A stretch of 64,000 bases of DNA from a virus. Below the pieces are notes generated by a model. It worked only from the letters and a program-made list of their open reading frames with translations. It had not been told where the DNA came from and ran no database searches. Numbering within the stretch: position 1 is the first letter of the stretch; the number at the start of each line of letters is the position of its first letter. This document shows positions 1 to 64,000 of the stretch, one piece after another. The DNA lies in IMG/VR virus record IMGVR_UViG_3300030116_004360, positions 26,478 to 90,477 of that record; one strand, 5' to 3'. The position numbers and the translations under genes are program-made.

Positions 1-153
1 GCTGGTGGAGTAACTAATAATATAACAGTTCAGGTTCAAGGTAGAATTGGTGCATCAGACCAAGAGATTAGAGATATTGCTAAAAAGGTTGGTGAACATA
101 TTAATAGAGAAATTAATAGGCATACATCGTCAGGGGTGAGAAGATATGGTTAG
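1..153 (+). CDS. 3' end of a tail gene, possibly tape measure protein (partial)
   Basis: Frame 1 is open from the window edge to TAG at 151-153 (…NNITVQVQGRIGASDQEIRDIAKKVGEHINREI…). The sequence resembles tape-measure C-termini and lies upstream of the tail genes. Confidence 0.5.
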   Translation, partial: AGGVTNNITVQVQGRIGASDQEIRDIAKKVGEHINREINRHTSSGVRRYG

Positions 154-844
154 TTATGATGGTGGATATAGAGTATTTCTTGATATTGCCGCTAGAGGTG
201 ATAATCAAGATTTTAATGTAAATAGAATTTTATTAAACTGTAATACTGTTGCCATTACAACGGGAAAAACAGTAATGGCGTTCCCTGTTCCTTTTAGTGG
301 ATTAGTAACAGGAGAATCAGCGATTGCTTCTTTAGATTTAGGTATGGCTGAAAAAACTATACAATTAAATGGGACTATTTTTGAAGATACAATTAAAAAA
401 GTATTTGATGTTGATGGAACTGAAACAACTAAAACTAGAAAAATGACGGCTCAAGAAATTTGCCAATTAATCCATTCTTATGTTGATTCATCTGTATTAC
501 AAGAACATCAAAATTTAAATAAATTAACAATACTTATACCTTCAAGAGTAGATGCAGATTTTGATTATTACACAGTAACTTCTACTTCAACAAGTAGTGA
601 AACAGAAGATTTAAATTTATTACACACAATTCCTTTTAATTATAAAGTGAGAGCATTAGATAATAAAGGGGGATTAGGAGGAATTCAAACTAGTTTACCC
701 GGTTCATTTCCCGATAACTCAAATGATGGAACTACAAGTGAAGGATTACAAGGTTTTATTCGTAGTTTTAATACTACATTTACAGGTGAAAGTAATTTTA
801 TTGAATTTAGTTTGGATTTCCAAATTGCTACTATGTCTCTTTAG
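146..844 (+). CDS. putative tail/baseplate (distal tail-like) protein
   Basis: 232 aa beta-rich ORF between the tape-measure-like end and the large tail proteins; assigned by position. Confidence 0.45.
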   Translation: MVSYDGGYRVFLDIAARGDNQDFNVNRILLNCNTVAITTGKTVMAFPVPFSGLVTGESAIASLDLGMAEKTIQLNGTIFEDTIKKVFDVDGTETTKTRKMTAQEICQLIHSYVDSSVLQEHQNLNKLTILIPSRVDADFDYYTVTSTSTSSETEDLNLLHTIPFNYKVRALDNKGGLGGIQTSLPGSFPDNSNDGTTSEGLQGFIRSFNTTFTGESNFIEFSLDFQIATMSL

Positions 845-852
845 GTGATATT

Positions 853-1674
853 TTGTATTCAACATATGTAGGACAAAACAATAGTTTGGTTTTTCCTGTT
901 ATGTGTAGTGGCTACGTTAAATTAGATTATAGTGATAATGTAGTAGATGATGCTGGAACAGATAATGTTTATGGTATTTGGGATGATGAATATAGAAACT
1001 TCACATTTGAAGCAATTGTTACTCCATATGATGTTGTAGGTAATGCTACATATCCAAATAATATTTCTACTAAAACTATGCCTTCAAGAGCAGGAGGCAC
1101 TGGACAAGGATATACTTATCTTTCTTCTAGTAACAGATTAAGTTATGAAATGTGTTTGTATAGTTGTTCAGCATTTGAAGTTAGATTAGCGAATACACAA
1201 GGTAGTAGTGCTTCTGCACCTGCTGAATATAGAATTGAAACAACAGTATTATTAGGTAGCACTGAATATACTTGTAATTCAAGCACTTGTATTGTTTCTG
1301 ATACAGGTAAAAGACATTTTCATACTCATGGCTCAGTTAAAGAAAATATCTATTCTTTTACTCCTTTTCATATTTTAGTTTCCTATGATAATAATAATAA
1401 GGACTGTTTAATATTTGTTAATGGTGTTAAAGTGGGTTCTTCTACCTTTTCTACTTCAGATGATTTTACTATGGCAGCAGAAGATATTTATATTGGTGTA
1501 GACCATGCACAATTTTCTAATACAGATGCTAATACTAGAAAACAATTTATGGGTGAAGTTCATGAATTAGCAATATATAATAGGGCAGTAAAGGATGCAC
1601 GAAGGAGATTAACATTAAATCCTCAAATACATAATACACTACTTTATCTTAGATTTGAGGAGGTTGCTGAATGA
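853..1674 (+). CDS. LamG/concanavalin A-like domain tail protein
   Basis: Motifs FTFEAIVTP, HILVSYD…IFVNG, IYIG and FMGEVHELAIYNRA match the Laminin_G_3 pattern. TTG start follows a GGTGA RBS. Confidence 0.7.
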   Translation: MYSTYVGQNNSLVFPVMCSGYVKLDYSDNVVDDAGTDNVYGIWDDEYRNFTFEAIVTPYDVVGNATYPNNISTKTMPSRAGGTGQGYTYLSSSNRLSYEMCLYSCSAFEVRLANTQGSSASAPAEYRIETTVLLGSTEYTCNSSTCIVSDTGKRHFHTHGSVKENIYSFTPFHILVSYDNNNKDCLIFVNGVKVGSSTFSTSDDFTMAAEDIYIGVDHAQFSNTDANTRKQFMGEVHELAIYNRAVKDARRRLTLNPQIHNTLLYLRFEEVAE

Positions 1675-4600
1675 CTAATATTTATTCTGATTTAGTTGTT
1701 ATGCAACGAGGTGGTTTAATTAGTGATGAACCCCCTAGTAATTCAGGAGTAGAAGTTCCAACAAACCCATTAATTAGATTTTATAATCCTGATGATGCTT
1801 CAACAGGTGGAGAATGGCCCGCAAATGTAAGTAATCCTGATGATGTAGGCCCAATTACCGCAACAGGTATTGTTTGTTATGAAGTAGTTAAAAATAAATC
1901 AACAGGAGATACTGTTGCTACAAATGGAGTAAGTCATACAAATGGTAATCCTGTTCAATTAAATAGAATTTTTCCTACTGCGGCTGATGTTACAACATAT
2001 GCTGAAAATTTTGCTAATACTCCCGGTTATAGAATAACTACTGACCCCACAACATCTACTTTACAAACACCGTCAAACAATCATACTTCTGCTATTACAA
2101 ATAATAGTTATGACCATTTTGTTTTACTCTTTGCAGATGACGAAAATAAACACCATTTTGCTAAAATTACTGAATACATTAAAGATGATGATGGTAATAG
2201 AACTTCATTTGAATTTACTCCTAGTTATGGAAAGGAAATACCTAAAGGAACTAAATTCACTATTTTTAAGGGACCACAATTTAGAGATGGTTCAGGTGAT
2301 TTAGTAAATACTGATGTTGTAGCGGTAGCATACGGATTAAGAATGGGTGGTAGTGGTAATAAACACGCTAATCATACATACTTATCAAGACCTAATTTTT
2401 TCTTTTATGAAGATAGAGTAAATAACTCAAGTGAGTTAGACCATAACACAAAATATACTTTATACTCATCTAGGTCGGATGGTTCCTCTGTTTCACATAT
2501 TAAAACAGTATTTTCTACTGTTCAAGATTTTGGTGAAAGAATTATTGATAATAGTTTATTTTCATATAACATAAAACTAGTAGATAATCTTAGAGATACA
2601 GATGAATCTGCAACTAATGATTATGTAGATTGGGACACGGCTATTGCTAATATACAAAGAAGATTGTCTGATAATACAGGAAATTCATATACAGGCCCCG
2701 GAAGATATTTACATTACACCTCTTCACCTGAACAATGTTCTTTAAACGGAAATGTAATGGATATTGAAATAAATAAAAATATTTCAGTTAGTGGTGATTA
2801 TTGTGAAATTACTTTTTCTGATACTCAAAGAATAAACTCTATGAAAATTAAAGAAAATGACCCATTAACAGTTAGAAGAAATTTGGCTAATAATATAATG
2901 AGTAAATCATTTGATGCTCAACTAATTGGGACTTTTACTGGTTCATCAGGTTCTTCTACTTTAACTGCAACATTAGAATCTGGACAAGATTTAACTAATT
3001 TACTTAAAAGTGGTTCTGATTATGAAGATATTAAAGTAGGTAGTCACTATTATTGTATTAGTGCTATTGGTGCAGTAAGTAGTAATACACAAGCATTAAC
3101 AATTAGTCATTATAGAACCTCTGTTGGTGGCTCTAAAAGTAGTGGAGGACTACAAGCAACTTATTCAAGCGAAAAAGCATATAGGCCAAGATGGTCTACT
3201 GTTACTAAAAATTTAATAGTTGATTTTGATTTAGATGCTAGAATTACTGATTTAGAAATCTTTTTGAGTAACGGTATTTTAGCAGGAACTAGATTGCCTT
3301 TAGCGTCATTCGATGCAGACAACAATTTTGTAACTACTACATATACCACTAGTAGATTTAATTCTCAGATTACTGGGAACCATATTTTAGATTTTCATTC
3401 TGGAAGTTATATAATTGATAAAAAAATATTTGAAGGTATTGTTGAAACAATAATAGAAGAATCACAACAAGGTATTCCTATATTTAAAGTAATAGGAAGA
3501 AATAAAGTTAGAGAATTACTTGGCCCAGTAATCAATAGAAATTATACTCATTCAGAAGATATGGTATATTCTACTTATGGTCCGTTAGCATTTTCTAATT
3601 CAGTTGTTAATGCTTCACTAACTGCAATACAATCAACTGGAGCAGTAGCGATTAATGCTACTACTATTACAGTTAATCATCATAGTGATACTTTAGGTAA
3701 TCAAGCAATTTATAACGGGCAATTAATTTTTAATTCTGATAAACATTTTGTTGGTGAAGTTCAATCATATGATACAGGTTCAAAAGAAATCACATTAAAA
3801 GATGGTGCTATGACTTCTCTCGCTTCAAGTGAAGTTTTACATCTTACTTCATATCCATTATTATCTTTTTCTAAAGCACTACATTCTAACTATACCAAAA
3901 CTAATTCCGCAACATCATTAGACAGTAGTGCAAATAAAGGTTTAATTTTTACTTCTGGAGAAGATTTAAACACTAATTCAGATTTGGTTGGCTCTTCTTT
4001 AAATACAAATAAAGATGCTAGAGGTTTCAATATTTATTATCCAGATAACATTAGTAAAGATAATAATTTTTACTGTGGACTAGCAGGATTAAACCACTCT
4101 TCTTTTTATAAAGAAAGAGATGAATCTAAAATTGTGAACTCTATAATGAGTTATGATATAATTGATATCGAACAAAAAGACAATAAAAGCACAATTGAAT
4201 TGGCTCCAATAAATCCAGCAATTTTAGCAAGAGTAAATATTAATGAGGAAAATTCTACTTTAGAAACTTTAACAGATTCCGGTTGGACATTTTCTTCAGG
4301 AGTTACTGCATCTAATTTTACTGTTTCGGGTGTAACTTGGGCTAATATACCATTTACTCATTCTACATTACAATCTGGATATATTTATAAATCAGATGGA
4401 ACTGTTATTGGAAAGGTTTTATGGAAAAGAAAACATACTTCTAATGGCAGTTCATTTAATTATCAAATTTCTTTAGATAGGGAATATACTTCTACTGCTA
4501 ATGAAAAAATATATATCATTTCTAATTATTCTAACAAACAACTTTATTTCTTAAATAAAAATAATATAGATTCTGGTGGTGTGGTTCAATTAGTAAATCC

Positions 4601-7600
4601 TCAATATTCAAGAGGAAATAGACCAATTGGTTTTCATGATATAACATCGGAAACATTTCATGGACGAAACTTATATAGATATTTAGATTTACACTCATCT
4701 GATTCTGGATTGCTTGGTAAAAATAATGTTGTAGTTAATATGTCGAATACGCAACCAATTATGGGAACTAGTAGTGAATTAAAAACAACTGCATCTTCAT
4801 ACAATTTTTATCCCGGAAGTGGTTTTGTAGCGACACATTCTCTATATACTACCCCAAAAACTAGTATTGATATTCAAACACCTCATGAATTAACAGAAAA
4901 TAAACCAGTTGTAGGTAGTAACTTTTTAGATGCAAATAACTATAAATCAACAAATACTCGTTCTGCTTATTTACCACATAATTTTGCATTATTTGATTCT
5001 GGCTCTACTAAACAATCAAAAATTCTATGTTTGCCTAAATCACATTTAGACAGTGATGTAGATTGGGCAAGAGGAAGTTTAGGAAGAGAATCACAATTTA
5101 GCGAAGAAAATCAAGGAAGATTAAATGCTATCCGTAGAGCAAAAGAATATTTAGAACATATAAATAAAAGTGCAGAAAAATATTTTATTTTCTCTCCTTC
5201 GGACATTTATCCAGATTCTAAAACTAGAGAAACAAATATTTTAAACGGTAGTAAGGCTTTTACTGATTATAATATTATGATATATGGTGAACCAACTTTA
5301 GAAGATAGTTCTATTGAATATCAAGATATTGTAGGTAAATTAAATCGTAGTAATACTACTGATGAAAATTATGAAACATTAACTATTTCTGAATCCTCAC
5401 ATAGTCCTTCAGAATTAACTAGATTTGGTGTAATGAGGCTTACCGAAGTTTGTTTTGATTGGCATTTTAATATTGTAGACCCTGAAAATATTATAGAAAA
5501 AAATACTACAATACCTAATTTCGTTTATTCTGCTCATTCAAGTATTGATTATACAACTGCTGGAACTGAAGCAACTGTTAATGGAACAATGGTTTATGCT
5601 TCTGGAAGTCCTGATACATTAAAGGTTCAATGTTCTGCCAATACTTTTTCAGCAGGAGAATATGCTTTTTATCCTGATGGAAATATGTTAGGAAAAATTA
5701 GTTCAATATCATCAGGTGATTTAGTATTTAATATTGGAGCAGGTCAAGATAACCCTAATGGCTTAAATTCTGATACAGATGGTAATTTTCCAGATGGTTC
5801 TAATGTAACTAAACTACATCGTAGAATACCTACTTATTTAACTGGTAATGAAACAATTAATACAATCGTTAAGGGACAAGGAAAGGAAGATACTTTGCAT
5901 AACATTAAAGGTAGTCGTTCTACTCCTAAACAAAATGAAGGATTTCAAATGTATAAAGGAGGTATATTTAGCACTGAAACTGCTACATTTAAGCATGATA
6001 ATGTGAATTATAAATCACAACAAGACAGTGAACAAGCACTTCAAATACCATTTTATTTAGAACAAAAAACAACTGGTTCTTATGAAAATTTTAATGCTCT
6101 TGTTTTCCAAAATGATGGCTTTTCTTTTGTTGAGTATGGAAATCATCAAAAAGTTACTGGTGGTTTACTAAATCCGGGTGAAAGAACTCCGGGTGAATAT
6201 ACTAATATAACACCAGTAGCAACTGATGGTTCAGGTGTAACAGATTTAAGAGTTAAAGTTACTGTATCAAGTCATTATAAAAGACCAGTAACTATAGAAA
6301 TAACAACTCTTGGTTCGGCTTCTAATGGAAATACTTTTAAAATAACTAATACAGATATTTACGATAGTTCTACAAGTGAAGATGAAGCAACCTTTACTGT
6401 TAGAACATCAAGTGGAACAACACATGATGCAGAAGATTTTATTCATCCATCTAGAGTTATAGAAGCGTTTCAGACAGAATCACAAGGAAATAACTCTTCT
6501 AGCATTATTGGTAATAGACAAAATTTATTAAAAACTAATATTTATTATCCTTCAAGAGTAGTTTTATTTGATAAATATTCTTTAGATGCTGCTCCTGATG
6601 GTTCTTCAAATGATACTCAAAGAATAAATATACCAAGTATAAACGGTATGACTCTCCCAGTAGCAAATGGAGCGATTCAACTTAAAGTAGATGCAGAAAC
6701 TAGTGGTAAAAGATATACTTCTATATTTTTACCATTAGAAGATACGTTTGCTAAAGATATTAATATCCAAAGTGGTGATTATTTAGGAGCAGGTTGTGAA
6801 TATTTCTTTAAACCTATACTTGCATTAAAAGCACAAAGTGATATGAGTGGAACATACCCTGCTATGAATACTGTAACAAAAGGAACTAGAACACATACTG
6901 AAATTCACATTAATAATTATGTTAGTAGTCATATAACTCCTGATGGAACAGGTAATTATCATCCTAATAATTATTGGTTAGATTTTGCACCAAATTTAAC
7001 AGGTTACTATTTAGCATCAATGGATGGATATATCACTGATTTAAATGAAGCATCAGCAAATGTATATACTGGTTATGATATGAATGAAGTTTCTTCTTAT
7101 TCTTTACAACCAAATAATATATATTATGTTGTTTCACATACAGTTATAGGGGATGCAAACGGTATAACCCATAAAATAGTTGTGGATGGAAATATAACTG
7201 ATTCAGCAACGCCATTTAATAGATATTTTAGAATTTTGAAACCATCTGAAGTTTGTTTTCATGAAAATACACCAAATGAATTAGAATTTTATACACTTAA
7301 ATCTGAATATACTAAAGAACCTAGAAGTAATAATATGTATAAAGATATTCCTAGTTCAAATAGTTTTCAAAACTCTGTTATTGGTAATACAACTTCAACA
7401 GAAGCAGAAGCATTAAACGCAGAAAGGAGTGTAGTTTCTGGTTATCAGGAAGGAGTATTATCAATGTATGTCGTTGTGGATTCTGATAGATTAGGAGATG
7501 GAAATGATTATGTTGTTAGAAGTCCTGAAAATTTCTTTGGAACAGGATTAAGTGAGGGTAATTATACTTTTTATACAACTGATGGTAATGAAAAATATAA

Positions 7601-8723
7601 ACAAAATTTAAGAATAGATTTATTTACTGCATCTAAAAACTCTAGTAATAGTGCCTTTCCAAGTTCATTGACTTATACGGTTCCCAAATTAACTTTTGGT
7701 TCTAAATTTAACAGACAAGTCGGAATAGTTTCTTTTTCAACTCCTTTTACAATTACATCACCTAGACCCGTTTCCTTAAGAAAATCATCTAAAGCAAAAA
7801 TCGGGTGTTCAGTTAGTATTACTCTAGAAGCAGAAGATATTATCAATGATATTTTAGAAAGAAATAATATACAATTTGATAATACAACTCAAGAATTTGA
7901 ATATTTTATTGGTCCGAACTTTCAAGGAGCAGATGCTTATTCAGCAATTAATTTCTTAGCAAGATTAAAAAATAAAAGATTAGATTTTAATGGTAATAAC
8001 ATTTCACTAACTAAAATATTAGATAGTTCTAACTTTACAAAGGCTTTCATAACAGATGAAAATGTAGATTATAAGATTACTAGTGTAAGTAGAGAAAACT
8101 CATTGTTTGATTACTATAATGATATTAATGTCTACGGAAGGGGAGTTAAATCTAGAGTTCGTGATATAAAAGGAATTAAGAAATTTGGGACTAAAACTTT
8201 AGAAATTACAGATGAATCTTTTACCACTCAAGAAGAAGTAGATACAGAAGCAAGGAGATTACTTAAGCAACATACTGAAAACAGTAAAAGAATAACTGTT
8301 ACTTTAGGAACTGATAAATTAAAATATTTAAGAGTCGGTGATGTTGTAGATTTCTCATCTAAATATAATGGAATACCTAGAGGAGAATATTTAGTTTTAG
8401 GGATTAAACATACAGTCGGTCCTATGACTTTGGAATTAGGCGCGTATAATGCAGGTTTACAAGCAAAACTTGCAGAAATGTTAATTGATAATAAAAAGTC
8501 AAAGGCATTTATTCGTGGACAATCTTTTAAAGAAAACGAAGAAACGGCTATTAATCTTGAACAATATAAAGTAAAGCCAATCAAATTAATAATAACTAAA
8601 ACTAGTTCTTCGGGTTCATTCACATTAGGCTTTGGTCAAACATTAAATATAGGGACCGCCACATTAGGATTCACCGGAGGAACTAGTTCTTCTACTACTA
8701 CATTAAAGGAGATAAACTTATGA
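1671..8723 (+). CDS. very large tail/baseplate protein (2350 aa)
   Basis: S/T/N/G-rich long ORF. The C-terminus (YNDINVYGRG…IKKFG…LRVGDVVD…) resembles phage tail hub/central tail proteins. Confidence 0.65.
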   Translation: MTNIYSDLVVMQRGGLISDEPPSNSGVEVPTNPLIRFYNPDDASTGGEWPANVSNPDDVGPITATGIVCYEVVKNKSTGDTVATNGVSHTNGNPVQLNRIFPTAADVTTYAENFANTPGYRITTDPTTSTLQTPSNNHTSAITNNSYDHFVLLFADDENKHHFAKITEYIKDDDGNRTSFEFTPSYGKEIPKGTKFTIFKGPQFRDGSGDLVNTDVVAVAYGLRMGGSGNKHANHTYLSRPNFFFYEDRVNNSSELDHNTKYTLYSSRSDGSSVSHIKTVFSTVQDFGERIIDNSLFSYNIKLVDNLRDTDESATNDYVDWDTAIANIQRRLSDNTGNSYTGPGRYLHYTSSPEQCSLNGNVMDIEINKNISVSGDYCEITFSDTQRINSMKIKENDPLTVRRNLANNIMSKSFDAQLIGTFTGSSGSSTLTATLESGQDLTNLLKSGSDYEDIKVGSHYYCISAIGAVSSNTQALTISHYRTSVGGSKSSGGLQATYSSEKAYRPRWSTVTKNLIVDFDLDARITDLEIFLSNGILAGTRLPLASFDADNNFVTTTYTTSRFNSQITGNHILDFHSGSYIIDKKIFEGIVETIIEESQQGIPIFKVIGRNKVRELLGPVINRNYTHSEDMVYSTYGPLAFSNSVVNASLTAIQSTGAVAINATTITVNHHSDTLGNQAIYNGQLIFNSDKHFVGEVQSYDTGSKEITLKDGAMTSLASSEVLHLTSYPLLSFSKALHSNYTKTNSATSLDSSANKGLIFTSGEDLNTNSDLVGSSLNTNKDARGFNIYYPDNISKDNNFYCGLAGLNHSSFYKERDESKIVNSIMSYDIIDIEQKDNKSTIELAPINPAILARVNINEENSTLETLTDSGWTFSSGVTASNFTVSGVTWANIPFTHSTLQSGYIYKSDGTVIGKVLWKRKHTSNGSSFNYQISLDREYTSTANEKIYIISNYSNKQLYFLNKNNIDSGGVVQLVNPQYSRGNRPIGFHDITSETFHGRNLYRYLDLHSSDSGLLGKNNVVVNMSNTQPIMGTSSELKTTASSYNFYPGSGFVATHSLYTTPKTSIDIQTPHELTENKPVVGSNFLDANNYKSTNTRSAYLPHNFALFDSGSTKQSKILCLPKSHLDSDVDWARGSLGRESQFSEENQGRLNAIRRAKEYLEHINKSAEKYFIFSPSDIYPDSKTRETNILNGSKAFTDYNIMIYGEPTLEDSSIEYQDIVGKLNRSNTTDENYETLTISESSHSPSELTRFGVMRLTEVCFDWHFNIVDPENIIEKNTTIPNFVYSAHSSIDYTTAGTEATVNGTMVYASGSPDTLKVQCSANTFSAGEYAFYPDGNMLGKISSISSGDLVFNIGAGQDNPNGLNSDTDGNFPDGSNVTKLHRRIPTYLTGNETINTIVKGQGKEDTLHNIKGSRSTPKQNEGFQMYKGGIFSTETATFKHDNVNYKSQQDSEQALQIPFYLEQKTTGSYENFNALVFQNDGFSFVEYGNHQKVTGGLLNPGERTPGEYTNITPVATDGSGVTDLRVKVTVSSHYKRPVTIEITTLGSASNGNTFKITNTDIYDSSTSEDEATFTVRTSSGTTHDAEDFIHPSRVIEAFQTESQGNNSSSIIGNRQNLLKTNIYYPSRVVLFDKYSLDAAPDGSSNDTQRINIPSINGMTLPVANGAIQLKVDAETSGKRYTSIFLPLEDTFAKDINIQSGDYLGAGCEYFFKPILALKAQSDMSGTYPAMNTVTKGTRTHTEIHINNYVSSHITPDGTGNYHPNNYWLDFAPNLTGYYLASMDGYITDLNEASANVYTGYDMNEVSSYSLQPNNIYYVVSHTVIGDANGITHKIVVDGNITDSATPFNRYFRILKPSEVCFHENTPNELEFYTLKSEYTKEPRSNNMYKDIPSSNSFQNSVIGNTTSTEAEALNAERSVVSGYQEGVLSMYVVVDSDRLGDGNDYVVRSPENFFGTGLSEGNYTFYTTDGNEKYKQNLRIDLFTASKNSSNSAFPSSLTYTVPKLTFGSKFNRQVGIVSFSTPFTITSPRPVSLRKSSKAKIGCSVSITLEAEDIINDILERNNIQFDNTTQEFEYFIGPNFQGADAYSAINFLARLKNKRLDFNGNNISLTKILDSSNFTKAFITDENVDYKITSVSRENSLFDYYNDINVYGRGVKSRVRDIKGIKKFGTKTLEITDESFTTQEEVDTEARRLLKQHTENSKRITVTLGTDKLKYLRVGDVVDFSSKYNGIPRGEYLVLGIKHTVGPMTLELGAYNAGLQAKLAEMLIDNKKSKAFIRGQSFKENEETAINLEQYKVKPIKLIITKTSSSGSFTLGFGQTLNIGTATLGFTGGTSSSTTTLKEINL

Positions 8724-9139
8724 TAACCGAAGAAACAAAACGAAGAATGGCTATGTTTTTAAAAACATTTACAACAACCGCAAAAGTGGGTAATGGTGGT
8801 GATAGCACCAATCCATCAAGTAATGATTTAGATTCAGTAGTTTCATCTTCTTCGTCGTTTTCAACAGTATTATCGGATGAAAATGTAGTTGATTTTAATG
8901 CAACCTTTAATTCATTAACTGGCGAAACAATTAGAGAATTTGGTATATTTGCTACATTACCTTCAAGTGAGGTTCATTTTAATACCCTAAAAACAAATAT
9001 GGCTTTATCAGTATCAGATACTATTTCTACGGCAGTTACAACAGATACAGTTATGATTGCTAGATTCAACTTTGATGCGTTAGGGCCTTTTACTGCATCA
9101 GATACAGTTAATATTACTTTAGTAGCGGAGGTCGAATAA
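8720..9139 (+). CDS. putative tail fibre-associated/baseplate protein
   Basis: ATGA overlap with the upstream gene. VGNG…TIREFGIF…MIAR resembles tail-collar/fibre N-terminal domains. Confidence 0.5.
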   Translation: MITEETKRRMAMFLKTFTTTAKVGNGGDSTNPSSNDLDSVVSSSSSFSTVLSDENVVDFNATFNSLTGETIREFGIFATLPSSEVHFNTLKTNMALSVSDTISTAVTTDTVMIARFNFDALGPFTASDTVNITLVAEVE

Positions 9140-9140
9140 T

Positions 9141-11348
9141 ATGGTAAGTAACCCCAATCAATACAGTAAAAGCGCAACTTCACCAACTGCTCAAATAGAA
9201 GATGGTGTTGATTTTCCACATACAGGAATTATTAAAGCACTTTCTGATGGTTTAGGTCAAAACTATGCAATAAGTGGATTTGATATTACAATTGATAGTG
9301 CAACACAAATTGACGTAGGAGCAGGTGTTATTTTTAGAGATGGTAATAAAGTTTCAATTAGTGCAGTAAATAATATGTCTTTAAGTTCTACTTATACTAA
9401 TGGTTATCATTTATTAGTAGCAGATAGTTCAAATGTTCTTAGAATTAGAAATCCTACTGCGGTAAATAAAGTTCCAGAATATACGGCAGGAGATACTATT
9501 ATTGCAGTTGTTACTCATACTGGAACTGCAAATGTTGGTCTTCAATATCTTACTGTAAATAAAACTGAAAATAGTTTAAGTATAGGTTATAATGATTCTG
9601 GATATACAGAAATGAGTAAAATAACTGCTGCTTCTGGTGGAACTACCGTAGAAGTTCCTACTGCTGGTGGAAATTTTATTATTGATAATACAGATGCAGA
9701 TAAAAAAATTGTAGCAAGATTAGGTAGTGATGATGCTAATACTGCCTTTGAAGTTAGAAATAATTCTGATGCTGCTAAATTAACTGTTGGTGGCGATGGT
9801 TTAGTTGCTACTGCTGGTAATATTAAAGTCGGTGGAAATGTAATTCAGGCTTCTGATGGTGGAAGCACTATTACTATGGACACTAGTGATAATGTAACTA
9901 TTGCTGGAGATTTAACAGTTAGTGGTGGAGATATTATTGGGCCTACTGATGCTGCATTAACAATTAAATCAGATGGTGATATGCATTTTAGAGTAGATGC
10001 CGATAATGATGGAACTCATGGATTTAAATTTAGAGATGGTGGAAATAATATTGTTGCTCAAATAACAGAAGCAGGTTTAATACAATATGATGGTATTGCA
10101 TATCAAGCCATTCAAAATATGACTTCTAATAGAAGTGCTGGTTGGCATACAATTGCTAAAATTAAAGGTAGAAGTGGTGGTTCTGGTGGAGGAACAGGAG
10201 GCTCAAATCAAAGAGGTCACGCAACATTCTTATTAAAAGATGAAACATCATCAAGACATCAAACAATTGAATTTAATGCTTCTCATATGTTTGGAACAGA
10301 TGCTTCTAATAACATAACAGTTACACATAGCGCATTATTCTCTACTGCCGTTGTTACTAAATTAAGATTAAAAGATAATTCTACTTATGACGGTTGTGCT
10401 TTACAGATATATATAGCAGATTCAACAAATAATATTGTTTTATACGTTAAAAATAATTTTGCGGATGATGGATGGGTTTTAGTTGATACAGTAGCAGATG
10501 GTTCAGACCCCGGAGATTTAGGCTATAATAACGCTTGGTCAGATTTTGTTGCTACTGCTGCATCAGAAGTAGATTTAAACACTTTAGGTTTATTACAAGG
10601 TGGAATGCATACAGAACATTTTAGTGCTGATGATGCTAAAATGGGAACTTTAGAAATTACAAATAGCGATTCAACAACAAATGCCGTTGTATTCCCATTA
10701 AAAATTTCAGAGGAAACATCAGGAACTCCTGCTAATGGTTTAGGAGTTGGAATACAATTTGAAGTAGAAACATCAGCAGGAAATAATGAAATTGGTGCTA
10801 CAATGGAAGTAGTAACAACTGATGTTTCTTCTGGTAGTGAAGATTTTAAAATAGTTTTTAAGGCTATGGCGGCTGGAAGCGCAGCAGCCGAAATGTTGTC
10901 TTTAGACGCTAATAACGTCACATCACCCGTAAATGGTAGAATAATAACTCCGGGTTTTGGATATAATTTTGGAGGTGCAGTTTATGTTTCTGGACCCACT
11001 AGTAGTAAGGGAAATATATCTTTTGCTAGAGTTGTTATATTAGATGTTAGAAATAGCGCAAATAATTTCTTTGCTTTACCTGCAAGTTCAGGTGTTTCTA
11101 ATGGTCAATTAATTACATTAAAAAATCCAACTAATGTAGATGCTATTATTAGCCCACAATCAGGAGATGAAATAGATTTTGGAAGCACAAATAATGGTAT
11201 GATTGGAAGTGCTAATGTTTTAACTTTGCCCGGTGCAGGTTGTGTTACTTTAATGTGCTATTCAGGTTGGGATAAAAATAATTTAACAGACAGTAATGGA
11301 TTAGGAGCAACTCAAAGTGGATGGTTTGTTGTTAATCAAACAGTATGA
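9141..11348 (+). CDS. tail fibre / receptor-binding protein
   Basis: 735 aa G/S/T-rich beta-repeat protein at the end of the tail module. Confidence 0.65.
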   Translation: MVSNPNQYSKSATSPTAQIEDGVDFPHTGIIKALSDGLGQNYAISGFDITIDSATQIDVGAGVIFRDGNKVSISAVNNMSLSSTYTNGYHLLVADSSNVLRIRNPTAVNKVPEYTAGDTIIAVVTHTGTANVGLQYLTVNKTENSLSIGYNDSGYTEMSKITAASGGTTVEVPTAGGNFIIDNTDADKKIVARLGSDDANTAFEVRNNSDAAKLTVGGDGLVATAGNIKVGGNVIQASDGGSTITMDTSDNVTIAGDLTVSGGDIIGPTDAALTIKSDGDMHFRVDADNDGTHGFKFRDGGNNIVAQITEAGLIQYDGIAYQAIQNMTSNRSAGWHTIAKIKGRSGGSGGGTGGSNQRGHATFLLKDETSSRHQTIEFNASHMFGTDASNNITVTHSALFSTAVVTKLRLKDNSTYDGCALQIYIADSTNNIVLYVKNNFADDGWVLVDTVADGSDPGDLGYNNAWSDFVATAASEVDLNTLGLLQGGMHTEHFSADDAKMGTLEITNSDSTTNAVVFPLKISEETSGTPANGLGVGIQFEVETSAGNNEIGATMEVVTTDVSSGSEDFKIVFKAMAAGSAAAEMLSLDANNVTSPVNGRIITPGFGYNFGGAVYVSGPTSSKGNISFARVVILDVRNSANNFFALPASSGVSNGQLITLKNPTNVDAIISPQSGDEIDFGSTNNGMIGSANVLTLPGAGCVTLMCYSGWDKNNLTDSNGLGATQSGWFVVNQTV

Positions 11349-11352
11349 TAAC

Positions 11353-11445
11353 ATGAAAACTAAAACTAAGATTGTATATGTTATTGTTAATTCAATACTT
11401 CTAATAACCGCATTAATAATAATTGTTTTCAAATATAACCGATGA
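11353..11445 (+). CDS. small membrane peptide (30 aa)
   Basis: Manual translation MKTKTKIVYVIVNSILLITALIIIVFKYNR: basic N-terminus plus one hydrophobic helix. Confidence 0.45.
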   Translation: MKTKTKIVYVIVNSILLITALIIIVFKYNR

Positions 11446-11717
11446 AAATAGTAGCGTAATTGCTGATTTATATACTCTGATAATGGGTTAAATTATTGGC
11501 CCTATTAGAGAGCGCGTGTAAGCACTTTGATAGGTCGCAACGGGTAGGTCGCTCCCCGATTGAAAAGAGGCTCCTGAGAGGCTTCTTAGGGGGCATTTTA
11601 GGGGTGTTTCAACGGGGTCGAATCCATTGAAAATCAAGGCCAAAATAAGCGTGAGAAATTTTTTTTTGAAAATGAATAAAAAAATAAAAAAAGGGAGACA
11701 AGAAGAATTGGCCTAAA

Positions 11718-11879
11718 TTAGACCAAAACTTCCTGCCCCCGCATTTTTTCACTCCATAGGGCATTACATTCCCTACATTCCCAAACTCTTACACTTTCAC
11801 TAGAACCTACATAAAAGGCTAATAACCTTTTAGGTATAGTATGTTCCCCACAAAACATACATTGTTCTCTAAGAGCCAT
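11718..11879 (-). CDS. small Zn-ribbon protein (53 aa)
   Basis: Manual translation MALREQCMFCGEH…VWECRECNALW… with two CxxC pairs. Confidence 0.6.
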   Translation of the reverse strand: MALREQCMFCGEHTIPKRLLAFYVGSSESVRVWECRECNALWSEKMRGQEVLV

Positions 11880-11883
11880 ATTA

Positions 11884-12033
11884 TCACTTTCTTTTATTTT
11901 CTGTTCGCATTAGTGATTCCATATATTCTTCAATAGATTCTTCACTTAAATTCGACCCACCAAAGGCGGCGAAGAATAATAGTGAAATAACTATCACAAA
12001 CATTATCCAAGTTATTACTTCCCATGTATCCAT
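11884..12033 (-). CDS. small single-TM membrane protein (49 aa)
   Basis: Manual translation MDTWEVITWIMFVIVISLLFFAAFGGS…, tightly packed in the operon. Confidence 0.55.
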   Translation of the reverse strand: MDTWEVITWIMFVIVISLLFFAAFGGSNLSEESIEEYMESLMRTENKRK

Positions 12034-12036
12034 TTT

Positions 12037-12645
12037 TTACCACTCCACATTCATTTTTACAATCTCTTCCTTTTCTATACTAAAGGCTTTGATTGAATTT
12101 TCTTTACCGTGTTTCCACAGTTTATACACTAACTTACAGTCATCAACACAGTAATCTACTACTGTTGTATATTCTCCTGATTTCCACATAGAAGGAGCCA
12201 TGATACTTTCTAACTGCTTAGTTTCTCCAAAATTATGATTGACTAAATTTTCTAAAGAAAATCTTTCACCATGTTCTTTGACTAAATATCTACTCGTATC
12301 TATATATTGTTTATTATCTAGATATTTTTTTATACAAAATATATCTAATGAATCTCTTAATACAGGTAAATCAAAAGCACCAATATTGTGTCCTAATAAT
12401 TTTCCCCCCTTTTCTAAATGATTATCTAAATCATATTTCAATTGACGAATAGGCAATATTTCATATTCATTAGAATCTATTTTTGAAATCAATTCTTCTT
12501 CAACATATGCTTTAGAAATATTTCCATCATAAGTGCAAACTGTTGATACTAGAAACATATGGGTATTACCCCATCCACCAATCTCATTAGAGAGATTTTT
12601 TGTTTCTAAATCTATTGCTAATACTTCACTCATTATCTTCGCCAT
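12037..12645 (-). CDS. DnaQ-like/RNase H-like DEDD 3'-5' exonuclease
   Basis: Exo I IDLET, Exo II GHNIGAFD and Exo III YCVDD. Confidence 0.8.
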   Translation of the reverse strand: MAKIMSEVLAIDLETKNLSNEIGGWGNTHMFLVSTVCTYDGNISKAYVEEELISKIDSNEYEILPIRQLKYDLDNHLEKGGKLLGHNIGAFDLPVLRDSLDIFCIKKYLDNKQYIDTSRYLVKEHGERFSLENLVNHNFGETKQLESIMAPSMWKSGEYTTVVDYCVDDCKLVYKLWKHGKENSIKAFSIEKEEIVKMNVEW

Positions 12646-12859
12646 CCGATGACCATAATTGTTTCAATTTTTCTTGTTGTTTATCTTTAGGCTTTTCAAC
12701 ATGAGTTTGCCTTTGTAAGAATGCAACAAGATTTTCTCCTGCAACATTAATCATTGACTTTAATTCCCATCCATCATTACCATGAGAATTTAAACTTTCT
12801 ACAATTGATTTCGGTCCATTACTTACTGCAAATACTAAATACGTTGTTTCATACTTCAT
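12626..12859 (-). CDS. small hypothetical protein (DUF4177-like)
   Basis: MKYE…LNSHGNDGWEL…FLQR resembles the DUF4177 pattern. Confidence 0.5.
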   Translation of the reverse strand: MKYETTYLVFAVSNGPKSIVESLNSHGNDGWELKSMINVAGENLVAFLQRQTHVEKPKDKQQEKLKQLWSSDGEDNE

Positions 12860-14328
12860 TGTTCATCACCTTTCCATTTAACATAAACTGGCTTTCCTCT
12901 TTTTTCTTCTATAAAATAATCTTTAATAGATTTGAATTTTCTAAATGCGGTTGGTCGGGAAGTTCTTGTTACAGACATAAATTCGTGCATTAAATCCGCT
13001 TTTAAAGCAAAACCATCTTCTGTTTTTTGAACATTATCAATTGCTGTTTTCCAATGGTTAATTCCAGCATTTTGCACAACTGATTCGCGCCTCTCCCGTA
13101 GTGCTACATCTAGCCACGCTACCAACGCTATATAACTCTGTCTCATTAATCTTGATGCTTGACGCACGTTTTTAACACTAACGACATATCTTTTACTTTT
13201 ATCCTTTATACTGGGTGCTTCCATAATAGACATTAGTATCGCCATTTTATTCATATTAATAAACATACGCGCACTAAACTTATCTGTTGTCTCCTTAACC
13301 TCATCACGAACATTACGCAAATATTGTTGCATTCGATAATACTCAAGTTTCATATAATCTTGAACTTCGGGTCGCCATACTACAAAATTTCTAGCAATCT
13401 GCTTTTTATCCCAATCAGGATTTTCAGCCTTAATTTCAAGTTTATGTTCCATAGCAGTAGTGTATATCTTAAATAGAGCATTAGCAAACTTTTCGATAGG
13501 TTGGTCAATATCATCATCAATACCAACTGCTTCAATCAATTGCATCATCATTTGGTCTTTCTCATAATCAGTAGTTTCTCTAACATACATAACCATTCTT
13601 TGTAGTAGCCCTGTATCTGTAATTACTTCTTGAAGATTCTTTGGAGGATAAGTAGTCGCATAAATAGACCTTTTAGCCTCACAAACTAAAATGGGACCAT
13701 TAGTTAATTTTTTAGTAATTCTCCAATTTTCTCCCCACAATGTATTTAACATAGTATTTAGATGACCAATTAAACCTTCTTTGTGATTATGTGCCTTAAA
13801 TATACCAACATTCTCAAATTCATCAAAAGCAACAAGACCAGAACCACGAAGTAATCCATGATTTTCTTCATATATTGAAACTCCTTCTTCATCTTTACCT
13901 GCTTCATACACACTACCAATTAATGCAGGTGTAGTGAAATCTTTTACATCTACAACATTATATCTTTCTTCACCAATTAAAGCATTTACTTTTTCATAAA
14001 TTGCAGAAGTAACTGGCCCTAAGAAATTAAATAATGTAGATTTGCCTGAACCTGTTGTTTGAATCCAAACAAAATGTATTCTAACATCTTCTGTATTTCT
14101 TCTTAATTTTACTGCAACAGTATCAGACATCAATTGTCCCAATAAACACATAAATGCCATAGCACAGGGAACTTCATTCATTGTTGAAACTTGAGAAGCA
14201 GAATTAATCCATTCAGTTAATACATAAGGATATTCTTCTAAATTTTCTCTTGGTTCAAAGGTCATATCATGCTCTTCAAAGTTGAAGTCATCGTCATCTA
14301 ATTCATCTTTATCTATAAATTCTGGCAT
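12856..14328 (-). CDS. MCM-like AAA+ replicative helicase
   Basis: Walker A TTGSGKS, Walker B VAFDEF, arginine finger LLQR, sensor II SAR and C-terminal wHTH. Confidence 0.7.
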   Translation of the reverse strand: MPEFIDKDELDDDDFNFEEHDMTFEPRENLEEYPYVLTEWINSASQVSTMNEVPCAMAFMCLLGQLMSDTVAVKLRRNTEDVRIHFVWIQTTGSGKSTLFNFLGPVTSAIYEKVNALIGEERYNVVDVKDFTTPALIGSVYEAGKDEEGVSIYEENHGLLRGSGLVAFDEFENVGIFKAHNHKEGLIGHLNTMLNTLWGENWRITKKLTNGPILVCEAKRSIYATTYPPKNLQEVITDTGLLQRMVMYVRETTDYEKDQMMMQLIEAVGIDDDIDQPIEKFANALFKIYTTAMEHKLEIKAENPDWDKKQIARNFVVWRPEVQDYMKLEYYRMQQYLRNVRDEVKETTDKFSARMFINMNKMAILMSIMEAPSIKDKSKRYVVSVKNVRQASRLMRQSYIALVAWLDVALRERRESVVQNAGINHWKTAIDNVQKTEDGFALKADLMHEFMSVTRTSRPTAFRKFKSIKDYFIEEKRGKPVYVKWKGDEQ

Positions 14329-15026
14329 TATACTCTCACCTTTTCTTCACTATTTAATATATCAATTATACGTTGTCCTACTACTTCACCAAATCCTTCT
14401 AAGAAGGCTATTTCAGAAGATTTACATTCCCCTAATTCCATAATAGAACCAAAGGTTTCTAATAATTTCTTTGCTTTATTTTCACTAACTCCTTTAATTG
14501 AGGACAACATATCTACTCTAATATCATCAGTAGTTATTCTTTTAATTAAAGAAGGTGAAATTACAGGTCTATCAACAGGTTGCATTTTAGCAACTGTTGT
14601 AATCATTTTAGCGGCTATTGCTTCTGATGGAGCAAATATTGGTTTAGCATCTGTATCTAAAATAATACGACCTAACGCTCCATAGAACTTATTATGTAAT
14701 ATAGTTTGTCTTGATTCACGCGGTAAATCTTTAGCATATTTATTTGCTACTTGACGAATAGCCTCTTCAATATTACCATATATCATTATAACATTAACAT
14801 CATACGCTCTATCCATATTATCAATTTGATTCCACAATCGTTTATTTAAAACCGATTGAAGAAAATCTTGAGTATTTTTCGCCTCAAAACATACATTACC
14901 CACAACATAATCCCCAACTTCAATCCACTCCTTATTTGTTTTTATTGCTAATTCTTTGGCATACATTTCTACTAATCTAGATAGAACAGAATTTTCTCTG
15001 CTATCTATAACTAACATAATAACCAC
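14328..15026 (-). CDS. ERCC4/XPF-family structure-specific endonuclease
   Basis: IDSRE, GDYVVG, EAK and C-terminal HhH (IKGVS…A). The true start is probably ATG at 15017. Confidence 0.85.
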   Translation of the reverse strand: MVIMLVIDSRENSVLSRLVEMYAKELAIKTNKEWIEVGDYVVGNVCFEAKNTQDFLQSVLNKRLWNQIDNMDRAYDVNVIMIYGNIEEAIRQVANKYAKDLPRESRQTILHNKFYGALGRIILDTDAKPIFAPSEAIAAKMITTVAKMQPVDRPVISPSLIKRITTDDIRVDMLSSIKGVSENKAKKLLETFGSIMELGECKSSEIAFLEGFGEVVGQRIIDILNSEEKVRV

Positions 15027-15133
15027 TCATCAACCTTAGTTTGTCTCATAGTATCGGCAATAGTTAAAATGATTCCGTATTCATTCAATCTAGTTTGTCT
15101 TGCACTTAACTTATTCTTATCCATATATCTCAT
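15011..15133 (-). CDS. 40 aa peptide with two PIP-box-like motifs
   Basis: Manual translation MRYMDKNKLSARQTRLNEYGIILTIADTMRQTKVDEWLLC. It fills the gap between primase and ERCC4. Confidence 0.55.
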   Translation of the reverse strand: MRYMDKNKLSARQTRLNEYGIILTIADTMRQTKVDEWLLC

Positions 15134-15135
15134 TC

Positions 15136-16179
15136 CTATAAATGTTGCGTTGTTTGTGTATCATCTGTATCAGGGTATCTCCAACAACGACCAATACAAT
15201 ACCCTTTAGGTATTAAAGAAGAATCACATTGAGGTGCGCTATATCCTCCTTTAACAATATATTCAATTGCTTTACGAGTAACATTTGGGTTCCAATCAAT
15301 CCAAATATCATCCTTTTTAGCAATAGATTCAATTTCTTTAAAAATTGTTTCAGTAATCTGCTCTTGACTTTCAATATCAAGATTCCTATTTCCTAAAGAT
15401 AGAATATCCCTATACCATTGAACTAGATATACTCTTGCTTCATGGGAAGGGTTTTCAACCATTGTTGCAGAATATAAACATGGTAATAAAGGTAGTGAAC
15501 CTTTTCTTTCAGGAATATCAATTTTAGCCATTTCTAATTGGATTGGCTTTACATCAGGCCAAGATACTAATTTATTACCATATTCTGTTCTAGGAATTTT
15601 TCTAGGACTCTTAGCCATTTGTAATATCTCAACGATTGATTTATTTAAATCCTCTACTAATAATGGAATACAATAATAACATTCTGATGAATTCATATTT
15701 ACAGTATTCGGTATTCTTCTTAATCTAGAAGTTTGAATTACTCTACCGTCTAATGTTCCATTCTTTGTCCATGATTGAACAGTTCTCCAAAATTCTTGAA
15801 CAGGTCTTATATTAGAATTACCATTTGTTATTACACCAAAAACAAAAACATGAAAACCATTTCCACTAAAGAAAAATGTAAACTTATAATCTAACTCTAA
15901 AAGTTTATTTACAACAATTTTTACATCTTCCCAAGATTTACTTATTGGTTTATCATGAGAATCAAAATCAAGAAAGGCTCTATCAACAATAACAGAAGCA
16001 TCTACCTGTTTACTATTACGAAATAATTCATAATCATATACAGATGTATAAACATTCATTTTATTATTATAAGATTTGATAAAATTTGAATATTGTTCTT
16101 TATTAGTTACAACCATTCTAGGTGTTCCAAATCCCATATTTTTAATTGAACCTGCCCATACTACTCTAGGAAATTTCAT
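15136..16179 (-). CDS. archaeo-eukaryotic primase, PriS fused to PriL-like Fe-S C-terminal domain
   Basis: AEP motifs FLDFD, SGNGFH and RLRRIPNT. The C-terminal region LPCL…HEARV…PQC…YCIGRC is PriL-like. Confidence 0.85.
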   Translation of the reverse strand: MKFPRVVWAGSIKNMGFGTPRMVVTNKEQYSNFIKSYNNKMNVYTSVYDYELFRNSKQVDASVIVDRAFLDFDSHDKPISKSWEDVKIVVNKLLELDYKFTFFFSGNGFHVFVFGVITNGNSNIRPVQEFWRTVQSWTKNGTLDGRVIQTSRLRRIPNTVNMNSSECYYCIPLLVEDLNKSIVEILQMAKSPRKIPRTEYGNKLVSWPDVKPIQLEMAKIDIPERKGSLPLLPCLYSATMVENPSHEARVYLVQWYRDILSLGNRNLDIESQEQITETIFKEIESIAKKDDIWIDWNPNVTRKAIEYIVKGGYSAPQCDSSLIPKGYCIGRCWRYPDTDDTQTTQHL

Positions 16180-16580
16180 ACTCTTTTCACCTTAACTGAA
16201 CCGGCTCTTGTTTCTACACCTTCATCAGTTTCTTTGATAGATACTTCTTTCTTTTCTTTCGGTGTTTCATTAACTTTAACTACTTTATTTAATGAAACTG
16301 AATCATTTTCTTTATTGAAAGAAACTGTTGCTTCTTTAAGTAGTTCATTTATCCTACCTGCAATTTCAGCAGTTAAACTAATTTCTAATAACTTATAGAA
16401 ACCTTCTCCAAAATTCCCTGTAAATTCAACATCAGTGTCCCAAATAATATCTAATTTTTCCGTTGCCGTCATATTATTATATAACTCTTGAAATATAGAA
16501 GTTATTGTTTCTTTCATGTTAGAAATATCAGAGAAATTCCATTCTCGTCCTAATATTATTTCATCAATCTTCCTTTTCAT
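16176..16580 (-). CDS. hypothetical protein
   Basis: 134 aa ORF with ATGA coupling to the primase gene. Confidence 0.65.
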   Translation of the reverse strand: MKRKIDEIILGREWNFSDISNMKETITSIFQELYNNMTATEKLDIIWDTDVEFTGNFGEGFYKLLEISLTAEIAGRINELLKEATVSFNKENDSVSLNKVVKVNETPKEKKEVSIKETDEGVETRAGSVKVKRV

Positions 16581-16734
16581 TTTTATCCCTCTTTAACATC
16601 TTAAACCATTTCTGTTCATCTCTTGCTCTCTTCTCTTCATATTTAATTAAACATTCACAAGGTTCGGCAATATAATCTCCAGAATGTCTTAATCTTTTCA
16701 TTATTACTCCATCAATACATTTATCACATTTCAT
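16564..16734 (-). CDS. small Cys-rich (Zn-finger-like) protein
   Basis: Manual translation MKCDKCIDG…EPCECL… (56 aa). Confidence 0.5.
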   Translation of the reverse strand: MKCDKCIDGVIMKRLRHSGDYIAEPCECLIKYEEKRARDEQKWFKMLKRDKNEKED

Positions 16735-16738
16735 TTAA

Positions 16739-17626
16739 TCACCAAAAAGATTGGTTTTGAGCATCATCACAAATTCCAAAATAAGAACAATGAGCGCAGG
16801 TCTTATAGAAATATTTTCCAGCAAAATTACTTTGTTCATAAGACCAAATAACTTTAGCCATCAATTTAAGTAATGCACTTGTTGAACTTTGTTTTACAGG
16901 TTCTACATAAATATAATTTGATTCAGGATACCACCATCCCCAATTAGTTACTTTCATTTCAGGGTCAATTCCTGCATCAATCAATAATTGGTCATTACAG
17001 TGTTCAATCAATAATTTATAGAAAGCAGATTCCTTTCTCATACCTGTTGTTTTATAATCTTTCCAAGTCCCTGTTTTTAATTCCATAGGTAATAGACCAC
17101 CATCTTCAACAAACAATCTATCAATAATACCTTGAAGATGAACAATATAATCTCTTGTTAATGGAAACTTAGGGTTTTGATTTCTTGCTATCATAAATTT
17201 AGCATCTAATCTAACTTCATTACCAACAGGTAAGAAGTTTTCTAACTTATCTTCTTGTTTTAAATCAAGAAACCTCTTTGCTTCAAAGTTAGCAGAAGTC
17301 CAATATTGTTCACCACCCCATTCATCAACAGGAAATAATCCCATGTTGTATGTAATTAAATCTGATTTAGTTAAAGTAGAAGCCTTTTCTACATCATATA
17401 TATCAAAGAAGTTTTCATAAGCATTATGTATCACTGTTCCTTTAGTCATAGCATCTGTTGTATCTTGAGGTAATCTCAAAGGATATGAGTAAAAATACTT
17501 TTTAGGACACCAATCATAAGACATTACAGATGATTTAGTCATCTTTAAAATTGGGTGTATATCCCAATTTGTTTCGTCTTCTGTATAATTTTCAGGGTTC
17601 CAATCGTATGTAAATTCTTCACTCAT
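16739..17626 (-). CDS. Cas4-like PD-(D/E)XK exonuclease with Fe-S cysteines
   Basis: WCPKKY, GTVIH, GIIDR, ELKTG and C-terminal CAHCSYFGIC. Confidence 0.85.
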   Translation of the reverse strand: MSEEFTYDWNPENYTEDETNWDIHPILKMTKSSVMSYDWCPKKYFYSYPLRLPQDTTDAMTKGTVIHNAYENFFDIYDVEKASTLTKSDLITYNMGLFPVDEWGGEQYWTSANFEAKRFLDLKQEDKLENFLPVGNEVRLDAKFMIARNQNPKFPLTRDYIVHLQGIIDRLFVEDGGLLPMELKTGTWKDYKTTGMRKESAFYKLLIEHCNDQLLIDAGIDPEMKVTNWGWWYPESNYIYVEPVKQSSTSALLKLMAKVIWSYEQSNFAGKYFYKTCAHCSYFGICDDAQNQSFW

Positions 17627-17879
17627 TCTCTTCCTCTCCTCTATTATAAAAAATACGGTTTGTATTGTTCTTTTTCATAAATCTTAAAGATTCTTCTGAA
17701 AACATAACTATCGCAATAATCTTACGAAATAAGTCCCAAGATATATCATACTTTTCTTCTAACATTTCATAATTAAGCACTAAGTCGGCTATTGCTTTTT
17801 GTATAGTTCTTTTTCTTTCATCTGATTCATAGTCAACATTAATCCAATCAATTAACGCCTCTATTCCTTCTTTACTCAT
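17619..17879 (-). CDS. hypothetical protein
   Basis: Overlapping ORF within the operon. Confidence 0.6.
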   Translation of the reverse strand: MSKEGIEALIDWINVDYESDERKRTIQKAIADLVLNYEMLEEKYDISWDLFRKIIAIVMFSEESLRFMKKNNTNRIFYNRGEEENE

Positions 17880-18081
17880 CTGTTCTCCACTCCTTTATTG
17901 TTTCTAATAACATCTTAAAAAAACCATCATCTCTTCTTTGTTTGATAGATAATTCAAGAATAGTTTTTTCTAACTCATCAATCCTAACATTATATTTAGT
18001 TTCAATACTTTTCAATTTTTCTTCTAGTTCACTAACTCTAGTTGCTAACTTATCATCTTTTCTTCCAAACATTAAAACCAC
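17872..18081 (-). CDS. small coiled-coil protein
   Basis: Heptad-rich 69 aa ORF. Confidence 0.55.
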   Translation of the reverse strand: MVLMFGRKDDKLATRVSELEEKLKSIETKYNVRIDELEKTILELSIKQRRDDGFFKMLLETIKEWRTDE

Positions 18082-18971
18082 TCATCCAACGTCTTTTGTC
18101 TAATATCTAACTTAACAGGATTAATTTCCCATTCCATAGCGTCAAATACAGGTTGTGATTTCTTTACAATCACATCTGCATAATGCAAGTAATTTATACT
18201 TACTTTAAATCTATCAATCAATTCCATCAATTTATCATATGTTGGTGCGGCCAACCATTCTAATTTTTTAGATAATCCAGTTATCGGATGAATCCATGAT
18301 AAATTACCCGGTTTAATTTTAATAAAATGAACTGAATCAGGCATTTCATTAAAGTTACTATAATACCATAATGCCCCTGAAATATGTGAACCAACAGAAG
18401 GACTTTTCTTATCTAAAGTTGTAAAGAAAGTTTTACTAGTCCCACATTCACAATTAGGCATATCTATGATATTTTGTATTGAATATTGACTTTTACAATC
18501 TGGACATTTAACTGATAATCTATTTTCTCTAACTCTCTTCCAATCAACTAATTCTTTCAAAGATATATCACCATCCTTAATTTCATTATATCTCTTTCTA
18601 CAAAAGTCATTTATTTCACCTTTAGTATTTTCAGAAGCCCACATTTTCAATACTTTAGTTTGGTGTTCTTTTGCTAATTTAGTTTCAGAAACTCTTTTAG
18701 CCATAAAACCAGTCATAGTAAATTTAGGTTTGTCTAGATAAACTCCATCTTCCCATGAAACAAGACCAGCATTTCTATTCTTCTTAACTCCAACTCCTAA
18801 AGATTGATAATACTTCTCAAATTCTAACTGAACAGGGTGTTCATCAAAACCTAATAAATTAGGAAAAAGAGATTGAACATGAGCATTTAAATGTTCACAT
18901 AACTCCTTTGCTTCATTAACAGAAGGAACAGTTACATAAATTGAATCTGTATGTCCATAAACTACTTTCAT
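18072..18971 (-). CDS. polB: family B DNA polymerase, C-terminal subunit (motif C + thumb) of a split PolB
   Basis: Starts MKVVYGHTDSIYV (motif C variant); LEFEKYY, KKNRNAG; CPDC…CEC Zn insertion; C-terminal PIP box QKTLDEWF. Confidence 0.85.
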   Translation of the reverse strand: MKVVYGHTDSIYVTVPSVNEAKELCEHLNAHVQSLFPNLLGFDEHPVQLEFEKYYQSLGVGVKKNRNAGLVSWEDGVYLDKPKFTMTGFMAKRVSETKLAKEHQTKVLKMWASENTKGEINDFCRKRYNEIKDGDISLKELVDWKRVRENRLSVKCPDCKSQYSIQNIIDMPNCECGTSKTFFTTLDKKSPSVGSHISGALWYYSNFNEMPDSVHFIKIKPGNLSWIHPITGLSKKLEWLAAPTYDKLMELIDRFKVSINYLHYADVIVKKSQPVFDAMEWEINPVKLDIRQKTLDEWF

Positions 18972-20692
18972 TTCATAATCACCATCCTTTTTACTTCTAA
19001 TGCGGCACTTCTAATTGCTTCTCTAGCAGAAGCAGTAATTGATGCTGCTAAATCAATATCTCCCCAACCAAAACCTTGTTTACCAATTACACCATAAAAA
19101 GAAGCAGAAAGGCGTTTTACTGCCATTTGATTTACAAACCACTTATTGTATTCCATAGTGTTGCCCTGTTCTCTCGCAAGATACATTCGACGCTTATATT
19201 CATTTCGTAGTTCCTTTAATTCTAAAACACTTTTAGGTAAAAGACCTAATTTATCTGTTTTATAGTATCTCATAACTTTTGATTTTGTTGGCGAAAAATC
19301 TCTAGGTGTAGCAATATTGACCGCAAATTCAGTTGGTTCTTTTGATTTAGTTTCCCATGAAATATTTCTAGCAATCATCATTGATGGATATAGCCCTGCA
19401 AAATCTAAAGCAGCGACATTTAAATGTAAACCATGTGTTTTTTCAGTTGTCGGGTCATAAATCATAGCACCATCATAATTAATCTTTTGAACTGACTTAT
19501 CTCCTGTTGGAGCCTTCCAAGTTGCATTTCTCATAAAATATACTGCACCCATCATACTTACATACATACATGATTTAAATGGGGCTTTTAGAATCCTTTG
19601 AAGGTAAATAATTGCATCACTACAAAAATTAGTTTCATCAAGTTCTACTAATAACTCCACATCTATTTTAGCATACTCAAGATAAGTTTCTGTATCTTCT
19701 AACCAACCTCGACGGAAAAATTCATTCTTATCAGGAAATTTTTCACTAACTAATTTCTTTTTGCCTAAAGCCATTTCTGCTATATCATCTAAAGCCATTG
19801 AAGGTAATGTTCCTTTTTGAGCATCGCTCCATTGTCTTTCAAATGCTAAATCTAGATTAAGAGTTAATCGTCCACGAATAGGTTGTGAAATAGCATAATA
19901 GTCATCAACCGCTTTAGTTGCTTTTACACCATCATTCCAAATTACACCTTTAACTTCATTATATGGTGATAATCTTCTAGGGTCTAAATCATTAGCGATA
20001 CATCTATGAATTAACTTAGGTAAATCATACTTTAGACCAAACCATGCTAATAACATATCGGGGTCTTTATCTTCAATATAAGTTAAAAACGCATCAAGCA
20101 TTTCTTTTTCAGAATTAAAGACAGACATATGAGCGACTTCTTTTGTAGACATTTTAAATCCATTATACGGGTCTTGGTTAGGAAACCATATCCATTGATA
20201 GTATTGCTTATCATAATTATCATAAGCAACAATACAAGTAATTGCGCCATCATACAAATCATCAGCCATCCATTCCATATCCCAATACATTTTACGCATT
20301 TTAAATTCAGGAATGTCTTTTAATTCATCAACACAGTATCTATCTATAATTGATACATCTGCTTCATAGGTTTGCATAAAACAATCTCTTGCTTTATACA
20401 TATCATTAGGTGAATGAACATATACCTTTTTCAATAATTGACCTTGAAGATTGACCCAATTACCATTTTCATATTCAAATGGAAACCATAACTTAGCCTT
20501 TCTACCTTGAAAGGTATGGGTTACTTCATAACCATCTACTTCTGTTTCAATAGCGCGAATAAAGAAATATGGTCTAAAATTTTCGACCTTTGTTTCCACT
20601 CGATTATTTTCAGAGTCACGCCATCTTAAATTAATATTCTTATCATTGGTATAACAAATATCCATATTATTACTACTCCTTTTTAGTATCAA
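18968..20692 (-). CDS. polB: family B DNA polymerase, N-terminal subunit (exonuclease + motifs A/B)
   Basis: Exo motifs WDMEW, WFGLKYDLP and YAKID; motif A DFAGLYPSMM; motif B KRLSASFYGVIG. Likely start is ATG at 20665. Confidence 0.9.
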   Translation of the reverse strand: MILKRSSNNMDICYTNDKNINLRWRDSENNRVETKVENFRPYFFIRAIETEVDGYEVTHTFQGRKAKLWFPFEYENGNWVNLQGQLLKKVYVHSPNDMYKARDCFMQTYEADVSIIDRYCVDELKDIPEFKMRKMYWDMEWMADDLYDGAITCIVAYDNYDKQYYQWIWFPNQDPYNGFKMSTKEVAHMSVFNSEKEMLDAFLTYIEDKDPDMLLAWFGLKYDLPKLIHRCIANDLDPRRLSPYNEVKGVIWNDGVKATKAVDDYYAISQPIRGRLTLNLDLAFERQWSDAQKGTLPSMALDDIAEMALGKKKLVSEKFPDKNEFFRRGWLEDTETYLEYAKIDVELLVELDETNFCSDAIIYLQRILKAPFKSCMYVSMMGAVYFMRNATWKAPTGDKSVQKINYDGAMIYDPTTEKTHGLHLNVAALDFAGLYPSMMIARNISWETKSKEPTEFAVNIATPRDFSPTKSKVMRYYKTDKLGLLPKSVLELKELRNEYKRRMYLAREQGNTMEYNKWFVNQMAVKRLSASFYGVIGKQGFGWGDIDLAASITASAREAIRSAALEVKRMVIMK

Positions 20693-20822
20693 GATACCTT
20701 TTAAATCTAAAAGTATTATCTAGTAGGGTAAATAAACAACCTGCACAGGCATTATAATGAAGAACTCCCATGACTCTATCTTTGTCTCCACAAATATCAC
20801 ATTCTACATTTTTATATTCCAT
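20673..20822 (-). CDS. small Zn-finger protein (49 aa)
   Basis: Manual translation MEYKNVECDICGDK…NACAGCL…. Confidence 0.5.
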   Translation of the reverse strand: MEYKNVECDICGDKDRVMGVLHYNACAGCLFTLLDNTFRFKRYLDTKKE

Positions 20823-20823
20823 A

Positions 20824-21588
20824 CTATCTCAACCTAACAAATGGTGCTTTTACTAACTTTCTATCAACGGCTAACATTAGTATTAGTGAATCATCACTAA
20901 ATAATATATCAACTGTTCCAGCATTATTAAAGAATTTATGCACAGGTGCAGTAAATTCAACTGTTGATTCTTCTCCTTCTCCTGTAACTTCTTCAACTAC
21001 GGTTTTGAATCCTTTGAAATCTTCATCAGAAGATATAGTAAATTCTTCTCCATAATCAAACTTATAAATCCCAGTTCCAACTATTTCACATGAATCAACT
21101 GCATCAAGCAAAATTTGAGAATCAACATTTATTCTAGTTGAAAAAGACGTTTTTCCTCCCCATGACTTGATTAAATCAAGTGGAGTCAATACATTAAATT
21201 CTGCTTCATGTTGATTAAAATTATTAATCATATTCATATGAGGATGATTAACTACTAAAGCCATTTTAGCAGTTTTACCTGCTCCGCGCATTGTAAGGTA
21301 ATCTTTGAATTCAAGCGTTACATTATCTGAAAACTTCTTTAAATAAGTAATTAGAGTGTTACCTTCAATAGTGGCTGAACCATCCTCTATTCCCTCAACA
21401 GTTATATTAAGGGTTAAACACAATGTTTCATCTGAATTGTATATAGTTAGTGTATTACCTTTACAAACTAAGTAAAGATATTCACATAAGAACTTATTCT
21501 TTAAGCCACTACTGGTATAATATTTACCTTTTAATGTGCTAGTTTGGATTGCATTTGAAAGAATCTTGTTATCACAAGAAAACTTCAA
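20824..21588 (-). CDS. DNA sliding clamp (PCNA/beta-clamp fold)
   Basis: 254 aa with a clamp-like pattern ending LVKAP; lies next to PolB and near RFC. Confidence 0.7.
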   Translation of the reverse strand: MKFSCDNKILSNAIQTSTLKGKYYTSSGLKNKFLCEYLYLVCKGNTLTIYNSDETLCLTLNITVEGIEDGSATIEGNTLITYLKKFSDNVTLEFKDYLTMRGAGKTAKMALVVNHPHMNMINNFNQHEAEFNVLTPLDLIKSWGGKTSFSTRINVDSQILLDAVDSCEIVGTGIYKFDYGEEFTISSDEDFKGFKTVVEEVTGEGEESTVEFTAPVHKFFNNAGTVDILFSDDSLILMLAVDRKLVKAPFVRLR

Positions 21589-22460
21589 AGATTTCCCTCC
21601 TGAAGTTCAGGAATACCAAACCATTCATTTTTACCATTAGTAGAAAATATAACCCATTTATTACCAACTAATTCAGGATTAGTTTTACTTGCTTGTAATT
21701 CAGCAACATATTGAGTTACACCACCCTTCTTTGTTTTGTTAATATGAATCATTTGAATAAACCTCGCTGGTGTTGATTTATGCCAATCAGGAACTTCACC
21801 GATAGGAACAGGATTAACAATATCTCCATATATAGGTTTCATATGAGTAATGATATATCTATCACACATTAAATCCATGAAGTTATCTAGTAACCTATTA
21901 TAGATTCTATTTCTTACTTTCCAATCTAAAGGATTTACACGAATAGAATCGGTATCATGAATAATAGTTCCTTCACGCTTATTACTTTTAACTAAATGCG
22001 CTCTAAGAACATCACCGGATGCTTCATAGGCTTTATCTAAACCATCAAGAATAACGGCCTTAACATTACCTTCTTCTATTTCTTCTCTACAATATCTAAT
22101 AAAAGAATTAGCATTATCAAAGGACGCTTCATGATTTTCTGTTCCATCAGCATTAAACTGTCTTGGAGTAAAGATTACAATATTAGGGTCACGATTATGG
22201 CATGAATCCCACGTAGGTTCAGAACCATTATCCCAATCTAATACCATTACTTTTAATCCTTGTTTAATTTCTTCTTCTGTTCTACAATCTAAAGCAATTC
22301 CAGTTTTACCCACTTTAGGGTCGCCAGTAATTGCACAATTGATATACGACCTATCTCTTGATATTCTATTTGATATTTGAGATAACATCTGTTCTTTTAA
22401 TAAAGCATATTTACTTTTTTCATTTGCATTTTCATCTTTCTTTTCAGTATTCCAAGCCAT
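21585..22460 (-). CDS. RecA-superfamily/AAA_24 (Sak4-like) ATPase
   Basis: Walker A GDPKVGKT and Walker B VILDGLD; adjacent to an SSB-like gene. Confidence 0.7.
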   Translation of the reverse strand: MAWNTEKKDENANEKSKYALLKEQMLSQISNRISRDRSYINCAITGDPKVGKTGIALDCRTEEEIKQGLKVMVLDWDNGSEPTWDSCHNRDPNIVIFTPRQFNADGTENHEASFDNANSFIRYCREEIEEGNVKAVILDGLDKAYEASGDVLRAHLVKSNKREGTIIHDTDSIRVNPLDWKVRNRIYNRLLDNFMDLMCDRYIITHMKPIYGDIVNPVPIGEVPDWHKSTPARFIQMIHINKTKKGGVTQYVAELQASKTNPELVGNKWVIFSTNGKNEWFGIPELQEGNL

Positions 22461-22659
22461 TTTTATTCACCTTTCTATATTTATTCCATAATTCTATAAA
22501 TTCATTTCTTTCTTTTTTAGTTTTAAATCGTTCTCTAAGGTATTTGCCAGAAGGCATATGAAACTTAGCCCAATAAGTTCCATCTTCATCATTTTGTTTC
22601 CAAGTAATAAATTCAATATCTCCTAAAAGAACGCTATATCTTTCTGTTTGATATAACAT
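22444..22659 (-). CDS. hypothetical protein
   Basis: 71 aa ORF with an upstream GGAG RBS. Confidence 0.6.
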   Translation of the reverse strand: MLYQTERYSVLLGDIEFITWKQNDEDGTYWAKFHMPSGKYLRERFKTKKERNEFIELWNKYRKVNKNGLEY

Positions 22660-22761
22660 ATTAATTTCTCCATTAAATAGGCGAGAGAATGAGATTGCCG
22701 ATGGAGGTGAACACTCTTATCCCATTTTTAACTGTGTTAAAAACTCTCATGATTAATTTAA

Positions 22762-24060
22762 TTAGAACCAATCAAAATCTTCTTCATCTGGATTATCGTA
22801 TTCAACAACCGCACCACGACGATTAATTACATACAATCCTTGAAGATTGATTGATACATCTCCTAATGAACCATCTTCATTCTTTCCTTGACTAGTTCTT
22901 CCAACAACAAGAACATGACTTCCAATACCAAAATCAATATCAATTGACGGAGGAATCCATACAGTTGTTGAAGATGTTCCACCATCATTATAATCAAAAT
23001 CTGCATTTAAGTCACTAAGATAAATAATCCTATTTCCATTCTTTGTAGGTTGAGGTCGAATATTAACTACATCACCATCACTAATAACCATCTTTTCATT
23101 CCACGGCTTATCCATAGATTGAATATGATATTGTCCTAAACCTAGTAAAGGACTCATATAGTTACCCATTGTTGAGGCTAAAGTATCTGAAATGTTAATA
23201 GTTGATTCATCAACCTTATATTCACATTCAGCAGATAATTCATCATTATACTCTAAACTCAATACTGTTTGAAAATCTTTATCAATTCCATAAATCATTC
23301 CCTTTTCATCATTTACCATACCATTGAAATGCAATAGTCGGAAAGTTTCCGGCTTGAAAGTTTGTGCGCTATTTCCACGAATACGGAACATATAGTGCTT
23401 AGGTTGTCCACTAACTGAACCAACAAAATGACCTGTTAATTGCCAATTATCTTTAGGTAGTGGCCTTCCATAATTAGGATTAGCAGAACCATTCCAACCT
23501 GTTTTTTGAGTATTAAGTGGAATAACCCATTTTCCTTCATCAACCTCTCTAGCAATTCCGGGCAACTTTTCTACATCTTTTACCTTTTCTTCACCATCAT
23601 GTTTTGCAGATAATTGATAACCTTCACCGTTTGAAACGGCAATTGCTACCATTCCTACTTCATAAGTAGTTTGTGGGTCACGTTGATATTGAGCAACTGC
23701 TTTATTTGCAGAAAGGTCACTAAAGTTCTTAGCATCTTCCATAGCAACAAAGAATCCAAATATCTTCTTTGGGCCATTATCATTATCATTCATAGCATTA
23801 TTGTTATTATTGTTATCAGGGTTTTCCTGACGCTTCTTTTGTTGAACAAACCATTGATTGAAAAGCCCTAATGCGAGTCGTGGAGATTCAGATACATTAA
23901 TCTGATTCTGGCTACAAATCTCATCAAACCTTTCTTTTGTTTGTTCAACAGACCAATTAATAACATCGGCTGCTTTCTTTATGTTTTCCATTATTTCTTC
24001 TTCATTCATTTCTTTCACCTTTATTTTTATTTCTTTCACTTCATTTGTGCTATCATCCAC
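22762..24060 (-). CDS. putative ssDNA-binding protein (RPA-like OB folds)
   Basis: C-terminal OB-like region (GDVVNIR…IYLSD…GSHVLVVGRT) and acidic aromatic tail EEDFDWF, in a replication context. Confidence 0.6.
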   Translation of the reverse strand: MDDSTNEVKEIKIKVKEMNEEEIMENIKKAADVINWSVEQTKERFDEICSQNQINVSESPRLALGLFNQWFVQQKKRQENPDNNNNNNAMNDNDNGPKKIFGFFVAMEDAKNFSDLSANKAVAQYQRDPQTTYEVGMVAIAVSNGEGYQLSAKHDGEEKVKDVEKLPGIAREVDEGKWVIPLNTQKTGWNGSANPNYGRPLPKDNWQLTGHFVGSVSGQPKHYMFRIRGNSAQTFKPETFRLLHFNGMVNDEKGMIYGIDKDFQTVLSLEYNDELSAECEYKVDESTINISDTLASTMGNYMSPLLGLGQYHIQSMDKPWNEKMVISDGDVVNIRPQPTKNGNRIIYLSDLNADFDYNDGGTSSTTVWIPPSIDIDFGIGSHVLVVGRTSQGKNEDGSLGDVSINLQGLYVINRRGAVVEYDNPDEEDFDWF

Positions 24061-24947
24061 GATGCTAAAACTCTTGGAGTTACAGTTTCACTTCTCCATT
24101 CAGTTTCGCCTATAATACGAAGCATTTTATATTTTACACTCGCATCAAATTTACCATTTATAATTACATCGTGAAGGCCATTACAAATGATTTTCATAGT
24201 TTTTCCATTATAGATTTCTGCGTATAATTTTTCTAAAGCATCATCTAATTTATTATCAATTACAAATTCAATTATTTGTTGATAATCAGTTAGGGATTTA
24301 GTCATTTGAACCGATAAAGTCGTATTTGAATTTATTGCGGCTTGTAATTCAACTATTGCCCTACGAATATCACCACCGAACCCACCTATAAAGGTTTGCA
24401 GATTCTCAATGGGTGGAATTGGCTTATTTTCCTCTTCAAGGATTAGTTTCAATACATTTAGGATAGAATCGTTAGAAACCGTCCCAAAGTAATAATTTGC
24501 ACATCTTGATTGAAGGGGATAGACAATCTTAGACCTATCGTTCGATGTGAACACAAAACGAACATGGTCTGAATATCGCTCCATTATCCTTTTCAATGCA
24601 TTCTGAGCGTCATTAGTCATATTCTCCATCTCATCCAATAAGATGATTTTAAATGGAACATCACCAATAGTTCCGCTTTGTGCAATATCTTTAATTTTTC
24701 CTCTAATTACATCTAACTTCCTATCATCACTCGCATTGATTTCAAAGAAATTAGATTGCATATTTTCTCCTAATATCTCATATCCTAAAACATATGCCGT
24801 TGCAGTTTTTCCTGTTCCGGCAGGACCGTATAATAATAAATTAGGCATATCTTTTAGAAGCACCCAATTTTCTGCATCCATTTTAAAATTCTCTTGTCCA
24901 ACAATTTGACTTAATTTTGTTGGTCTATACTTTTCTGTCCATAACAT
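24036..24947 (-). CDS. rfcS: replication factor C small subunit (clamp loader)
   Basis: LWTEKYRP, GPAGTGKT, EINASDDR, IILLDE, LQSRC and GDIRRAI. Confidence 0.95.
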   Translation of the reverse strand: MLWTEKYRPTKLSQIVGQENFKMDAENWVLLKDMPNLLLYGPAGTGKTATAYVLGYEILGENMQSNFFEINASDDRKLDVIRGKIKDIAQSGTIGDVPFKIILLDEMENMTNDAQNALKRIMERYSDHVRFVFTSNDRSKIVYPLQSRCANYYFGTVSNDSILNVLKLILEEENKPIPPIENLQTFIGGFGGDIRRAIVELQAAINSNTTLSVQMTKSLTDYQQIIEFVIDNKLDDALEKLYAEIYNGKTMKIICNGLHDVIINGKFDASVKYKMLRIIGETEWRSETVTPRVLASWMIAQMK

Positions 24948-25255
24948 TATTTCACCTCTTGTTCATATTTTTTAATATCTATTTTCCATGCTGCATTTCT
25001 TTTATTTACATTTTCAATATAATTCAAAGAAGACAAATATCTTCCTGTTGCATAAGCCGTAGGCATATTTCTCATATGAAATGTAAGATGCGCCCCAGTC
25101 ATTTTAAAATAATCTTCGGCATTGTCTTTAGCCATCCAAAGAATATCTTTAGACCTAAAGGGTTCATTTCCATATATTAAATACCATAAATTTAAACCGT
25201 AATCAATATACTTTTTATGTTGTGGTTTAATTACCTGTCTTGTTTTACTCTTCAT
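24947..25255 (-). CDS. hypothetical protein (possible winged helix)
   Basis: 102 aa basic ORF in the operon. Confidence 0.55.
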   Translation of the reverse strand: MKSKTRQVIKPQHKKYIDYGLNLWYLIYGNEPFRSKDILWMAKDNAEDYFKMTGAHLTFHMRNMPTAYATGRYLSSLNYIENVNKRNAAWKIDIKKYEQEVK

Positions 25256-25952
25256 TTTTATTCACCTTTTGTATAACTATTTTCATTATTTGTTGATATT
25301 CATATTCTAATTGTTCTTTCAATATTTTTGGGTTTAGGCCCTTTGGGTTCATTAATCTTTTGATTCTATCCCTTTCTCTTCTTTTTTGCTTTTGTAATAA
25401 AGACCTTTCTTTCTTTGGAATAACTCTATCTCTTTGAAATATCAATCCTTTTTCATAAAGTTTACGCCTAGCGTGACTAATCATTGGCGGCTTAACTCCT
25501 AAAGTTTCGGCTATTTCAGAGACAGTCAATATCGAATGATTTTCAATTATATATTGTTGATTTTCTTTCAACCAAAGATTGAATGCGTGATTTCTTTTTC
25601 TTCCATCCTTTCTTTTCAAAGAAGAATATATTTTCAAAATTCTATTTGACCATGCTTCAAACCTTTCTCTTGCCTTTTCAAGACAAAGGGAATCCTCTTC
25701 GTGTCTTTTATAAACTCTGTTAAATTTATAAGATTCAACATAGTAATTATCACCAGTTTCTATTAACACACAAAGTTCATTAAAGGTTTCTTCATCTAAT
25801 TTTAAGGCTACCGTTTGCCACACACGACTAATTGTAGTGCTAGAAAACTTCGATGTTTTTTTAAACAACCTAAGTATTTCTTTTTGACTACTATAACTAG
25901 CACCAAAAATGGCTAGAAATTCTCTTTGATATTGACTAACCATCATAACCAC
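25245..25952 (-). CDS. HTH-containing protein
   Basis: HTH pattern LTVSEIAETLGVKPPMISHARRKL. Confidence 0.6.
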   Translation of the reverse strand: MVMMVSQYQREFLAIFGASYSSQKEILRLFKKTSKFSSTTISRVWQTVALKLDEETFNELCVLIETGDNYYVESYKFNRVYKRHEEDSLCLEKARERFEAWSNRILKIYSSLKRKDGRKRNHAFNLWLKENQQYIIENHSILTVSEIAETLGVKPPMISHARRKLYEKGLIFQRDRVIPKKERSLLQKQKRRERDRIKRLMNPKGLNPKILKEQLEYEYQQIMKIVIQKVNKNEE

Positions 25953-26800
25953 TCTGTTAAACTACTTCTTCCTTTAGGAATTACCCTATCAGTTTTTTTC
26001 TTTCTTTTCTTTTCACCGAGTCCTAATAATCTACACTCGGCATTATTTAATTTTGTTTTAGCCCATTCTGAAACTAAGTCATCTTTTACTAAATCACGAA
26101 GTAAGTATTCTTCATGGGACTTTAATTTAAGCCTTCTACATAAACCCGGAATCTTAGAGTAAGTTCCTCTTTTTGGAAATTGAGGTCTATTAAAATCTCT
26201 ACCATCATATAAGTATGCTAACATCTCATAGAAATATTTCATAGGTAATCTTCTTCTTACTCTAGCATCAACATAAATTAATCTATTTGGGTGAATATTT
26301 TCATTCAACCAAGACATAATTTGTGTATCTGATGGTTTGTTTACCTTTAGTTTATGTGCTACCTTATCTCTATCTGTTTCTCTTAGATATTCCATTACGA
26401 TACCAAATATCGCATCTTCTAATAAATACGGTTCTGAACTTCTAGGAGCAAGAACTTTTATTTCTTCTCTTAAATGATTCTTAGAACCTACCCTTTTTAT
26501 TTTACAAAGGGCTTTAATTTCTGATGGTATATCTTTTTCATTATGGCAAGTCAATACTAAAGGACCGGAATAATCTATTATTAACGATTTAATTAAATCA
26601 ATATTTGCCTTGTAATGAATATCCTCAATAATTATCCCCTCATCGGTGAGAGAATAAATATCTAATTCAGGCATTAGATTAGCAAAATATCTATTTGCAT
26701 CAGGTAACATATCAATAGCAGTTGTAGATTTACCCGTTCCTGCTTTTCCAACTAAAATTATAGGTTGAGTTTCTTGTGCGATAGTTAAAAATCCCATCAA
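25943..26800 (-). CDS. RFC large-subunit-like AAA+ protein
   Basis: Walker A GKAGTGKS, IIIEDIH, LVLTCHN and a PIP-like C-terminus SSLTEWL. Confidence 0.7.
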   Translation of the reverse strand: MMGFLTIAQETQPIILVGKAGTGKSTTAIDMLPDANRYFANLMPELDIYSLTDEGIIIEDIHYKANIDLIKSLIIDYSGPLVLTCHNEKDIPSEIKALCKIKRVGSKNHLREEIKVLAPRSSEPYLLEDAIFGIVMEYLRETDRDKVAHKLKVNKPSDTQIMSWLNENIHPNRLIYVDARVRRRLPMKYFYEMLAYLYDGRDFNRPQFPKRGTYSKIPGLCRRLKLKSHEEYLLRDLVKDDLVSEWAKTKLNNAECRLLGLGEKKRKKKTDRVIPKGRSSLTEWL

Positions 26801-27201
26801 ATAACGCCCTTAATTTCTAAAATTCTTTCTAACCCTTCTTGAGTTAAATGTTGACCATTTTCATACAAATTGAAAATTTCTTTAAATGGTTGCCAATTAC
26901 CTTTAGCATCCGGTAAATCAGGAACTAATTGTATTGTCCTATAAATATTAGTAGCACCACTAACTCTTAGTATAGGTAAAGGTCTAGCCTTATGTTCGTA
27001 ACTTCGATATTGGGATTGAATATCATATTGAGCAAAAGTTCTTTCTAAAGCCAAAAGGAAATCTGAACTTCCTCTGAAGTTTAATCGTAAGCGAACTTTA
27101 TATCCCGTTCTTAATCTATTATCTCTTGATACATGAATTTCAGGCTTAGGTAAACTTAGTAAGATACCTTCTAATTGTTCTTTAGTAAACATATTAATCA
27201 C
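26797..27201 (-). CDS. LAGLIDADG-fold protein (degenerate homing endonuclease)
   Basis: EQLEGILLS helix, YKVRLRLNF strand and C-terminal HLTQEGLERILEIK, typical of single LAGLIDADG domains. Confidence 0.65.
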   Translation of the reverse strand: MINMFTKEQLEGILLSLPKPEIHVSRDNRLRTGYKVRLRLNFRGSSDFLLALERTFAQYDIQSQYRSYEHKARPLPILRVSGATNIYRTIQLVPDLPDAKGNWQPFKEIFNLYENGQHLTQEGLERILEIKGVI

Positions 27202-27487
27202 CTCTAATTATAAATGCTAACAATACACAAATTGTGCAGATATTTACAATATTCACCATCATCAAAATTCTATTACTTTTATTTATCATTACTAACAACT
27301 CCTTTAATAAATCATTCGTTTCGTCCATCATTCCCATCTTTGTCCATCCCCTGTTCAATATCAACTAATGTTGCTCGACGCGAGAGGTTATTAAACATAC
27401 TCATGATTTCTTCTACCTCTTTTTGTGTTTCATCCCATACCTTTTCATCAGTATATTCAAATCTAATTGTTATATATTTACTATATT

Positions 27488-27937
27488 TCATTTTAATCCA
27501 TCCATATATTTAGCGTTTTCTGCCCAATAACCTCGACCTGCATCAGGAGGCAATTGTAAAAAATACCAATGAGCAGGTTTTAATGTCTTATGATTATTTT
27601 CTTCTGCGTTTTCCTTAGCATACCAAGCAAGTTCAGTAATTAAATCAGTAATATGTTCATGAACAAATTTAACTAAGTCACGACTTACAGGCATATTAGT
27701 TTCTTCACGAATTAACTTTGCTATTGGTATCTTAAGCCCAGAAATACTCTTTTCTCTCTTAGGTTTTTCAGGAATAATTAAATCCCCATCTTTAAAATAA
27801 GGAACCATATGTGCGGCCATTTGCATATATCTTCCTCTAGTTTCAGAAACCTTTTTCATAAAGGCAATACCTTCATCAATCTTTATACAAGTATATGGTT
27901 CATTATCAATTATAGTAAAATCATCTATCTCTATCAT
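27488..27937 (-). CDS. histone-fold domain protein
   Basis: C-terminal IPIAKLIREETNMPVSRDLVKFVHEHITDLITELAWYAKENAEENNHKTLKPAH resembles archaeal HMf/NF-Y histone folds. Confidence 0.65.
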   Translation of the reverse strand: MIEIDDFTIIDNEPYTCIKIDEGIAFMKKVSETRGRYMQMAAHMVPYFKDGDLIIPEKPKREKSISGLKIPIAKLIREETNMPVSRDLVKFVHEHITDLITELAWYAKENAEENNHKTLKPAHWYFLQLPPDAGRGYWAENAKYMDGLK

Positions 27938-29496
27938 TAAGCATACCTCCTAACCATTTCTTCGTATGTATCAATATCCGCAACAGGTTTATCATTACGA
28001 ATTCTTTTACATCTAGGGAATCTTAAAGCATAAGTTTCATCTTCATTTTTAGTTACTACATCTCCTGTAACTTCAAGAACAACGCGAGGTAAAAATAAAT
28101 ATGTATCCTTTTCAGAGGATATAATTATCTTACGAAGTTCGTTAGTTAATCTAAATAAATCTGTATCAGAAAAACCTGTTCCAACGGAACCTATCTGAAT
28201 AAATTCATTTTCGTGTTTAACTGATATATCAAAAGAACCAAATACATTTGCTCTTTTACCATCACCATATCTAGCACCAGTAATAACCACATCTAATTCA
28301 ATTAATGGTGGCTTATATTTAATCCAATCTTTAGACCTTTTTCCCGGTTGATATAATGCATCAGTTGGTTTAATAATGATTCCTTCAAAACCATCTTGAA
28401 TTGCTGAATGATAAAAACCCATAACTCCCATTTCATCTGTATTTTCACTCCAAATCCTATGAGTTGGAAAGGGACCGTTGTTGTAGTCCCACTTACTTAA
28501 TCTGTTATATAATGTTTCATCCATAAAAGATTCACCATCCATTTGTAACATATCAAATATAACAAACTTAACTGGACATTTTTGAACTGCATCCATCTTA
28601 TCTTTTGAATGAACTCTAGTGCCTAACTTTTGATGCTTTTCAGGAGTCCCATCTTCTTTAATAGGATAAATCTCTCCATCAACAATAAATTCATTTGGTA
28701 GATTTGATTCAAGAATTTGTTGAACAATATCAGGAAATTGGTCAGTAGCATCTTTACCTTTACGATTAAAAATAATTACTCTATCGTTCTTTCTATGAAC
28801 TTGATACCTATTACCATCATACTTATATTCTACAACATAATTATTATTAGGCCACTTATCTTTAGGTAAGGCTTTTGCTAACATAGGTTTAATAAAATTA
28901 CCAAAGCCTAATGTGTTTGGAACTTCTATATTATTCTCATAAAATGAAATAACTTCATCAATAGGTAAAGCACGAATATCTACTTCCATCTTCTTAAGGT
29001 CTTTATTATAATATTCAGAAACGGCCTTCACTAAATTTTTATTCTGAAAACCATTACGAGGTTTTCTTAACCAATACCGAATAAACCATTTCTTTTCTAG
29101 GCTATTCATCTTATTGAACATCTCTTCAAACAATCTAAAAACATCACCATCAGAACGACTACAATCTAGAGTTAAAATACGAAGTAATTGATTTAAACTA
29201 ATCCCACTTTCTCCTTCCATATAACCATCAAAATTATGAACTCCATCAGCCAAATCACCATACATAGATGAAAAGGTTTCTATTTCATCTTCATATACAC
29301 CATAAGCATTAGCAACCCATTTTACTGCTTTCTTCTTAGCGATATTATTTGGTTCAAGGTCTAGATTTAAAATCTTCACTAGAACTGTTTTATTGTTAGA
29401 TTTATCAAATGCTTCTTGAAAGAGTTTAACTTTAAATGTTGGAGCAACAGTTTCTATACTTTCATTAAACTGTGCAAATTCATATAAAGTATTCAT
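27937..29496 (-). CDS. lig: ATP-dependent DNA ligase
   Basis: KPMLA, EYKYDGNR, VDGEI, FDML, EGIIIK, WIKYK and LRFPR. Confidence 0.95.
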   Translation of the reverse strand: MNTLYEFAQFNESIETVAPTFKVKLFQEAFDKSNNKTVLVKILNLDLEPNNIAKKKAVKWVANAYGVYEDEIETFSSMYGDLADGVHNFDGYMEGESGISLNQLLRILTLDCSRSDGDVFRLFEEMFNKMNSLEKKWFIRYWLRKPRNGFQNKNLVKAVSEYYNKDLKKMEVDIRALPIDEVISFYENNIEVPNTLGFGNFIKPMLAKALPKDKWPNNNYVVEYKYDGNRYQVHRKNDRVIIFNRKGKDATDQFPDIVQQILESNLPNEFIVDGEIYPIKEDGTPEKHQKLGTRVHSKDKMDAVQKCPVKFVIFDMLQMDGESFMDETLYNRLSKWDYNNGPFPTHRIWSENTDEMGVMGFYHSAIQDGFEGIIIKPTDALYQPGKRSKDWIKYKPPLIELDVVITGARYGDGKRANVFGSFDISVKHENEFIQIGSVGTGFSDTDLFRLTNELRKIIISSEKDTYLFLPRVVLEVTGDVVTKNEDETYALRFPRCKRIRNDKPVADIDTYEEMVRRYA

Positions 29497-29951
29497 TCTT
29501 CTTCATCTCCAAACATTTCTTCAAACTGTTTAATTGTATTTACATACATTTTACTTAGAAATTGTGTTGTTTTATACATCTCATCAAGTAGTTCTTTACC
29601 TCCAGAGCCTAATGACTGTGATACACCCACTAAACCAACCATAGCAATAAAAGCCTTTAAATGTGCTAGTGTAATATTCATAGAGTTTATTACCTGCTTT
29701 CTATGTTCACGGTCGTCATTAATTCTAAACATAGATTTTAGAGTTTCTATATTATTTAGCCACACAAGTTCTTTAACTTTATCACTTTCATCAGAACCAT
29801 ATACATCATCATATGTTGCATCTGCACCTAGATATAAACCACTACAAAAATTATCTATCAATTCATCTGGCAAATCTCCCTTCATTTTTTCTTGTAATGT
29901 ATGTAATATATCATCTACTTTGTGCATTTGTTCTTTCTTATGTTTATTCAT
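29493..29951 (-). CDS. hypothetical protein
   Basis: 152 aa ORF coupled to the ligase gene. Confidence 0.65.
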   Translation of the reverse strand: MNKHKKEQMHKVDDILHTLQEKMKGDLPDELIDNFCSGLYLGADATYDDVYGSDESDKVKELVWLNNIETLKSMFRINDDREHRKQVINSMNITLAHLKAFIAMVGLVGVSQSLGSGGKELLDEMYKTTQFLSKMYVNTIKQFEEMFGDEEE

Positions 29952-30223
29952 TACTGATACCTCCCTAGTATTAAATCTGCAAAAGCAATATCAACATGAT
30001 GTGGCATTACTTTTGAATATCTTTTATCTCTTTCTAATGCCAAAGAAACTAGATTGCCTAGCCTTTGCATTAATATCTCACTTCTCTCTTGAAATTGTTC
30101 AATTGATTCAGGAGATAATGTCTTTCCTTTTGTTTGTTCTTTTAATGTTCTTTTTGATTCTTGATAACTTACCATTTTAATCACCTCTTGAAAATAAACA
30201 GGTTGAACTGCCGTCCTACGCAT
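29951..30223 (-). CDS. small histone-fold protein
   Basis: KRTLKEQTKGKTLSPESIEQFQERSEILMQRLGNLVSLALERDKRYSKVMPHHVDIA has histone-fold spacing. The real start is probably MVSYQ after GAGGTGA. Confidence 0.55.
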   Translation of the reverse strand: MRRTAVQPVYFQEVIKMVSYQESKRTLKEQTKGKTLSPESIEQFQERSEILMQRLGNLVSLALERDKRYSKVMPHHVDIAFADLILGRYQ

Positions 30224-30267
30224 CTAGAATCCTAGACGCTTAGAGTAGCAGTTGAACCGGACTATTT

Positions 30268-30666
30268 TCACTCTATCATTTCACCTCTAATGAATTTATT
30301 TACTTCATTAAAGGTAAAGAAATACCTCGGTATCTCTAATTCGTCCAATCTATTTACAACCCAACAAGCCCCACCTAAACTACTTATTTGGACTATTTCA
30401 TAAGTAGCCTTTCCTTTTTGAATTACTTCTTTAGTTCCTATTTCAGGAGTTAATCCATAAATTCTAGTTAATTCTTTAGCGATACTATCCATATTTTCTG
30501 CTACATATTTAATTATATGAGTTCTTTGAATAGGAACCTTTGCATCTACTTTAACTTTAATTTTTCCAGTCCAATCACAAACTTTACATTTGTTTGCATC
30601 ACATATTGGACATTTTATTTCTGCCGGTAAAGGTGCTGGAAATCTTACAGTTACAGTTTTTTTCAT
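30268..30666 (-). CDS. Zn-finger protein
   Basis: CPICDANKCKVCDWTG. Confidence 0.6.
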   Translation of the reverse strand: MKKTVTVRFPAPLPAEIKCPICDANKCKVCDWTGKIKVKVDAKVPIQRTHIIKYVAENMDSIAKELTRIYGLTPEIGTKEVIQKGKATYEIVQISSLGGACWVVNRLDELEIPRYFFTFNEVNKFIRGEMIE

Positions 30667-30729
30667 GGGTTTGCCTCCATATATTCTATAACCACTTCAT
30701 CTATTTCTTTGTCTGGACCCTTTGGTTCT

Positions 30730-32298
30730 TTATTGCCCCAAATGAGCCGGTAAAGCCATTTCATTTTCACCACCAATAATTGCTACTTCTGTTGTTAAGA
30801 CCATTAATGCAATTGAAACTGCTGAACGGAAACTACTCTTAGTAACTTTTACAGGGTCAATGATGCCTCGTTCAAGAAGGTTTACGTCGTTTTCAATCTT
30901 AAGCGCATCAAAACCCATACCATGCATATTAGATACATCACTGTAAGTTAAATCTACTCCTGCATTTCTAGCAATTTGGAAATATGGTTCATGGAAAATT
31001 CTACTCATTAAAACATTAAAATCATTTTCTTCCATTTGTGTTGAAGCATCAATTAATGCTTTTCCTCCACCAACAACATATCCTTGTTCTCTAGCGGCTT
31101 GTGTAGCATTTAAAGCATCATCTAACCTTTCTTTCTTTTCTTTTAATTCAATTTCAGTTGGTGCGCCTACTGTAATTCTAGCAATTCCACCACGAAGTTT
31201 AGCAATACGTTTCTTTAATCTACTAGCAAGATATTTATCATCAGTGCTATTAAATTTAACTTCAAGTGCAATCGCTCTATCTGAAACTCTCTTATCAGTT
31301 TCATCATCACTATCTACTGTAATAATAGTTCTATCTTTATTAATGATAGCCTTTGAAGCCATACCTAGAACTAAATCATCATTCTTAGAAATATCTTCAC
31401 CAGAATCTACATCAATAACTTTACCGCCAACAATAGAAGATATATCATTCATCTCATCAATCATAGCATCACCAAAACTAGGTGCTTTAATAATACAACA
31501 ATCAATAGTTTTTCTAAGAATATTAACAATAATATTAGCCAATGCTGAACCTGTAACATCTCGCGCCATAATTAATAGTGGTCGCTTATGAGTATTACAA
31601 TGTTCTAAATATGGAAGAATATCTTGAAAGTTCTTAATATCCTCATTAGTCATTAATATATACGGATTGTCCAAAACACATGAACCATCATCTTGATTAA
31701 TCATAGTATGGCTAACCATACCTCTATCAATCTCATAGCCATTTACAATCTCAATACTAGTTTCATTTGTTGTTCCTTCTTGAACAGAAATAACACATTG
31801 TTCACCTGCTAGAGAAATTACTTCAGAAATTAACCCACCTAACTCTTCATCATTGTTAGATGCAATTGTGGCAATTTGCTCAATTTTTTCTTGATTATCA
31901 ACAGGTTCGGCCATAGTATCGAGAACCGCACAAATAGAATCAGTATATTCTAAAATACTCTTTCTAAACTCTGCTAGATTTTCAATAGTTTCTTGATTAA
32001 AATAATCACATAATGCCTGTGCTAATACACAAGCGGTAGTAGTTCCATCACCTGTATTTGATTGAGCCTCTGATGCAACATTTTGAATCAATTCGATTCC
32101 CATTTGAATAAAAGGGTCATCAGAAGATACAAATTTAGCAATTGTTACACCATCATTAATAACAGTTGGTTTAGGATATGTTTGTAATACAACAGTTTTA
32201 GCCTGTGGACCCAATGTTGGTTTTACTGCATCGGCAACAAGATTAACTCCTGCTAATATCTTTTCTTTCGCTTCATCATTAAATAATACTTTACTCAA
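30730..32298 (-). CDS. groEL: group I chaperonin GroEL
   Basis: VKPTLGP, INDGVTIAK, GDGTTTA, IKAPSFGD, DDALNAT, GGG and GIIDPVKV. Confidence 0.95.
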   Translation of the reverse strand: MSKVLFNDEAKEKILAGVNLVADAVKPTLGPQAKTVVLQTYPKPTVINDGVTIAKFVSSDDPFIQMGIELIQNVASEAQSNTGDGTTTACVLAQALCDYFNQETIENLAEFRKSILEYTDSICAVLDTMAEPVDNQEKIEQIATIASNNDEELGGLISEVISLAGEQCVISVQEGTTNETSIEIVNGYEIDRGMVSHTMINQDDGSCVLDNPYILMTNEDIKNFQDILPYLEHCNTHKRPLLIMARDVTGSALANIIVNILRKTIDCCIIKAPSFGDAMIDEMNDISSIVGGKVIDVDSGEDISKNDDLVLGMASKAIINKDRTIITVDSDDETDKRVSDRAIALEVKFNSTDDKYLASRLKKRIAKLRGGIARITVGAPTEIELKEKKERLDDALNATQAAREQGYVVGGGKALIDASTQMEENDFNVLMSRIFHEPYFQIARNAGVDLTYSDVSNMHGMGFDALKIENDVNLLERGIIDPVKVTKSSFRSAVSIALMVLTTEVAIIGGENEMALPAHLGQ

Positions 32299-32552
32299 AA
32301 TTTCTCCCCCTTTCCTGTTTCAAAATAAATTTGTGAAATATCTATAATCAGATACTTCATATATGGAACTGCTGCTTTATCATTAAAGACAACAAATTTA
32401 CCATCATATTTCCCATCAGGAGAAGATATTACTCTTCCTGTTTGGGAATCTGTTGTAATTAATCCAGAAATGCTTGTTTCATCACGCTTCTCAATAATTA
32501 CCCAATTGTTACAATCTAATACTCTCATTAGAATACCTCCCTTTTTCCACAC
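32295..32552 (-). CDS. groES: GroES-like co-chaperonin
   Basis: NWVIIEK…SISGLIT…GRVIS, immediately upstream of groEL. Confidence 0.65.
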   Translation of the reverse strand: MWKKGGILMRVLDCNNWVIIEKRDETSISGLITTDSQTGRVISSPDGKYDGKFVVFNDKAAVPYMKYLIIDISQIYFETGKGEKF

Positions 32553-32785
32553 GTATCACAACGTAAAACTACCATTGTTTTTCTAGATTTGTTATTTACA
32601 TTTTTTTGTTCTGCAATAACCATTCTACCATTACTACAATCTAAACACTTAACGCCCGTCATTTATAATACTCTCCAATGTTTCTCTTACAACATACCTA
32701 GCAATATGAGGCCCATGACCTCTTTTTAAACCATTAACATATCTTTGTAGTTTATTCAAAACTATTTCTAATTTTTCTGAATCAT

Positions 32786-32980
32786 TCATTCCTCTTCACC
32801 TACCGTAAACTCTAATTCTAATACAGAATATCTATACTCTTCTTCCGCAGCCAACAATTGATGGATTAAAAATGTATGCCTTGAAAGAAGGTTTTCAAAT
32901 TCAGATTCAAATAGTTCTAATTCTTCTTTAGCCTCCTTAACATACTTTTCTGCTCTGTTTACATCCTTTTGAGTAGTCAT
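32786..32980 (-). CDS. small coiled-coil protein
   Basis: 64 aa ORF coupled to the JAB gene. Confidence 0.55.
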   Translation of the reverse strand: MTTQKDVNRAEKYVKEAKEELELFESEFENLLSRHTFLIHQLLAAEEEYRYSVLELEFTVGEEE

Positions 32981-33507
32981 TCTTCTTCACCAACATAAGC
33001 CATTCTTTCTTCATAAAAGATAAAATTTTGTAATGTTTTATCATCTTGCATCCAAAGCATCCTTTGTCTATCACCAAGAACAATTGCAGATTCCATCAAT
33101 AGTTTCCAAGAATTAATAGTCCTTCTATCAGTTCCACTAAAATAAGCAGTTCCAAACGGATGAGTATGAATCCAACATTTAATCGGCAATTTCATTTGTT
33201 TCAATTGTTCTTCTTGATTCTCAAAAGAAACGAATCCCGGAGTCCCATAACTGATAAATAATTTCTCATTAGAATCAATTACTACTTGAACTTCTCTATC
33301 AATATCAAAAGCCTTTAGGCTCATAGCAAAAATTTCATCCAGAAATGCTGATGAAAGATACCCTGCAAATATTTTATATCCATAGTTATCTATTTTCCAT
33401 TCATCATAATCTTCTCCTTTATGATTTTGCCATATTTCAAACAAACTTGTTATTCTTTCTTTCCAATCTTCTATCTTTATTTCACTACCATCTACCATTT
33501 TAATCAC
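32977..33507 (-). CDS. JAB/MPN+ metalloprotease (deubiquitinase-like)
   Basis: REVQV (catalytic Glu) and WIHTHPFGTAYFSGTD, which matches the HxH-x7-S-x2-D JAMM motif. Confidence 0.85.
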   Translation of the reverse strand: MIKMVDGSEIKIEDWKERITSLFEIWQNHKGEDYDEWKIDNYGYKIFAGYLSSAFLDEIFAMSLKAFDIDREVQVVIDSNEKLFISYGTPGFVSFENQEEQLKQMKLPIKCWIHTHPFGTAYFSGTDRRTINSWKLLMESAIVLGDRQRMLWMQDDKTLQNFIFYEERMAYVGEEE

Positions 33508-34062
33508 CTATACATTTATCATTTTAAATTCATTCACTTCTTCATTATTAAACCATCTTTGAATCCATTGTGCGCCCATACCTGCAATTGCTACATGGGT
33601 AAAATGAATCCCTTCTTTTTCTCCATTCCAATCACCTTGGCAGGAAAAAGAACCTTCTGGCCCCTTTAATAAAGTATCAATCTTATTCTTATCAATGTCG
33701 TAACTAACTAACGCCCCATTTCTACCTTGAGAACGTAAATCAAGCCACTTTACATTTGAATTGTAAAGCATTTTACGCACATCTAAATTATCTGCACAAC
33801 AAACTACCAATTCAAATCCTTTTACTTGATTTTCCATCAATACCCGATATGGTTGAGGTTTAACACCTTCACATTTATTAGCCATCACTTCGGCCTTATT
33901 CATATCTAATTGTCCAATATTAAAATTTTGGTATGTTAAATTCTTTCCTTCTACAATATCAGGGTCATACACCGTAATATCGTATAACTTCGTTCTATGC
34001 AATAGTGGTATTAGAAAACTTCCAATTCCACCTGCTCCTATAATCATTATTTTTCTTTTCAT
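33508..34062 (-). CDS. ThiF/E1-like ubiquitin-activating enzyme
   Basis: IIGAGGIGS, YDPDIVEGKNLTYQ, CADNLDVR and a candidate catalytic Cys in GSFSCQ. Confidence 0.9.
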   Translation of the reverse strand: MKRKIMIIGAGGIGSFLIPLLHRTKLYDITVYDPDIVEGKNLTYQNFNIGQLDMNKAEVMANKCEGVKPQPYRVLMENQVKGFELVVCCADNLDVRKMLYNSNVKWLDLRSQGRNGALVSYDIDKNKIDTLLKGPEGSFSCQGDWNGEKEGIHFTHVAIAGMGAQWIQRWFNNEEVNEFKMINV

Positions 34063-34064
34063 TT

Positions 34065-34991
34065 TTATTCCTCCCTATCAAATCTTATTCCATTAACAAA
34101 ATCATCTACTGTTATCATTTGTAATAGTTCTCTCTTTGCTTTACCTTTTACTGTAAAACCTAAATCCCTTAGAAGTTCATTAGTATTATTTCTCGTAGAA
34201 ACTGATGTTGTTTCTGTAACTTCTGCTATTCTTACTAAGGAAAAGTTTCTATGTAATATAGTTCTAGTTACATTCAACACTGTTGCAAAAAATGTTTTAG
34301 TTATTGGTTTTGGTTTAGCATAATAAATGCCTTCGACGTATTTACCAATAATGTGAGCAGTTTTAAGAAACTCAAAATCATTAGGACATAATTTACTAAC
34401 CAATAAATCTATTTCTTGAGGCACATTTTTTTGTGCAATAACATGAGGATTTCTAAAAAATCGTGCTACGATTCTTACCTGCTTAAATAAACTTCTTTCA
34501 CTAATATCTAACTTCTTAGCAGTTTGTTTAATAGTTATTGGTCTTCCTAACTCTTTTAGTGTAAAGAATGTTAAAGCACCTGCTCTAACTTCATAGGGTG
34601 TTCTTTTGAATAACCCAACACTATGCGCCCTTCTACAATATTCTACAAGAGTTTCTTGTGATAAAGGTGTAAAATTTCCATCAGTCATTTCAGTTAAAGC
34701 CATCTTAGAATACTTAATATTTATTTCTAAGGATTGGTGTTTTTTATGGCCGTGAAATTTTTCTGCTCTTTTAAGACGATAACCTATTCCTTCTTTTGCA
34801 TTTATGGGTGCAGAACCTAATTGACCTTTATCAGGAGAATGAATAGTTTCACCCGCCTTATTTAAACTATATGTTGTTTCTTCAAGTATAATTGATTCTG
34901 CTACTAATCCACAAGTATTACAAACAAATGACCCTAATCGGTCATCAAGAGTATATTCTCTTTCTCCACATTCAAGACACGGTTCTCGCAT
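34065..34991 (-). CDS. tfb: transcription factor B (TFB/TFIIB) homolog
   Basis: N-terminal Zn ribbon CLECG…CNTCGLV followed by two cyclin-like helical repeats. Confidence 0.8.
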   Translation of the reverse strand: MREPCLECGEREYTLDDRLGSFVCNTCGLVAESIILEETTYSLNKAGETIHSPDKGQLGSAPINAKEGIGYRLKRAEKFHGHKKHQSLEINIKYSKMALTEMTDGNFTPLSQETLVEYCRRAHSVGLFKRTPYEVRAGALTFFTLKELGRPITIKQTAKKLDISERSLFKQVRIVARFFRNPHVIAQKNVPQEIDLLVSKLCPNDFEFLKTAHIIGKYVEGIYYAKPKPITKTFFATVLNVTRTILHRNFSLVRIAEVTETTSVSTRNNTNELLRDLGFTVKGKAKRELLQMITVDDFVNGIRFDREE

Positions 34992-36192
34992 TAATAAATC
35001 CCTCCAAATTATTCCAATCTAATCTACATTCATTCTGTCCACTAACATGATATTTTTCAATATAGCGTTTAATAGTATTTACCATAGCAACAGTCATTTC
35101 GTCATTTAATAATGCTAATGCTCTAGCACAGAATTGGTCACCAACAGAAGAATGTCTAGTCATATTATCAATACAAATAGGCCCATGAAGGGCTAATTTA
35201 GGTTTTAATCCATGTCCTCCTTCATTGTGCTTAACAATAAATGTTGAAACCATTTGAATATCACTTTTATATTCAGCATCAGAAAGAACCCAATCTGCTA
35301 ATTTACCTCTAACTATCATATATGTTCTTTCTGCCTTTTCAATAATTCTAATTCTATTAGGATTAGAGCGTTGCATGGCTTCCATTAGTTCCTTTGCTCT
35401 TTCTTCAACAATATGTTGAGTTCTATTTTGTTCTAAAAATGCAACCATTAGTTTTTGTTGTGTTTCTGTTGGTTTTTTACCCATTAATTTTACCCATAAC
35501 TTTTTCGGTGAAAGATGTTTCCATGAACCACCTTTCTTTTCTTTCCAATAAAAGTTCATATATACATCTAAATCTTTAATAGAAATTGGAGCCCAAATTC
35601 CATCAGATATTTCAATTGCTAATTGATTTTCACCAACCATTTCTACTCTAAATCTACAATCAACCTTTTCTCGTTCTTTATACCAATGAAAAGGTGCGCG
35701 ATTTTCTAATGCATAAGAAACATTCTCTGGTAAAATTAAGTTTCTTTCTAAGTAATTATATAATTCTATTGAGTCATTAGTAAAACATGACCTATAAATA
35801 GTTCTTGCTAAACTACGTAATAGATTTTCCTTAGATGTAACTTTACCATTAATACCATATCTAGTTCCTTTTTTGTAGAAAAGAATAGGAAGTCCTTCAC
35901 CACTAATAGATGAAGAACCAATAGTAACTACATAATTAAATTCTCTAGGCTTATCAATATCATATGAGTATCTACTTCTTCGCTTTCTAGTATTAAGCAC
36001 ATTATTTAAAAATTCATAAATTGCTTGAATTGTTGGTTCATGTGCCTGTCTAAAATTGCTAGGATTTAAAGTAACACGTTGTTCATAGATTTCATCTGAT
36101 GAACTTTCATTTTTAACTGTAATTCTTGTTTTATATTTAACTTGCGCTCTATCTGTCGCTTCTCTTATATTTATTTCATATGCATATACCAT
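34972..36192 (-). CDS. putative E2/UBC-like domain protein
   Basis: C-terminal LHGPICIDNM resembles the UBC catalytic GxICLD segment; sits next to the E1 and JAB genes. Fold not verified. Confidence 0.45.
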   Translation of the reverse strand: MVYAYEINIREATDRAQVKYKTRITVKNESSSDEIYEQRVTLNPSNFRQAHEPTIQAIYEFLNNVLNTRKRRSRYSYDIDKPREFNYVVTIGSSSISGEGLPILFYKKGTRYGINGKVTSKENLLRSLARTIYRSCFTNDSIELYNYLERNLILPENVSYALENRAPFHWYKEREKVDCRFRVEMVGENQLAIEISDGIWAPISIKDLDVYMNFYWKEKKGGSWKHLSPKKLWVKLMGKKPTETQQKLMVAFLEQNRTQHIVEERAKELMEAMQRSNPNRIRIIEKAERTYMIVRGKLADWVLSDAEYKSDIQMVSTFIVKHNEGGHGLKPKLALHGPICIDNMTRHSSVGDQFCARALALLNDEMTVAMVNTIKRYIEKYHVSGQNECRLDWNNLEGFINARTVS

Positions 36193-36393
36193 TTACATCA
36201 CATAATCCTTATCTTTAAAATTCTTTTTGCACTTATGGTGCATTTCTTGTTTTTGTTCTTCTGGTGTTAATAACTGATGACCACATATTCTACATCTAGT
36301 AGCAATTCTTCTATTATAATTAAATTTACTATCCACATAATCGGGGTCATGTTCGGTCATAATATCACTCTTCTTCATTGTTAATTTCTTCAT
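36193..36393 (-). CDS. small Zn-finger protein
   Basis: CRICG…HHKC. Confidence 0.6.
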   Translation of the reverse strand: MKKLTMKKSDIMTEHDPDYVDSKFNYNRRIATRCRICGHQLLTPEEQKQEMHHKCKKNFKDKDYVM

Positions 36394-36676
36394 ATATACT
36401 ATACTCTCTAATTAATTGATATTTACCATCTAAATATCCATATTTTCTGCGAGTAATAGTTTTGAAATCAGTTTCCATTAGCCCCATCATGATAGCATAC
36501 ATAATTACCATATTAAAGGGTTCTTTTTTTATTGAAGTCCAAGACCATTTTTGTCCTTGTATTGATAATGGTTTTTCACTATTCCATTTTATTCTCATAG
36601 CCTTTATTACTTCACTTTTATAAAAATTCTTTAATATCCAATCTGGATTTGCCTGTCCATCTACTATCTTAACCAT
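36365..36676 (-). CDS. hypothetical protein
   Basis: ORF in the operon. Confidence 0.55.
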   Translation of the reverse strand: MVKIVDGQANPDWILKNFYKSEVIKAMRIKWNSEKPLSIQGQKWSWTSIKKEPFNMVIMYAIMMGLMETDFKTITRRKYGYLDGKYQLIREYSIYEEINNEEE

Positions 36677-36953
36677 CTACATCACCATTATTATTATAAT
36701 ATTCTAACATATTTTCTGTTTCTTTCTTTTTATTTTTCATCCACTGTGGATAACCCATAGCAATAGCATCATCAAGATGCCATAAAGCCTCAGTTATTTC
36801 TGAAACTACCATAAATATTCTATTTTTATCAGAATAATGTAATGTTTCTGCTTTATAAATAGTATTCATAATTTTTATCCAATGTTCAGGTTCAAAATAA
36901 TGCTCCCATTCAAGAACTATTCTTTTACATTCATGAAAATCCTTAAAAATCAT
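36669..36953 (-). CDS. hypothetical protein
   Basis: ATGA-coupled to the RNR gene. Confidence 0.6.
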   Translation of the reverse strand: MIFKDFHECKRIVLEWEHYFEPEHWIKIMNTIYKAETLHYSDKNRIFMVVSEITEALWHLDDAIAMGYPQWMKNKKKETENMLEYYNNNGDVDG

Positions 36954-38806
36954 ATTTCACAAACTCCACCTGCACACGCGGCTTCACCACTTAAATTAGT
37001 ATTATCTTCTAATTCTTTTACAGATGTTAAATCAATAGTTTTTAAGTGGGAAGCCAATTCATTAAATTGTTTCAACCCAATATCTTCAAATGGTGCTTGA
37101 ACATAAGTTCCACCATCATAAGGTAATACAGATAAACCGTTGTAATAATGACGATTCATCCATAACCATTCTCCAACCGGAGTCCATTCATCTTCTTTAA
37201 TAGATATTGTAGCAGATACATTATGCGTATTCATACCATCAACGTGACCTCTTTGAACCCAACGGATTGAATATCTTTTAACACGCTCTAATAGGTCAAA
37301 AACATCCTCTGTTCTAACGATTGACCCCTTTGGTGCGCGTTGAGGTATGCTAATTTTGGCCTCTGTTTCCTTCTTAAAAAAATCATCTTCAACTAATTCA
37401 GGATGATTAGCCTTCAAGTAAGGATAAATCGCTTCACCCTTTCCAACACTAACTCTACGAATATAGTAATCATTATGATAAGCATGAATACCTGAAGAAG
37501 TCCCTAAAACTAGAGATGTTGTTCCAGCAGGTTTAATGCAAGTCATTCTCATAGAAGGATTAATTCCTATTTGTTTAGCAATAGTATCATTTGTTTTCCT
37601 TACTTCATAAGCGGCATTTTCAATATCTAATGTTTCTAGTTTATTAGCAGCAATACCTGTTATTGATACTCCTAATAGAGCATCCTTTTCGGTAGTTTTC
37701 TGCCAAATTTCTCGTAAATAATGAAAATCAGTATAACCTGCTTGAAGAGTTGCTAAAAATGCTCCAGCCTTTACTCGCTCTTCTAAATCATTTTGGTCTT
37801 TAACAGTAGCACCATTTACTTCAACTAAATTACAGAATTGATAAGGTCTTAATGCAATTTCACAACATGGGTTAGTTCCCCAATCTTTATCATTTGAAAA
37901 ATATATTCCGGGTTCTCCAGAACCGCTATATCTTATTCTATTCCATAAATCTTTAAACTTATCTTTAGTAATTCTATGTCGTATAATTACGGCAGAATTA
38001 TTTGCTCGTCCTCTTTGTGGATTTTCTTCCCACCATGAACCACTTTTACAAGAAATCATTTCACTATCATTTAATGAAAATAAACTAATTAATGCCGCAC
38101 GACGAATACCACCTGCTAAAACTGCATCAGCAATATGGCACATAATATCATGAGTTTGAATAGTAGATAATCTTGAACCATCTTCTTTTTCAGAAAGAAT
38201 GGATTCAATTTTAACTAAACATTCTCTTAATGGATTTGGACCCGGAGCGCGACCTCCAGAAGTTTTCAATAATGCTCCTTTAGGTCTAATATCAGAGTAA
38301 TCAAATATAGGTCTAGATGTTCTAATTCCCATATAAGATTCCATTAAACATTTAACTGCATCAGCCCAACCTTCGATGGAATCTCCAATCAAATGTCTCC
38401 TTTGTCTTTCTTTATTTGGTTTCTTTATTTCAGGTAATTGTTCAACATGATGATGCTGAACAGAATAACCTACGCCTGTCCCTCCTAATAACAAAAACAT
38501 TGTTTCTGAAAAAGATTCAATAGAATCTACTGGCAAATACGCACAATTATAAATTCTATTTGGAGCCATTTCAATAGGCTTTCCAGCAAATTGCATTGAA
38601 CGCATTGATGGAAGAACTAACTTTGTTTTAACAAACTTTTCATATAATTGTTTAATTGCATCCTTCATTTCAGGATATTTCTTCATGTGCATTTCACAAT
38701 TACGGTCTGTAATTTCCTCCCAAGTTTCTCTCCTTTCTTCATCAGGTAAATATTTTGCATATTTCATATGGACAATAATATCGCTTAAAATTTGTTTTTC
38801 TTTCAT
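36950..38806 (-). CDS. nrdJ: class II (B12-dependent) ribonucleotide reductase
   Basis: IYNCAY, TNPCCEI, FCNL, IKPAGT and C-terminal CAGGVC; no small subunit gene nearby. Confidence 0.9.
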   Translation of the reverse strand: MKEKQILSDIIVHMKYAKYLPDEERRETWEEITDRNCEMHMKKYPEMKDAIKQLYEKFVKTKLVLPSMRSMQFAGKPIEMAPNRIYNCAYLPVDSIESFSETMFLLLGGTGVGYSVQHHHVEQLPEIKKPNKERQRRHLIGDSIEGWADAVKCLMESYMGIRTSRPIFDYSDIRPKGALLKTSGGRAPGPNPLRECLVKIESILSEKEDGSRLSTIQTHDIMCHIADAVLAGGIRRAALISLFSLNDSEMISCKSGSWWEENPQRGRANNSAVIIRHRITKDKFKDLWNRIRYSGSGEPGIYFSNDKDWGTNPCCEIALRPYQFCNLVEVNGATVKDQNDLEERVKAGAFLATLQAGYTDFHYLREIWQKTTEKDALLGVSITGIAANKLETLDIENAAYEVRKTNDTIAKQIGINPSMRMTCIKPAGTTSLVLGTSSGIHAYHNDYYIRRVSVGKGEAIYPYLKANHPELVEDDFFKKETEAKISIPQRAPKGSIVRTEDVFDLLERVKRYSIRWVQRGHVDGMNTHNVSATISIKEDEWTPVGEWLWMNRHYYNGLSVLPYDGGTYVQAPFEDIGLKQFNELASHLKTIDLTSVKELEDNTNLSGEAACAGGVCEI

Positions 38807-38807
38807 A

Positions 38808-39200
38808 TTAACACTTCACTTGCTTTCTATATGGGAAATCTGATAAGATAGTGCATGAAGTTACCCATTCATTATCTTTAGTTTTACGAATGACCCATTC
38901 TTTTTCAACAAGCCATTTCCAATCAGAAAAAGATTCAAGTATATTTTGACCCTTTTCCTCTATTGCCTTTGATACAGAATTATATTTTTTCCCATCAATA
39001 ATTACTTCTGTATATCCTTCAACTCCAATTATAGCCTTTTTACTAGTGGCTAGAACAAAAGGAGTTTCATAAAAATCCGGTTTTATACAAACCAAATTTT
39101 CTATTACCTTTACTTTATCTGATACAAACCATCCTAATTGGTCTTTTAATATCATATAAAAGGCTTCTTTGCCTATAAAATTGGCTAAATCTGCATTCAC
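38808..39200 (-). CDS. hypothetical protein
   Basis: GTG start after a GGAGGTG RBS. Confidence 0.65.
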   Translation of the reverse strand: MNADLANFIGKEAFYMILKDQLGWFVSDKVKVIENLVCIKPDFYETPFVLATSKKAIIGVEGYTEVIIDGKKYNSVSKAIEEKGQNILESFSDWKWLVEKEWVIRKTKDNEWVTSCTILSDFPYRKQVKC

Positions 39201-39217
39201 TTTTACACCTCCTTATT

Positions 39218-39276
39218 AGGGGATAGAATACTCTAGGCTAATTAAAGGTTGAATATCCTATCCCCCTTTTGGGGAA
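39218..39276 (-). terminator. inverted repeat/hairpin downstream of the Ubl gene
   Basis: GGGGATAG…CTATCCCC inverted repeat plus an overlapping TCCCC-CTTTT-GGGGA hairpin. Confidence 0.45.
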
Positions 39277-39288
39277 TAACAGATTTAT

Positions 39289-39492
39289 TTAGTTACAACC
39301 GCCAACGATTGCCGGTGCTAAATCAACATTTTCCACGCTATCCCAATTAATATGGGTAATTTCTTCGCGTGAAACTAGTTCATTATCAATAAATACCCAA
39401 TGTGTAGGGTGTTCATTAATTTGGTCAATCGCTTCGCTTGCATCTACTATTAGTTCTGTATGTCCTGTTTCATTCATTATTCTTAATTTCAT
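39289..39492 (-). CDS. ubiquitin-like (beta-grasp) protein with C-terminal GG-CN
   Basis: 67 aa: MKLRIMNETGHTELIV…WVFIDNELV…VDLAPAIVGGCN has a ThiS/MoaD/SAMP-like strand pattern with a diglycine and a 2-residue extension. Confidence 0.75.
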   Translation of the reverse strand: MKLRIMNETGHTELIVDASEAIDQINEHPTHWVFIDNELVSREEITHINWDSVENVDLAPAIVGGCN

Positions 39493-39809
39493 TGTGTATC
39501 ACCTGTATCATGTGTCTCATTTGTTCTGTCGCCTGTCGGCATATTTTCTAGTTCTTTGGGGTCTATAAACGTATTCATGCTTTCTATTAGCCTTCCTGAA
39601 AGCACATTAATCGTCTTTTCATAGAACTTAATTAAATTTATATAATTTTGTTCATTTTGTCTCATTTCATCAATCTCTGTTACTAACACCCCAACGTGCT
39701 TCAAATAATTGTTACACTTGAGATTTGATGTTTCTAACTCCTTTTTTACGTTTTTCAATTCTTCTACTATTTCTTTCTTCTTCTTCATTTTATTCACCTC
39801 TTTCTTCAA
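39489..39809 (-). CDS. coiled-coil hypothetical protein
   Basis: ATGA-coupled to the Ubl gene. Confidence 0.6.
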   Translation of the reverse strand: MKKEVNKMKKKKEIVEELKNVKKELETSNLKCNNYLKHVGVLVTEIDEMRQNEQNYINLIKFYEKTINVLSGRLIESMNTFIDPKELENMPTGDRTNETHDTGDTQ

Positions 39810-41034
39810 GTAATCGTTCTATTTCTCTAGACGCTACCTGTAATGTAATGTTTTCATCTCCTTCATAACCTAAATGGCGCAAAAATCTTAATTGTTTTTC
39901 AGTAGCCGGTCTTTCTTCATTAGGATTGATTATAGTTCTGATTTTACCTAACTGTCTATCAGTTAAATCTTTACCGTTATTTAATCTATCTTTCATATCT
40001 CTAAGAAAACTTTGCTCCCAAGTATTTCCACCCATAGTTTCATCAAAAATAGGTAGATTATAGTAATCGCACATATCAGAAAACTGGTCTAAACTATTCT
40101 CATCTTGAATTGCTTGAGAAATTTCTAACTGTTTTTTCCTTTCCTGCATTCTTTCTTCTTGAATACGGGCGTTTTCTTGTGCAATACGGTCCCTTTCTGC
40201 TTGACCTTCTACCCATTTTCTTTTTTGTTCAGCAATTCTTTGGCGATTCTTTTCATCGGCCTCTTCTAATTGCTTTATTCTTTCCTCTTTTACTTTATCT
40301 TGACGTTCACATTCAGCAATATGATTCTGTAATAATACATAAAACATCTGTAAATCATTCCAAAGCCTATCATTTGGATAGCCGCGTGTATCAATTTGTC
40401 TTTTTGGATTATCAGGATGATTCCATCTCCAAACAATTGAGGCCATTTTATATCCTCTTTCACCAAACTTTCCTGTGGCTACCTTTTTTATTAGATTTTG
40501 AGGAACATTCATTCTTAATTCATTTGACCAAGTATATCCCTTTTGTCTTACATTAATACGAAGGTCATATTCTTTAACTGCATCAAACATCATTTCAAAA
40601 GTTTCACCTTGAAGGTTCCACCACCATTCTGCTTTCAATGATTTAACTCTGTTTTTAATCCATGCTTCAATCATTTCTTCTGTAATATGCTCTTCTTGAA
40701 TACCTTGCTTACGCAATTCACGGATAATCATGTAAGATTCAATATGTTCTGAACCTACAATTTCCATATTACCGTTTTCAGTATTACAAATCTCAAAATG
40801 CCAAACAATTTCATGTCCACATAGACATTTCATTGGATGACTATTTGCATGAATAGCGGGTAATTGGGATAATGCTTCATCCATTGTTGGACAATACCAA
40901 ACATTTCCTGTTACTTCCCATTCATACTTTGCATCATCATAATTATCTGCATTCGATAATTCTACTAGACGCTTTTTTAGGACTCTATCCCATCGTCCAT
41001 CGCCTAATTCTCTCTTTGTTAGTAATTCTTCCAT
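39790..41034 (-). CDS. hypothetical protein with Zn-binding motif, coiled coil and C-terminal PATEKQ helix domain
   Basis: CLCGHEI…VGSEHI and C-terminal PATEKQLRFLRHLG…ASREIERL. Confidence 0.65.
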   Translation of the reverse strand: MEELLTKRELGDGRWDRVLKKRLVELSNADNYDDAKYEWEVTGNVWYCPTMDEALSQLPAIHANSHPMKCLCGHEIVWHFEICNTENGNMEIVGSEHIESYMIIRELRKQGIQEEHITEEMIEAWIKNRVKSLKAEWWWNLQGETFEMMFDAVKEYDLRINVRQKGYTWSNELRMNVPQNLIKKVATGKFGERGYKMASIVWRWNHPDNPKRQIDTRGYPNDRLWNDLQMFYVLLQNHIAECERQDKVKEERIKQLEEADEKNRQRIAEQKRKWVEGQAERDRIAQENARIQEERMQERKKQLEISQAIQDENSLDQFSDMCDYYNLPIFDETMGGNTWEQSFLRDMKDRLNNGKDLTDRQLGKIRTIINPNEERPATEKQLRFLRHLGYEGDENITLQVASREIERLLEERGE

Positions 41035-41182
41035 TTTTATTCACCTTTTATTCTAAATTTTCTTCGCCCTATTCCTTTAAAATCCCACAATCTATTACAG
41101 GCAGGGCAACCTTTTGGTTTAGTCATAAATTCCTCAAAGGAAATTACGTGTGAGCAACCTTTACATTTGATTGTTATACCAT

Positions 41183-41458
41183 TCAAGACATATCACCAAA
41201 TTCTTTTTCAAGCATTCTTTGGTCTGCTAAATATGCCGTAAGCAATTCATTAATCTTTTCAGGTAAGTTTTGAAAAATTCCTGCAATACATTCTCTATGT
41301 AATCCCAACCAAATTTTATACCTTGAATTGATAATTACCTTTGGTTTATCATCAGCATCCATTGTTATTACAATAGGAGGTAGTTCGTCATCCTCTACCA
41401 ATCTAAATTCAACAGTAGTTTTCTTTTCTTCTGTTTCTCTCAATCTAAAGTTGGACAT
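41183..41458 (-). CDS. hypothetical protein
   Basis: GGTGA RBS upstream; 91 aa. Confidence 0.6.
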   Translation of the reverse strand: MSNFRLRETEEKKTTVEFRLVEDDELPPIVITMDADDKPKVIINSRYKIWLGLHRECIAGIFQNLPEKINELLTAYLADQRMLEKEFGDMS

Positions 41459-41708
41459 AATCGTTCACCACCAATAATGCAGCAAATGACGCACATAATA
41501 CCGCGACAACTACAATTCTAAAGAAACTATAATTATCTTTCTTACAGTTCTTATCGAGACAATACCTCAAAACACTACCATCATTATATGATTCCTGTGT
41601 TAAAGGTTCTCCGGCATTCAATACTGCACCACATTCGGCACAAATCCATTCTTTTCTTGGTTTATTTACTATCTTTGTTTCTAAAAGTTTCATTCTTTCA
41701 CTTCCCAT
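41445..41708 (-). CDS. Zn-finger protein with C-terminal TM helix
   Basis: CAECG…YCLDKNC plus a hydrophobic tail. Confidence 0.55.
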   Translation of the reverse strand: MGSERMKLLETKIVNKPRKEWICAECGAVLNAGEPLTQESYNDGSVLRYCLDKNCKKDNYSFFRIVVVAVLCASFAALLVVNDYVQL

Positions 41709-41920
41709 ATTTTTTCATTTATTATTTTTCCCGTCTTTTTACAATCGCGGCATTCTATTGTGTTGATATATTTATGACCATTATCTTTAATGCTATCATA
41801 TTCTATTTTTATATCAACAATTTCATATTTTTCATGCTTACAAGTTAATTGCTTTTGAAGCATCTCTTCCATAGTCATTTTCTTTTTCTTAAATATCATA
41901 CTTATGCACCTCCTTAACAC
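41690..41920 (-). CDS. small Zn-ribbon protein
   Basis: CKHE…ECRDCKK. Confidence 0.55.
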   Translation of the reverse strand: MLRRCISMIFKKKKMTMEEMLQKQLTCKHEKYEIVDIKIEYDSIKDNGHKYINTIECRDCKKTGKIINEKIWEVKE

Positions 41921-42206
41921 TCTTATTTTCTACAAGAGCCTTATACCTTAACATGGTTAATTCAATACAATGAACTAGAATTTCATCTGCTGATTTTTCT
42001 TTCAAAAAGGGAGGCATATGACCTTCATCACATTCATCTATTCTTGATTTTAAATGATGCACAAATATAAACATATTTAGCATCTCACGATTTAGTCGTC
42101 TAATTTGACCCATAGTTGCTTTTCTTAATCTATGAGGTTTCAAATCAGTAATCTTCTTTTGAAAACCATTTTTTTCTCTAATAGTATATTCTTCTATGGT
42201 TAACAA
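41889..42206 (-). CDS. hypothetical protein
   Basis: ORF in the operon. Confidence 0.55.
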   Translation of the reverse strand: MLTIEEYTIREKNGFQKKITDLKPHRLRKATMGQIRRLNREMLNMFIFVHHLKSRIDECDEGHMPPFLKEKSADEILVHCIELTMLRYKALVENKSVKEVHKYDI

Positions 42207-42207
42207 A

Positions 42208-42669
42208 TTACTCCCTCATCGAATCTATTTTCTTTTCTAATTTAACTATCTTTTCATTTAGTTTCTTAACTCTAGCAATCATTATACTTTCTATAATTGC
42301 AGTAAACCATTGTTTTTTACTTTCTTTCTGTAAAAGGGAAACCATCTTTTTTTGGTTGCCTTCGTTCCTTTCAAAACCATCTTCTAATTTAGAGATTCTT
42401 TTCTCTAAATCTGCAATAGTTTTAGCATCTTTTTTAGCAGAAGCCATTTTAGATACAATAAATTCTCTCATTTTCTCTTCATTACCTGCCTTAGCATAAA
42501 TATTTCTTGATTTAACTAATCCTGCACTCATCTTTTTAGTTCGATGACTTTCATATTGTCCCATATGATGAACACAATATCTTTGGCTTGAACTTAGATT
42601 TGATGGAACTCTAAATGGGGTTCCACATGGGCCTTTACTTGTTTCAAATTCACAATATCTAACTATCAT
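42208..42669 (-). CDS. Zn-finger + coiled-coil protein
   Basis: CEF…GPCG…YCVHH followed by a coiled coil. Confidence 0.6.
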   Translation of the reverse strand: MIVRYCEFETSKGPCGTPFRVPSNLSSSQRYCVHHMGQYESHRTKKMSAGLVKSRNIYAKAGNEEKMREFIVSKMASAKKDAKTIADLEKRISKLEDGFERNEGNQKKMVSLLQKESKKQWFTAIIESIMIARVKKLNEKIVKLEKKIDSMRE

Positions 42670-43151
42670 TCATATCTCTCCATATTCTTTTTCCATTGTT
42701 TTATATCACTTTCATTAAAATCAAGTGAAGGTAAGTTGCTATCATGACCAGTAATCATATCTAATATTTTTAAGTTTCTATCCATTGTTGATAGATTTGG
42801 GTTAATTAAATTCGATATTTCTTCATCAGACATATAATCTCTACCATACATATCAACAGATGTTTTATAATTTAATTCTCCATCGTTCAAATCTAATTCA
42901 AAATTACCAATAATTAACTTATAATTTTCTTTTGTTATGTGAAGAATTACCTTATCTAAATGTTCAGCAGGAATATTTTTAGTATAAGTAGAATAGAACA
43001 TAACTTGCTCATTATCTTTAACTGTAAGAGAACAAACCATTTTACCGTTACGGCCTTCAAATCCAAAGGCAAAAGTATTGTGTTCTTTTTGCCACATATA
43101 GTTCCAATCATTACGCGTTAAATAACTATTTAAAATGTCTTCTAATTTCAT
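42666..43151 (-). CDS. YbjN-family (T3SS chaperone-like) protein
   Basis: ENYKLIIGNFELDLNDGELNYK matches the YbjN signature N-x4-GNFE-x-D-xx-DGE. Confidence 0.75.
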   Translation of the reverse strand: MKLEDILNSYLTRNDWNYMWQKEHNTFAFGFEGRNGKMVCSLTVKDNEQVMFYSTYTKNIPAEHLDKVILHITKENYKLIIGNFELDLNDGELNYKTSVDMYGRDYMSDEEISNLINPNLSTMDRNLKILDMITGHDSNLPSLDFNESDIKQWKKNMERYE

Positions 43152-43375
43152 TCTTCTTCACCCCTTAGTTTTAAATTTTCTGCTAGAAGCCTTTGAACTT
43201 CTAATTCTTGATTCTTTAAATGAGCCTCAAGAATTTCAATGTTATCTTCTTCTTTTTCAAAGAATTGGATTAACATTTGTCTTACATCATTCTTACGAAT
43301 CCATTCACCTGCAAATTTCTTTTGCGGTAATGATTCTAAATATTCTTCTGCTTTCTTTATTACATCTATTTTCAT
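43148..43375 (-). CDS. hypothetical protein
   Basis: 75 aa ORF coupled to the YbjN gene. Confidence 0.6.
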   Translation of the reverse strand: MKIDVIKKAEEYLESLPQKKFAGEWIRKNDVRQMLIQFFEKEEDNIEILEAHLKNQELEVQRLLAENLKLRGEEE

Positions 43376-43408
43376 ATTATTTCCTCTTTAAGTATTTATT
43401 TGAATAGG

Positions 43409-43482
43409 TGGGTCTAGAGGGATTTGAACCCCCGACCAACGGATTAAAAGCCCGTCGCTCTACCTGACTAAGCCATAGACCC
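43409..43482 (-). tRNA. tRNA-Lys(UUU)
   Basis: Reverse complement folds as a cloverleaf: GGGTCTA acceptor, ACGGG-CTTTTAA-TCCGT anticodon arm and GGTTCAAATCC T-arm. CCA is not encoded. Confidence 0.9.
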
Positions 43483-43520
43483 ATAATTAACTAAAGAATG
43501 ACCGGCTTATAAATCATTCT

Positions 43521-44084
43521 CTATTCTAAAGGAACATTAGCATTAAATTGTTTATTAAACTTAATTATTTGCTCTTGTTTCTTTTTGATGATATGGTCTT
43601 TAGGCCACCATGAAGGAGTTCCTGTCTTCCATGTGGCAAAATCCCATTTATCACCTAAGTAATATTGACGATATGCTTTAATTGCATCATCATCCTTATA
43701 TTTATCAGGCATAGCCTGTGCAAACGGAGTTAAACACTTATCTAACTCTCTTTTCTCTTTAAGAAGATTTGAACATTCTATGAAACTTAGTTCATATTTA
43801 TCCATATGTTCTTCCACTTTATGTTTTTTGTTATATCTGATTGTATACTCTTTACATAGGGCATAACAATGGTCTATCAGCCAATTGAAGTTTTTATAAC
43901 TTTTTCTCGCCCAAATAGTGCAAGGATGGTTGAGCATGACCGGCTTAAATGGGGCTGGAATAGCATAATGATGCAAAATAGTAGACAACATTTGGAGGCT
44001 TTCCGTTGGCATCTTAACTATATGCTTATCAATCATATATTCTGCTGCTAATTTAGGACAATCACTTAATATAAATATGTTCAT
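43521..44084 (-). CDS. pyrimidine-dimer DNA glycosylase-like (Pyr_excise family) protein
   Basis: MNIFILS…DKHIVKMPTESLQMLST…HPCTIWAR…FAQAMPD…AYRQYY. Confidence 0.75.
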   Translation of the reverse strand: MNIFILSDCPKLAAEYMIDKHIVKMPTESLQMLSTILHHYAIPAPFKPVMLNHPCTIWARKSYKNFNWLIDHCYALCKEYTIRYNKKHKVEEHMDKYELSFIECSNLLKEKRELDKCLTPFAQAMPDKYKDDDAIKAYRQYYLGDKWDFATWKTGTPSWWPKDHIIKKKQEQIIKFNKQFNANVPLE

Positions 44085-44109
44085 TGTTTATCACCTATGT
44101 AATAGAAAT

Positions 44110-44429
44110 ACGGTGCGAGTTCATAGTAAAGAGAAAAAACTACTATCATCTGTTTGCTAAAACCTTTTCTCGCTTTTATTTGATGCAAAACCGTGAATAT
44201 TATTCTGGGAACTAGTTCATAAAAATCGTAAATTACTATCAGCATCTAAAATGGTAAATTGGGCGGGTTTAATGTCCTATATTTAACATAGATGAACGGT
44301 TTTTCTAGTTTTTATTTGCTGCAAAACCCAGATGAATATTAAACAGGGAACTAGTTCATAGAAAAAAAGATACTACTATCAACGTGTGAAAAACGTTTTT
44401 CTAGTTTTTATTTGTTGCAAAACCCAGTT
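44110..44429 (-). ncRNA. tandem array of three structured ncRNA units
   Basis: Units at 44110-44194, 44204-44332 and 44342-44429 share TTTTGCANCAAATAAAA, TGATAGTA and TATGAACT and have covarying stems. Strand inferred from the flanking tRNAs. Confidence 0.6.
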
Positions 44430-44441
44430 ATATAATTTAGG

Positions 44442-44523
44442 TGCAGGTAGTAGGATTTGAACCTACGAAGCATTTTGCACCGGAACTTAACTCCGGCTCC
44501 TTTGACCACTCGGATATACCTGC
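44442..44523 (-). tRNA. tRNA-Leu(UAA)
   Basis: GCAGGTA/TACCTGC acceptor, CCGGA-GTTAAGT-TCCGG anticodon arm, long variable arm and GTAGGTTCAAATCCTAC T-arm. Confidence 0.85.
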
Positions 44524-44535
44524 ATTTTGTTATAA

Positions 44536-45270
44536 TTACTCATCAAATGAGACAAGTAATAGGATAAGATAGCCAATCAAGTCCATGATTACATCTTCAT
44601 CCTTTTCAATTGAATCATCTCCTTGAAGGAGCCTATTCAACTTATCATCAATTCTAACTCTAATTTGTTCATCACTATTTGCTTTACTGAATACTCTAAT
44701 TGGAGCAAGAACTGAATCACCATATTGCTTATTCTTAAGCAAAAGGAAGTGCGTAATTTCTCCACATTTCCTTGCAATCTTTTCTTGTGAATCTGTTAAT
44801 TTTGTTTCATTCTCAATTGTTTTATTTGCTTCTTCATATGCTTTAACCCAAGATGGAACTTCTTCTTTACCCATAAAATATTTCTTAAAGTTTTCAGTAT
44901 TTATTTCATTCTGAGCATCATCAATTGCATCTAACTTTTCTTCAGCAGTTGCATTTGTATATTGAGCAACTCCAGCAGCCTTTCTAATCTTTTGAACTTG
45001 AATCCAAAAATCACTTTGAAGACACAAATATGTTGACCTTCCTTCCTTGTGTGAATTAAACATATGTTTTATCATATTAAATCTCTTATACGCTGCACCT
45101 ACACTACAATAATTTATTTCCATATATGTGTCCAATAATACCTTTTTATTGATATCTGTATATTCTGAATTAATATCCATCATATGTGCTTTTCTCCAAG
45201 CCATCATAAAGTCATTAATTATCTTAAATTTTGTTTTTGCTTCTTTTTGTTTCTTATTCATTTTTTTCAC
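44536..45270 (-). CDS. protein with C-terminal DUF1599-like (nucleotide-modification-associated) domain
   Basis: KNKQYGDS…IRVRIDDKLNRL…DLIGYLIL. Confidence 0.65.
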   Translation of the reverse strand: MKKMNKKQKEAKTKFKIINDFMMAWRKAHMMDINSEYTDINKKVLLDTYMEINYCSVGAAYKRFNMIKHMFNSHKEGRSTYLCLQSDFWIQVQKIRKAAGVAQYTNATAEEKLDAIDDAQNEINTENFKKYFMGKEEVPSWVKAYEEANKTIENETKLTDSQEKIARKCGEITHFLLLKNKQYGDSVLAPIRVFSKANSDEQIRVRIDDKLNRLLQGDDSIEKDEDVIMDLIGYLILLLVSFDE

Positions 45271-45289
45271 CTTTTTGTTTGTCGAAAAT

Positions 45290-45570
45290 AGTGTGTATCA
45301 TAAGCGTATCAAACGCTGATACAGACGAAACATAACGATTCTCGACATAAATCGAAATGTTTCTTTTTGATTCGGGGTCATTAGTATCATGTATCATGTG
45401 TATCACCCTAGCCATATAGTTTTATTCTCTTAGGCTAATATTTTGACCCACCGGAGACAGATACACATGAGAATCATGATATATATGAGAATCAATATAA
45501 AATATATTAAAACAACTCTACTTTCCATAAATTCTATGTGTATTACTATGATACTCTATGAGACACATTA
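45290..45570. repeat. cluster of TGATAC/GTATCA and ATGAGA short repeats in non-coding DNA (origin candidate)
   Basis: gtgtgtatca, cgtatca, tgatacag, gtatcatgtatcatgtgtatca, gatacacatgagaatcatgatatatatgagaatca and atgatactctatgagacaca. Confidence 0.5.
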
Positions 45571-46005
45571 CTTTTCTTTCCCGATTTAAATACCCTCATC
45601 GCTAACACGTTGCTTATTTTCAGTCGTTTATTTATATATCAAAGAATATTAATGATTATACAAATCGAATGACTGATACTAAGTCGTTAATAATGAAACC
45701 CTAAATAATAGGCTTCATAATAGGATTAAAAGTTTTCATACCAACAGTAATAAATCCATGATATACACTTAGGTAACATTAATGAAAACAAGTCAATAAT
45801 GCGGAGTTGAAAACTTCAACAGGTTTCTCAATATACAGGTCCGTCGGGGGGTATATAAAAGGGCGGGAGCCGGACCGTAGTTTTGAAAATGACTCAATTC
45901 AACGCATATGGTTGTGCTTTGTTCAATCCCCTGATTTTGAACAGGAGTGGCAAAGGCCATCTTTTTGTGCTAAGTTAAAGCACAAAGATATTTTACATAA
46001 AAATC

Positions 46006-46236
46006 TCATCTATTATTCCTCATATTTTTCATATGTTGTATTAATTGCTCTGACGTTAAAACAGTTTTACGTCGTGAATGAGTGGGTATTTCCATAATAT
46101 GAGCAGGATATTCTCTACCACATGAACATCTATCCCATTTTCTTGAATAACTTAAAATTGATAATGTTTTATGGCATTTAGGACAAACATACTTAATTGT
46201 TGGTTGATTATGCTTTAAACGTGGATTAACTCTCAT
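46006..46236 (-). CDS. small Zn-ribbon protein
   Basis: CPKCHK…RCSCG with an upstream GAGGGA RBS. Confidence 0.6.
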   Translation of the reverse strand: MRVNPRLKHNQPTIKYVCPKCHKTLSILSYSRKWDRCSCGREYPAHIMEIPTHSRRKTVLTSEQLIQHMKNMRNNR

Positions 46237-46255
46237 ACTACTTCCCTCAATAAAT

Positions 46256-46299
46256 AAAAAAAAGGGAGGTCGGGGGAATTAACCCCCAACCCCCCAAAA
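46256..46299 (-). terminator. GC-rich hairpin + U-tract terminator
   Basis: Minus strand GGGGGGTTGGGGG-TTAAT-TCCCCCGACCTCCC-TTTTTT, downstream of 46336..46833. Confidence 0.6.
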
Positions 46300-46335
46300 G
46301 TGCGATAAAGGCACAGAACATCAATTGCTGACTAT

Positions 46336-46833
46336 TCACTCCTCCTCGTCGTGAACAGGCATTCCATCGGTTAGACCTTCTAGAGTTCCATCCCATGTTT
46401 CAGCCTTAAATGCCTTAGTCATCGCTGAACGGGCTTTCTTGCCCATATACGATGCATATTCTGTTGCGTCTGCAAATGCTCCTCCACCTGCTTTTCCATG
46501 CTTCAAGATAACTGCTTGAATTGTGGAATCATGGTTGAAAAAGTTGCGAGAAGCATCTTCAACGGTTTGAACAACCGAATCAACAACTACTCTTACAGAA
46601 GCAGGTAAAGACGGTTTAATACCGCGTCGAACCGGAGAACCCGGCATTCCGCGAATAAGTGACTTAATACTGTCCCAAACCCTATCTCTCTGTTCCTCAT
46701 TCTCGCTTCCCAAAGTTATCTGGAAATTAAGAACTTGAGCCAACTGGTCATTAACTGCATCAGTGGCTATAAATTCATTCAATTCAATTACTTTACTATT
46801 CCAATCTTGTGTATCCATTTTTTTCACCTTCAT
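46336..46833 (-). CDS. cassette protein, paralog A
   Basis: Shares PGSPVRRG, KHGKAGGG and WDGTLE with 49240..49779. Likely start is ATG at 46818 after GGTGA. Confidence 0.8.
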   Translation of the reverse strand: MKVKKMDTQDWNSKVIELNEFIATDAVNDQLAQVLNFQITLGSENEEQRDRVWDSIKSLIRGMPGSPVRRGIKPSLPASVRVVVDSVVQTVEDASRNFFNHDSTIQAVILKHGKAGGGAFADATEYASYMGKKARSAMTKAFKAETWDGTLEGLTDGMPVHDEEE

Positions 46834-47163
46834 TTGTGTTTTCGTTCTGCGCCTTTATCGGCAAAATATCCATATTCAAACCCCATATAAAGGGTTGCAT
46901 AGCAAAGTGCAACCATATGGTTGATACACATGATACACATGATTCTTAAAATTATTTTCTCAGATTCGATTTTTTGTTACCATTCTTATTTTCACACATT
47001 CATTAATACCATATGATGTGACTTTGGCGTATATCTTGTGCGGGTCACAATGGAGGGTTTTACCGGATTACCCACGAAATTTACTAAACGCCTTTGAGCG
47101 TCGTTCATTTCTCCATTGTGACCCATAAGGCCGTTTATCATCTCCTTTTACCTCCTTTCATAT

Positions 47164-47358
47164 TTAGTCCTCATTCAATTCACATTCGTCATTATTGCAC
47201 ATTCCAGATTCGTCATCAACATATGTATTACAGAATAGGCATAATAGGTCATCATAAGGCCCTATTTCCTTTATTTTCTTATTTTCAGGCTCAACATGGT
47301 TCCTAATTTGATTCAATAGTTCTGCTTCCTCTGGTGTTAGTTCGTGATTATCACTCAT
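47164..47358 (-). CDS. small Cys-rich cassette protein
   Basis: Probable leaderless start MSDNHEL; CLFC…CNNDEC. Confidence 0.6.
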   Translation of the reverse strand: MSDNHELTPEEAELLNQIRNHVEPENKKIKEIGPYDDLLCLFCNTYVDDESGMCNNDECELNED

Positions 47359-47467
47359 GTTAAACAGTAATTGCAGCATTATATCAAGATAGCCTCAAAG
47401 TATGCTATCATATGGTAATACTTTGTAATTACCTTAGAAATACTAAATCTTGTGTTATTTATAACTT

Positions 47468-47671
47468 ATGGAGGATAAGCAAAGCATGGATATGACCACA
47501 AATACACAAGAGCCACCTATTGTAGTAGAACCGCAATATACCATCGAAGTCGGACACGATAGATACCAAAACTTGATTATCAAGAGGTTACGTGTTTCAG
47601 GCGATGATTTAGAGCAGGTTTTTATACAATTGGAACAGGCATTGGCGGATTTTAAGATGATTAAAGAATGA
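47468..47671 (+). CDS. small cassette protein
   Basis: Starts about 50 nt after the repeat core at 47408. Confidence 0.6.
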   Translation: MEDKQSMDMTTNTQEPPIVVEPQYTIEVGHDRYQNLIIKRLRVSGDDLEQVFIQLEQALADFKMIKE

Positions 47672-47796
47672 CCAACCAATCAAGGGGGCATTATGATTGG
47701 TGGGAATTTATTCCAGATGAAGGACTTGAAATCCCTAAGAATACTAAACAATCTAACAACACTACCACTACGCAACGTGACGGTAAATCCTCTTAG
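47668..47796 (+). CDS. 42 aa peptide
   Basis: ATGA overlap; MTNQSRGHYDWWEFIPDEGLEIPK…. Confidence 0.4.
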   Translation: MTNQSRGHYDWWEFIPDEGLEIPKNTKQSNNTTTTQRDGKSS

Positions 47797-47971
47797 GTCG
47801 TGACCTAGGACGAAAAATGATAATACATAGTTATTATCGGCGGTAGATTACTTTTTCAGTGATATAATTAATTTTATATCACTTTAAAAGGTAATTACAA
47901 AGTATTACCATATGGTAACAACTTTCGTCGTTACCTTAAGAAACATAATAAAATCATTTACTTTGATTAAC

Positions 47972-48742
47972 ATGAGTGTAACCTATAACAGAACAATGAG
48001 TATCTATTACGATATTACCGACAGTCCATTGGATAATCCAACTATGAAGCGTAAGTTTGTGGCAGACCTAAGAAAGGTTGGTATTGCGGTCCACAATAGA
48101 TATGCTTACAATTCAGAGTTGAGGGAAGAAAAGTATGGTTTTACTGAAACTATGAAGGGTTCAGATAACTATGCTACTATCGTAAATGGTAATGAAGTAT
48201 TTTCATCATGGAATGAAAAGACCGTCATTAAATTGACTAACAATCTTATTGCGGCATTAGAGGATTCTGATGTTGAAATGCAGCAAACTGAATCAAAAAA
48301 GAAAGTGAAGAAATGGTCCGCTATTCAAGGAAAGTATTGTTATTTCGACGTTAGTGAAAAGTTAGATGGAACTCAAAACTGGAATCAAGATACAGTGATT
48401 GGTAAGCACTTACAATACGGTTCTCCTCAAAATGGTGACTATGTGACTATGAAGGTAGAATTTGAATTCAATTATGGTGAAATGAAAGTTAAGTTCGACA
48501 TCAATTGGGACACTAAAACAGTCCAAAAGAAAGCAGATATTGAGGCTATGGTGGTAGATGTTCCATTGAATGATATGGGGCATATTCAGAGAATTATTGA
48601 GAGAATTGCGAGTTACAAGAAGAATGGTGTAAATGTGGATAATCCGACAATTGAATGCCACTTTGATGCTAAAACAGAGAGTAGAAGCGAATGTGCGCCG
48701 GATATTATCGCAAAGGTGCGAGAAGCGCGTAAAACCGCATAA
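47972..48742 (+). CDS. cassette protein of unknown function
   Basis: The ORF-track start (47912) lies inside the palindrome; the likely leaderless start is MSVTYN at 47972. A UUCG hairpin follows the stop. Confidence 0.75.
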   Translation: MSVTYNRTMSIYYDITDSPLDNPTMKRKFVADLRKVGIAVHNRYAYNSELREEKYGFTETMKGSDNYATIVNGNEVFSSWNEKTVIKLTNNLIAALEDSDVEMQQTESKKKVKKWSAIQGKYCYFDVSEKLDGTQNWNQDTVIGKHLQYGSPQNGDYVTMKVEFEFNYGEMKVKFDINWDTKTVQKKADIEAMVVDVPLNDMGHIQRIIERIASYKKNGVNVDNPTIECHFDAKTESRSECAPDIIAKVREARKTA

Positions 48743-48849
48743 TTCCCCTATGTAAGTCGCCTTCGGGCGCATTAGGATAACTACAAAGCGTTACCATATG
48801 GTATTACTTTTGGAATACCTTAGAATATATTTTAAATATATATATTATC

Positions 48850-49116
48850 ATGATTAATTGGGCCGATGAAGTAAAACAATACAAAGAACAAGAAAGAGAC
48901 GGATATACTCAAACTGTGGAGGAATGGGTTGAATCTTTGGTTCCTGTTTACTATGTCGATTTAATCGGTGAATACGTAAGATTATGTTTAATGAATGAAT
49001 TAATTCCTAAATCATACGTTGGGATAGAAATATGGAAGTTTATGCAATCAAAGATATTTGACGAATATTTAGAATTGTTTTACAATGAACTTCATGTTCA
49101 AAATGAAGAGGAATAA
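48850..49116 (+). CDS. small acidic cassette protein
   Basis: Sole gene between repeats 48794 and 49144. Confidence 0.7.
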   Translation: MINWADEVKQYKEQERDGYTQTVEEWVESLVPVYYVDLIGEYVRLCLMNELIPKSYVGIEIWKFMQSKIFDEYLELFYNELHVQNEEE

Positions 49117-49239
49117 ACCCCTCTCAGGTTTATCAAAGTAACACCATATGGTAATACTTTCGTCATTATCTTATAAATACAGAATCAATTGCATTTTATT
49201 GGTCTTAGAGGGGCCAAGAACGAATGAAACCCAAAGGAG

Positions 49240-49779
49240 ATGAATAAAATGGTAAGCGATTATAGTATGGATGATGAAGCATGGAATAGACGAGTTAGTA
49301 AGGTTGAAGTTTTCCTTCAATCTAATGATGTTGGAGATTTATCAACGGTTCTTGAGTGGAATATCAACACAGGAAACAATGATTCTGATAACCGTAAAAG
49401 GTATTGGACTTCAATTACTACTCTATTAGGAATGTTGCCTAATAGCCCAATTCAGCGTGGTCGAGAAACTGACCTACCTGATGCAGTTGCTCAAGCAATT
49501 AGAGATGTAAAGGCTATGGTAATAGAAAAGGAGACAGAGCATTATAACAATGGTATGGCTACTTTGATTGAAAAACACGGTAAATCTGGCGGGGGTCTTT
49601 ATGACTCTGCTGAAGAATATGCTGAAAAGATTGGAAAGGCTACGGCTACCCGATTGACTCGGTATTACCGCAATCACGATAAAAAGCGTGATGGCCCTAC
49701 ATGGGATGGAACACTGGAGAATGGCCTTCCAACGGTCAATTACCCAGTAATCAGCATGGAGGCTGAAGAAGAGGAATGA
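49240..49779 (+). CDS. cassette protein, paralog B
   Basis: PNSPIQRG, KHGKSGGG and WDGTLE are shared with 46336..46833. Confidence 0.8.
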   Translation: MNKMVSDYSMDDEAWNRRVSKVEVFLQSNDVGDLSTVLEWNINTGNNDSDNRKRYWTSITTLLGMLPNSPIQRGRETDLPDAVAQAIRDVKAMVIEKETEHYNNGMATLIEKHGKSGGGLYDSAEEYAEKIGKATATRLTRYYRNHDKKRDGPTWDGTLENGLPTVNYPVISMEAEEEE

Positions 49780-49922
49780 GGTCGTTCAACGGCCCCTCTT
49801 CCCAATACCCCAATGACCCACTTAATTGTGGTGAGGGGTGTTATGGGTTAATTACAAAGTATTACCATATGGTAAGGAACTTTGTTCACGAACCTTAATT
49901 ATACGTCAATTAAGTAGTTATC

Positions 49923-50276
49923 ATGAACCCCGAAACAATTGAGAACTTCTTGGACAGAAACGGACTTTATGATGCATTTACTCCTTATGAGGTTGAATCT
50001 GATTATCAAAGAAGTTGCGGATTTGTTTCTCGGATTGTAGGTGATTTAGCGGGTTGGCTTGAACATAAAGAAAACTGTGCTTATGCATGGATTATCTGGC
50101 ATATTGGAAAGAATGAAGTTCGTAAGTTTGTTACACTTGAGCATCTTTATGGACAACGTGAGGAATATGTTAAAGATGCTTTAGAGGGTGATTTTGGGGC
50201 TATGTTGTTAGTATTACAGGCAGAAACAATGATTCAAGAAATAAATGAATTAAGACATATAGGGAGTAGTGATTAA
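49923..50276 (+). CDS. cassette protein of unknown function
   Basis: Starts after the ACCTTAATTAT promoter-like arm of repeat 49865. Confidence 0.7.
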   Translation: MNPETIENFLDRNGLYDAFTPYEVESDYQRSCGFVSRIVGDLAGWLEHKENCAYAWIIWHIGKNEVRKFVTLEHLYGQREEYVKDALEGDFGAMLLVLQAETMIQEINELRHIGSSD

Positions 50277-50354
50277 GAATGAGAAATAGATGTAGTGAAT
50301 GTAATGTATTTGTGAGTAAGAACGTAATAATGTGTTATAAGTGCAGGTGTGTAA

Positions 50355-50468
50355 ATGAGTGATGAAATTAAAATGAATAAGGAAGAATTGGAACGATTGG
50401 CGTTTTATCGCTCAATGGGGCTTAATTTTGAAGCAGTTAAGATTTACAAAGGAAGTGAAGAAGAATGA
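50355..50468 (+). CDS. 37 aa peptide
   Basis: AGGTG RBS; MSDEIKMNKEELERLAFYRSMG…. Confidence 0.5.
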   Translation: MSDEIKMNKEELERLAFYRSMGLNFEAVKIYKGSEEE

Positions 50469-50644
50469 GTAATTTTCAAAGAAGGCATTATGAGTTAATT
50501 GCTATGCAATTAGCCCAATGTGATGCGGATGATTCAGTTATTGAAGCGTTGATTAAAATGTTCAAATGGGATAATTCTCGATTTAATCCTCAAAGGTTCA
50601 AGGATGCAATTCAGAATCATAAGACCCGAACTCCTGTTATTTAG
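50465..50644 (+). CDS. 59 aa hypothetical protein
   Basis: ATGA overlap; MSNFQRRHYELIA…DNSRFNPQRFKDA. Confidence 0.6.
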   Translation: MSNFQRRHYELIAMQLAQCDADDSVIEALIKMFKWDNSRFNPQRFKDAIQNHKTRTPVI

Positions 50645-50729
50645 CAGGGTTCTACTCGTCAAAGAGAATAGAACCATATGGTGCTATACTTTGAATGAAC
50701 CATAAAGTCCGGTCTAATAGCATATAAGT

Positions 50730-50969
50730 ATGAGGCACATACTAATGATTGCAGAAATGATTGAAAATATGAGCGAAAGTGAAAAGATTACATTTCAATA
50801 TATATTTGAAATGGGAGATAGTCGTGACTTTGATAAGCCGTTTAAATCTGTTGATAACTTCCTTAACGCAATATATTCTCTTATGGATATACATAATGAA
50901 GCGTTGGTTGAAGAACAAATGAATATTGTTGATGATTACTTTGATGATTATAATGAACCTATCATCTGA
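50730..50969 (+). CDS. small acidic cassette protein
   Basis: Sole gene between repeats 50674 and 51006; followed by a CCCTTCGGGG hairpin. Confidence 0.65.
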   Translation: MRHILMIAEMIENMSESEKITFQYIFEMGDSRDFDKPFKSVDNFLNAIYSLMDIHNEALVEEQMNIVDDYFDDYNEPII

Positions 50970-51058
50970 TTATCTCCCTTCGGGGAACTTTACTCAAAGT
51001 TCGTTCCATATGGTATTAAAACTTTGAGAGATAATATACCCCGAAGGGTTTTTTTAGG

Positions 51059-51352
51059 TCAGATAGGGCATCTATCTAACCATTCTCTAACACTCTCTTC
51101 AACAGAAGCATTACTCTCTATTTCATCAATCAAGTATTCAATCGCATTAAAGTTCTCAACAGTCATCAAATGAAATTCATTGAAACCATAATGCTTCATA
51201 TTATCAATAAGTCGTTGAAGATTTCTTTTTTCCCTTTGAACCATTACTCCACCTACATTTGAATCAATTATATCATCTGGCATTCGCCATCTATTGACTC
51301 TAACTTCAACCATCTTGTTAAACCAGTTATTGTATTCGGTTTCGGAACTCAT
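51059..51352 (-). CDS. cassette protein
   Basis: Sole gene between repeats 51006 and 51402; UUCG hairpin after the stop. Confidence 0.7.
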   Translation of the reverse strand: MSSETEYNNWFNKMVEVRVNRWRMPDDIIDSNVGGVMVQREKRNLQRLIDNMKHYGFNEFHLMTVENFNAIEYLIDEIESNASVEESVREWLDRCPI

Positions 51353-51449
51353 GTTATATCTAATTTTGAGTATTATGTAAGGTAACTCTCAAAGTTTATT
51401 ACCATATGGTATTAGATTAACTTTGAGATAAAACAAAGACCCCGAAGGG

Positions 51450-51587
51450 TCAATGATTATGCGTCTTGATACGCATTAAGAGGATATATTCCTCTGGAGT
51501 CAAATACTTATGACGTAGTTCATCTACGCATCCTTCACACATCTTATTTCCAGTTGTAAACATTTCATCAAGGCAATCATCGCACAT
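51450..51587 (-). CDS. 45 aa Zn-finger cassette protein
   Basis: Manual translation MCDDCLDEMFTTGNKMCEGCVDELRHK…; ends in a GACCCTTCGGGGTC hairpin. Confidence 0.6.
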   Translation of the reverse strand: MCDDCLDEMFTTGNKMCEGCVDELRHKYLTPEEYILLMRIKTHNH

Positions 51588-51689
51588 AATTATCGGATTT
51601 CATCATCTTTATGAGGTTTATTCACAAAGTTCGCACCATATGGTAACTACTTTGAAATTACCTTAAATAATTGAATTAATTCAATATTA

Positions 51690-51887
51690 GTGCAAGGAAG
51701 ATACATTAGCAATACCACCACCAAGACCAAACGCACTTCGGCATCTTAACGAGATAATGCCTCATAATCGGCCAATTATGGGGATGCACCTTTAGAAACG
51801 GGATTTTGTCGCAATCGTCACTGTGAGGTCACTGTGACGCTTTTCAATGTCTTTGTTCGGATTCCTAGGATTCGCACTAACTTGCAC
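51690..51887 (+). ncRNA. putative structured ncRNA cassette
   Basis: No long ORF between repeats 51636 and 51915. Terminal GTGCAAG/CTTGCAC stem with internal hairpins, placed at the usual distance from the promoter arm. Confidence 0.4.
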
Positions 51888-51979
51888 CCATTTGGGTTTT
51901 ATTCAAAGTTAATACCATATGGTAATGCTTTGAAACTACCATACAACAATTGTTTATACTATTAATAGTGAGGTAAAAT

Positions 51980-52384
51980 ATGCTGGAAATATATGATTAT
52001 ATAGAAGAAAGAGTGAATGAAGAAAATGAATACGTTAATGAGGAATACGGTGAAGATATGATATTTTGTATTGATACAATTTATGAGGATTTTCAGGAAC
52101 AAGTGCCTGAACATTTAATTATTAAATACAACTTAGATGAATATTGTCCATTAGAAACAAGTAATAAAGATGCAATTGTAGTGTTAAAGGATTGTTTTGA
52201 TGAATGGGTTAAAGAAACTAACCCGTTTAGTTGGGACGGTATTGAGCGCAAAATACGAATATATAGAAATGATATGGAAGATATGCGAAGAACTCAAGCG
52301 GCTGAAATGGGTTGCCATGACTATTATGGCGGTAATTATCATCAATCTGATTATGTTGATAATATGTGGTCTAGCCGTTATTAG
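51980..52384 (+). CDS. acidic cassette protein
   Basis: GAGGT RBS; followed by a GCCCTTCGGGGC hairpin. Confidence 0.7.
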   Translation: MLEIYDYIEERVNEENEYVNEEYGEDMIFCIDTIYEDFQEQVPEHLIIKYNLDEYCPLETSNKDAIVVLKDCFDEWVKETNPFSWDGIERKIRIYRNDMEDMRRTQAAEMGCHDYYGGNYHQSDYVDNMWSSRY

Positions 52385-52464
52385 ACCAAATTGTGCCCTT
52401 CGGGGCCATATATCTCAAAGTTACGTCCATATGGTATTAACTTTGCAAAAATACCCCGAAGGGA

Positions 52465-52878
52465 TTAATTGTGTAAATCATACTTAGCCCCCTTGTGGTA
52501 TTCTTCAACCATTAACTGAGTAATGTAATTATTTTCATACAAATATTCAAGAGGCTCATAATTACTCAATAAACGAAGTAATACATCAATTTGAAGTAAA
52601 AGTTCTTGATTAAATGTAAGTCCAAGAGTCCTCAATTCATTATCATAGTGCATACTAATCAAACTCTTTTTTTGGTCACAATCAATACTAGTTTCAGAAC
52701 CACATCTATAACACCTATAAATATCAAATCCCCATGCGCCAAACTCATCAGAATCAATTTCACAGTTTTCATATTCCCATTTATGTTCACACTCCTCAAT
52801 AGGCATAATAGGCCCAATGTTCCTAAATGCCGTTTCAGCGTTCTTATTCAATTCTTCCAAAACTGTTGGTATCTCCAT
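52465..52878 (-). CDS. cassette protein with Zn-ribbon
   Basis: CEHKW…RCYRCG; leaderless start after the left arm of repeat 52928. Confidence 0.7.
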   Translation of the reverse strand: MEIPTVLEELNKNAETAFRNIGPIMPIEECEHKWEYENCEIDSDEFGAWGFDIYRCYRCGSETSIDCDQKKSLISMHYDNELRTLGLTFNQELLLQIDVLLRLLSNYEPLEYLYENNYITQLMVEEYHKGAKYDLHN

Positions 52879-52986
52879 AGTTATATACTAAAATGCCAGT
52901 AATATATGGCAATTCTCAAAGTTATTACCATATGGTATTGTAACTTTGAAAATAATACCTTATATCCTGTATTTGAGTATATAACT

Positions 52987-53466
52987 ATGGAGTTACCCGA
53001 ATTGAACATCAATAAGAACGCAAGAAGTAACAGTCAATGCACATTACATATATGCAGGACTGGTAAAAAGAAGCAATATTACACCCTATATCATGAAGGT
53101 GTGCATATTAACGATTATGGTGGTAATTACTTTTGTGATTATAATGGTAATCTGTCTTATAATTTTGAAAAGGCTGTTAAAAAGGCTATTGTTAGATTTA
53201 ATGAAATAGTAGATTGCGGATACTGGTTTTCTGTTGGTATCGAATATCATGAAGAACCTCGATTAATATATAATAGAGTTGAAGCCTTTGGTATGACTTT
53301 TAAAACTGCTAAATCTGGCAAAGTTATGTGGGGTATCGCTAATAGCGATTTTTGGAATCATTGGAAAAAGGACAAGCAAAAGGTCAAAGATGCAGGTTTT
53401 TGGGTCAAAAAGGTTGATTATCAATGGATGGTATTTTGTAAGATAGAGGCTCAATATGCCGATTAA
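52987..53466 (+). CDS. cassette protein of unknown function
   Basis: Likely start MELPEL (52987) after the right arm of repeat 52928; GCCCTACGGGGC hairpin after the stop. Confidence 0.7.
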   Translation: MELPELNINKNARSNSQCTLHICRTGKKKQYYTLYHEGVHINDYGGNYFCDYNGNLSYNFEKAVKKAIVRFNEIVDCGYWFSVGIEYHEEPRLIYNRVEAFGMTFKTAKSGKVMWGIANSDFWNHWKKDKQKVKDAGFWVKKVDYQWMVFCKIEAQYAD

Positions 53467-53717
53467 ACGCCCTACGGGGCCTATATCTCAAAGTTAAGTC
53501 CATATGGTTGTTGATACGCAGTTAAACACCTTATCAGGTTTTTATAGGATATGACTCGATACATCTCGCAATATCATATTTCCAACCATATGCTTTGCAT
53601 CCGAAAATTTTTTTTATTTCAATTAATCGTTTTTATGCATTGTTGGGTCAAAAAACTTAGTATCTTCACCCACATCTATATAACCTCAACGCTCATAGCC
53701 CATTTGTAGGGTTTAGT

Positions 53718-53933
53718 ATGACTGATTCTAACGAAATTCTTGCACAATTAAAAGAAATTCGTAAAACATTAACTGATGAGTTAAATCGTTTTAAAAAACT
53801 TTCAGACATACCAACAGACATTAAAACTACTTTAAAACAAATAGAGTCAAAGTTGGCAGAACTATACAAAGAGATAGATTTACTATCAAATCAAACAAGA
53901 TTAGAACAATGGGGGGTTGAAATAGGTGAATAA
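53718..53933 (+). CDS. coiled-coil protein with C-terminal PIP-box-like motif
   Basis: Ends …NQTRLEQWGVEIGE. Confidence 0.6.
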   Translation: MTDSNEILAQLKEIRKTLTDELNRFKKLSDIPTDIKTTLKQIESKLAELYKEIDLLSNQTRLEQWGVEIGE

Positions 53934-54130
53934 TAGTTTTATTAATTCATTGAATAAATCAAACATTCTTTATTGTTCTAACATAATCTTTAAAACATAT
54001 TAATTAAAATACAATCTCTTATTCTGGAAATAGAATAAATAACATTAAAAAAATTTTGCTAGTCCCACAAAAATTTCCGGCCAAAAATTGAAAAAAGGTG
54101 TGTTAAAAAATTAATCCTACGGTGAGAGAT

Positions 54131-54484
54131 ATGAGTTGGGAAGATATACTAAAAGCAGAATTTAGGTTTAACGACATTGTATTCAAACCCCATCGTAATG
54201 AACCTCAAGGATGGGAATTTAATAAGGAATTTAAAAATGGTTTATTTATAAGTATTATCGCTGGAACTGGAGTATCTTATTCTAAGCCTAGAGGTAGATT
54301 AGAAGACCCTATGGCTTATACAGAATATGAAATTATGGTGAACACTAATGATAAAAATAATCAGTTAGGTCTAAATCCAGACGGTATAGGTAGTTATAAA
54401 ACTAAAGAAGAAATTGAAGATATAGTCAATAGAGCAATCAAATTAACTGATAAAGAAAATGAAGGAGAGTTTCAATTTGCATAG
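54131..54484 (+). CDS. SW..ILK-motif protein
   Basis: MSWEDILK after a GGTGA RBS. Confidence 0.7.
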   Translation: MSWEDILKAEFRFNDIVFKPHRNEPQGWEFNKEFKNGLFISIIAGTGVSYSKPRGRLEDPMAYTEYEIMVNTNDKNNQLGLNPDGIGSYKTKEEIEDIVNRAIKLTDKENEGEFQFA

Positions 54485-54493
54485 GTGATTAAA

Positions 54494-54697
54494 ATGAGTT
54501 GGGAAAATATAATCAAATTTGAAAGAGACCCCTATTTTTATGGGGAATCTTATATGGAACAGGTTGAAGAAATCGGTGAAGATATTAAAAAGGTTATTGA
54601 GTATTTAGAATCAATACGCATAAGTATGCCTAGTAAAAATTCAGTAAAAATTCAAACTGCAATTAAAATGTTAGAAGATATATATACGGGGACATGA
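54494..54697 (+). CDS. SW..ILK-motif protein
   Basis: MSWENIIK after GGTGA. Confidence 0.7.
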   Translation: MSWENIIKFERDPYFYGESYMEQVEEIGEDIKKVIEYLESIRISMPSKNSVKIQTAIKMLEDIYTGT

Positions 54698-54703
54698 TTA
54701 AAT

Positions 54704-54919
54704 ATGAGTTGGGAAGATATAATCAAAGAAGATAAGACAGTATCAACAACCTTATTAGAAGAAATAATAGAGGAATTAGGAAAATCAATGGATAAAAGGT
54801 CTGAAGTTTTTAGCGATATAAGAATGGATAATCCTAAATTATTATTTAAACTTGTAAGAGAACAAGCACAAGCGATTGAATCTGCTTATAGAAAGTTAGA
54901 ACAGTTAAAAGGTGATTAA
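54704..54919 (+). CDS. SW..ILK-motif protein
   Basis: MSWEDIIK. Confidence 0.7.
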   Translation: MSWEDIIKEDKTVSTTLLEEIIEELGKSMDKRSEVFSDIRMDNPKLLFKLVREQAQAIESAYRKLEQLKGD

Positions 54920-55165
54920 ATGCATAATAGATTACTTGAAGATTGGCTTGATGATGAGTCAGAAAAGATTACTAATTGGGAAAAAGAAAATAAAAGAAAT
55001 TTTCTCGATATATTATTAATATGGAAATGGTTTAGATAAAGGAGAAGAAATGGCGAAATTTATTCATGAAATGTCCAAAGAGGAATTAAAAAGGATTAAT
55101 AAAGGATGGCATATATTCGTCAAAAAACATAACGCTAAATATCTTAAACAACTAGGTGAAGAAGA

Positions 55166-55465
55166 ATGAGTTGGGAAAATATTCTTAAAGAATGGACGGG
55201 TGATTATGGCTCATTAAGTGGTATGAGACAAGACCAAGTTTTAGTCAGTAAATTAACAAATATGGCTAAAGAAATGACTAATATGTTAGATATTGGTGAT
55301 ATTATCAAACAAATTGATGATATGCAAGATGAAATTCAGAAATATCGTGAAGAAACTTCAAAAGCAGAAGGGGCAATTACAACATCAGCACCCGCAACGG
55401 CAGATTTATTCAATATTTCTTATAGTGGAAAAAGAAAAAAGAAAAAGAAGAAGGTGAAAGAATGA
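55166..55465 (+). CDS. SW..ILK-motif protein with basic tail
   Basis: MSWENILK…GKRKKKKKKVKE. Confidence 0.7.
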   Translation: MSWENILKEWTGDYGSLSGMRQDQVLVSKLTNMAKEMTNMLDIGDIIKQIDDMQDEIQKYREETSKAEGAITTSAPATADLFNISYSGKRKKKKKKVKE

Positions 55466-56601
55466 GTTGGACAACTATTTTAAAAAGTAAGGTGGAAAAA
55501 GCACCAAAAAAGACAAAGAAAGCAAGCACAACAACTAAATTTAAGGGTCAAAAGGTGACTCAAGTTTTTAAAGTTGATTTTAAGGATGCTTTTGTTAAAT
55601 GGAAGCGTTCTTGTGTTAATGCTGGAACAGAAAAAATAGGAACTACTGGTGCAACTTCAAAAAATCTATATGATTTTGTAGAAAAACACGTTGTAGAAGA
55701 AGTAATGAGAATAAATTCTCCTAATAGTCCGGGTGACGGTGCTACACAAGTTATTAAATTATTAGAATCATTAACGGAAGGAGAAATAGTTGCTGATGAA
55801 AAGACAATAAAATCACTAAAAAGAGCCTTAAGAAGGTTAGATGCCGTTAAAAAGGACGTTGATTTAAACCCTGCAAACATTCCCTTTACTACACCAACTG
55901 AAGTTTTAGCCGGTGGAAAGGCGGTTTATCCTGATAAGCCAAATACTTTCGGTCATTATAGAACTAAATTATACAATGAATGGGCTAAGAAAAAGGAAAA
56001 TGTTGGTGTAGTTCCAACTAAAGGTAGTTGGATTTCAGAAGAAAGAGATTTTAGTGCAAGACCTCCAATGTATCAAGCATTATATGGTGATGGGCCATTA
56101 GTTTCAGAAGGATTATATAACGTATTAGAAAAAGCAATTCAAGGAATTGATGAAGCAGAGAATGTTATTGTAATTCAACAATTACGTGATGCCGGTGCTT
56201 TAGCAGATGTTCCAGAAATTAAAACAGAACTCGCTGCTTTACTAAAAAACCCAATGTATGTAGATGATAATGGTAAAATAAACTTTAATCGTATGGCTAG
56301 TGCATTTTCTAGAATTAAATTTGATGTTGATTCAGACCAAAAAAGAAAGTATATTGAACAGGCTGCTGGAATTGATGAGTTAGAAGGAGAAATTGTAGCA
56401 TTTTATGTTGAAATTAGTGGAAGAGTTCTAGTTAGAGTAGTTAGAGCAGTATTTGGTAATAGGTTAGGTAGAATGAAATCAGGTAAAGGACATTATATTT
56501 ATGGTGGAGGATTGGATTTCAGACCAAGAAAAGAAGGAGTCCCTGTTAATCATCCACGCGATATTAAGAAATCATGGATGGATAGATTATGGATTGGTTA
56601 A
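55462..56601 (+). CDS. SW..ILK-motif protein (379 aa)
   Basis: MSWTTILK; the C-terminus also carries KKSW. Confidence 0.75.
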   Translation: MSWTTILKSKVEKAPKKTKKASTTTKFKGQKVTQVFKVDFKDAFVKWKRSCVNAGTEKIGTTGATSKNLYDFVEKHVVEEVMRINSPNSPGDGATQVIKLLESLTEGEIVADEKTIKSLKRALRRLDAVKKDVDLNPANIPFTTPTEVLAGGKAVYPDKPNTFGHYRTKLYNEWAKKKENVGVVPTKGSWISEERDFSARPPMYQALYGDGPLVSEGLYNVLEKAIQGIDEAENVIVIQQLRDAGALADVPEIKTELAALLKNPMYVDDNGKINFNRMASAFSRIKFDVDSDQKRKYIEQAAGIDELEGEIVAFYVEISGRVLVRVVRAVFGNRLGRMKSGKGHYIYGGGLDFRPRKEGVPVNHPRDIKKSWMDRLWIG

Positions 56602-56879
56602 TAATATTAAAGGGTCCAAAAATATTTACTGATGAAGGTTGGTTAGAATTAGAGAAGGGTATTAAAGCCGATAAAGTTCCAGCAAATAGAAAAAAATATG
56701 TTAAATTTAGTAATTTAGATGATATTAATAGAAGGATGGTAGAATATTACTTAACAAAAGGAAAAGAAAGACCTAAAGGTAGAAAACAATATTTAGAAGG
56801 TATTCAATCAGAAATGTTAAGAAGTAGTAATGCTAGATTTGATATTGAAGATAAAGGTGGTGATTCAAGTGAACGATAA
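56589..56879 (+). CDS. W..ILK-motif protein
   Basis: MDWLIILK. Confidence 0.65.
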   Translation: MDWLIILKGPKIFTDEGWLELEKGIKADKVPANRKKYVKFSNLDDINRRMVEYYLTKGKERPKGRKQYLEGIQSEMLRSSNARFDIEDKGGDSSER

Positions 56880-57108
56880 TTGGGAAGAAACACTCAAAAA
56901 TGACCTAATAGATAGGGCAAGAAAGAATTTGAGAGAACAAGGAAGAATGGGTGGTTCTGCACCAACGCAATTAAGTAATTCATTTTTAAGATATTCTGGT
57001 GATTTAGAGAAAATTAGAGATGCATTAGAACAACCTAATAATGAATATTTGGTTGCAGAGGCTCTAAAAAGAGTTAATGAATTAATTGAGATGGCAAAAC
57101 AAAGGTGA
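56869..57108 (+). CDS. W..TLK-motif protein
   Basis: GTG start after GGTGA gives MNDNWEETLK. Confidence 0.6.
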   Translation: MNDNWEETLKNDLIDRARKNLREQGRMGGSAPTQLSNSFLRYSGDLEKIRDALEQPNNEYLVAEALKRVNELIEMAKQR

Positions 57109-57114
57109 TTTAAT

Positions 57115-57771
57115 ATGGTAACTCGCCGTCGTTGTAAATTCTGCCAAGATGCGGATAGAGATAACTTAGAGGCCATGTTAGAACAAAATAGAATGACTCC
57201 CGACCAAATAGATAGAGAAAAAGGATGGCCTAGTGGAACATCTTCAAAGCATCAAAGGAATCATATGGGAGATTATGTTAATTCTTCTAATCCACAGTGT
57301 AATTTTTGCACAAATCCTATGAGAGCCGATTTTGAAAGGGCTATGAGTGAAGGAGAATTAACCGCAGAAGCATTATCAGCAGCATTAGAAATGAGTAAAG
57401 AGCAAGTTAAACGTCATATGAAGCATCATTTACAACCTTTAGTCCAAGAATCGGCTGCAATTCAGTTAGCAAAGAAAGAAGTTGATGAAATTGATGTATT
57501 ATCTAACAATATTCAGCGTTTAGAAGCAAAAATTGACGAATTATTCAGTGATGATGATATAAGTGCAAGATATATTGATAGTTTGACTAAATTAGCAAAG
57601 GAAATACGTGAATCTCTCAAGTATTTGATGGAATTTAAGGGTAAATTGGTGCATAAACGACAAGATACCATTATTGTTGCTCAAATGCAGATAGTTCAAG
57701 AGGTTTTAGCACAACAACACCCTCAAGTTTGGCTAGATATTAAGGGTAAAATGGAGGAAAGATTACAATGA
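57115..57771 (+). CDS. tandem Zn-finger/HTH + coiled-coil protein (terminase small subunit candidate)
   Basis: Two CxxC…HxxxH repeats (CKFC…HQRNH; CNFC…HMKHH) followed by a helical oligomerisation-like region. Confidence 0.5.
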   Translation: MVTRRRCKFCQDADRDNLEAMLEQNRMTPDQIDREKGWPSGTSSKHQRNHMGDYVNSSNPQCNFCTNPMRADFERAMSEGELTAEALSAALEMSKEQVKRHMKHHLQPLVQESAAIQLAKKEVDEIDVLSNNIQRLEAKIDELFSDDDISARYIDSLTKLAKEIRESLKYLMEFKGKLVHKRQDTIIVAQMQIVQEVLAQQHPQVWLDIKGKMEERLQ

Positions 57772-58076
57772 GTTGGCAAAATCTAATTAAGCAATCAGGG
57801 CCACAAACATTTACTTTTGAAACAGAGGTTGAATATACTAATTTACAAACAAGATTGGAGTCAGGTGAAGTAACAGTAAAATGGGAATTTTCATTTGAAC
57901 AAAGCACAGAAGATATGGATAATATACAAATTGAGGTTATTGATATTATTGACGCAAATCTTTCTAATGACGAAATTAAGATGATTAATAATGATGGACT
58001 CTCAATTGCAGGGAAGGTAAAACCAAAAAATTTAATAAAATATGCTGATGGTGATATACGATTAGAATGGAGGTAA
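57768..58076 (+). CDS. SW..LIK-motif protein
   Basis: MSWQNLIK. Confidence 0.7.
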   Translation: MSWQNLIKQSGPQTFTFETEVEYTNLQTRLESGEVTVKWEFSFEQSTEDMDNIQIEVIDIIDANLSNDEIKMINNDGLSIAGKVKPKNLIKYADGDIRLEWR

Positions 58077-58081
58077 TCAGA

Positions 58082-58486
58082 ATGAGTTGGGAAGATATAT
58101 TGAAAAATATAGAAATTAACAGAAAAGAATTCTGTTGTGAAGAGGCTAGAGTAAAAATAATGGAATATTTTGAAAAGTATGCTGAATTAGCAGGTAAACG
58201 TGGTAATAAGGATTTAAAAGAATCATTAATATCTACCGCAACTATTTTATCAGAAGAATCTTGTGATGAACTAAGAGAAAGTGTTAGGAATTTTCAAGGA
58301 ATGTGGGACTTAGATAAATCAGATTTATTTGATGCAGATGAACTTCGTGATATAATGGATGATTGGGCAAGATGTGAAAATGAGCCTAAAGAAATAGGTC
58401 AAAGACGTAAAGACCCAAAATATGATGTTAATCAAGTTTTTGCAGAAAATCCGGCTGGTTGGATGGATGAATTCATAAGGAGATGA
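58082..58486 (+). CDS. SW..ILK-motif protein
   Basis: MSWEDILK after GGAGGT. Confidence 0.7.
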   Translation: MSWEDILKNIEINRKEFCCEEARVKIMEYFEKYAELAGKRGNKDLKESLISTATILSEESCDELRESVRNFQGMWDLDKSDLFDADELRDIMDDWARCENEPKEIGQRRKDPKYDVNQVFAENPAGWMDEFIRR

Positions 58487-58490
58487 GAAA

Positions 58491-58781
58491 ATTAGTTGGG
58501 AATATACTCTAAAAGCCTTTGAAAGGGACCAATATAGAGAAATGGCTTCCCTAATGAGTTTAGCAGGTAAAGAGTTTAACTTGAGTGAATATAGAGATAT
58601 GAAACTTAATCCTGATTCAACACCAAAAGAAAATTTAGAACTAATGGATATGTTTATTAAAGATTTAAGGAACGCAAGGACAGAAAATCGTAAAACAGAA
58701 AAAATTTCAGATGAAACATTTGTTTTATTCATAGATAAAGCCAAAAGTTTGCGTGGTAAGTTTGCTAAGAGGATGAGTTAA
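58491..58781 (+). CDS. SW..TLK-motif protein with apparent ATT start
   Basis: ATT-AGT-TGG-GAA-TAT-ACT-CTA-AAA is in frame with ORF 58542..58781. Confidence 0.55.
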   Translation: MSWEYTLKAFERDQYREMASLMSLAGKEFNLSEYRDMKLNPDSTPKENLELMDMFIKDLRNARTENRKTEKISDETFVLFIDKAKSLRGKFAKRMS

Positions 58782-58783
58782 TC

Positions 58784-61117
58784 ATGTGGCAATTAATTCT
58801 TAAGGCTAATAAGTCCGGTTTTAAATCTAAGGACGAATTTAGTTTTACTCCTAGTGATAATAGGGGAGAAGCAAGGCAAGTAATTGGTGGATTACTTGAA
58901 ATGGACACTCAAGCACTTAAATTAACTATTGATGCAATTAAAGCAACAAAAATTAGTGGCATACCAGAAGCAATAAGATTATTTGAACAATATGAATTAG
59001 AGAAAGAAGAGTTTCTTGAAGATAAATTTCTATTAGTTTATGATAGGGATGAAGAAAGAACTAAAAATAATATGGATTTATTAGTAAAAGATTTATTGCC
59101 AGAATTATACAAAAGTGTTTCCCAAAGACAAAGACAAAGAGCAAAAGGTAAAGATTTCTACATCAAAAGAAATACCTTTGACCAACGCATAAAACAATTA
59201 GAAACAGGTTTAGAATCTAATGAAGATGTTTCAGGGTTAATCAACCAATTAAAAAACTTCTTAGAAACTGACTTAAGTTATGCTACCAAAAGATTAAACG
59301 CTACACAAAAAGAAAAACTTCTTGGATTATTTTTCAATAATATGCCAAAGGAGATTACCCCCACTCATATTGTTAAAGTAGATTCTGAATTTGTTAAAGT
59401 ATTTAAAAAGGTATTTAAAGATTGGAAATTTAAAAATGGTCAATTTATGAAAACTACTCTTGAAGATATTAAAATGGATGAATTGATTGTTTTAGTAAAA
59501 GCAGAGATGGGTGAAACAAAATTAGGAACTAAAGTAGATTATACTATTGATTATCCACCTATTGCAGAAATGTTAGGTAAAGCAGACAAAAAACAAATGG
59601 AAACTATTACTGCTGAAAAAGAAAAACTTAGAGCAGTAAATGTAGATATACCTGAAGTAAGAGTTTATTTGAATCAATTTTTATCTACTCCGGGTGTTGC
59701 ACAATTTAAATATAAGAAATTATTAATTCCTTCCAATATAAAAGGACAAAAAACTAATCTATCTAAACTGTTGGATAAGAGTCAACGAGGAAGAACAGTT
59801 TCATTAAATCAATATATTAATTTAATTTTAGATGAGAGTTTTGATGACGTTGGGATGAAAAATTTCTTTGATAGGTTTATTAGCCGACTTGATGCAAGTA
59901 AAGGAATATCTGATAAAAGGGCGCGTAATGAATTTATTAATGTTGCACTAAATATAGTAAGAGAAGGTGTGGACCCAACTAGATTAGAAGAAGGGATATT
60001 AGAGCAAACTACTCCAGAATCACTAAAAGAAATAAGAGAGGTCGTTGAAACTATTGATGGGATTAATGATGTAACAAGTGATACTGCTAGAAAAAAGAAA
60101 ATAGTTTCTGCTTTAAGAGAAAATGAAACTGTTAAGAGTGCTTTTAGAAATTATAAAAATACTTTGATTGGCGCAGCAGAATTAGTTACTAGAAAATGCA
60201 CAGAACCTATGAAAGATTTTATTGAGTTTTTATTTGGTGAATATTTTATTGGAGATGATAGTGAATATGCTCCTTTGGAAAAAATGGAAAAAAATGAATT
60301 TATTGCAGATTTCCTTGATTCAATTATAGATTTAAATGAGGATGCTGAAACCGCATCAGAAGCGTTTGATAGTATAGATTGGAATAAAAAGGAGCAAGGA
60401 GAAAAGGTTACATATACTATTGGTGATTCATCATTAAATTCACAATTAAACAGTTTTATAGATATTATATATGAAAAATATTTAACTAATTATACAAAAT
60501 TTAAAGGAAACAAATACCCTAATTATGATTATGAAACTACACCTGCTGCTAGAAAAACTGCACAATTGGATTCTAAGTTAGATGAGGCAACTTCAGATTT
60601 AGCAATTTCTGAATTTAATAGTTTAGATAACTTACAAAAGAGAATAGCAAATACAATATTTGATTTAATATCTAAGAAAAAAACCCTTGAAGATTATTTT
60701 GGAACAACAATAAGAGTTAATGGTAGCACCCCAGAATTTTTAGATATTATAAAAGTATTATATTTAGTTTCAATAGATGTTGCTCCAAGAAATATATCAA
60801 GTAATTTTAATAAGTTAATTAAAGATATATCTGTTAAAATGAAAGAAGCACATGATGACGAAAATTTCTTTTCAAATCGAAATGAACTACCAATGAAAAG
60901 AGAAATTCAACAAATGTCTAGATTAGTTAAACAAGCAGTTCCAGCAATTAAAGAAGGATTAAAAGAATCTATTCAAAACATACTAGATAATATCGTAGAA
61001 AATCCAAACAAATACCTTGGTTTAACAACTACAAGAAGAGTAGGTAATAAGAAAACTAAAGTAGAAATGTTGGTAATAGATAGATTGAAAAATTTGGGGT
61101 TGATACAAGATGAGTAA
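58784..61117 (+). CDS. large helical protein (777 aa), putative internal virion protein
   Basis: MWQLILK N-terminus; no recognisable catalytic motif. Confidence 0.7.
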   Translation: MWQLILKANKSGFKSKDEFSFTPSDNRGEARQVIGGLLEMDTQALKLTIDAIKATKISGIPEAIRLFEQYELEKEEFLEDKFLLVYDRDEERTKNNMDLLVKDLLPELYKSVSQRQRQRAKGKDFYIKRNTFDQRIKQLETGLESNEDVSGLINQLKNFLETDLSYATKRLNATQKEKLLGLFFNNMPKEITPTHIVKVDSEFVKVFKKVFKDWKFKNGQFMKTTLEDIKMDELIVLVKAEMGETKLGTKVDYTIDYPPIAEMLGKADKKQMETITAEKEKLRAVNVDIPEVRVYLNQFLSTPGVAQFKYKKLLIPSNIKGQKTNLSKLLDKSQRGRTVSLNQYINLILDESFDDVGMKNFFDRFISRLDASKGISDKRARNEFINVALNIVREGVDPTRLEEGILEQTTPESLKEIREVVETIDGINDVTSDTARKKKIVSALRENETVKSAFRNYKNTLIGAAELVTRKCTEPMKDFIEFLFGEYFIGDDSEYAPLEKMEKNEFIADFLDSIIDLNEDAETASEAFDSIDWNKKEQGEKVTYTIGDSSLNSQLNSFIDIIYEKYLTNYTKFKGNKYPNYDYETTPAARKTAQLDSKLDEATSDLAISEFNSLDNLQKRIANTIFDLISKKKTLEDYFGTTIRVNGSTPEFLDIIKVLYLVSIDVAPRNISSNFNKLIKDISVKMKEAHDDENFFSNRNELPMKREIQQMSRLVKQAVPAIKEGLKESIQNILDNIVENPNKYLGLTTTRRVGNKKTKVEMLVIDRLKNLGLIQDE

Positions 61118-63794
61118 ACCAAAAAAACTTAAAGAAGAAGACAAACTTTTGGATGAATATAGGGGTGCTTCACCTGATAGGAAAAACGAAATTAAAAGTA
61201 TATTTTCTAGGCATTATAGGGCGCAAGGAATTAGAGGAGCGAAGTTTAGAGAAAAATGGGATGAATTAACAGGTAAAGAAGAAGACCCTACCAAAGTAGA
61301 AACTAGAAAACAATTAAGAAGGGCATTAACAAAACTTACGAATAATCAAAAGAAAATAACAGTAGAAGATTTAAGATTAAAAAACATGAGTCAAGATACA
61401 TTAGGTTTTGAAACACGATTTAGTAAAGAAATGAGAGTAAGTGCTGAAGAAAGAACTAGATTATTGAAAGAACTTAGTGCTATTTTAGGGCAATATAGAG
61501 CAATTTTTGAAAATGAACTTACTGCAAATATGGCAAAAAATATGACTGAAATACTCAAATTTATTAAAAAATATACTGAAAGAAGAAAAATGGCGGGACA
61601 AAAATTAAAACCCGTAAAGCGTAGAAAGTTTAGTATTGATGATATTTTCAATAAGAAAGACATTAAGGTTGCTGAAAATAGAAAGGAAATCTATCAGTTT
61701 TGGGCAGGTGTAGAAGAAGATTACGAAAAGTTTTCTGAAGCATTAAATACTTTTATGGAAGAACTTGCTCCTGTTGTTGCTTTAACTGATGATGATGAAT
61801 TATTAGAGAACTATAATAGGCTAAAAAATATTGTAGATTCTCAACGTGGAGAAGAACAAAAAATTGGTGGTGGTTTTCAATATGTTTTCCCAGTTTCACC
61901 TACTAAAATTATTCTTAAATCAAATGATGTTATTGCATTTAAATTACTTCAAGAATATGGTAGAGCGCGTGGATTAATTGAAAGTGTAGATGTTGGAACT
62001 GTTGGTGTTGAAGAACAAGAAAAGGTTGTTGAAGAATTACCAGAAATAGATGAAACAGAAGTAGAAGCAAGAGGTTTTTCCGGTGAACAACGTCAATTAG
62101 GGCTAGATAGGAAAAGAGGTGATGAAAGTCCTGATTATTCAGCAACTAGAGGAGAAATAGCAGAAATGGGTGCAACAGGTCAAGCATCAGTATCATCAGG
62201 ATATGGAGATGGACAAGCAGAAGAACAATTGGCTTTTGGAACAAGTAGCGGAGAAGTCGCAGAAATGGATTATTCTAAATTTTTAACTGAAAGTCAATTA
62301 AAAGAAATGGAAGATGATGAATTAGTAGAAATTATTGATGATTTACTTAGTAGAGAAACATTAGTAGACCCATTACTTAATTTAGCAATTTCTCAGAATG
62401 AAACCTTTGAAGCAGTAACAAAGGAGGATATAGGAGAAGTAAAGGAGATTATTTTAAATTATCAATTTGCTGATTTAGATGATAGTCAAATTGAAGAATA
62501 TCAAGAATGGGTTGAATCTTTACAGGAAACTATTGATGAGTTAGATGATACGAAAAAATTTATGCTCCCATTAACTGATGAATTTGCTACTAGAAAAAAG
62601 GTTATTGATGAATCTGGAATACCCGTAGAAAATAAATTATTGGCACAGTGGGATAGAACTTCAAAAAATGTTGGTGAGTTCTTAGATGCTTTAACAGATG
62701 TTTTGTTTGAAACTAGAGGTGCATTAGGTGGCTATGGAGTAAAATCAGATTTAGTTAATCCTAAGTTTATTAGTTTACCTGATTCAAAATCAAAAACTTT
62801 AGATGCAAAATTATTAGCAGATACGGTTTATCCAACATTTTCTTTTAGTAGTATTGAAGGTGCAACAAGAGATAAAGTATTAAGTGAAAATGATAGAAAA
62901 GAAATGGTTGATGCATATAATGATTTACTTAAAGCAATTGATGAGTATTACCTTGCTCCAATTGAAAGTAATAATTTCTGGAGTAGTTCTAAGCCTAAAT
63001 GGTCTTCTGATAGAGGTTCAGTAAAAAATGCAATTGATAATTTAAAAACCTTATCTAAAGAACAAGAATTAAGTTTGCCTAAAAAACAACTTATGCGATT
63101 TTCAACAGGTAATTTAACACAGGGAACTTTTAGAAGTATAAATTCATTTTTAAAAGAGTTAGTTGGTCGTGCGCCAGTATTAAATTCAGCACTAATGCAA
63201 AAAGCAAATGCGGCTGCTGATGGTTTAACAGATATTGGTGGCCCTGAAAGTGAAAAGAAGAATGAAGAGTATATAGGAATGCTTTTGTTTTTAGTTGTAG
63301 ATGGAGACATTGAAAAGATTAGAGATACAAAAATATTTGATAGAACTTTAGAAGAGCATTATGAAAACTACAAAGATTCTTCAAATAGAGGATATACAAT
63401 GATGCAACTTCCAGAATTTGTTGTTGAAAATAAAGGAATTTTATCTCAAGATGAAGATATTAGAGATGGTTTAAATGAACTTATCAAAACAATTCAATCA
63501 TTAGATGAAGTAAAAATTTCTAGACAAATAGAAAAATCTATCAATGATAAACTATTAGATGCTCACGATACAATTAGAAAAATGAAAGGTTTGCCAGTAT
63601 ATTACAGTCATTTAGATATAAATGGTGCTAATTCTGTAAATAATATGATTGATAAGTTATTAGACAGAGGAATTAGTATTACTGCTATGGATATTCAAAA
63701 GGCGGTATCTGATATAGATTCAATCAAAAACATCAGTGAAAAATTAGGATTAAGCGAAGAAGTAGTATATGAAATCAAAGGTAACTTTAGGTGA
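61110..63794 (+). CDS. large acidic/helical protein (894 aa), putative internal virion protein
   Basis: Long ORF with a basic N-terminus and acidic middle; function unassigned. Confidence 0.7.
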   Translation: MSKPKKLKEEDKLLDEYRGASPDRKNEIKSIFSRHYRAQGIRGAKFREKWDELTGKEEDPTKVETRKQLRRALTKLTNNQKKITVEDLRLKNMSQDTLGFETRFSKEMRVSAEERTRLLKELSAILGQYRAIFENELTANMAKNMTEILKFIKKYTERRKMAGQKLKPVKRRKFSIDDIFNKKDIKVAENRKEIYQFWAGVEEDYEKFSEALNTFMEELAPVVALTDDDELLENYNRLKNIVDSQRGEEQKIGGGFQYVFPVSPTKIILKSNDVIAFKLLQEYGRARGLIESVDVGTVGVEEQEKVVEELPEIDETEVEARGFSGEQRQLGLDRKRGDESPDYSATRGEIAEMGATGQASVSSGYGDGQAEEQLAFGTSSGEVAEMDYSKFLTESQLKEMEDDELVEIIDDLLSRETLVDPLLNLAISQNETFEAVTKEDIGEVKEIILNYQFADLDDSQIEEYQEWVESLQETIDELDDTKKFMLPLTDEFATRKKVIDESGIPVENKLLAQWDRTSKNVGEFLDALTDVLFETRGALGGYGVKSDLVNPKFISLPDSKSKTLDAKLLADTVYPTFSFSSIEGATRDKVLSENDRKEMVDAYNDLLKAIDEYYLAPIESNNFWSSSKPKWSSDRGSVKNAIDNLKTLSKEQELSLPKKQLMRFSTGNLTQGTFRSINSFLKELVGRAPVLNSALMQKANAAADGLTDIGGPESEKKNEEYIGMLLFLVVDGDIEKIRDTKIFDRTLEEHYENYKDSSNRGYTMMQLPEFVVENKGILSQDEDIRDGLNELIKTIQSLDEVKISRQIEKSINDKLLDAHDTIRKMKGLPVYYSHLDINGANSVNNMIDKLLDRGISITAMDIQKAVSDIDSIKNISEKLGLSEEVVYEIKGNFR

Positions 63795-63798
63795 TAAA

Positions 63799-64000
63799 AT
63801 GAAAGAACTTCCTCCAAAATTTATTCCTTCACCTATTAAACGGATTACATCAGACCAATTACAAGACCTTTATGATAAAATTGATTCAATAGCAGACGAA
63901 TTTAGAGCATTATTACGTCAAGCAGATTATAGAAAAGAAAGTGAAGTTTCAGATTTATTTCCATTGTTAGCAGATTTAAAGGCAGAAGTTCGTAGATTAA
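63799..64000 (+). CDS. hypothetical protein (partial, runs off the window)
   Basis: GGTGA RBS then ATG; open to the window end. Confidence 0.6.
   Translation, partial: MKELPPKFIPSPIKRITSDQLQDLYDKIDSIADEFRALLRQADYRKESEVSDLFPLLADLKAEVRRL

Follow-up and report, generated by a model that had tools for sequence, protein, structure and literature searches.

The virus carries a conserved module composed of a ubiquitin-like protein (Ubl) with a capped Gly-Gly end, an E1-like adenylating enzyme and an intact JAMM protease (JAB), an assignment that is well supported, and the three proteins very probably work together. The output of the module is probably protein conjugates, and the balance tips slightly in favour of the virus encoding its own ubiquitin-like conjugation pathway, with a 406-aa protein (p406) as the E2. 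The window analysed, 64,000 nucleotides long, forms the right-hand part of a magrovirus-type genome of 90.5 kb that is 96% complete. All five ORFs of the original prediction (Ubl, p406, E1, JAB and a small zinc-finger protein) are present on the minus strand, in a single co-oriented ORF run (Table 1). Replication genes are interspersed with the module genes, which extend over 6.5 kb, and the head and tail genes lie 30-40 kb away. What is established here comprises the genes, their motifs and predicted folds, and the strict conservation of the set. None of the papers searched describes the Ubl/E1/JAB/E2-candidate module in these viruses.

Table 1. Features of the module and its surroundings (window coordinates)
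Feature	Position	Strand	Basis
Ubl precursor, beta-grasp, 67 aa, end AIVGG + cap CN	39289..39492	-	ORF and predicted fold
16-bp stem-loop directly 3' of the Ubl stop codon	39218..39266	-	MFE and shuffles
66-aa zinc-knuckle or ribbon-like accessory protein, CxxC...HxxC, abutting the p406 gene	36193..36393	-	ORF and conserved ligands
p406, 406-aa protein, E2 candidate	34972..36192	-	UBC/RWD-like C-terminal domain, predicted
UBC/RWD-like domain of p406, residues ~258-393, invariant Cys340 (GPICID)	~35014-35421	-	predicted fold
TFIIB/TFB-like transcription factor (TFB), between E2 candidate and E1	34065..34991	-	Pfam TFIIB zinc ribbon
Minimal E1-like adenylating enzyme, 184 aa	33508..34062	-	Pfam ThiF
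JAMM/MPN+ metalloprotease (JAB), 176 aa, GTG start	32977..33507	-	JAMM motif

The predicted fold of the Ubl is a beta-grasp without any fused domain, and its structure matches include SAMP1, Urm1 and the Ubls of solved Bil/Bub complexes (8tyz_B, 9eav_C). An invariant Gly-Gly with 0-4 variable residues after it is shared by 119 of 120 database homologs and by 80/80 viral loci, the Ubl ending exactly at the Gly-Gly in 9 of the latter. Processed precursors classically show such a fixed Gly-Gly with a freely variable tail, in agreement with the capped beta-grasp-like protein originally predicted. Sequence similarity to ThiS, MoaD, SAMP and other known Ubl families is undetectable, and neither the Ubl nor JAB nor p406 matches any PADLOC or NCBIfam model. 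Some Ubl homologs are labelled 'sulfur carrier protein ThiS' in one data source.

Sequence evidence identifies the 184-aa protein as a minimal ThiF/E1. The Pfam ThiF match (E 5.4e-14, 52.4 bits, cut-off 28.1) is accompanied by a GAGGIGS loop and an invariant Cys within GSFSCQ; the corresponding patterns GxGGxG and S[FYW]xCQ are each retained in 75/75 homologs, in line with the intact loop and candidate Cys first noted. Invariance extends to the nucleotide loop, the Asp-Asn pair and a single Cys lying 50 residues further on; the residues fixed throughout include K40, N41, K56, D91, N92 and C141. The E1-family profile gives 57 solved-sequence matches, nearly all of them E1-superfamily adenylating enzymes, with a ThiF-type protein (5.6e-10), MccB, Cap2, UBA5, Uba4 and MoeB among the solved relatives of the viral E1, and the best PADLOC match is the E1 domain of the Cap2 E1-E2 model (4.1e-12). 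In E1 enzymes the Arg of the NLxRQ motif is phosphate-binding; at this position a Tyr stands in 70/75 homologs (N[LIV]xYQ), and NLxRQ occurs in none. The protein is devoid of a rhodanese domain and of the ThiF/MoeB C-terminal domain (184 aa vs 249-251 aa for solved chains). For the protease, the JAMM consensus is E...HxHx7SxxD and the viral motif reads E...HTHPFGTAYFSGTD. The conservation of HxHx7SxxD in 74/74 homologs, with the upstream Glu invariant in 13/13, agrees with the intact protease that had been proposed. Pfam Prok-JAB scores 22.1 bits, under its cut-off of 25, and among solved proteins the AMSH-like JAMM deubiquitinases come closest (E 5.6e-4). The JAB start abuts the E1 stop, and the JAB stop overlaps the start of the following gene (ATGA).

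The UBC-like character attributed to p406 is retained at the level of predicted structure, but not at that of sequence. The C-terminal ~150 residues give a UBC/RWD-like predicted fold, in which the only invariant Cys (C340, in GPICID) follows the last strand and precedes the next helix. C340 is invariant across 40 and 56 aligned sequences, and the invariant residues are concentrated within 25 residues past it. A fold search against 48,161 representative chains, performed without Foldseek, aligns residues 258-393 with chains titled E2, UEV or RWD in 32 of its 50 best rows, with low scores in the range that the tool calls unsafe. Sequence and profile methods reveal no link to any E2. Taking into account these low scores and the missing sequence link, p406 is a probable E2 only, with the chances of this role about even.

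The Ubl is encoded on 217 IMG/VR contigs, and the best 80 of the 217 loci were kept for comparison, 71 of them with enough flank to be informative for gene order. Every compared locus was retrieved via the Ubl or the E1, so that the sample covers only viruses carrying the module. The order Ubl > p406 > E1 > JAB on the same strand is found in 71/71 informative loci of these best 80; together with the 217 Ubl contigs, this ordered co-occurrence is far beyond chance. The synteny partly reflects a conserved genome backbone, with TFB (78/80 loci), a 414-aa protein (72/80) and a 91-aa protein (74/80) as near-constant neighbours. TFB, which matches the Pfam TFIIB zinc ribbon at 1.1e-5, under the cut-off, is probably outside the module. 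In the divergent loci L003-L007, with p406 25-28% identical, p406, E1 and JAB stay together, TFB and the 414-aa protein are not found, and the three loci that extend far enough all contain the Ubl. In L022, L024 and L026 the genes for the Ubl, the zinc-finger protein and p406 lie immediately side by side. Contigs of further public runs carry near-identical DNA: a 3176-nt contig of X2 shows 1 difference over JAB-E1-TFB-p406, and three X3 contigs from another study show none. A search of 185,579 species genomes gave 2 real Ubl matches, both on short contigs of a single MAG; the Ubl family is essentially confined to viruses.

We infer every chemical step of the following pathway, together with the E2 role and the targets. 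The Ubl would be synthesised in precursor form, with one or two variable residues (CN here) capping its reactive Gly-Gly end; the JAMM protease would cut off the cap and probably also take the tag off conjugates. The E1, with ATP, would adenylate the exposed C-terminal Gly, and its invariant Cys141 may accept the tag. The tag would move to Cys340 in the UBC-like domain of p406, acting as E2, with the N-terminal 250 residues perhaps choosing targets, and p406 would transfer it, while the virus infects its host, to lysine residues on host or viral proteins. Since a Ubl, an E1, a JAB and a probable carrier enzyme occur in every relative compared, these abundant ocean viruses of archaea probably tag proteins themselves. 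The module may also have an anti-defence role.

Archaeal SAMP systems function without an E2, and conjugation in the haloarchaeal SAMPylation style, with Ubl, E1 and JAB as the full pathway and p406 as an unrelated conserved magrovirus protein keeping its place in the gene block, is conceivable but unlikely. The unsafe fold scores of p406, the lack of a sequence or profile tie to E2s and the presence of TFB and the 414-aa and 91-aa neighbours, nearly as constant as p406, are consistent with it. However, p406 keeps its place next to E1-JAB in the divergent loci, which yielded neither TFB nor the 414-aa protein; in some loci it comes straight after the Ubl, and its sole invariant Cys occupies the E2-Cys place in the predicted fold.

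It is quite improbable that the E1 adenylates the trimmed Ubl to give a thiocarboxylate, with sulfur donated through host enzymes. A possible use of such a carrier is U34 2-thiolation of the viral tRNA-Lys(UUU), helping to decode AT-rich viral genes; the virus, with a G+C of 29-37%, encodes this tRNA and tRNA-Leu(UAA), each with a wobble-position U. The archaeal and eukaryotic Ubls SAMP2 and Urm1 serve both conjugation and sulfur roles, a capped Gly-Gly with a JAB protease also occurs in the sulfur-carrier systems CysO/Mec+ and QbsE/QbsD, and the ThiS label of some homologs points the same way. On the other hand, no PP-loop ATPase (thiolase) or rhodanese is found in the 96%-complete genome, the E1 itself has no rhodanese domain, and Pfam detects no MoaE, ThiG, CysM or cysteine desulfurase on ORFs of at least 100 aa (window) or at least 70 aa (other 26.5 kb); this agrees with the absence of sulfur-transfer partners originally reported for the window. 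Since sequence comparison detects no resemblance of the Ubl to the ThiS, MoaD or SAMP families, host partner enzymes are not expected to use it, and a sulfur carrier would leave the invariant-Cys, UBC-like p406 unexplained. A helper role in assembly or maturation that involves no conjugation (like lambda I + K), or a decoy jamming host Ubl-based defence, is very improbable: the module always includes an E1 whose nucleotide-binding residues are intact, the Ubl carries no fusion, and the module sits in the replication block, far from the structural genes. Bacteria reportedly use Ubl conjugation against phages (work attributed to Hor et al. 2024), which would suit a decoy. Non-conjugating phage Ubl + JAB pairs are described in the available part of PMC1779556.

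A viral conjugation pathway with p406 as E2 would have cellular counterparts in the prokaryotic Ubl/E1-like/E2-like/JAB gene clusters (Iyer, Burroughs and Aravind 2006, PMC1779556) and the bacterial Bil and Bub operons (PMC10557695, PMC11601596). As far as the accessible text of these papers goes, such clusters (Bil, Bub, type II CBASS Cap2/Cap3) and the virus have in common a beta-grasp protein with C-terminal Gly, a ThiF-type E1 (Cap2 being among the solved relatives of the viral one), an E2-like protein that bears a Cys, and a JAB peptidase. In contrast to these tight operons of cellular defence islands, the viral module lies among replication genes in a virus of archaea, its E1 is far shorter, with Tyr for the conserved Arg, and its E2 candidate is a virus-only family with a fused 250-residue N-terminal part. 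The PRTRC plasmid cassette (ParB-related, ThiF-related) likewise pairs an E2 with a short ThiF-type E1 on a mobile element. When the viral E1 is compared with plasmids by tblastn, most matches are PRTRC ThiF proteins, and NCBIfam PRTRC_ThiF matches the viral E1 at 3.4e-9 (36.4 bits, below the family cut-off of 144.75). In one cassette the gene preceding ThiF is a Prok-E2_D (1.8e-29), and p406 has no similarity to that single protein. The SAMP/UbaA/HvJAMM1 and Urm1 systems, in the sections available (PMC4895103, PMC4443979, PMC4569737), likewise combine an archaeal setting, a Gly-Gly beta-grasp tag, a ThiF-type E1 and a tag-removing JAMM protease; SAMP systems are cellular and lack an E2, whereas the viral module has an E2 candidate, and the UbaA model gives the viral E1 25 bits (cut-off 450). 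ThiF/MoeB-family genes, with a suggested link to ubiquitin-like modification, were reported in archaeal viruses (RaFAH paper, PMC8276007) and in the Asgard virus Nidhogg (bioRxiv 10.1101/2021.07.29.454249); the accessible portions of these reports describe the E1-like gene only, proposed to exploit host Ubl systems, with no viral Ubl, JAB or E2 candidate. The lambda-type tail assembly proteins I (Ubl) and K (JAB + NlpC/P60) also place a virus-encoded Ubl with conserved C-terminal Gly beside a JAB peptidase but, in the available part of PMC1779556, have no E1 or E2, lie in the tail module and carry the Ubl fused to another domain, unlike the magrovirus module.

The zinc-finger ORF has four conserved ligands only (C, C, H, C; 6 sequences) and is found in 49/71 informative loci (55/80 by blastp), lying upstream of the Ubl in L003, L005 and L006. 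Its solved-structure matches are weak, such as the Rpb12 zinc ribbon (E 0.045). It is not a RING, and the E3/adaptor role first suggested for it is unsupported, given a single four-ligand site, its absence from 22/71 loci and no RING similarity.

The region 39196-39295, which holds the stem-loop, folds with an MFE of -29.6 kcal/mol (z -3.45 vs shuffles). Across the 80 related loci, the 100 nt past the Ubl ORF have a median of -35 kcal/mol, vs -17 for random windows of the same loci, with z < -2 for 53/80. The stem-loop is possibly a terminator or an mRNA-stabilising hairpin.

The Ubl, E1 and JAB genes form a real and conserved module. All five ORFs of the original prediction, namely the Ubl, the E1, the JAB protease, a 406-aa E2 candidate (p406) and a zinc-finger ORF, are present on the minus strand at the positions listed in the table, and the set recurs in related viruses. 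A search with the E1 yielded 13 IMG/VR loci, all of which carry JAB and p406 and 10 of which carry the Ubl; the other three end before its expected place. Searching with the Ubl alignment gave 217 contigs; the best 80 were retained, and 71 of these 80 loci include 9 kb or more of sequence on the downstream side of the Ubl. In this sample, which is confined to module-bearing viruses because every locus was found via genes of the module and the 80 rank closest among the 217, p406, E1 and JAB follow in that order, on the same strand as the Ubl, at 71/71 loci with enough flank, and the zinc-finger ORF is present at 49 of them. As expected, only part of the set is present in the nine shorter loci.

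Other neighbours are near-constant too: of the 80 loci, 78 contain the TFIIB-like factor, 72 a 414-aa protein and 74 a 91-aa protein, so that co-linearity alone could reflect conservation of the genome backbone. In the divergent viral loci L003-L007, p406 is 25-28% identical and no homologs of the TFIIB-like factor or the 414-aa protein were found within the 12.8-16.5 kb available per locus; p406, E1 and JAB are still side by side, and the three loci that extend far enough also carry the Ubl. In three further related loci (L022, L024 and L026) the Ubl, zinc-finger and p406 genes are directly adjacent. Judged from gene order, these arrangements speak for a specific link among the module genes. 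In X20, a public metatranscriptome run, short contigs match 34891-34957 (0 differences), 36590-36964 (1 difference) and the conserved ribonucleotide reductase gene, contigs of an RNA library being no proof of transcription; the E1 is touched by 57 nt with 5 differences, and nothing usable was obtained on Ubl, E1 or JAB.

The record comprises 90,477 bases (CheckV, 96% complete; G+C 29-37%), the window being its bases 26478-90477. The module lies within a minus-strand gene run at approximately 12-47 kb of the window, which contains the replication block; two tRNA genes, Lys-UUU and Leu-UAA, are also encoded, and the terminase, portal, prohead protease, capsid and tail-tube genes are in the remaining 26.5 kb of the genome. 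According to the founding magrovirus paper (PMC5434244), group B has a ribonucleotide reductase and group B1 a split polymerase; the paper also reports two tRNAs and a GroEL-type chaperonin, and ranks magroviruses among the most abundant marine viruses. Since the gene content matches this description, the virus is treated as a tailed virus of the magrovirus type, and we infer that marine group II archaea are its host. An 85-aa ORF before the chaperonin was considered as a GroES, a reading that found no support.

Features of the Ubl module and of the surrounding replication block, with positions in the window
Feature	Coordinates	Strand	Setting
Split family-B DNA polymerase	18072-20692	-	replication block
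RFC-like AAA+ protein		-	replication block
ERCC4 nuclease and PD-(D/E)XK nuclease		-	replication block
ATP-dependent DNA ligase	27937-29496	-	replication block
Histone-fold protein		-	replication block
Cpn60-type chaperonin	30730-32298	-	replication block
JAB protease	32977-33507	-	Ubl module
E1	33508-34062	-	Ubl module
TFIIB-like factor	34065-34991	-	replication block
p406 (E2 candidate)	34972-36192	-	Ubl module
Zinc-finger ORF	36193-36393	-	
Class II ribonucleotide reductase	36950-38806	-	replication block
Stem-loop	39218-39266	-	88-nt gap 3' of the Ubl stop
Ubl	39289-39492	-	Ubl module

The 67-aa Ubl ends in AIVGG-CN. Its AlphaFold model, built with 36 sequences (pLDDT 78.6), shows the order strand-strand-helix-strand-strand-(short helix)-strand, which is that of the beta-grasp fold, and all 50 Foldseek matches listed for this model are ubiquitin, NEDD8, SUMO or MoaD, the best with an E of only 8.1e-3. 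These scores are weak, which is what a query of 67 residues permits, yet the answer is uniform, and the predicted fold agrees with the beta-grasp character originally proposed. At the sequence level, a Pfam search admitting E up to 1 linked none of the 36 family members to ubiquitin, ThiS or MoaD, and the family profile matched no solved Ubl. Stronger evidence than the fold scores is provided by the C-terminus: in 119 of the 120 database homologs listed, (P/Q)(A/P)(I/V)(V/I)GG is followed by 0-4 residues of almost any kind, four of the 120 ending exactly at GG and one carrying a 10-residue extension, and in all 80 viral loci (the best 80 of 217) 0-2 residues follow the GG, nine stopping at it. 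An invariant Gly-Gly with such a free-running tail looks like a protease-trimmed precursor. The protein is highly conserved (mean column identity 68%), with His11, His28 and His31 invariant and a single Lys at position 2. Only one of 185,579 species genomes contains the viral Ubl, on two short contigs (14.8 and 7.5 kb; L098 and L099) of a flavobacterial MAG labelled Altibacter sp., which are probably mis-binned magrovirus contigs.

Two minor features of the Ubl gene were also recorded. A sub-threshold Pfam match to Inhibitor_I24 (phage T4 PinA, which inhibits the Lon protease) occurs in 14 of the 36 family members (best E 4.6e-4) and may reflect chance or a shared small fold. The stem-loop behind the Ubl stop has 16 bp (-29.6 kcal/mol, z -3.45), and the 100 nt that follow the Ubl ORF have, across the 80 related loci, a median of -35 kcal/mol, compared with -17 for random windows, with z < -2 in 53 of these loci; this hairpin may separate the Ubl transcript from the enzyme genes further downstream.

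The assignment of the second component to the ThiF/E1 proteins with an intact GxGGxG is upheld by Pfam (ThiF, PF00899: 5.4e-14, 52.4 bits, curated cut-off 28.1) and by the presence of the motif in 75/75 E1s of the viral loci. The profile of 12 viral E1 homologs matched 57 solved sequences, nearly all of the E1 superfamily, beginning with a ThiF-type protein (5.6e-10) and continuing with MccB, Cap2, UBA5, TcdA, Uba4, UBA1, MoeB, NAE, SAE2 and ThiF; the closest solved relative is structure 9egc, for which a text search returned no relevant paper. The Gly-rich loop is the nucleotide loop and Asp91-Asn92, both invariant among 12 sequences, the Mg/ATP motif. Because this loop begins at residue 9, the N-terminal helix is absent. 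The Arg of the E1 motif NLxRQ is a phosphate contact; at the position aligned to this Arg of the solved E1s, the viral proteins have Tyr in 70/75 and Arg in 0/75. Lys40, invariant and located two residues before this Tyr, may compensate for the missing Arg. Lys56 and Cys141 are invariant as well, and Cys141, 50 residues past Asp91 within an S[FYW]xCQ motif common to 75/75 sequences, is a candidate for the catalytic Cys that E1 enzymes carry in the crossover loop.

In ThiF and MoeB, a C-terminal domain with zinc CxxC pairs holds the Ubl. No such domain is seen in the viral E1, which is minimal: it has 184 aa compared with 249-251 in solved MoeB/ThiF chains, contains no CxxC pair in its sequence, and aligns through its profile to the solved chains over only approximately the first 100 residues. 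Its nearest relatives by sequence are the CBASS Cap2 E1 domain (PADLOC 4.1e-12), plasmid PRTRC ThiF proteins and a crAss-like phage ThiF-like gene. It falls under the cut-off of every specific NCBIfam model, and in the test for UbaA of the haloarchaeal SAMP system (equivalog NF047750) it reaches 25 bits vs a cut-off of 450. PHROGs returned two unnamed families for the E1 and no match for the other module proteins.

Relatives of the E1 are found in other neighbourhoods. It matches 47 phage records, 29 of them Bacteroides phages, and in crAss-like phages, as in Bacteroides phage DAC15 (MT074136.1, 75859-77968), a ThiF-family gene (2.1e-14) is directly preceded by a weak Prok-JAB protein (6.5e-5), with a uracil-DNA glycosylase two genes on; all are annotated as hypothetical. 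A PRTRC cassette on a Salinimonas iocasae plasmid (NZ_CP039853.1, 324074-329478) comprises ParB, PRTRC-E, a 74-aa ORF, a 459-aa ORF, Prok-E2_D (1.8e-29) and ThiF. As Prok-E2_D stands beside ThiF, this is a plasmid E2-E1 pair, and the small ORF could be its Ubl.

In JAMM proteases the metal and catalytic motif has the consensus E...HxHx7SxxD. The viral JAB carries the complete signature, E...HTHPFGTAYFSGTD, with HxHx7SxxD in 74/74 homologs and the upstream Glu invariant in 13/13, so that its original description as an intact JAMM protease stands. The best solved relatives are AMSH-like deubiquitinases (AMSH-LP; 5.6e-4), aligned through the JAMM motif. Both Pfam models remain under their cut-offs (Prok-JAB, 22.1 bits vs 25; JAB, 13.4 vs 22.5). 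In the L008-L013 sub-lineage of related loci, an insertion of three small genes (80, 122 and 126 aa) separates E1 from JAB (e.g. L008:8573-9471), the first with a CxxC...H pattern and the last with a C-terminal hydrophobic helix. The stop codon of JAB and the start codon of the following gene share the sequence ATGA (window 32977-32980).

As to the E2 component of the proposed set, we give about an even chance to p406 being an E2. UBC folds consist of a helix, a four-strand meander and further helices, and the catalytic Cys of E2 enzymes lies in the loop that joins strand 4 to helix 2. Its model, built with 40 sequences (pLDDT 86.2), contains in the C-terminal part a helix (258-276) and five strands (281-286, 289-295, 300-305, 315-322 and 333-339), followed after Cys340 by helices 350-362, 364-370, 372-375 and 393-405. 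Cys340, the sole invariant Cys among 40 full-length and 56 C-terminal sequences, is placed by the model between strand 333-339 and helix 350-362. The other invariant residues (D342, G351, D352, Q353, R357, N363 and D364) cluster just past it, and C[IV]D[NQ] is kept in 75/78 homologs. By rough linear interpolation of the aligned ranges, Cys340 lies approximately 7 residues or less from the catalytic Cys of Ubc9, Ubc13, UBE2S and UBE2K.

A hallmark of E2 enzymes is an HPN motif before the catalytic Cys. It is absent from p406, in which loop 323-332 is variable, with long insertions in some homologs. Pfam, NCBIfam and PADLOC gave no match for p406, Pfam none for 13 C-terminal domains or any of 229 close homologs, and the p406 profile matched no solved E2. 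An exhaustive profile search with 56 C-terminal domains against 1.84 billion representatives provided no bridge to known E2s; its 159 matches are proteins of p406 architecture or fragments, plus one repeat protein (P0371, 1617 aa), in which ten repeated stretches match positions 46-79 of the E2-like-domain profile, the conserved GK..DW strand region (E 1.1e-11). Comparison by hhalign with one PRTRC Prok-E2_D protein, a weak test against a single member rather than the Prok-E2 profile, gave a probability of 0.04, and a UQ_con search of the genome was silent, as was its control. With the whole model, Foldseek found no meaningful match in the PDB (best E 0.087); the C-terminal domain had no usable match in the ESM Atlas, and BFVD contributed only three unnamed homologs. 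The genome carries this E2-like domain in a single copy, the next best match having an E of 2.5.

The zinc-finger ORF (66 aa) had been put forward as an E3, a role for which these data give no support. RING domains have eight zinc ligands in cross-brace order; this protein has four conserved ligands, C, C, H and C (CxxC...HxxC), matches neither RING nor anything else significantly (the weak matches being Rpb12 zinc ribbon, E 0.045), and is missing from 22/71 loci. It keeps to the module, abutting the p406 gene here and lying upstream of the Ubl in L003, L005 and L006, and it may be a module accessory.

A capped Gly-Gly accompanied by a JAB does not decide between protein conjugation and sulfur transfer, since the sulfur carriers CysO and QbsE are trimmed by JAB in the same way. 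The Ubl-E1-JAB set may be a sulfur-transfer route: archaeal Ubls often perform both functions, and the virus encodes tRNA-Lys(UUU), of the kind that is 2-thiolated in cells through a Ubl sulfur relay. Several findings speak against a sulfur role. No PP-loop ATPase or rhodanese was found in the 96%-complete 90.5-kb genome, although the host may supply partners. The scanned ORFs, which have 100 aa or more in the window and 70 aa or more in the rest of the genome, include no MoaE, ThiG, CysM or desulfurase. The partners of ThiS/ThiF/ThiG, MoaD/MoeB/MoaE, SAMP2/NcsA and TtuB/TtuA were likewise not found in these ORFs, in line with the initial observation that sulfur-transfer partner genes are lacking. 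Furthermore, the Ubl resembles no cellular carrier in sequence and, among the species genomes, is confined to the single MAG, and a conserved Cys protein with an E2-like fold would have no place in a sulfur relay.

Protein conjugation is regarded as the probable output of the module; we infer both this activity and its targets. In the most extended form of this reading, one major lineage of abundant archaeal viruses in the sea would run a complete, self-contained Ubl cascade. The JAMM protease would both mature the capped tag and take it off again, the E1 would be of the smallest kind known, and the E2 would represent a new family that lacks HPN and is fused to a part that binds the targets. 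Infecting viruses would use the cascade to tag proteins of the host, for instance so as to route them to its proteasome or to disable defence. This wider scenario is put forward tentatively and falls somewhat short of probable.

Sets of Ubl, E1, E2 and JAB are known from bacteria, where some act in defence, and from a few archaea. In its working set the module resembles the Ubl/E1-like/E2-like/JAB clusters whose first prediction, in bacteria, is described in PMC1779556; Bil, Bub and type II CBASS now exemplify such clusters. Unlike them, the present set is owned by a virus, and its genes are dispersed among those for replication. The E1 is altered and very small, and the E2 candidate comes from a virus-only family. 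By sequence, the module is outside all Bil/Bub/CBASS families, except for the E1, which belongs to the ThiF superfamily. In the archaeal-virus literature searched, the module is undescribed and only a ThiF/MoeB-like gene is mentioned, in PMC8276007 and in an Asgard-virus preprint (bioRxiv 10.1101/2021.07.29.454249); supplementary gene tables could list the genes. The words ThiF, JAB and ubiquitin are absent from the main texts of the magrovirus papers searched.

The whole Ubl set is a fixed part of the magrovirus genome. If it conjugates proteins, it would represent a virus-owned tagging system in archaea, bearing on the spread of ubiquitin-type signalling between viruses and cells, and would give biochemists a very small E1 (184 aa) and a new E2-like family to work with. 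If the cascade tags host proteins, it would be the archaeal-virus counterpart of ubiquitin use by eukaryotic viruses and the mirror image of bacterial Bil defence.

Several observations concern the rest of the genome. A second ATP-dependent DNA ligase domain (1.3e-28), extra to the ligase of the replication block, resides in an 837-aa protein at L015:10265-12778 (G000:C1:10265-12778); the protein belongs to the structural module, flanked by portal-region genes on one side and the prohead protease on the other. A 217-aa protein of the head/tail module (L015:17094-17747; G000:C1:17094-17747) has weak small-GTPase matches, Arf (3.3e-4) and SRP receptor beta (7.8e-4), both sub-cut-off. Finally, several genes of the minus-strand run, among them ORFs 34065-34991, 32786-32980 and 36365-36676, end in Glu-Glu-Glu or Glu-Glu; these purine-rich codons at gene ends may also serve the following gene as its ribosome-binding site, which would be a form of translational coupling.

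Follow-up and report, generated by a model that had tools for sequence, protein, structure and literature searches.

A pseudoknotted RNA family without an Rfam match, found in tRNA-linked tandem arrays, ahead of genes and in a tRNA intron of viruses of probable marine archaeal hosts

The window analysed here is a 64,000-nt stretch (positions 26,478 to 90,477) of the virus record IMGVR_UViG_3300030116_004360. Its minus strand carries, at 44110-44429, three head-to-tail paralogous RNA units of 88, 129 and 85 nt (W1, W2 and W3), which lie between a tRNA-Leu gene and a protein-coding gene. The features of the locus, listed in the direction of the minus strand and with the internal elements of each unit below it, are as follows.

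44440-44523, minus strand: tRNA-Leu (anticodon UAA), directly upstream of the array; ARAGORN, and Rfam tRNA model with 56.2 bits at 44442-44523
44430-44439, minus strand: linker between tRNA-Leu and W1, 10 nt
44342-44429, minus strand: unit W1, 88 nt; model R1 90 bits (E 5.7e-18), model R3 76.6 bits
44423-44429, minus strand: W1 P1 5' arm AACUGGG, pairing with 44342-44348 with one U-U mismatch; covariation
44406-44422, minus strand: W1 conserved strand J, UUUUG-CAAC-AAAUAAAA; exact motif match, the best-conserved part of the family
44414-44417, minus strand: W1 pseudoknot 5' strand CAAC, partner GUUG at 44380-44383
44401-44406, minus strand: W1 P2 5' arm A+ACUAG, partner 44349-44354; RNAalifold on an alignment not fitted to structure
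44384-44396, minus strand: W1 variable segment, strongly divergent among otherwise near-identical D-type relatives
44380-44383, minus strand: W1 pseudoknot 3' strand GUUG; covariation
44376-44379, minus strand: W1 constant AUAG; among 27 distinct type-I units, 22 have AUAG and the 5 E-type ones AUAA
44359-44375, minus strand: W1 P3 hairpin, UAG ... CUA with a U-rich loop; P3 covaries family-wide
44355-44358, minus strand: W1 constant UGAA; GAA in 22 of 27 units, AAA in 5 E-type units
44349-44354, minus strand: W1 P2 3' arm CUAGU+U; RNAalifold and covariation
44342-44348, minus strand: W1 P1 3' arm CCCUGUU; RNAalifold and covariation
44333-44341, minus strand: linker W1-W2, UAAUAUUCA
44204-44332, minus strand: unit W2, 129 nt, with a 57-nt variable segment at 44244-44300; R1 69.1 bits
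44318-44321, minus strand: W2 pseudoknot 5' strand CAGC, partner GCUG at 44240-44243
44240-44243, minus strand: W2 pseudoknot 3' strand GCUG, pairing with CAGC
44220-44235, minus strand: W2 P3 hairpin, UAA ... UUA
44195-44203, minus strand: linker W2-W3, AUAAUAUUC
44110-44194, minus strand: unit W3, 85 nt, P1 ACGGU/ACCGU and P2 GCGAG/CUCGC; R1 71.5 bits
44182-44185, minus strand: W3 pseudoknot 5' strand CAUC, partner GAUG at 44147-44150
44147-44150, minus strand: W3 pseudoknot 3' strand GAUG, pairing with CAUC
44124-44142, minus strand: W3 P3 hairpin, UAGU ... ACUA
44085-44109, minus strand: 25-nt spacer; contains AGGUGAU, Shine-Dalgarno-like, ahead of the start codon (ATG) of the downstream gene
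43521-44084, minus strand: downstream gene, 187 aa, pyrimidine-dimer glycosylase-like; phrog_624 E 1.2e-57, Pfam Pyr_excise E 3.2e-10
43407-43482, minus strand: tRNA-Lys (anticodon UUU), second tRNA of the cluster; ARAGORN, Rfam 71.9 bits

Consistent with an initial annotation that had posited three tandem copies of a structured RNA at this site, a repeat search recovered a 40-nt core three times with 75-100% identity and spacings of 136 and 96 nt. The 16-letter motif TTTGCANCAAATAAAA has three exact matches in the 64-kb window, all within the array and the only copies in the whole virus record, and when up to two mismatches are allowed the window holds six matches against 1.43 expected, a count reached in 0 of 100 shuffles. 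The stems are those originally described (P1: AACTGGG/CCCTGTT, TCTGGG/CCCAGA and ACGGT/ACCGT; P2: ACTAG/CTAGT in two units and GCGAG/CTCGC in one), the linkers TAATATTCA and ATAATATTC do have AATATTC in common, and the insertion that had been put at roughly 45 nt is found in W2, the variable segment of which is about 43 nt longer (57 nt) than those of W1 and W3 (13-14 nt). The distance between tRNA-Leu and the array, previously given as 13 nt, is instead 10 nt or 12 nt depending on whether the tRNA end is taken from ARAGORN (44440) or Rfam (44442). Co-transcription of tRNA-Leu, the array and the downstream gene is plausible, since all share one orientation and are separated by linkers of 9-25 nt. 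The array heads a leftward gene block of 31 kb with 32% G+C and 46 sense-strand T runs of T5 or longer, and a 54-aa ORF (44081-44245) spans W2-W3 on the same strand.

All three units follow the order P1, 17-nt conserved strand, P2, variable segment, AUAG, P3, UGAA, P2' and P1', and each has four helices, the fourth of which is a pseudoknot. P1 (4-7 bp, with 4 bp only in C-type units) and P2 (5-6 bp) end on one continuous 3' strand, and on the 5' side a conserved 16-17-nt bulge, UUUUG-NNNN-AAAUAAAA, stands between them. Inside P2 lie the variable segment, which folds into a hairpin in certain paralogues, and the hairpin P3; the joiners (AAAR, AUAG and (U)GAA) are constant and purine-rich. Within the bulge, NNNN (CAAC, CAGC, CAUC) pairs with the four nucleotides before AUAG (GUUG, GCUG, GAUG), and because this pairing crosses P2 the fold is a pseudoknot, with the helix order P1-PK-P2-(variable)-PK'-(P3)-P2'-P1'. 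Except in W3, the linker U that follows P2' forms a pair with the final A of the conserved strand, which makes the 3' strand of P2' and P1' continuous. In all 27 units, AAAA or AAAG (UAAG in L171C) connects P2 to the variable arm. The last pair of P2 is G-C in W1-W3, and P3 is always preceded by AG, except in E-type units, which have AA there; the U-U mismatch in P1 of W1 is the fourth pair. The helix inventory given initially holds for P1 and P2 but had overlooked the pseudoknot helix, and its 'TGATAGTA' motif proves to be composite, with a constant AUAG preceded by letters that belong to the covarying pseudoknot strand. A possible small hairpin in the variable segment of W1 overlaps the pseudoknot strand, so that the variable arm forms no defined hairpin in D-type units. 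A UUUUG/UAAAA hairpin with a 7-nt loop is also conceivable inside the conserved strand; it shows no informative variation and would compete with the pseudoknot. By eye, we also considered whether the constant purines could form a kink-turn, a loop-E or an Sm site, and they fit none of these consensus motifs.

The fold is backed by covariation. In an alignment of 35 relatives (34 distinct rows), 90.3% of 673 cells are standard pairs compared with 66.6% in shuffles (reached in 0 of 500), sliding the partner columns by 1-3 positions leaves only 24-44% pairing, and 19 of the 21 pairs change on both sides, which confirms the compensatory stem changes reported at the outset. The pseudoknot helix is 89.5% paired with all four of its pairs covarying; read in fixed register, four out of four pairs form in 26 of 27 distinct units, and the 10 distinct pseudoknot word pairs give pairing in 39 of 40 cells, where shuffles give 28.4 +/- 2.3 (0 of 10,000). 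An earlier alignment scored for P1 and P2 only gave 92.5% paired versus 68.6% shuffled, and both helices were also recovered by RNAalifold from a MAFFT alignment fitted to no structure. G-U pairs are seen solely when the units are read on the minus strand. Folding energy gives no signal either way because the AU-rich stems are weak, the MFE z-scores of W1-W3 (+0.46, +1.19 and +0.13) indicating no stability beyond shuffles. A single MAFFT alignment of all unit types was misaligned at the 3' ends, hence no single model spans B-type and minimal units, and model R1 scores only 7.6 bits on the B unit of locus L123. We are close to certain that the units constitute a real, selected RNA family with the four-helix fold described above.

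This RNA family is uncatalogued, being without an Rfam match, as had been suggested. Against Rfam 15, the window yields two tRNAs only at gathering scores, and none of the nine matches to 43300-44700 at E<=10 lies over 44110-44429. Searches of L123 (880-1480, E<=10) returned only tRNA and chance rows, and those of six loci with divergent members (E<=0.1) tRNAs only. Decayed or intact tRNAs can be set aside for the units, as the only tRNAs that ARAGORN or the Rfam tRNA model detects in the window are tRNA-Leu and tRNA-Lys. The view that the units are not canonical CRISPR, hammerhead or C/D elements is also upheld by comparison with the features of each class. CRISPR arrays consist of near-identical 25-40-nt repeats with unique spacers of similar length, whereas the period here is 96-136 nt and the stems of the copies differ by compensatory changes. 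C/D RNAs carry terminal C and D boxes that form a kink-turn, and H/ACA RNAs a two-sided pseudouridylation pocket and a 3' ACA box; by eye, the units have no box pairs at their ends, a one-sided internal loop and no constant ACA after P1', and no snoRNA-type Rfam match covers them (43300-44700, E<=10). A guide role toward tRNA targets is rejected because the longest Watson-Crick stretches between units and neighbouring tRNAs (4-8 nt) are mostly equalled by shuffles. A match of 7-8 nt between the conserved strand and the variable arm of tRNA-Leu is missing in L153.

Ribozyme classes were compared in the same way. Hammerheads have an invariant CUGANGA before stem II, and their stems III and I are joined by one cleavage-site nucleotide after U. 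The P2/variable arm/P3 three-way junction of the window units bears some likeness to this arrangement, with YUGAUAG before P3 and (U)GAA after it resembling the strands that flank stem II. However, the UGA falls in the pseudoknot strand, the four letters of which vary (GUUG, GCUG, GAUG, GGCA, GAUA, AAUA) and pair with the conserved strand across 27 distinct units and 10 word pairs; moreover, AG rather than GA precedes P3, three to four A/G (AAAA or AAAG) link P2 with the variable arm, a place taken by one nucleotide in the hammerhead, and the Rfam hammerhead models give no match at E<=10. The HDV fold is a nested double pseudoknot with the order P1-P2-P3-P3'-P1'-P4-P4'-P2', which differs from the order observed here, and with no HDV-family Rfam match an HDV-like or theta ribozyme was rejected. 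Twister-sister and twister ribozymes share P1, an internal loop, P2, a multi-helix junction and a tertiary pairing from the loop to a distal element; in contrast, the internal loop of the units is one-sided (16-17 nt on the 5' side, none on the 3' side), the conserved nucleotides are different and A/U-rich, and there is no Rfam match.

Dozens of sequence-diverse family members of about 80-130 nt were found, only in magrovirus-like tailed viruses, probably of marine archaea, which supports the proposal of a viral RNA class with a constant scaffold and variable segments. They occur in three settings: tRNA-linked ordered arrays, a second subfamily before genes, and one tRNA intron. The order tRNA-Lys-A-B-C-D-tRNA-Leu-E is kept in L123, L153, L165, L168 and L169 (E is cut off in L168), with linkers of 3-13 nt, a packing like that of tRNA genes. 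Compensatory changes among these arrays include ACUAG/CUAGU to ACGGC/GCCGU in P2 of D, UUGAAU/AUUCAA to UUAAAC/GUUUAA in P2 of B, and GGUU/AACC to GGUG/CACC in P3 of C. W1 and its L123 counterpart D are 86% identical, compared with 98-99% for the tRNAs and 61% for the PolB proteins of the same two viruses (PolB taken from L178, which lies in the same contig as L123); the order of paralogues may partly reflect shared descent of closely related viruses. The window virus has D-like copies only, indicating that the other paralogues are dispensable.

The second subfamily is the larger one and resides mostly in loci without any tRNA. Of its 27 distinct units, 25 are followed within 120 nt by the start of an ORF of 50 codons or more (median distance 22 nt), and for 20 of these 25 a script flagged a Shine-Dalgarno-like word ahead of the ATG. 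Downstream of W3 and of the E units there is likewise AGGUGAU or GAGGUGAU and then an ATG, several units stand ahead of a gene run that opens with a helicase-like gene, and one unit is located 17 nt past a stop codon and 24 nt ahead of the next ATG. The genes downstream are unrelated, with at least 10 different N-termini. The proposed link to tRNA genes therefore stands for the window array beside tRNA-Leu but is not general, given the mostly tRNA-less loci of the second subfamily and the member that is itself a tRNA intron. The latter, in L258, interrupts a viral tRNA-Lys(UUU) at position 37/38 as an intron of 101 nt: positions 851-1024 score 55.3 bits against the Rfam tRNA model, covering model positions 1-71 with a 101-nt insertion after CUUUUA. 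Read by hand, its flanks form a bulge-helix-bulge with a 4-bp helix CUUU/GAAG (one G-U) and bulges UAA and AUA, the inner helix of which (GGGG/CCUC) is the P1 of the unit; splicing itself is predicted. A scripted check of the flanks of 13 tandem units found none with a full 4-bp central helix and an outer helix of more than 2 bp.

A pattern search of metagenomes gave 10 loci, eight of them carrying genuine arrays or units. The other two were judged chance matches: L166, at 18.3 bits, and L167, at 28.6 bits, the latter on the Ruminococcaceae contig mentioned below. A stricter pattern returned 11 loci in IMG/VR, including the genuine L123 and L153, and the other nine appeared by eye to be coding-like chance matches. 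The 16-letter motif has single matches at 119 or more IMG/VR loci, which we regard as chance. No cellular copy was found in the pattern search of genome contigs, where the matching loci in a Woesearchaeota MAG (31.4 bits) and a Ruminococcaceae MAG (28.6 bits) have mispaired P1 and were judged chance. Megablast of 43300-45300 against isolated phages gave no match.

The sections of the magrovirus description consulted characterize these viruses of Marine Group II archaea by genomes of about 90-100 kb, a family B DNA polymerase nearest to those of haloarchaeal tailed viruses and a chaperonin, with ribonucleotide reductase and two tRNAs in group B (PMC5434244). The record studied here, at 90,477 bp, combines a PolB with best matches to Halorubrum and Haloarcula tailed viruses (26-27% identity), GroEL (phrog_5725), ribonucleotide reductase and two tRNAs, in addition to an ATP-dependent DNA ligase, and its relatives are of marine and TARA origin. 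On these features the virus is magrovirus-like, and its host thus probably a marine archaeon.

We tentatively favour the explanation that the units are discrete, stable RNA modules with copy-specific variable arms, which would be released from a longer transcript and act in trans. The array, tRNA-Leu and the downstream gene would be transcribed as one precursor in which each unit folds by itself, the different pseudoknot words of W1-W3 preventing mispairing between neighbours. Each unit would be a self-contained module independent of its flanks, as suggested by its occurrence as a tRNA intron and as a leader before unrelated genes. The nucleases that free the adjacent tRNAs would cut out the units as stable small RNAs, and the splicing endonuclease would release the intron copy. 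The constant knotted core would then bind a conserved protein, and the variable arm or the P3 loop would confer specificity on each paralogue. A tRNA-like 12-bp acceptor/T-arm ruler for RNase P/RNase Z was also considered; it is weakened as a general device by the P1 of C-type units, which has only 4 bp. Counting against released modules are the position of the second subfamily about 22 nt before start codons, which suits a cis-acting leader at least as well, the lack of consistent bulge-helix-bulge motifs at the flanks of the tandem units, folding energies no better than those of shuffles, the dispensability of the other paralogues in the window virus, the shared descent that may partly underlie the paralogue order, and the variable arm of D-type units, which is not a defined hairpin.

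A real but minority possibility is that the knotted core is an active RNA machine, either a new self-cleaving ribozyme or a leader that reprograms the archaeal polymerase or RNA decay during transcription; such activity would explain how the same module could work between tRNAs, before unrelated genes and inside a tRNA intron. A cis-acting leader or intercistronic element, a knotted structure acting on its own transcript, appears rather doubtful to us. It could block 5'-to-3' decay of the downstream message, mark a processing site for a host nuclease, aid translation start or make the polymerase resistant to oligo-U terminators; RNase III processing sites occur in phage T7, and the put RNAs of phage HK022 make RNA polymerase terminator-resistant. 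The placement of the second subfamily and of W3 and the E units before start codons and Shine-Dalgarno-like words, the units ahead of helicase-like first genes, and the 31-kb block headed by the array, which still holds its T5 or longer runs at 32% G+C, all suit a leader, and a co-transcriptional role is feasible from an intron or between tRNAs too. On the other hand, units A-D, placed between two tRNAs, have no message to act on, the intron copy is predicted to be removed from its own transcript, the genes served are mutually unrelated, compact genomes place any intergenic element near the next start codon, and the core is more elaborate and conserved than a simple protective hairpin requires.

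We consider it unlikely that the units form a new class of self-cleaving ribozyme, with the junction purines and knotted bulge as active site, that cuts a tRNA-RNA-mRNA precursor and sets the 5' ends of messages. Their conservation is that of small ribozymes, with invariant junction nucleotides, covarying stems of variable length, a tertiary pseudoknot and tolerance of peripheral-hairpin insertions (the variable segment of W2, P3 of A-type units). They are also about 80-90 nt in size, viral, multi-copy and tandem, sit between cistrons or ahead of start codons, and adjoin tRNAs as do the HDV-like theta ribozymes of gut phages (PMC10879173, in the part consulted). Yet no Rfam ribozyme model matches even at E<=10, the helix order is unlike hammerhead or HDV, the sequence names no cleavage site, processing needs no four consecutive different units (A-B-C-D), and self-cleavage has no obvious use inside a tRNA intron. 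Much less probable still is a riboswitch-type sensor, in which a small molecule or ion bound at the knotted junction would control the next gene, tandem copies sharpening the response. Pseudoknotted three-way junctions with conserved unpaired purines are common among aptamers, and many units are just ahead of start codons; tandem aptamers are known, according to the part of PMC9481103 consulted. Such a sensor is at odds with the unrelated downstream genes, the units between tRNAs and within a tRNA intron, the lack of a visible expression platform (no alternative pairing of the Shine-Dalgarno sequence, no terminator) and of any Rfam riboswitch match. We give practically no credence to the absence of RNA structure, whether as a DNA-level repeat (an origin or protein-binding iterons), a set of decayed tRNA genes, a mini-array resembling CRISPR or a gene for a 54-aa protein, since the tandem direct repeats, the same-strand ORF across W2-W3 and the unremarkable single-sequence folding energy that would suit it are outweighed by four helices, including a long-range pseudoknot, that keep pairing through both-side changes as no DNA site or coding frame predicts, by G-U pairs confined to the minus-strand reading, by tRNA finders that call no unit, by units of 85-129 nt with variable stems in place of identical repeats and short spacers, and by the start of the ORF inside the W2 variable insertion, which is missing from D-type relatives.

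Small RNAs are delivered via tRNA genes in several known systems, including the C/D-box RNA in the archaeal tRNA-Trp intron, plant tRNA-snoRNA dicistrons and the tRNA-linked RNAs of murine gammaherpesvirus 68. The putative routes here, a bulge-helix-bulge tRNA intron or a tRNA-linked precursor, are alike, whereas the units have a knotted three-way junction and, by eye, no C/D box, no H/ACA pocket with ACA and no kink-turn. Orphan structured RNAs also lie beside phage tRNA genes, namely GOLLD, ROOL and the stable RNAs C and D of the T4 tRNA cluster; these share with the units the position of viral non-coding RNAs in or beside tRNA clusters, but belong to bacterial viruses, are mostly several hundred nucleotides long and have unrelated folds, in contrast to the modular, tandem 80-130-nt units of archaeal viruses. 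For archaeal viruses in general, only a handful of structured non-coding RNAs appear to have been described. As portrayed in the part of Kienbeck et al. 2024 consulted (PMC10879173), theta ribozymes are similar to the units in being small pseudoknotted viral RNAs beside viral tRNA genes on the same strand, in having many sequence-diverse copies and in their proposed role in maturing tRNA-containing transcripts; they differ in their nested double-pseudoknot HDV fold and in a cleavage site that abuts the tRNA, while the units start 6-12 nt after it, occur up to four in tandem, have a probable archaeal host and give no HDV-family match at E<=10.

In the text searched of the main magrovirus papers (PMC5434244 among them), none of the terms for ncRNA or introns that were tried occurs, and the part consulted of a Red Sea mdRNA-Seq paper describes a 229-nt host RNA, Tan1, and nothing resembling these units (PMC5069720). 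What is new is a four-helix knotted fold without a catalogued match, deployed as ordered tRNA-linked arrays, gene leaders and a tRNA intron. Protein-bound small RNAs, if such they are, would point to a virus-host interaction not yet known, whereas a ribozyme or a leader modifying polymerase or decay would represent a new mechanism class and a tool for archaeal genetics; a leader that reprograms the archaeal polymerase or RNA decay would be the first such element known in archaea. Magroviruses are globally widespread and abundant and their hosts are among the most abundant ocean microbes, as stated in the sections consulted (PMC5434244), and the covariance models built here provide a marker for these viruses and their transcripts in ocean metatranscriptomes.

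The array of three tandem structured RNA units reported in the initial annotation is confirmed. The analysis adds a pseudoknot, a wider family numbering dozens of members, a host that is probably archaeal, and a copy lodged in a tRNA intron. The units lie head to tail, all on the minus strand, in the 355 nt between tRNA-Leu(UAA) and the ATG of the ORF at 43521-44084:

44440-44523, minus strand, tRNA-Leu(UAA), directly upstream of the array
44342-44429, minus strand, unit W1, 88 nt
44204-44332, minus strand, unit W2, 129 nt
44110-44194, minus strand, unit W3, 85 nt

Each unit runs P1, conserved strand, P2, variable segment, AUAG, P3, UGAA, P2', P1'. A repeat search of the window found a 40-nt core present three times, and the 16-letter motif named in the initial annotation occurs without mismatch at three places in the window, each of them within the array (six with up to two mismatches against 1.43 expected; 0 of 100 shuffles reach six), which together bear out the three tandem units. 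The entire 90,477-bp virus record holds no unit copies beyond W1-W3. Stems and AATATTC linkers are as first described and the W2 insertion, put at roughly 45 nt, measures about 43 nt, while the gap between tRNA-Leu and the array is 10-12 nt rather than 13. A mechanically listed 54-aa ORF (44081-44245, minus strand), running from the W2 variable insertion through W3, is probably spurious.

A search with the conserved strand plus a downstream GAUAGUA pattern returned one IMG/VR contig, L123, and a broadened pattern added L153. Both carry five paralogous unit types (A-E) in the arrangement tRNA-Lys(UUU)-A-B-C-D-tRNA-Leu(UAA)-E, with linkers of 3-13 nt. One metagenome scan gave 10 loci, 8 with real arrays or units and every one of these with tRNA-Lys and/or tRNA-Leu; TARA scaffolds are among them, one locus (L162) scores identically to the window, and in another (L163) tRNA-Leu, tRNA-Glu and tRNA-Lys precede A, B, C and D. 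W1, W2 and W3 are all of D type, W1 being 86% identical to the L123 D unit and 59-65% to A, B, C and E units. Selection on the units is indicated because W1 and D share 86% identity while the family B polymerases of the two viruses share 61%, and because several viruses share one order of the five paralogues, whose stems vary in a compensatory way. The viral tRNA-Lys genes of this group (L123 808-884, L153 514-590 and relatives) encode the 3' CCA, and unit A begins 6 nt later.

P1 of W1 contains one U-U mismatch. Folded one at a time, the units reach energies no better than those of shuffled sequences (z = +0.46, +1.19 and +0.13); the case for structure is one of covariation, not stability. 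The compensatory changes first noted in the stems hold up: in the alignment made with the first model, 92.5% of P1 and P2 cells are paired, against 68.6% in shuffles, with both-side changes in 11 of 12 pairs. RNAalifold recovers P1 and P2 from a MAFFT alignment not fitted to any structure and adds a base pair joining the final A of the conserved strand to a linker U, so that P2' and P1' form a continuous 3' strand and the conserved strand forms a 5'-side bulge of 16 nt. Comparison of paralogues revealed a further helix, absent from the initial annotation, in which conserved-strand positions 6-9 are paired to the four nucleotides that directly precede AUAG; since this pairing crosses P2, the fold is a pseudoknot.

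Pseudoknot words by unit
W1, CAAC/GUUG
W2, CAGC/GCUG
W3, CAUC/GAUG
A and E units, UGCC/GGCA
C units, UAUC/GAUA and UAUU/AAUA
D unit of locus L171, UAAC/GUUA

All four pseudoknot pairs form in 26 of 27 distinct units, and the ten distinct word pairs together give 39 paired cells out of 40 (shuffles 28.4 +/- 2.3; 0 of 10,000 reach this). P3 also covaries (UAG/CUA, UAU/AUA, UAA/UUA, GGUU/AACC, GGUG/CACC, GGC/GCC, GGAC/GUCC, GGCG/CGCC). In an alignment of 35 hits of a third model, itself seeded from a clean alignment, P1, P2, P3 and the pseudoknot jointly pair in 90.3% of 673 cells (shuffles 66.6%, 0 of 500 reaching it), falling to 24-44% when partners are slid, and 19 of 21 pairs are altered on both sides. 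The model to which it was fitted contained P1, P2 and P3 but not the pseudoknot, which is 89.5% paired with covariation in all four pairs, a figure lowered by misalignment there of two type-I rows (W2 and the L168 D unit); P3 registers differ by one column between D-type and A/C/E-type rows. The constant single-stranded parts are GG-UUUUG, AAAUAAAA, AAAR, AUAG and (U)GAA.

The wider family varies on this plan. B units are without AUAG, P3 and GAA and retain P1, the conserved strand, P2 (UUGAAU/AUUCAA changing to UUAAAC/GUUUAA or UUGAAC/GUUCAA) and the pseudoknot (GCACA/UGUGC in five contigs, ACACA/UGUGU in L153 and L171). In IMG/VR, 215 stretches code for relatives of the window polymerase; the best 80 were retained. 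A search of 49 whole records with covariance model R1 turned up further members, weaker but genuine, and a broadened model, R2, had hits at E<=0.01 in 15 of 53 records, including 5 of the 9 of at least 90% completeness. Members found with R1 and R2 make up a second subfamily, whose conserved strand reads GG-UUUAUCCARUAAUAA; for this subfamily a pattern scan gave 64 loci and R2 (E<=0.001) 41 places, 27 of them distinct. Here the pseudoknot pairs UCCA with UGGA or CGGA, and L294, L308 and L302 carry UCGA on both strands, a compensatory change. These loci are mostly without tRNA; an ORF of at least 50 codons, usually preceded by a Shine-Dalgarno-like word, starts within 120 nt downstream of 25 of the 27 distinct units (median 22 nt), the exceptions being the first unit of a tandem pair and a unit in a tRNA intron (L258).

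Several neighbouring elements were seen. L127, a record of 96,094 bp bearing terminal repeats, has at 700-1060, between genes and upstream of a helicase-like ORF, an array of at least four stem-closed units with UUCAC-type linkers: two family members (795-896 and 966-1057), one hairpin of 12 bp and one unit whose closing stem is ACUCAUAU/AUAUGAGU. The ~60 nt directly upstream of units in L255, L256, L259 and L273 contain a ~55-nt element reading GGAGG - UUUAAAAGGUAAAAAUG - short hairpin - UUUU - CCUCC, apparently a reduced member that keeps just P1, the conserved strand and P2. A conserved palindrome of the form GUUAUUUGAUAAC stands about 20-32 nt upstream of units in L293, L329, L291 and L315, a spacing that would be compatible with an archaeal TATA/BRE region, or a regulator site, for a transcript beginning at the unit.

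No Rfam family matches the units at gathering scores or at E<=10, and what stands of the original interpretation is that the RNA class is new, the novelty lying at the level of RNA families. The stated lack of hammerhead, C/D or CRISPR likeness also survives: no C/D boxes, H/ACA pocket or CRISPR-like spacing were seen. The resemblance of YUGAUAG-P3-UGAA to a hammerhead is coincidental; unlike a hammerhead, the units have their UGA in a covarying pseudoknot strand, AG before P3, and three to four purines between P2 and the variable arm. The helix order does not fit an HDV fold, and tRNA finders do not call the units. Complementarity to neighbouring tRNAs does not exceed chance; UUUUGCA of the conserved strand (44174-44190, 44310-44326, 44406-44422) complements the tRNA-Leu variable arm over 7-8 nt, likewise in L123, a match that is lost in L153 and is probably chance.

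Two contigs carry the unit as an intron:

851-1024, intron-bearing tRNA-Lys(UUU) of L258 (IMGVR_UViG_3300024520_000333, also L308)
5370-5468, unit of L345, the second contig with the intron copy

The L258 gene scores 55.3 bits against the Rfam tRNA model (model positions 1-71); an insertion of 101 nt follows CUUUUA directly, at the canonical 37/38 intron site. Inspection by hand shows at the junctions a bulge-helix-bulge motif (CUUU/GAAG helix, bulges UAA and AUA) whose inner helix, GGGG/CCUC, is P1 of the unit. tRNA-Leu, tRNA-Met and tRNA-Arg follow in L258. This motif is the established substrate of the archaeal splicing endonuclease (see the review PMC4090602), and its presence supports an archaeal host; flanks of the tandem units of the window, L123 and L153 show no consistent motif of this kind. 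As read from sequence, an intron-bearing tRNA is present in a putative marine archaeal virus. The family B polymerase of the window virus has its closest counterparts in Halorubrum and Haloarcula tailed viruses (26-27% identity), relatives of the window virus are marine, and it encodes GroEL, ribonucleotide reductase, an ATP-dependent ligase and a weak TFIIB-type zinc ribbon (308-aa ORF, 34065-34991, minus strand; 25.3 bits against a Pfam cut-off of 29). An archaeal host is probable, and the window virus fits the group B magroviruses, described in passages of Philosof et al. (PMC5434244) as carrying ribonucleotide reductase, GroEL and two tRNAs. The searched passages of that paper, of Zhou et al. 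2023 (PMC10160649) and of PMC11706807 use none of the terms for ncRNA or introns that were looked for.

The fold is conserved under selection and occurs in three genomic settings; its retention between tRNAs, ahead of unrelated genes and within an intron leads us to infer that the module works independently of its flanks. Of three mechanisms we tentatively rank first that the units may be released as stable small RNAs, whose conserved core would bind a protein and whose arms would be paralogue-specific. This is favoured by the intron copy and by the maintained arrays, which are tRNA-like and keep distinct paralogues in order, but there is no known route to separate tandem units. A cis-acting leader or intercistronic element would suit the position ~22 nt before start codons, but is rather unlikely, as some units have no message to serve. 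Slightly less likely again is a new class of self-cleaving ribozyme, which the conservation pattern and the theta-ribozyme precedent (PMC10879173) favour but for which no cleavage site can be named and whose processing needs the arrays exceed.

Linkers before P1 often end in AUUC(A)(C) across subfamilies (window 44333-44341 and 44195-44203; L123, L127, L275, L279, L318), which could be a processing or initiation signal. In the gene block downstream of the array (12856-44084, minus strand), sense-strand runs of at least six T number 6 against 18.5 expected from shuffles, with A-runs less depleted (34 against 57), a pattern that would fit avoidance of oligo-U terminators.

Follow-up and report, generated by a model that had tools for sequence, protein, structure and literature searches.

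Related viral genomes have exchanged, deleted, inserted and inverted small gene cassettes at a palindromic core, CCATATGG, which lies between two hairpins in each intergenic joint. The window, the whole 64,000-nt stretch analysed here (positions 26,478 to 90,477 of IMG/VR record IMGVR_UViG_3300030116_004360), holds ~20 small accessory genes in a row as self-contained units connected by this one palindrome, each unit having a TATA promoter, one or more near-leaderless small genes and its own UUCG 3′ hairpin. On balance, the region is best explained as an accessory-gene island whose units are connected by a single family-wide joint, resembling the promoter-early stem-loop (PeSL) cassettes of T4-type phages, with the core as crossover point. 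As far as our literature search went, the system is without a published description, and no account of a twin-hairpin cassette joint was found.

Genomic setting and cassette content

Judged by its gene content, the source virus appears to be a magrovirus-like ocean virus of archaea with group B traits. It encodes a split PolB, a GroEL-like protein, an RNR and two ATP-ligases, one in the replication block and one in the structural block, a gene set that matches group B magroviruses as outlined in PMC5434244; the nearest PolB relatives belong to haloarchaeal tailed viruses. The cargo proteins of the island match no Pfam or PHROG family above noise and are just 25–45% identical, while the core is invariant over more than 500 sites. 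The gene on the left flank has no Pfam family above cut-off, and in relatives only its C-terminal third is conserved. As described in a preliminary reading of the window, each interval carries one to three small ORFs in either orientation (window coordinates throughout):

46006–46833, minus strand: cassette with ORFs of 165 aa (46336–46833, family A) and 76 aa (46006–46236, Cys-rich), parted by a long GC hairpin and T8 (46264–46295)
46992–47379, minus strand: cassette with ORFs of 49 aa (46992–47141) and 71 aa (47164–47379)
47468–47796, plus strand: cassette of two ORFs, 67 and 42 aa, the longer belonging to a family seen in 16 relatives' stretches
47972–48742, plus strand: gene of 256 aa from the TATA-consistent ATG; relatives in 15 stretches
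48850–49116, plus strand: gene of 88 aa, C-terminal EEE; relatives in 7 stretches
49240–49779, plus strand: gene of 179 aa, family A paralogue of 46336–46833 (34% identity)
49923–50644, plus strand: cassette with three ORFs of 117, 37 and 59 aa
50730–50969, plus strand: gene of 79 aa
51059–51352, minus strand: gene of 97 aa
51450–51587, minus strand: gene of 45 aa, Cys-rich
51655–51903, plus strand: cassette with a TATA-type arm and no ORF of at least 45 aa
51980–52384, plus strand: gene of 134 aa, the sole cassette with a close nucleotide relative (L123)
52465–52878, minus strand: gene of 137 aa
52987–53466, plus strand: gene of 159 aa from the TATA-consistent ATG; relatives in 5 stretches

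Family A is a multi-copy family in the islands of relatives. The cassette at 51655–51903 is possibly an RNA unit.

Anatomy of the joint

The window contains 13 copies of CCATATGG, confined to 46913–53507, against an expectation of 0.93; 100 shuffles reach at most 4. The complete 90,477-bp genome adds no further copy, and 10 of the 13 read ACCATATGGT. Together with four degenerate or half copies at 45905, 47010, 47409 and 53587, which mark edges, these account for the approximately 17 copies counted in the preliminary description, whose range of 45904–53597 is exact. Its single-nucleotide spacers between core and arms must be dropped, the literal pattern giving 0 matches even at 3 mismatches. 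Core and arm are separated by 4–11 nt in the island and by 2–12 nt family-wide, mostly 5–7 nt.

A half-site consists of one small hairpin (GG(T)-stem, loop CTTTG, stem′-(A)CC), and the full joint is laid out as hairpin, (A)CC ATAT GG(T), hairpin, so that the core's GG and CC close the two stems and each loop contains an arm CTTTG. The self-complementary core of 8–10 bp is the only sequence common to all joints, and each hairpin is inherited together with its own cassette. Next to a joint lies either an archaeal TATA box or the GC-rich, UUCG-type hairpin of the adjacent gene, the latter as already noted for gene ends. At nine island gene starts the TATA box, including the ACC(T/A)TA and AT-rich box described previously, stands 27–39 nt before the ATG (family mode 27). 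Arms are kept on 92% of gene-end sides and 96% of gene-start sides, as classified by regex-based promoter and terminator labels that left 482 of 976 half-sites without a label. Full sites between convergent gene ends, reported at 51006 and 52427, are confirmed. The joints, which have no strand, are mapped as follows:

45904–45921: leftmost half joint, degenerate core GCATATGG and right arm CTTTG; left island edge
46893–46920: half joint lacking a right arm, the opening half of a "split" site; left hairpin GGTTGCA/TGCAACC with loop CAAAG on the plus strand, core 46913–46920; on the left, TATA for the minus-strand genes 46336–46833 and 46006–46236
47008–47026: half joint completing this split site, 97 bp past 46913; degenerate core CCATATGA and right arm CTTTG
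47388–47433: full joint, degenerate core TCATATGG at 47408–47415, arms 47396–47400 and 47421–47425; a hairpin on either side, divergent promoters (P/P)
47898–47926: full joint (arm to arm), core 47908–47915, right arm CTTTC; hairpins GGTAAT/ATTACC and GGTAAC/GTTACC; TATA 47933 for gene 47972–48742
48784–48812: full joint, core 48794–48801, type T/P; on the left, follows the UUCG hairpin of 47972–48742; on the right, TATA 48817 for 48850–49116
49134–49161: full joint, core 49144–49151, right arm CTTTC; upstream of gene 49240–49779
49855–49884: full joint, core 49865–49872; TATA 49892, then ATG 49923 (28 nt)
50660–50693: full joint, core 50674–50681, left spacer 9 nt, with a stem of 7 bp (GGTTCTA/TAGAACC, outward strand); TATA 50699, then ATG 50730
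50995–51026: full joint, core 51006–51013; convergent gene ends (T/T), GC tetraloop hairpins on both flanks, no TATA
51390–51425: full joint, core 51402–51409, right spacer 11 nt; on the left, TATA 51383 (minus strand) for 51059–51352; on the right, 3′ hairpin of 51450–51587
51625–51654: full joint, core 51636–51643; TATA-type arms on both sides (right 51660)
51904–51932: full joint, core 51915–51922; hairpin ATGGTA/TACCAT; TATA 51938 for gene 51980–52384
52416–52445: full joint, core 52427–52434; convergent gene ends (T/T)
52917–52948: full joint, core 52928–52935; P/P for genes 52465–52878 (minus strand) and 52987–53466 (plus strand)
53489–53507: half joint, first part of the right-hand split site; left arm and core 53500–53507, no right arm
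53586–53597: degenerate core CCATATGC overlapping an arm CTTTG; right island edge

Breakpoints in related genomes

IMG/VR contains 514 sites in 119 stretches (108 contigs). At least two sites are present in 98 of the 119 viral stretches (median spacing 632 bp) and in 0 of 120 stretches of cellular genomes, where the same pattern gives isolated single matches only. The relatives were picked by an exact core with both arms at 4–8 nt, so the site that seeded each stretch is conserved by construction; the remaining ~395 sites in the 119 stretches are free of this pattern-based ascertainment.

Comparison of these genomes bears out the earlier view of the element as a cassette boundary and not merely an operator: replacements, a deletion and an inversion terminate at CCATATGG, and shared gene families differ in order and orientation. 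Between relatives at least 85% identical, homology continues through the core and then breaks off, and one inversion is confirmed with both flanks. Megablast HSP ends fall within 25 nt of the dyad in 31 of 156 cases versus 9.3 expected (largest 20 in 1000), the other 125 lying away from any joint. None falls just before the dyad and 11 fall within 5 nt after it, a pile-up that is partly method-made because the aligner extends through any conserved core; since the core is invariant, the crossover position is resolvable only to the core. Across 30 inspected junctions, identity typically spans the near arm, spacer and core, then ends. Recurrent half-site classes have at least two partners in 50 of 143 cases, compared with 32 of 204 for a pseudo-dyad placed 96 nt off, and a cruder, window-based test gives only a modest contrast in discordance (0.75 across the core vs ~0.55 elsewhere). 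Within the island, the cassette at 51969–52445 is 77.7% identical to L123 over 484 nt, with homology ending at the far arm of the 52416–52445 joint, and the segment 53480–53595 is conserved in three relatives (L078, L070, L109) at 75–78%. The core is the site at which cassettes were exchanged, deleted, inserted and inverted; the relatives' data record evolutionary outcomes, not the mechanism of the putative active capture platform first proposed. Inversions at the joint follow from the core being identical to its reverse complement.

Conserved folding and strand bias

Among 789 half-sites, perfect stems of at least 5 bp number 170, versus 32.5 with swapped partners (largest 46), and the mean best perfect stem is 3.16 versus 2.24 (sd 0.035); DNA folding energy is −2.34 versus −1.23 kcal/mol (sd 0.04). 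The stems covary, their structure being conserved and their sequence not. The hairpins are weak (mean −2.3 kcal/mol), and 319 of 787 half-sites lack a full-length stem even when one mismatch is allowed. On the strand leaving the dyad, G·T wobbles outnumber A·C mismatches 50 to 7 (background ratio 0.9, p = 2e-10), a bias that is alike beside gene starts (19:3) and gene ends (10:2); on either side of the dyad, the selected strand runs 5′ to 3′ outward. Spacer length correlates with arm-to-TATA distance (r = 0.62). Left and right spacers are not complementary (0.434 vs 0.448 shuffled), so a long attC-like hairpin pairing both arms is absent. Of the attC-like bulged hairpin of the preliminary description, the idea that a folded form matters is supported, but the fold itself gives way to two local hairpins with an arm in each loop.

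Explanations of the joint

We favour, with some reserve, a PeSL-like cassette joint. It would be a conserved intergenic punctuation element kept for a role of its own, most probably as a DNA-level target that a viral or host protein recognises by its folded outward strand and core. Because the joint is repeated in both orientations, the virus's general machinery for replication and recombination could cross over at the core during co-infection, reshuffling accessory genes; this machinery would include nucleases, the two ligases and the RadA-like protein reported for magroviruses. An identity of 8–10 bp is short for classical homologous recombination, which favours microhomology, replication-slip routes or a dedicated enzyme. 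The data do not require a dedicated enzyme, and no binding protein, nuclease or recombinase was linked to the joint in the present analysis.

Such an enzyme is nevertheless the basis of a second, unlikely explanation, a structure-guided site-specific recombination, integron-like in logic, in which an unrecognised viral or host protein binds the CTTTG-loop hairpins on the dyad-leaving strand and cuts and rejoins within ATAT, so that cassettes are actively excised, captured and inverted. Consistent with it are the shortness of the shared identity, the invariance of the core amid divergent cargo, a conserved structure with strand-specific wobble as in attC, joints kept intact between convergent genes where a promoter is needless, and many independent partner switches mapping to the core, one of them an inversion. 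However, the absence of a recognisable recombinase, noted before for the window, extends to the 90-kb genome: Pfam Phage_integrase and Resolvase give no match at E ≤ 1, and LAGLIDADG none by two models. The island flanks carry no conserved recombinase-type gene. Microhomology-mediated events could also yield every observed outcome.

Less probable again is a purely transcriptional element, an operator or insulator of the island promoters or a bidirectional RNA terminator, with breakpoints as a passive by-product. The joint adjoins TATA at gene starts, a TATA and inverted-repeat motif is reported to precede ORFs of the haloarchaeal virus HGTV-1 (PMC3950731), and the virus encodes wHTH and HTH proteins and a weak TFIIB-Zn-ribbon protein. 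A polymerase crossing the dyad either way would meet a selected sense-strand hairpin just past it, and 46914–46893, a hairpin followed by a T-rich TATA, scores terminator-like. Against this, variable core, arm and TATA spacing (sd 1.6–3.3 nt) and unconserved stems misfit a rigid dimeric operator, and joints also stand between convergent genes. At 3′ hairpins, 40 of 176 loops read UUCG in the incoming gene's sense, and T-runs lean the same way (26 vs 10); because genes have their own UUCG hairpins with same-sense T-runs, transcripts probably end before the joint is reached. Where promoters diverge (P/P) and no gene transcript is expected to cross the joint, the hairpins fold equally well (−2.65 vs −3.06 kcal/mol in this comparison).

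Priming or replication-entry sites, at which the viral archaeo-eukaryotic primase would recognise twin hairpins on both lagging-strand templates formed when a bubble opens at ATAT, resemble the paired ssi sites of plasmid RSF1010 and are highly improbable here. The outward 5′-to-3′ selected strand is the lagging-strand template of a dyad-centred bubble, the island lies at the cumulative GC skew minimum and a strand switch, and magroviruses carry their own primase, MCM and SSB (PMC5434244), but ~16 origins in 7.7 kb, one per gene boundary, are without known precedent, and the skew minimum is confounded with gene orientation.

Comparison with known systems

PeSL cassettes, as presented in the accounts of Arbiol et al. 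2010 (PMC2839356) and Comeau et al. 2014 (PMC4122927), populate hyperplastic regions of T4-type phages. The favoured PeSL-like reading draws on two likenesses: repeated short intergenic modules of stem-loop and promoter amid the small non-essential genes, functionally uncharacterised, of a variable block, and exchange points at which close relatives differ by whole-unit insertions, deletions and replacements. Unlike the PeSLs of these accounts, the present joint has an archaeal host and TATA-type promoters, sigma-70-like sites not being enriched (49 vs 45.6); its UUCG terminator hairpins are separate from the joint, which is a symmetric twin hairpin with conserved loops, covarying stems and an invariant 8–10 bp palindrome. 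Shared identity is far below a whole promoter-terminator repeat, and there is no sequence relation.

In HGTV-1, also an archaeal tailed virus, a TATA-like box and an inverted repeat precede most ORFs of the left part (Sencilo et al. 2013, via PMC3950731), a motif that its authors likened to PeSLs and for which they suggested a role in transcription and genome shuffling (PMC3950731). The likeness lies in the arrangement described; as rendered in PMC3950731, the HGTV-1 account has no palindromic core between back-to-back hairpins, convergent-gene joints or mapped breakpoints.

The integron- or shufflon-like architecture first proposed fails as a matter of membership: the search found no IntI, Rci or invertase, and cassettes facing either way carry promoters of their own. 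As with integron attC sites, small unrelated genes are arrayed around a site conserved in structure rather than sequence, with crossover in a short invariant core and strand-specific features of the folded form. Unlike in integrons, no tyrosine recombinase was found here, the site folds as a pair of local hairpins, one on each strand flanking a palindrome, rather than as a single long bottom-strand hairpin, and the genome is that of a lytic-type archaeal virus. As in shufflons and the invertible segments of the Rci and Hin/Gin family, DNA is inverted between short repeats; unlike there, the whole-genome Phage_integrase and Resolvase search found neither an Rci-type nor a serine invertase, the segments are complete genes, independent and with promoters, and not alternative ends of one gene, and the outcomes add replacement and deletion to inversion.

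Cassette joints of the island

The accessory-gene cassettes of the island (window 45904-53597) are joined by a twin hairpin around an invariant palindromic centre; this joint stands between self-contained expression units throughout the family (the IMG/VR stretches of relatives carrying joints). The window contains 13 copies of the central palindrome, or core, CCATATGG, all at 46913-53507, against an expectation of 0.93 and a maximum of 4 in 100 shuffles. The complete 90,477-bp record, in which the window spans 26478-90477, has the same 13 only, ten of which read ACCATATGGT. Inspection of the flanks and a genome-wide half-site scan with relaxed criteria located four degenerate or half copies (45905, 47010, 47409 and 53587), and with these the 17 copies and the exact range of the preliminary description are reproduced. 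Its formula with single-nucleotide spacers between core and arms returns 0 matches, and variable spacers are needed: the distance from the core to the CAAAG and CTTTG arms is 4-11 nt in the window and 2-12 nt, mostly 5-7, across the family, where 453 of 527 exact cores carry A...T flanks.

Intervals between joints hold one to three small ORFs on either strand, and gene ends converge at joints 51006 and 52427, both as first described; gene starts diverge at 47409 and 52928. Each cassette has its own TATA box, both orientations are present, and the ~20 small island ORFs show no Pfam or PHROG family above noise. The island flanks are conserved (window 44.4-44.8 kb on the left; 53.48-53.6 and 54.0-54.1 kb on the right), with a mosaic interior. 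Further elements of the region are as follows.

Additional features in and around the island (window coordinates)
44442-44523, minus strand: tRNA gene (56.2 bits) at the conserved left flank
45290-45560, 46922-46945 and 53509-53516: GATAC-type repeats (e.g. TGATACACATGATACACATGAT and its reverse complement)
46903-47026 and 53489-53597: "split" joints, one at each island edge
51655-51903: cassette with a normal TATA-type arm (51660) and no ORF of 45 aa or more
54001-54097: non-coding segment upstream of the first rightward gene (54122)

Each split joint comprises a left half-site and core, 87-97 bp without arms, and then a degenerate core with a right arm. The right-hand one is 75-78% conserved in three relatives (L078, L070 and L109), and its counterpart lies within a segment that has opposite orientations in L109 and in the contig of L078. 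GATAC-type repeats fill the ORF-poor, AT-rich DNA just left of the island, and in both split joints they reappear directly behind the core. Another factor might bind these repeats, or they might belong to an origin. The segment by the tRNA gene (44433-44528) is conserved in several relatives, and an Rfam search of 43500-54500 returned the tRNA as its sole pass, with no joint match at E ≤ 1. The non-coding segment is 75-81% conserved in at least 10 relatives' stretches and could serve the rightward block as its main promoter or control region.

Distribution and virus identity

The gapped joint pattern matches at least 119 stretches in IMG/VR from at least 108 distinct contigs, most of them 25-100 kb long. 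Rescanning the 119 stretches listed gave 514 sites, with two or more in 98 stretches, four or more in 71, and a median spacing of 632 bp. In the genomes of 185,579 species (one per prokaryote species), the same pattern yields, among the matches listed (at least 120 stretches in unrelated taxa), isolated single sites only, and a motif of host genomes was rejected on this ground. Compared by blastn with 50,697 phage records, the island gave no match, nor did the 2350-aa protein in a tblastn search, and no relative of the left flank gene was found in the viral contig set.

A family-B DNA polymerase is encoded in two pieces (ORFs 18968-20692 and 18072-18971); PHROG and Pfam also identify a GroEL-like chaperonin, a ribonucleotide reductase, RFC and, in the replication block, an ATP-dependent ligase. 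The structural block comprises terminase, portal, prohead protease, capsid protein and one further enzyme:

L251:10346-12775 (genome coordinates), plus strand: second ATP-dependent DNA ligase, 810 aa, between portal and prohead protease

The nearest polymerases, at ~27% identity, are those of haloarchaeal tailed viruses, and the virus DNA is found in marine and seawater metagenomes (20 DNA datasets from 12 studies). Split DNA polymerase, GroEL, ribonucleotide reductase and a ligase in the structural module are given for group B magroviruses, viruses of Marine Group II archaea, and the second ligase within the structural module for groups A and B, in sections of Philosof et al. 2017 (PMC5434244). 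All four group B traits are present here: split PolB, GroEL-type chaperonin, ribonucleotide reductase and the second, structural-module ATP-ligase. Judged by gene content rather than a tree, the virus is magrovirus-like with group B traits, and an archaeal host accounts for the TATA boxes and near-leaderless starts. In the ocean, magroviruses rank among the most abundant archaeal viruses; to our knowledge, neither they nor their hosts have been cultured.

Half-site hairpins and the selected strand

Selection acts on the folded outward strand of each half-site. Pairing is local within each half: GG(T) and the spacer pair with the post-arm segment ending in (A)CC, which explains the correlation between spacer length and arm-to-TATA distance (r = 0.62). 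Among 789 distinct half-sites, the best perfect stem averages 3.16 bp versus 2.24 (sd 0.035) after exchange of 3' partners between sites, and stems of at least 5 bp number 170 versus 32.5 (largest 46). Mean DNA folding energy is -2.34 versus -1.23 kcal/mol (sd 0.04) with swapped partners of the same spacer length. The joint thus reads [GG-stem, loop CAAAG, stem-CC] ATAT [GG-stem, loop CTTTG, stem-CC], and the "core" is made up of the pairs that close both stems and the intervening ATAT. The hairpins are weak: of 787 half-sites scored, 219 have a perfect GG..CC-closed stem, 249 a stem with a single mismatch and 319 a poorer one.

Pairing of the left and right spacers in one long hairpin or cruciform was rejected, with no complementarity beyond composition (symmetric identity 0.434 versus 0.448 shuffled; perfectly symmetric sites 3/307). 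The attC-like bulged hairpin across the site, suggested in the preliminary description, falls with it, the two spacers being unpaired with each other. A dimeric transcription-factor operator, with its fixed half-site spacing and conserved contact bases, does not fit the 2-12 nt spacing, the stem bases that covary and are not conserved, or the joints between convergent genes. The earlier view of the element as more than an operator holds up.

Read on the strand running 5' to 3' away from the dyad with the CTTTG loop, interior single mismatches are G.T or T.G in 50 cases and A.C or C.A in 7, against a composition-predicted wobble ratio of 0.9 (p = 2e-10). With start and end labels leaving 482 of 976 half-sites unclassified, this bias is 19:3 beside gene starts and 10:2 beside gene ends, and the arms are kept at 96% and 92%, respectively. 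Being the same at starts and ends, the bias is not one of transcription-linked mutation. Divergent joints, which no gene transcript is expected to cross, have hairpins as stable as those of tandem joints (-2.65 versus -3.06 kcal/mol). Covarying stems, wobble bias, and arms and stability maintained across these settings point to a folded single strand under selection, most simply DNA, and to the outward strand on each side. This strand could be exposed in a bubble opening at the dyad, by displacement that starts from a nick there, or by the passage of a polymerase or helicase across it.

Promoters and gene-end hairpins

At gene starts, the arm is followed by ACC(T/A)TA, which has 56 copies genome-wide and 11 in the island. 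Nine of the 11 precede a gene start whose ATG lies 27-39 nt from the first T of the motif, and the TATA-to-first-ATG distance peaks at 27 nt across the family; copies outside the island lie mostly within coding sequence. Sigma-70-like sites are not enriched, the promoters being TATA-type. The hairpin directly adjoins the TATA box, forming a composite of stem-loop and promoter like that of the promoter-early stem-loop (PeSL) of T4-type phages.

GC-rich hairpins at gene ends, already noted in the window, are found across the family (n = 176). Read on the strand that leaves the joint, their most frequent loop is CGAA (40/176), equivalent to UUCG in the incoming gene's mRNA, and T-runs (at least 5 T in 8 nt) follow in the incoming gene's sense in 26 cases versus 10. 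The sense of the loop and of the T-runs identifies these hairpins as the genes' own 3' RNA hairpins. The joint thus comes after the likely 3' ends and before the TATA boxes; from this layout we infer that it is probably untranscribed. The listed sequencing runs containing virus DNA include no RNA dataset. Between two minus-strand genes of the leftmost cassette lies an element far stronger than the typical UUCG hairpins:

46264-46295, minus strand: 13-bp GC-rich hairpin followed by T8

Recombination at the joint centre

Comparison among relatives, which the preliminary description had proposed, reveals cassette exchange, loss and inversion ending at the joint centre. Gene families that the cassettes have in common with those of relatives are differently ordered and oriented; families B, A, C and D, for example, follow another order in L092/L037, L072, L062 and L022 than in the window. 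Alignments between relatives' stretches of 85% identity or more have 156 HSP ends within or close to islands, not counting those cut off where a stretch ends; 31 fall within 25 nt of a dyad versus 9.3 expected (largest 20 in 1000), and the other 125 lie elsewhere, many of them probably stemming from divergence. The ends are sharply placed: none precedes the dyad by 25 nt or less, and 11 follow it within 5 nt, a sharpness that is partly an effect of the aligner extending through any conserved core. Thirty junctions were inspected; typically, identity spans the near arm, spacer and core, and the sequences are unrelated right after GG. Individual events include the following.

Cassette differences between relatives
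L094 versus L115: both flanks common; the 2.4-2.8 kb between two joints differs
L109 versus the contig of L123/L078: 1.4-kb segment difference bounded by joints
Inversion: ~340-bp segment flipped, both flanks unchanged in orientation
L037 versus L092: several single-cassette replacements

An aligner-free analysis of half-site classes present in at least two stretches finds 50 of 143 with two or more partner classes across the dyad, compared with 32 of 204 at a pseudo-dyad control 96 nt away. An ungapped-window test gives a discordance across the core of 0.75 versus ~0.55 elsewhere, a modest contrast, and the baseline of a k-mer breakpoint test was too noisy for use; the conclusion rests on the HSP ends, the inspected junctions, the partner classes and the inversion. 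Assembly chimeras are an unlikely cause of the mosaicism because the identity between different joints (8-10 bp) is shorter than the k-mers used by assemblers.

Encoded proteins and the mechanism of exchange

That no recombinase is recognisable holds beyond the window for the whole genome: six-frame searches with Pfam Phage_integrase (PF00589) and Resolvase gave no match at E ≤ 1, with matches in 14/14 and nearly all control genomes, respectively. Two LAGLIDADG Pfam models also gave no match; a nuclease of this type is reported for magroviruses in PMC5434244 and may be too divergent for both models. The genome encodes an ERCC4-HhH nuclease (14328-15026), a PD-(D/E)XK nuclease (16739-17626), two ligases and two HTH proteins of the wHTH type (25245-25952 and 57115-57771). 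Pfam TFIIB cyclin and TBP models found no match in the six frames of the genome. A weak HTH and a sub-threshold N-terminal TFIIB zinc ribbon (25.3 bits, cut-off 29) occur in one ORF, which may encode a divergent viral TFB:

34065-34991, minus strand: 308-aa protein

Family A, the cassette protein family with two copies in the island, includes these 34% identical paralogues:

46336-46833, minus strand: family A protein
49240-49779, plus strand: family A protein

It is multi-copy in most relatives' islands, with 80 and 101 ORF matches in the 119 listed stretches and the window and up to 3-4 copies per stretch. Conserved features are the motifs SP..G, HGKSGGG and WDG and an acidic EEE tail (alignment A1); the family has no PDB sequence relative (best E 0.25), no Atlas match and no Pfam or PHROG family. 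An EEE C-terminus is also present in 88-aa and 37-aa cassette proteins.

We favour a joint that would have a function of its own in DNA and that, by its repetition, would serve as a crossover point, by analogy with the PeSLs of T4-type phages. An enzyme dedicated to the joint is a rather unlikely alternative. The invariant core, the conservation of structure and not of sequence, and the strand-specific wobble are the expected look of a dedicated system; our tests tied none of the nucleases, ligases, HTH proteins or the TFIIB-zinc-ribbon protein to the joint. Its fullest version, a new structure-guided DNA transaction in archaeal viruses, is about as unlikely and is offered tentatively. An enzyme that is neither a tyrosine nor a serine recombinase would read, to either side of the dyad, the outward strand folded into its hairpin with the CTTTG loop, nick or cut the central ATAT and rejoin it, so that cassettes with two half-joints could be excised as a circle, captured or flipped: an integron-like process of independent origin in viruses of marine archaea. 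A dedicated enzyme, if real, would represent a new class of cassette recombination; otherwise, archaeal viruses have in the joint a clear equivalent of the shuffling mediated by PeSLs, one whose crossover core spans just 8-10 bp.

The joint offers a simple grammar of the magrovirus accessory genome, in which units of promoter, gene and 3' hairpin are linked by twin hairpins. This grammar provides a first testable promoter model for magroviruses and automatic calls of cassette boundaries in hundreds of metagenomic contigs, and the joint offers a concrete route by which these viruses exchange small, uncharacterised genes. Stem covariation and wobble make it an answerable question which protein binds or cuts the outward strand.

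Comparison with known systems

A shufflon or DNA invertase, one of the architectures first proposed, lacks its enzyme: neither an Rci-type tyrosine nor a Hin/Gin-type serine recombinase was found in the whole genome with Pfam. The integron, the other, does not match either. No IntI gene was found, there is no attC-type cross-site hairpin, and whereas integron cassettes are mostly promoterless, co-oriented and served by a common promoter, joint cassettes carry their own TATA boxes in both orientations.

Our literature search found no description of the joint, a point on which supplementary tables and figures of magrovirus papers could bear; nothing relevant was found in the text of PMC5434244 and PMC11706807. 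Passages on HGTV-1, a haloarchaeal virus, describe a TATA and inverted repeat motif for which a role in shuffling is likewise proposed (PMC3950731). Crossover at PeSLs in T4-type phages is treated in parts of PMC2839356 and PMC4122927. Like PeSLs, joints combine a repeated stem-loop with a promoter in the spacers of a variable block of small genes, and indels and replacements between close relatives end in the repeats. Unlike PeSLs, they have no sigma-70-type early promoter, and the UUCG gene hairpins are separate from the joint, which does not itself act as the terminator. A further mark of PeSLs is small circular DNA arising by exchange of adjacent repeats. We read the elements described here as PeSL-like cassette joints that differ in architecture and belong to a host domain new for such elements.
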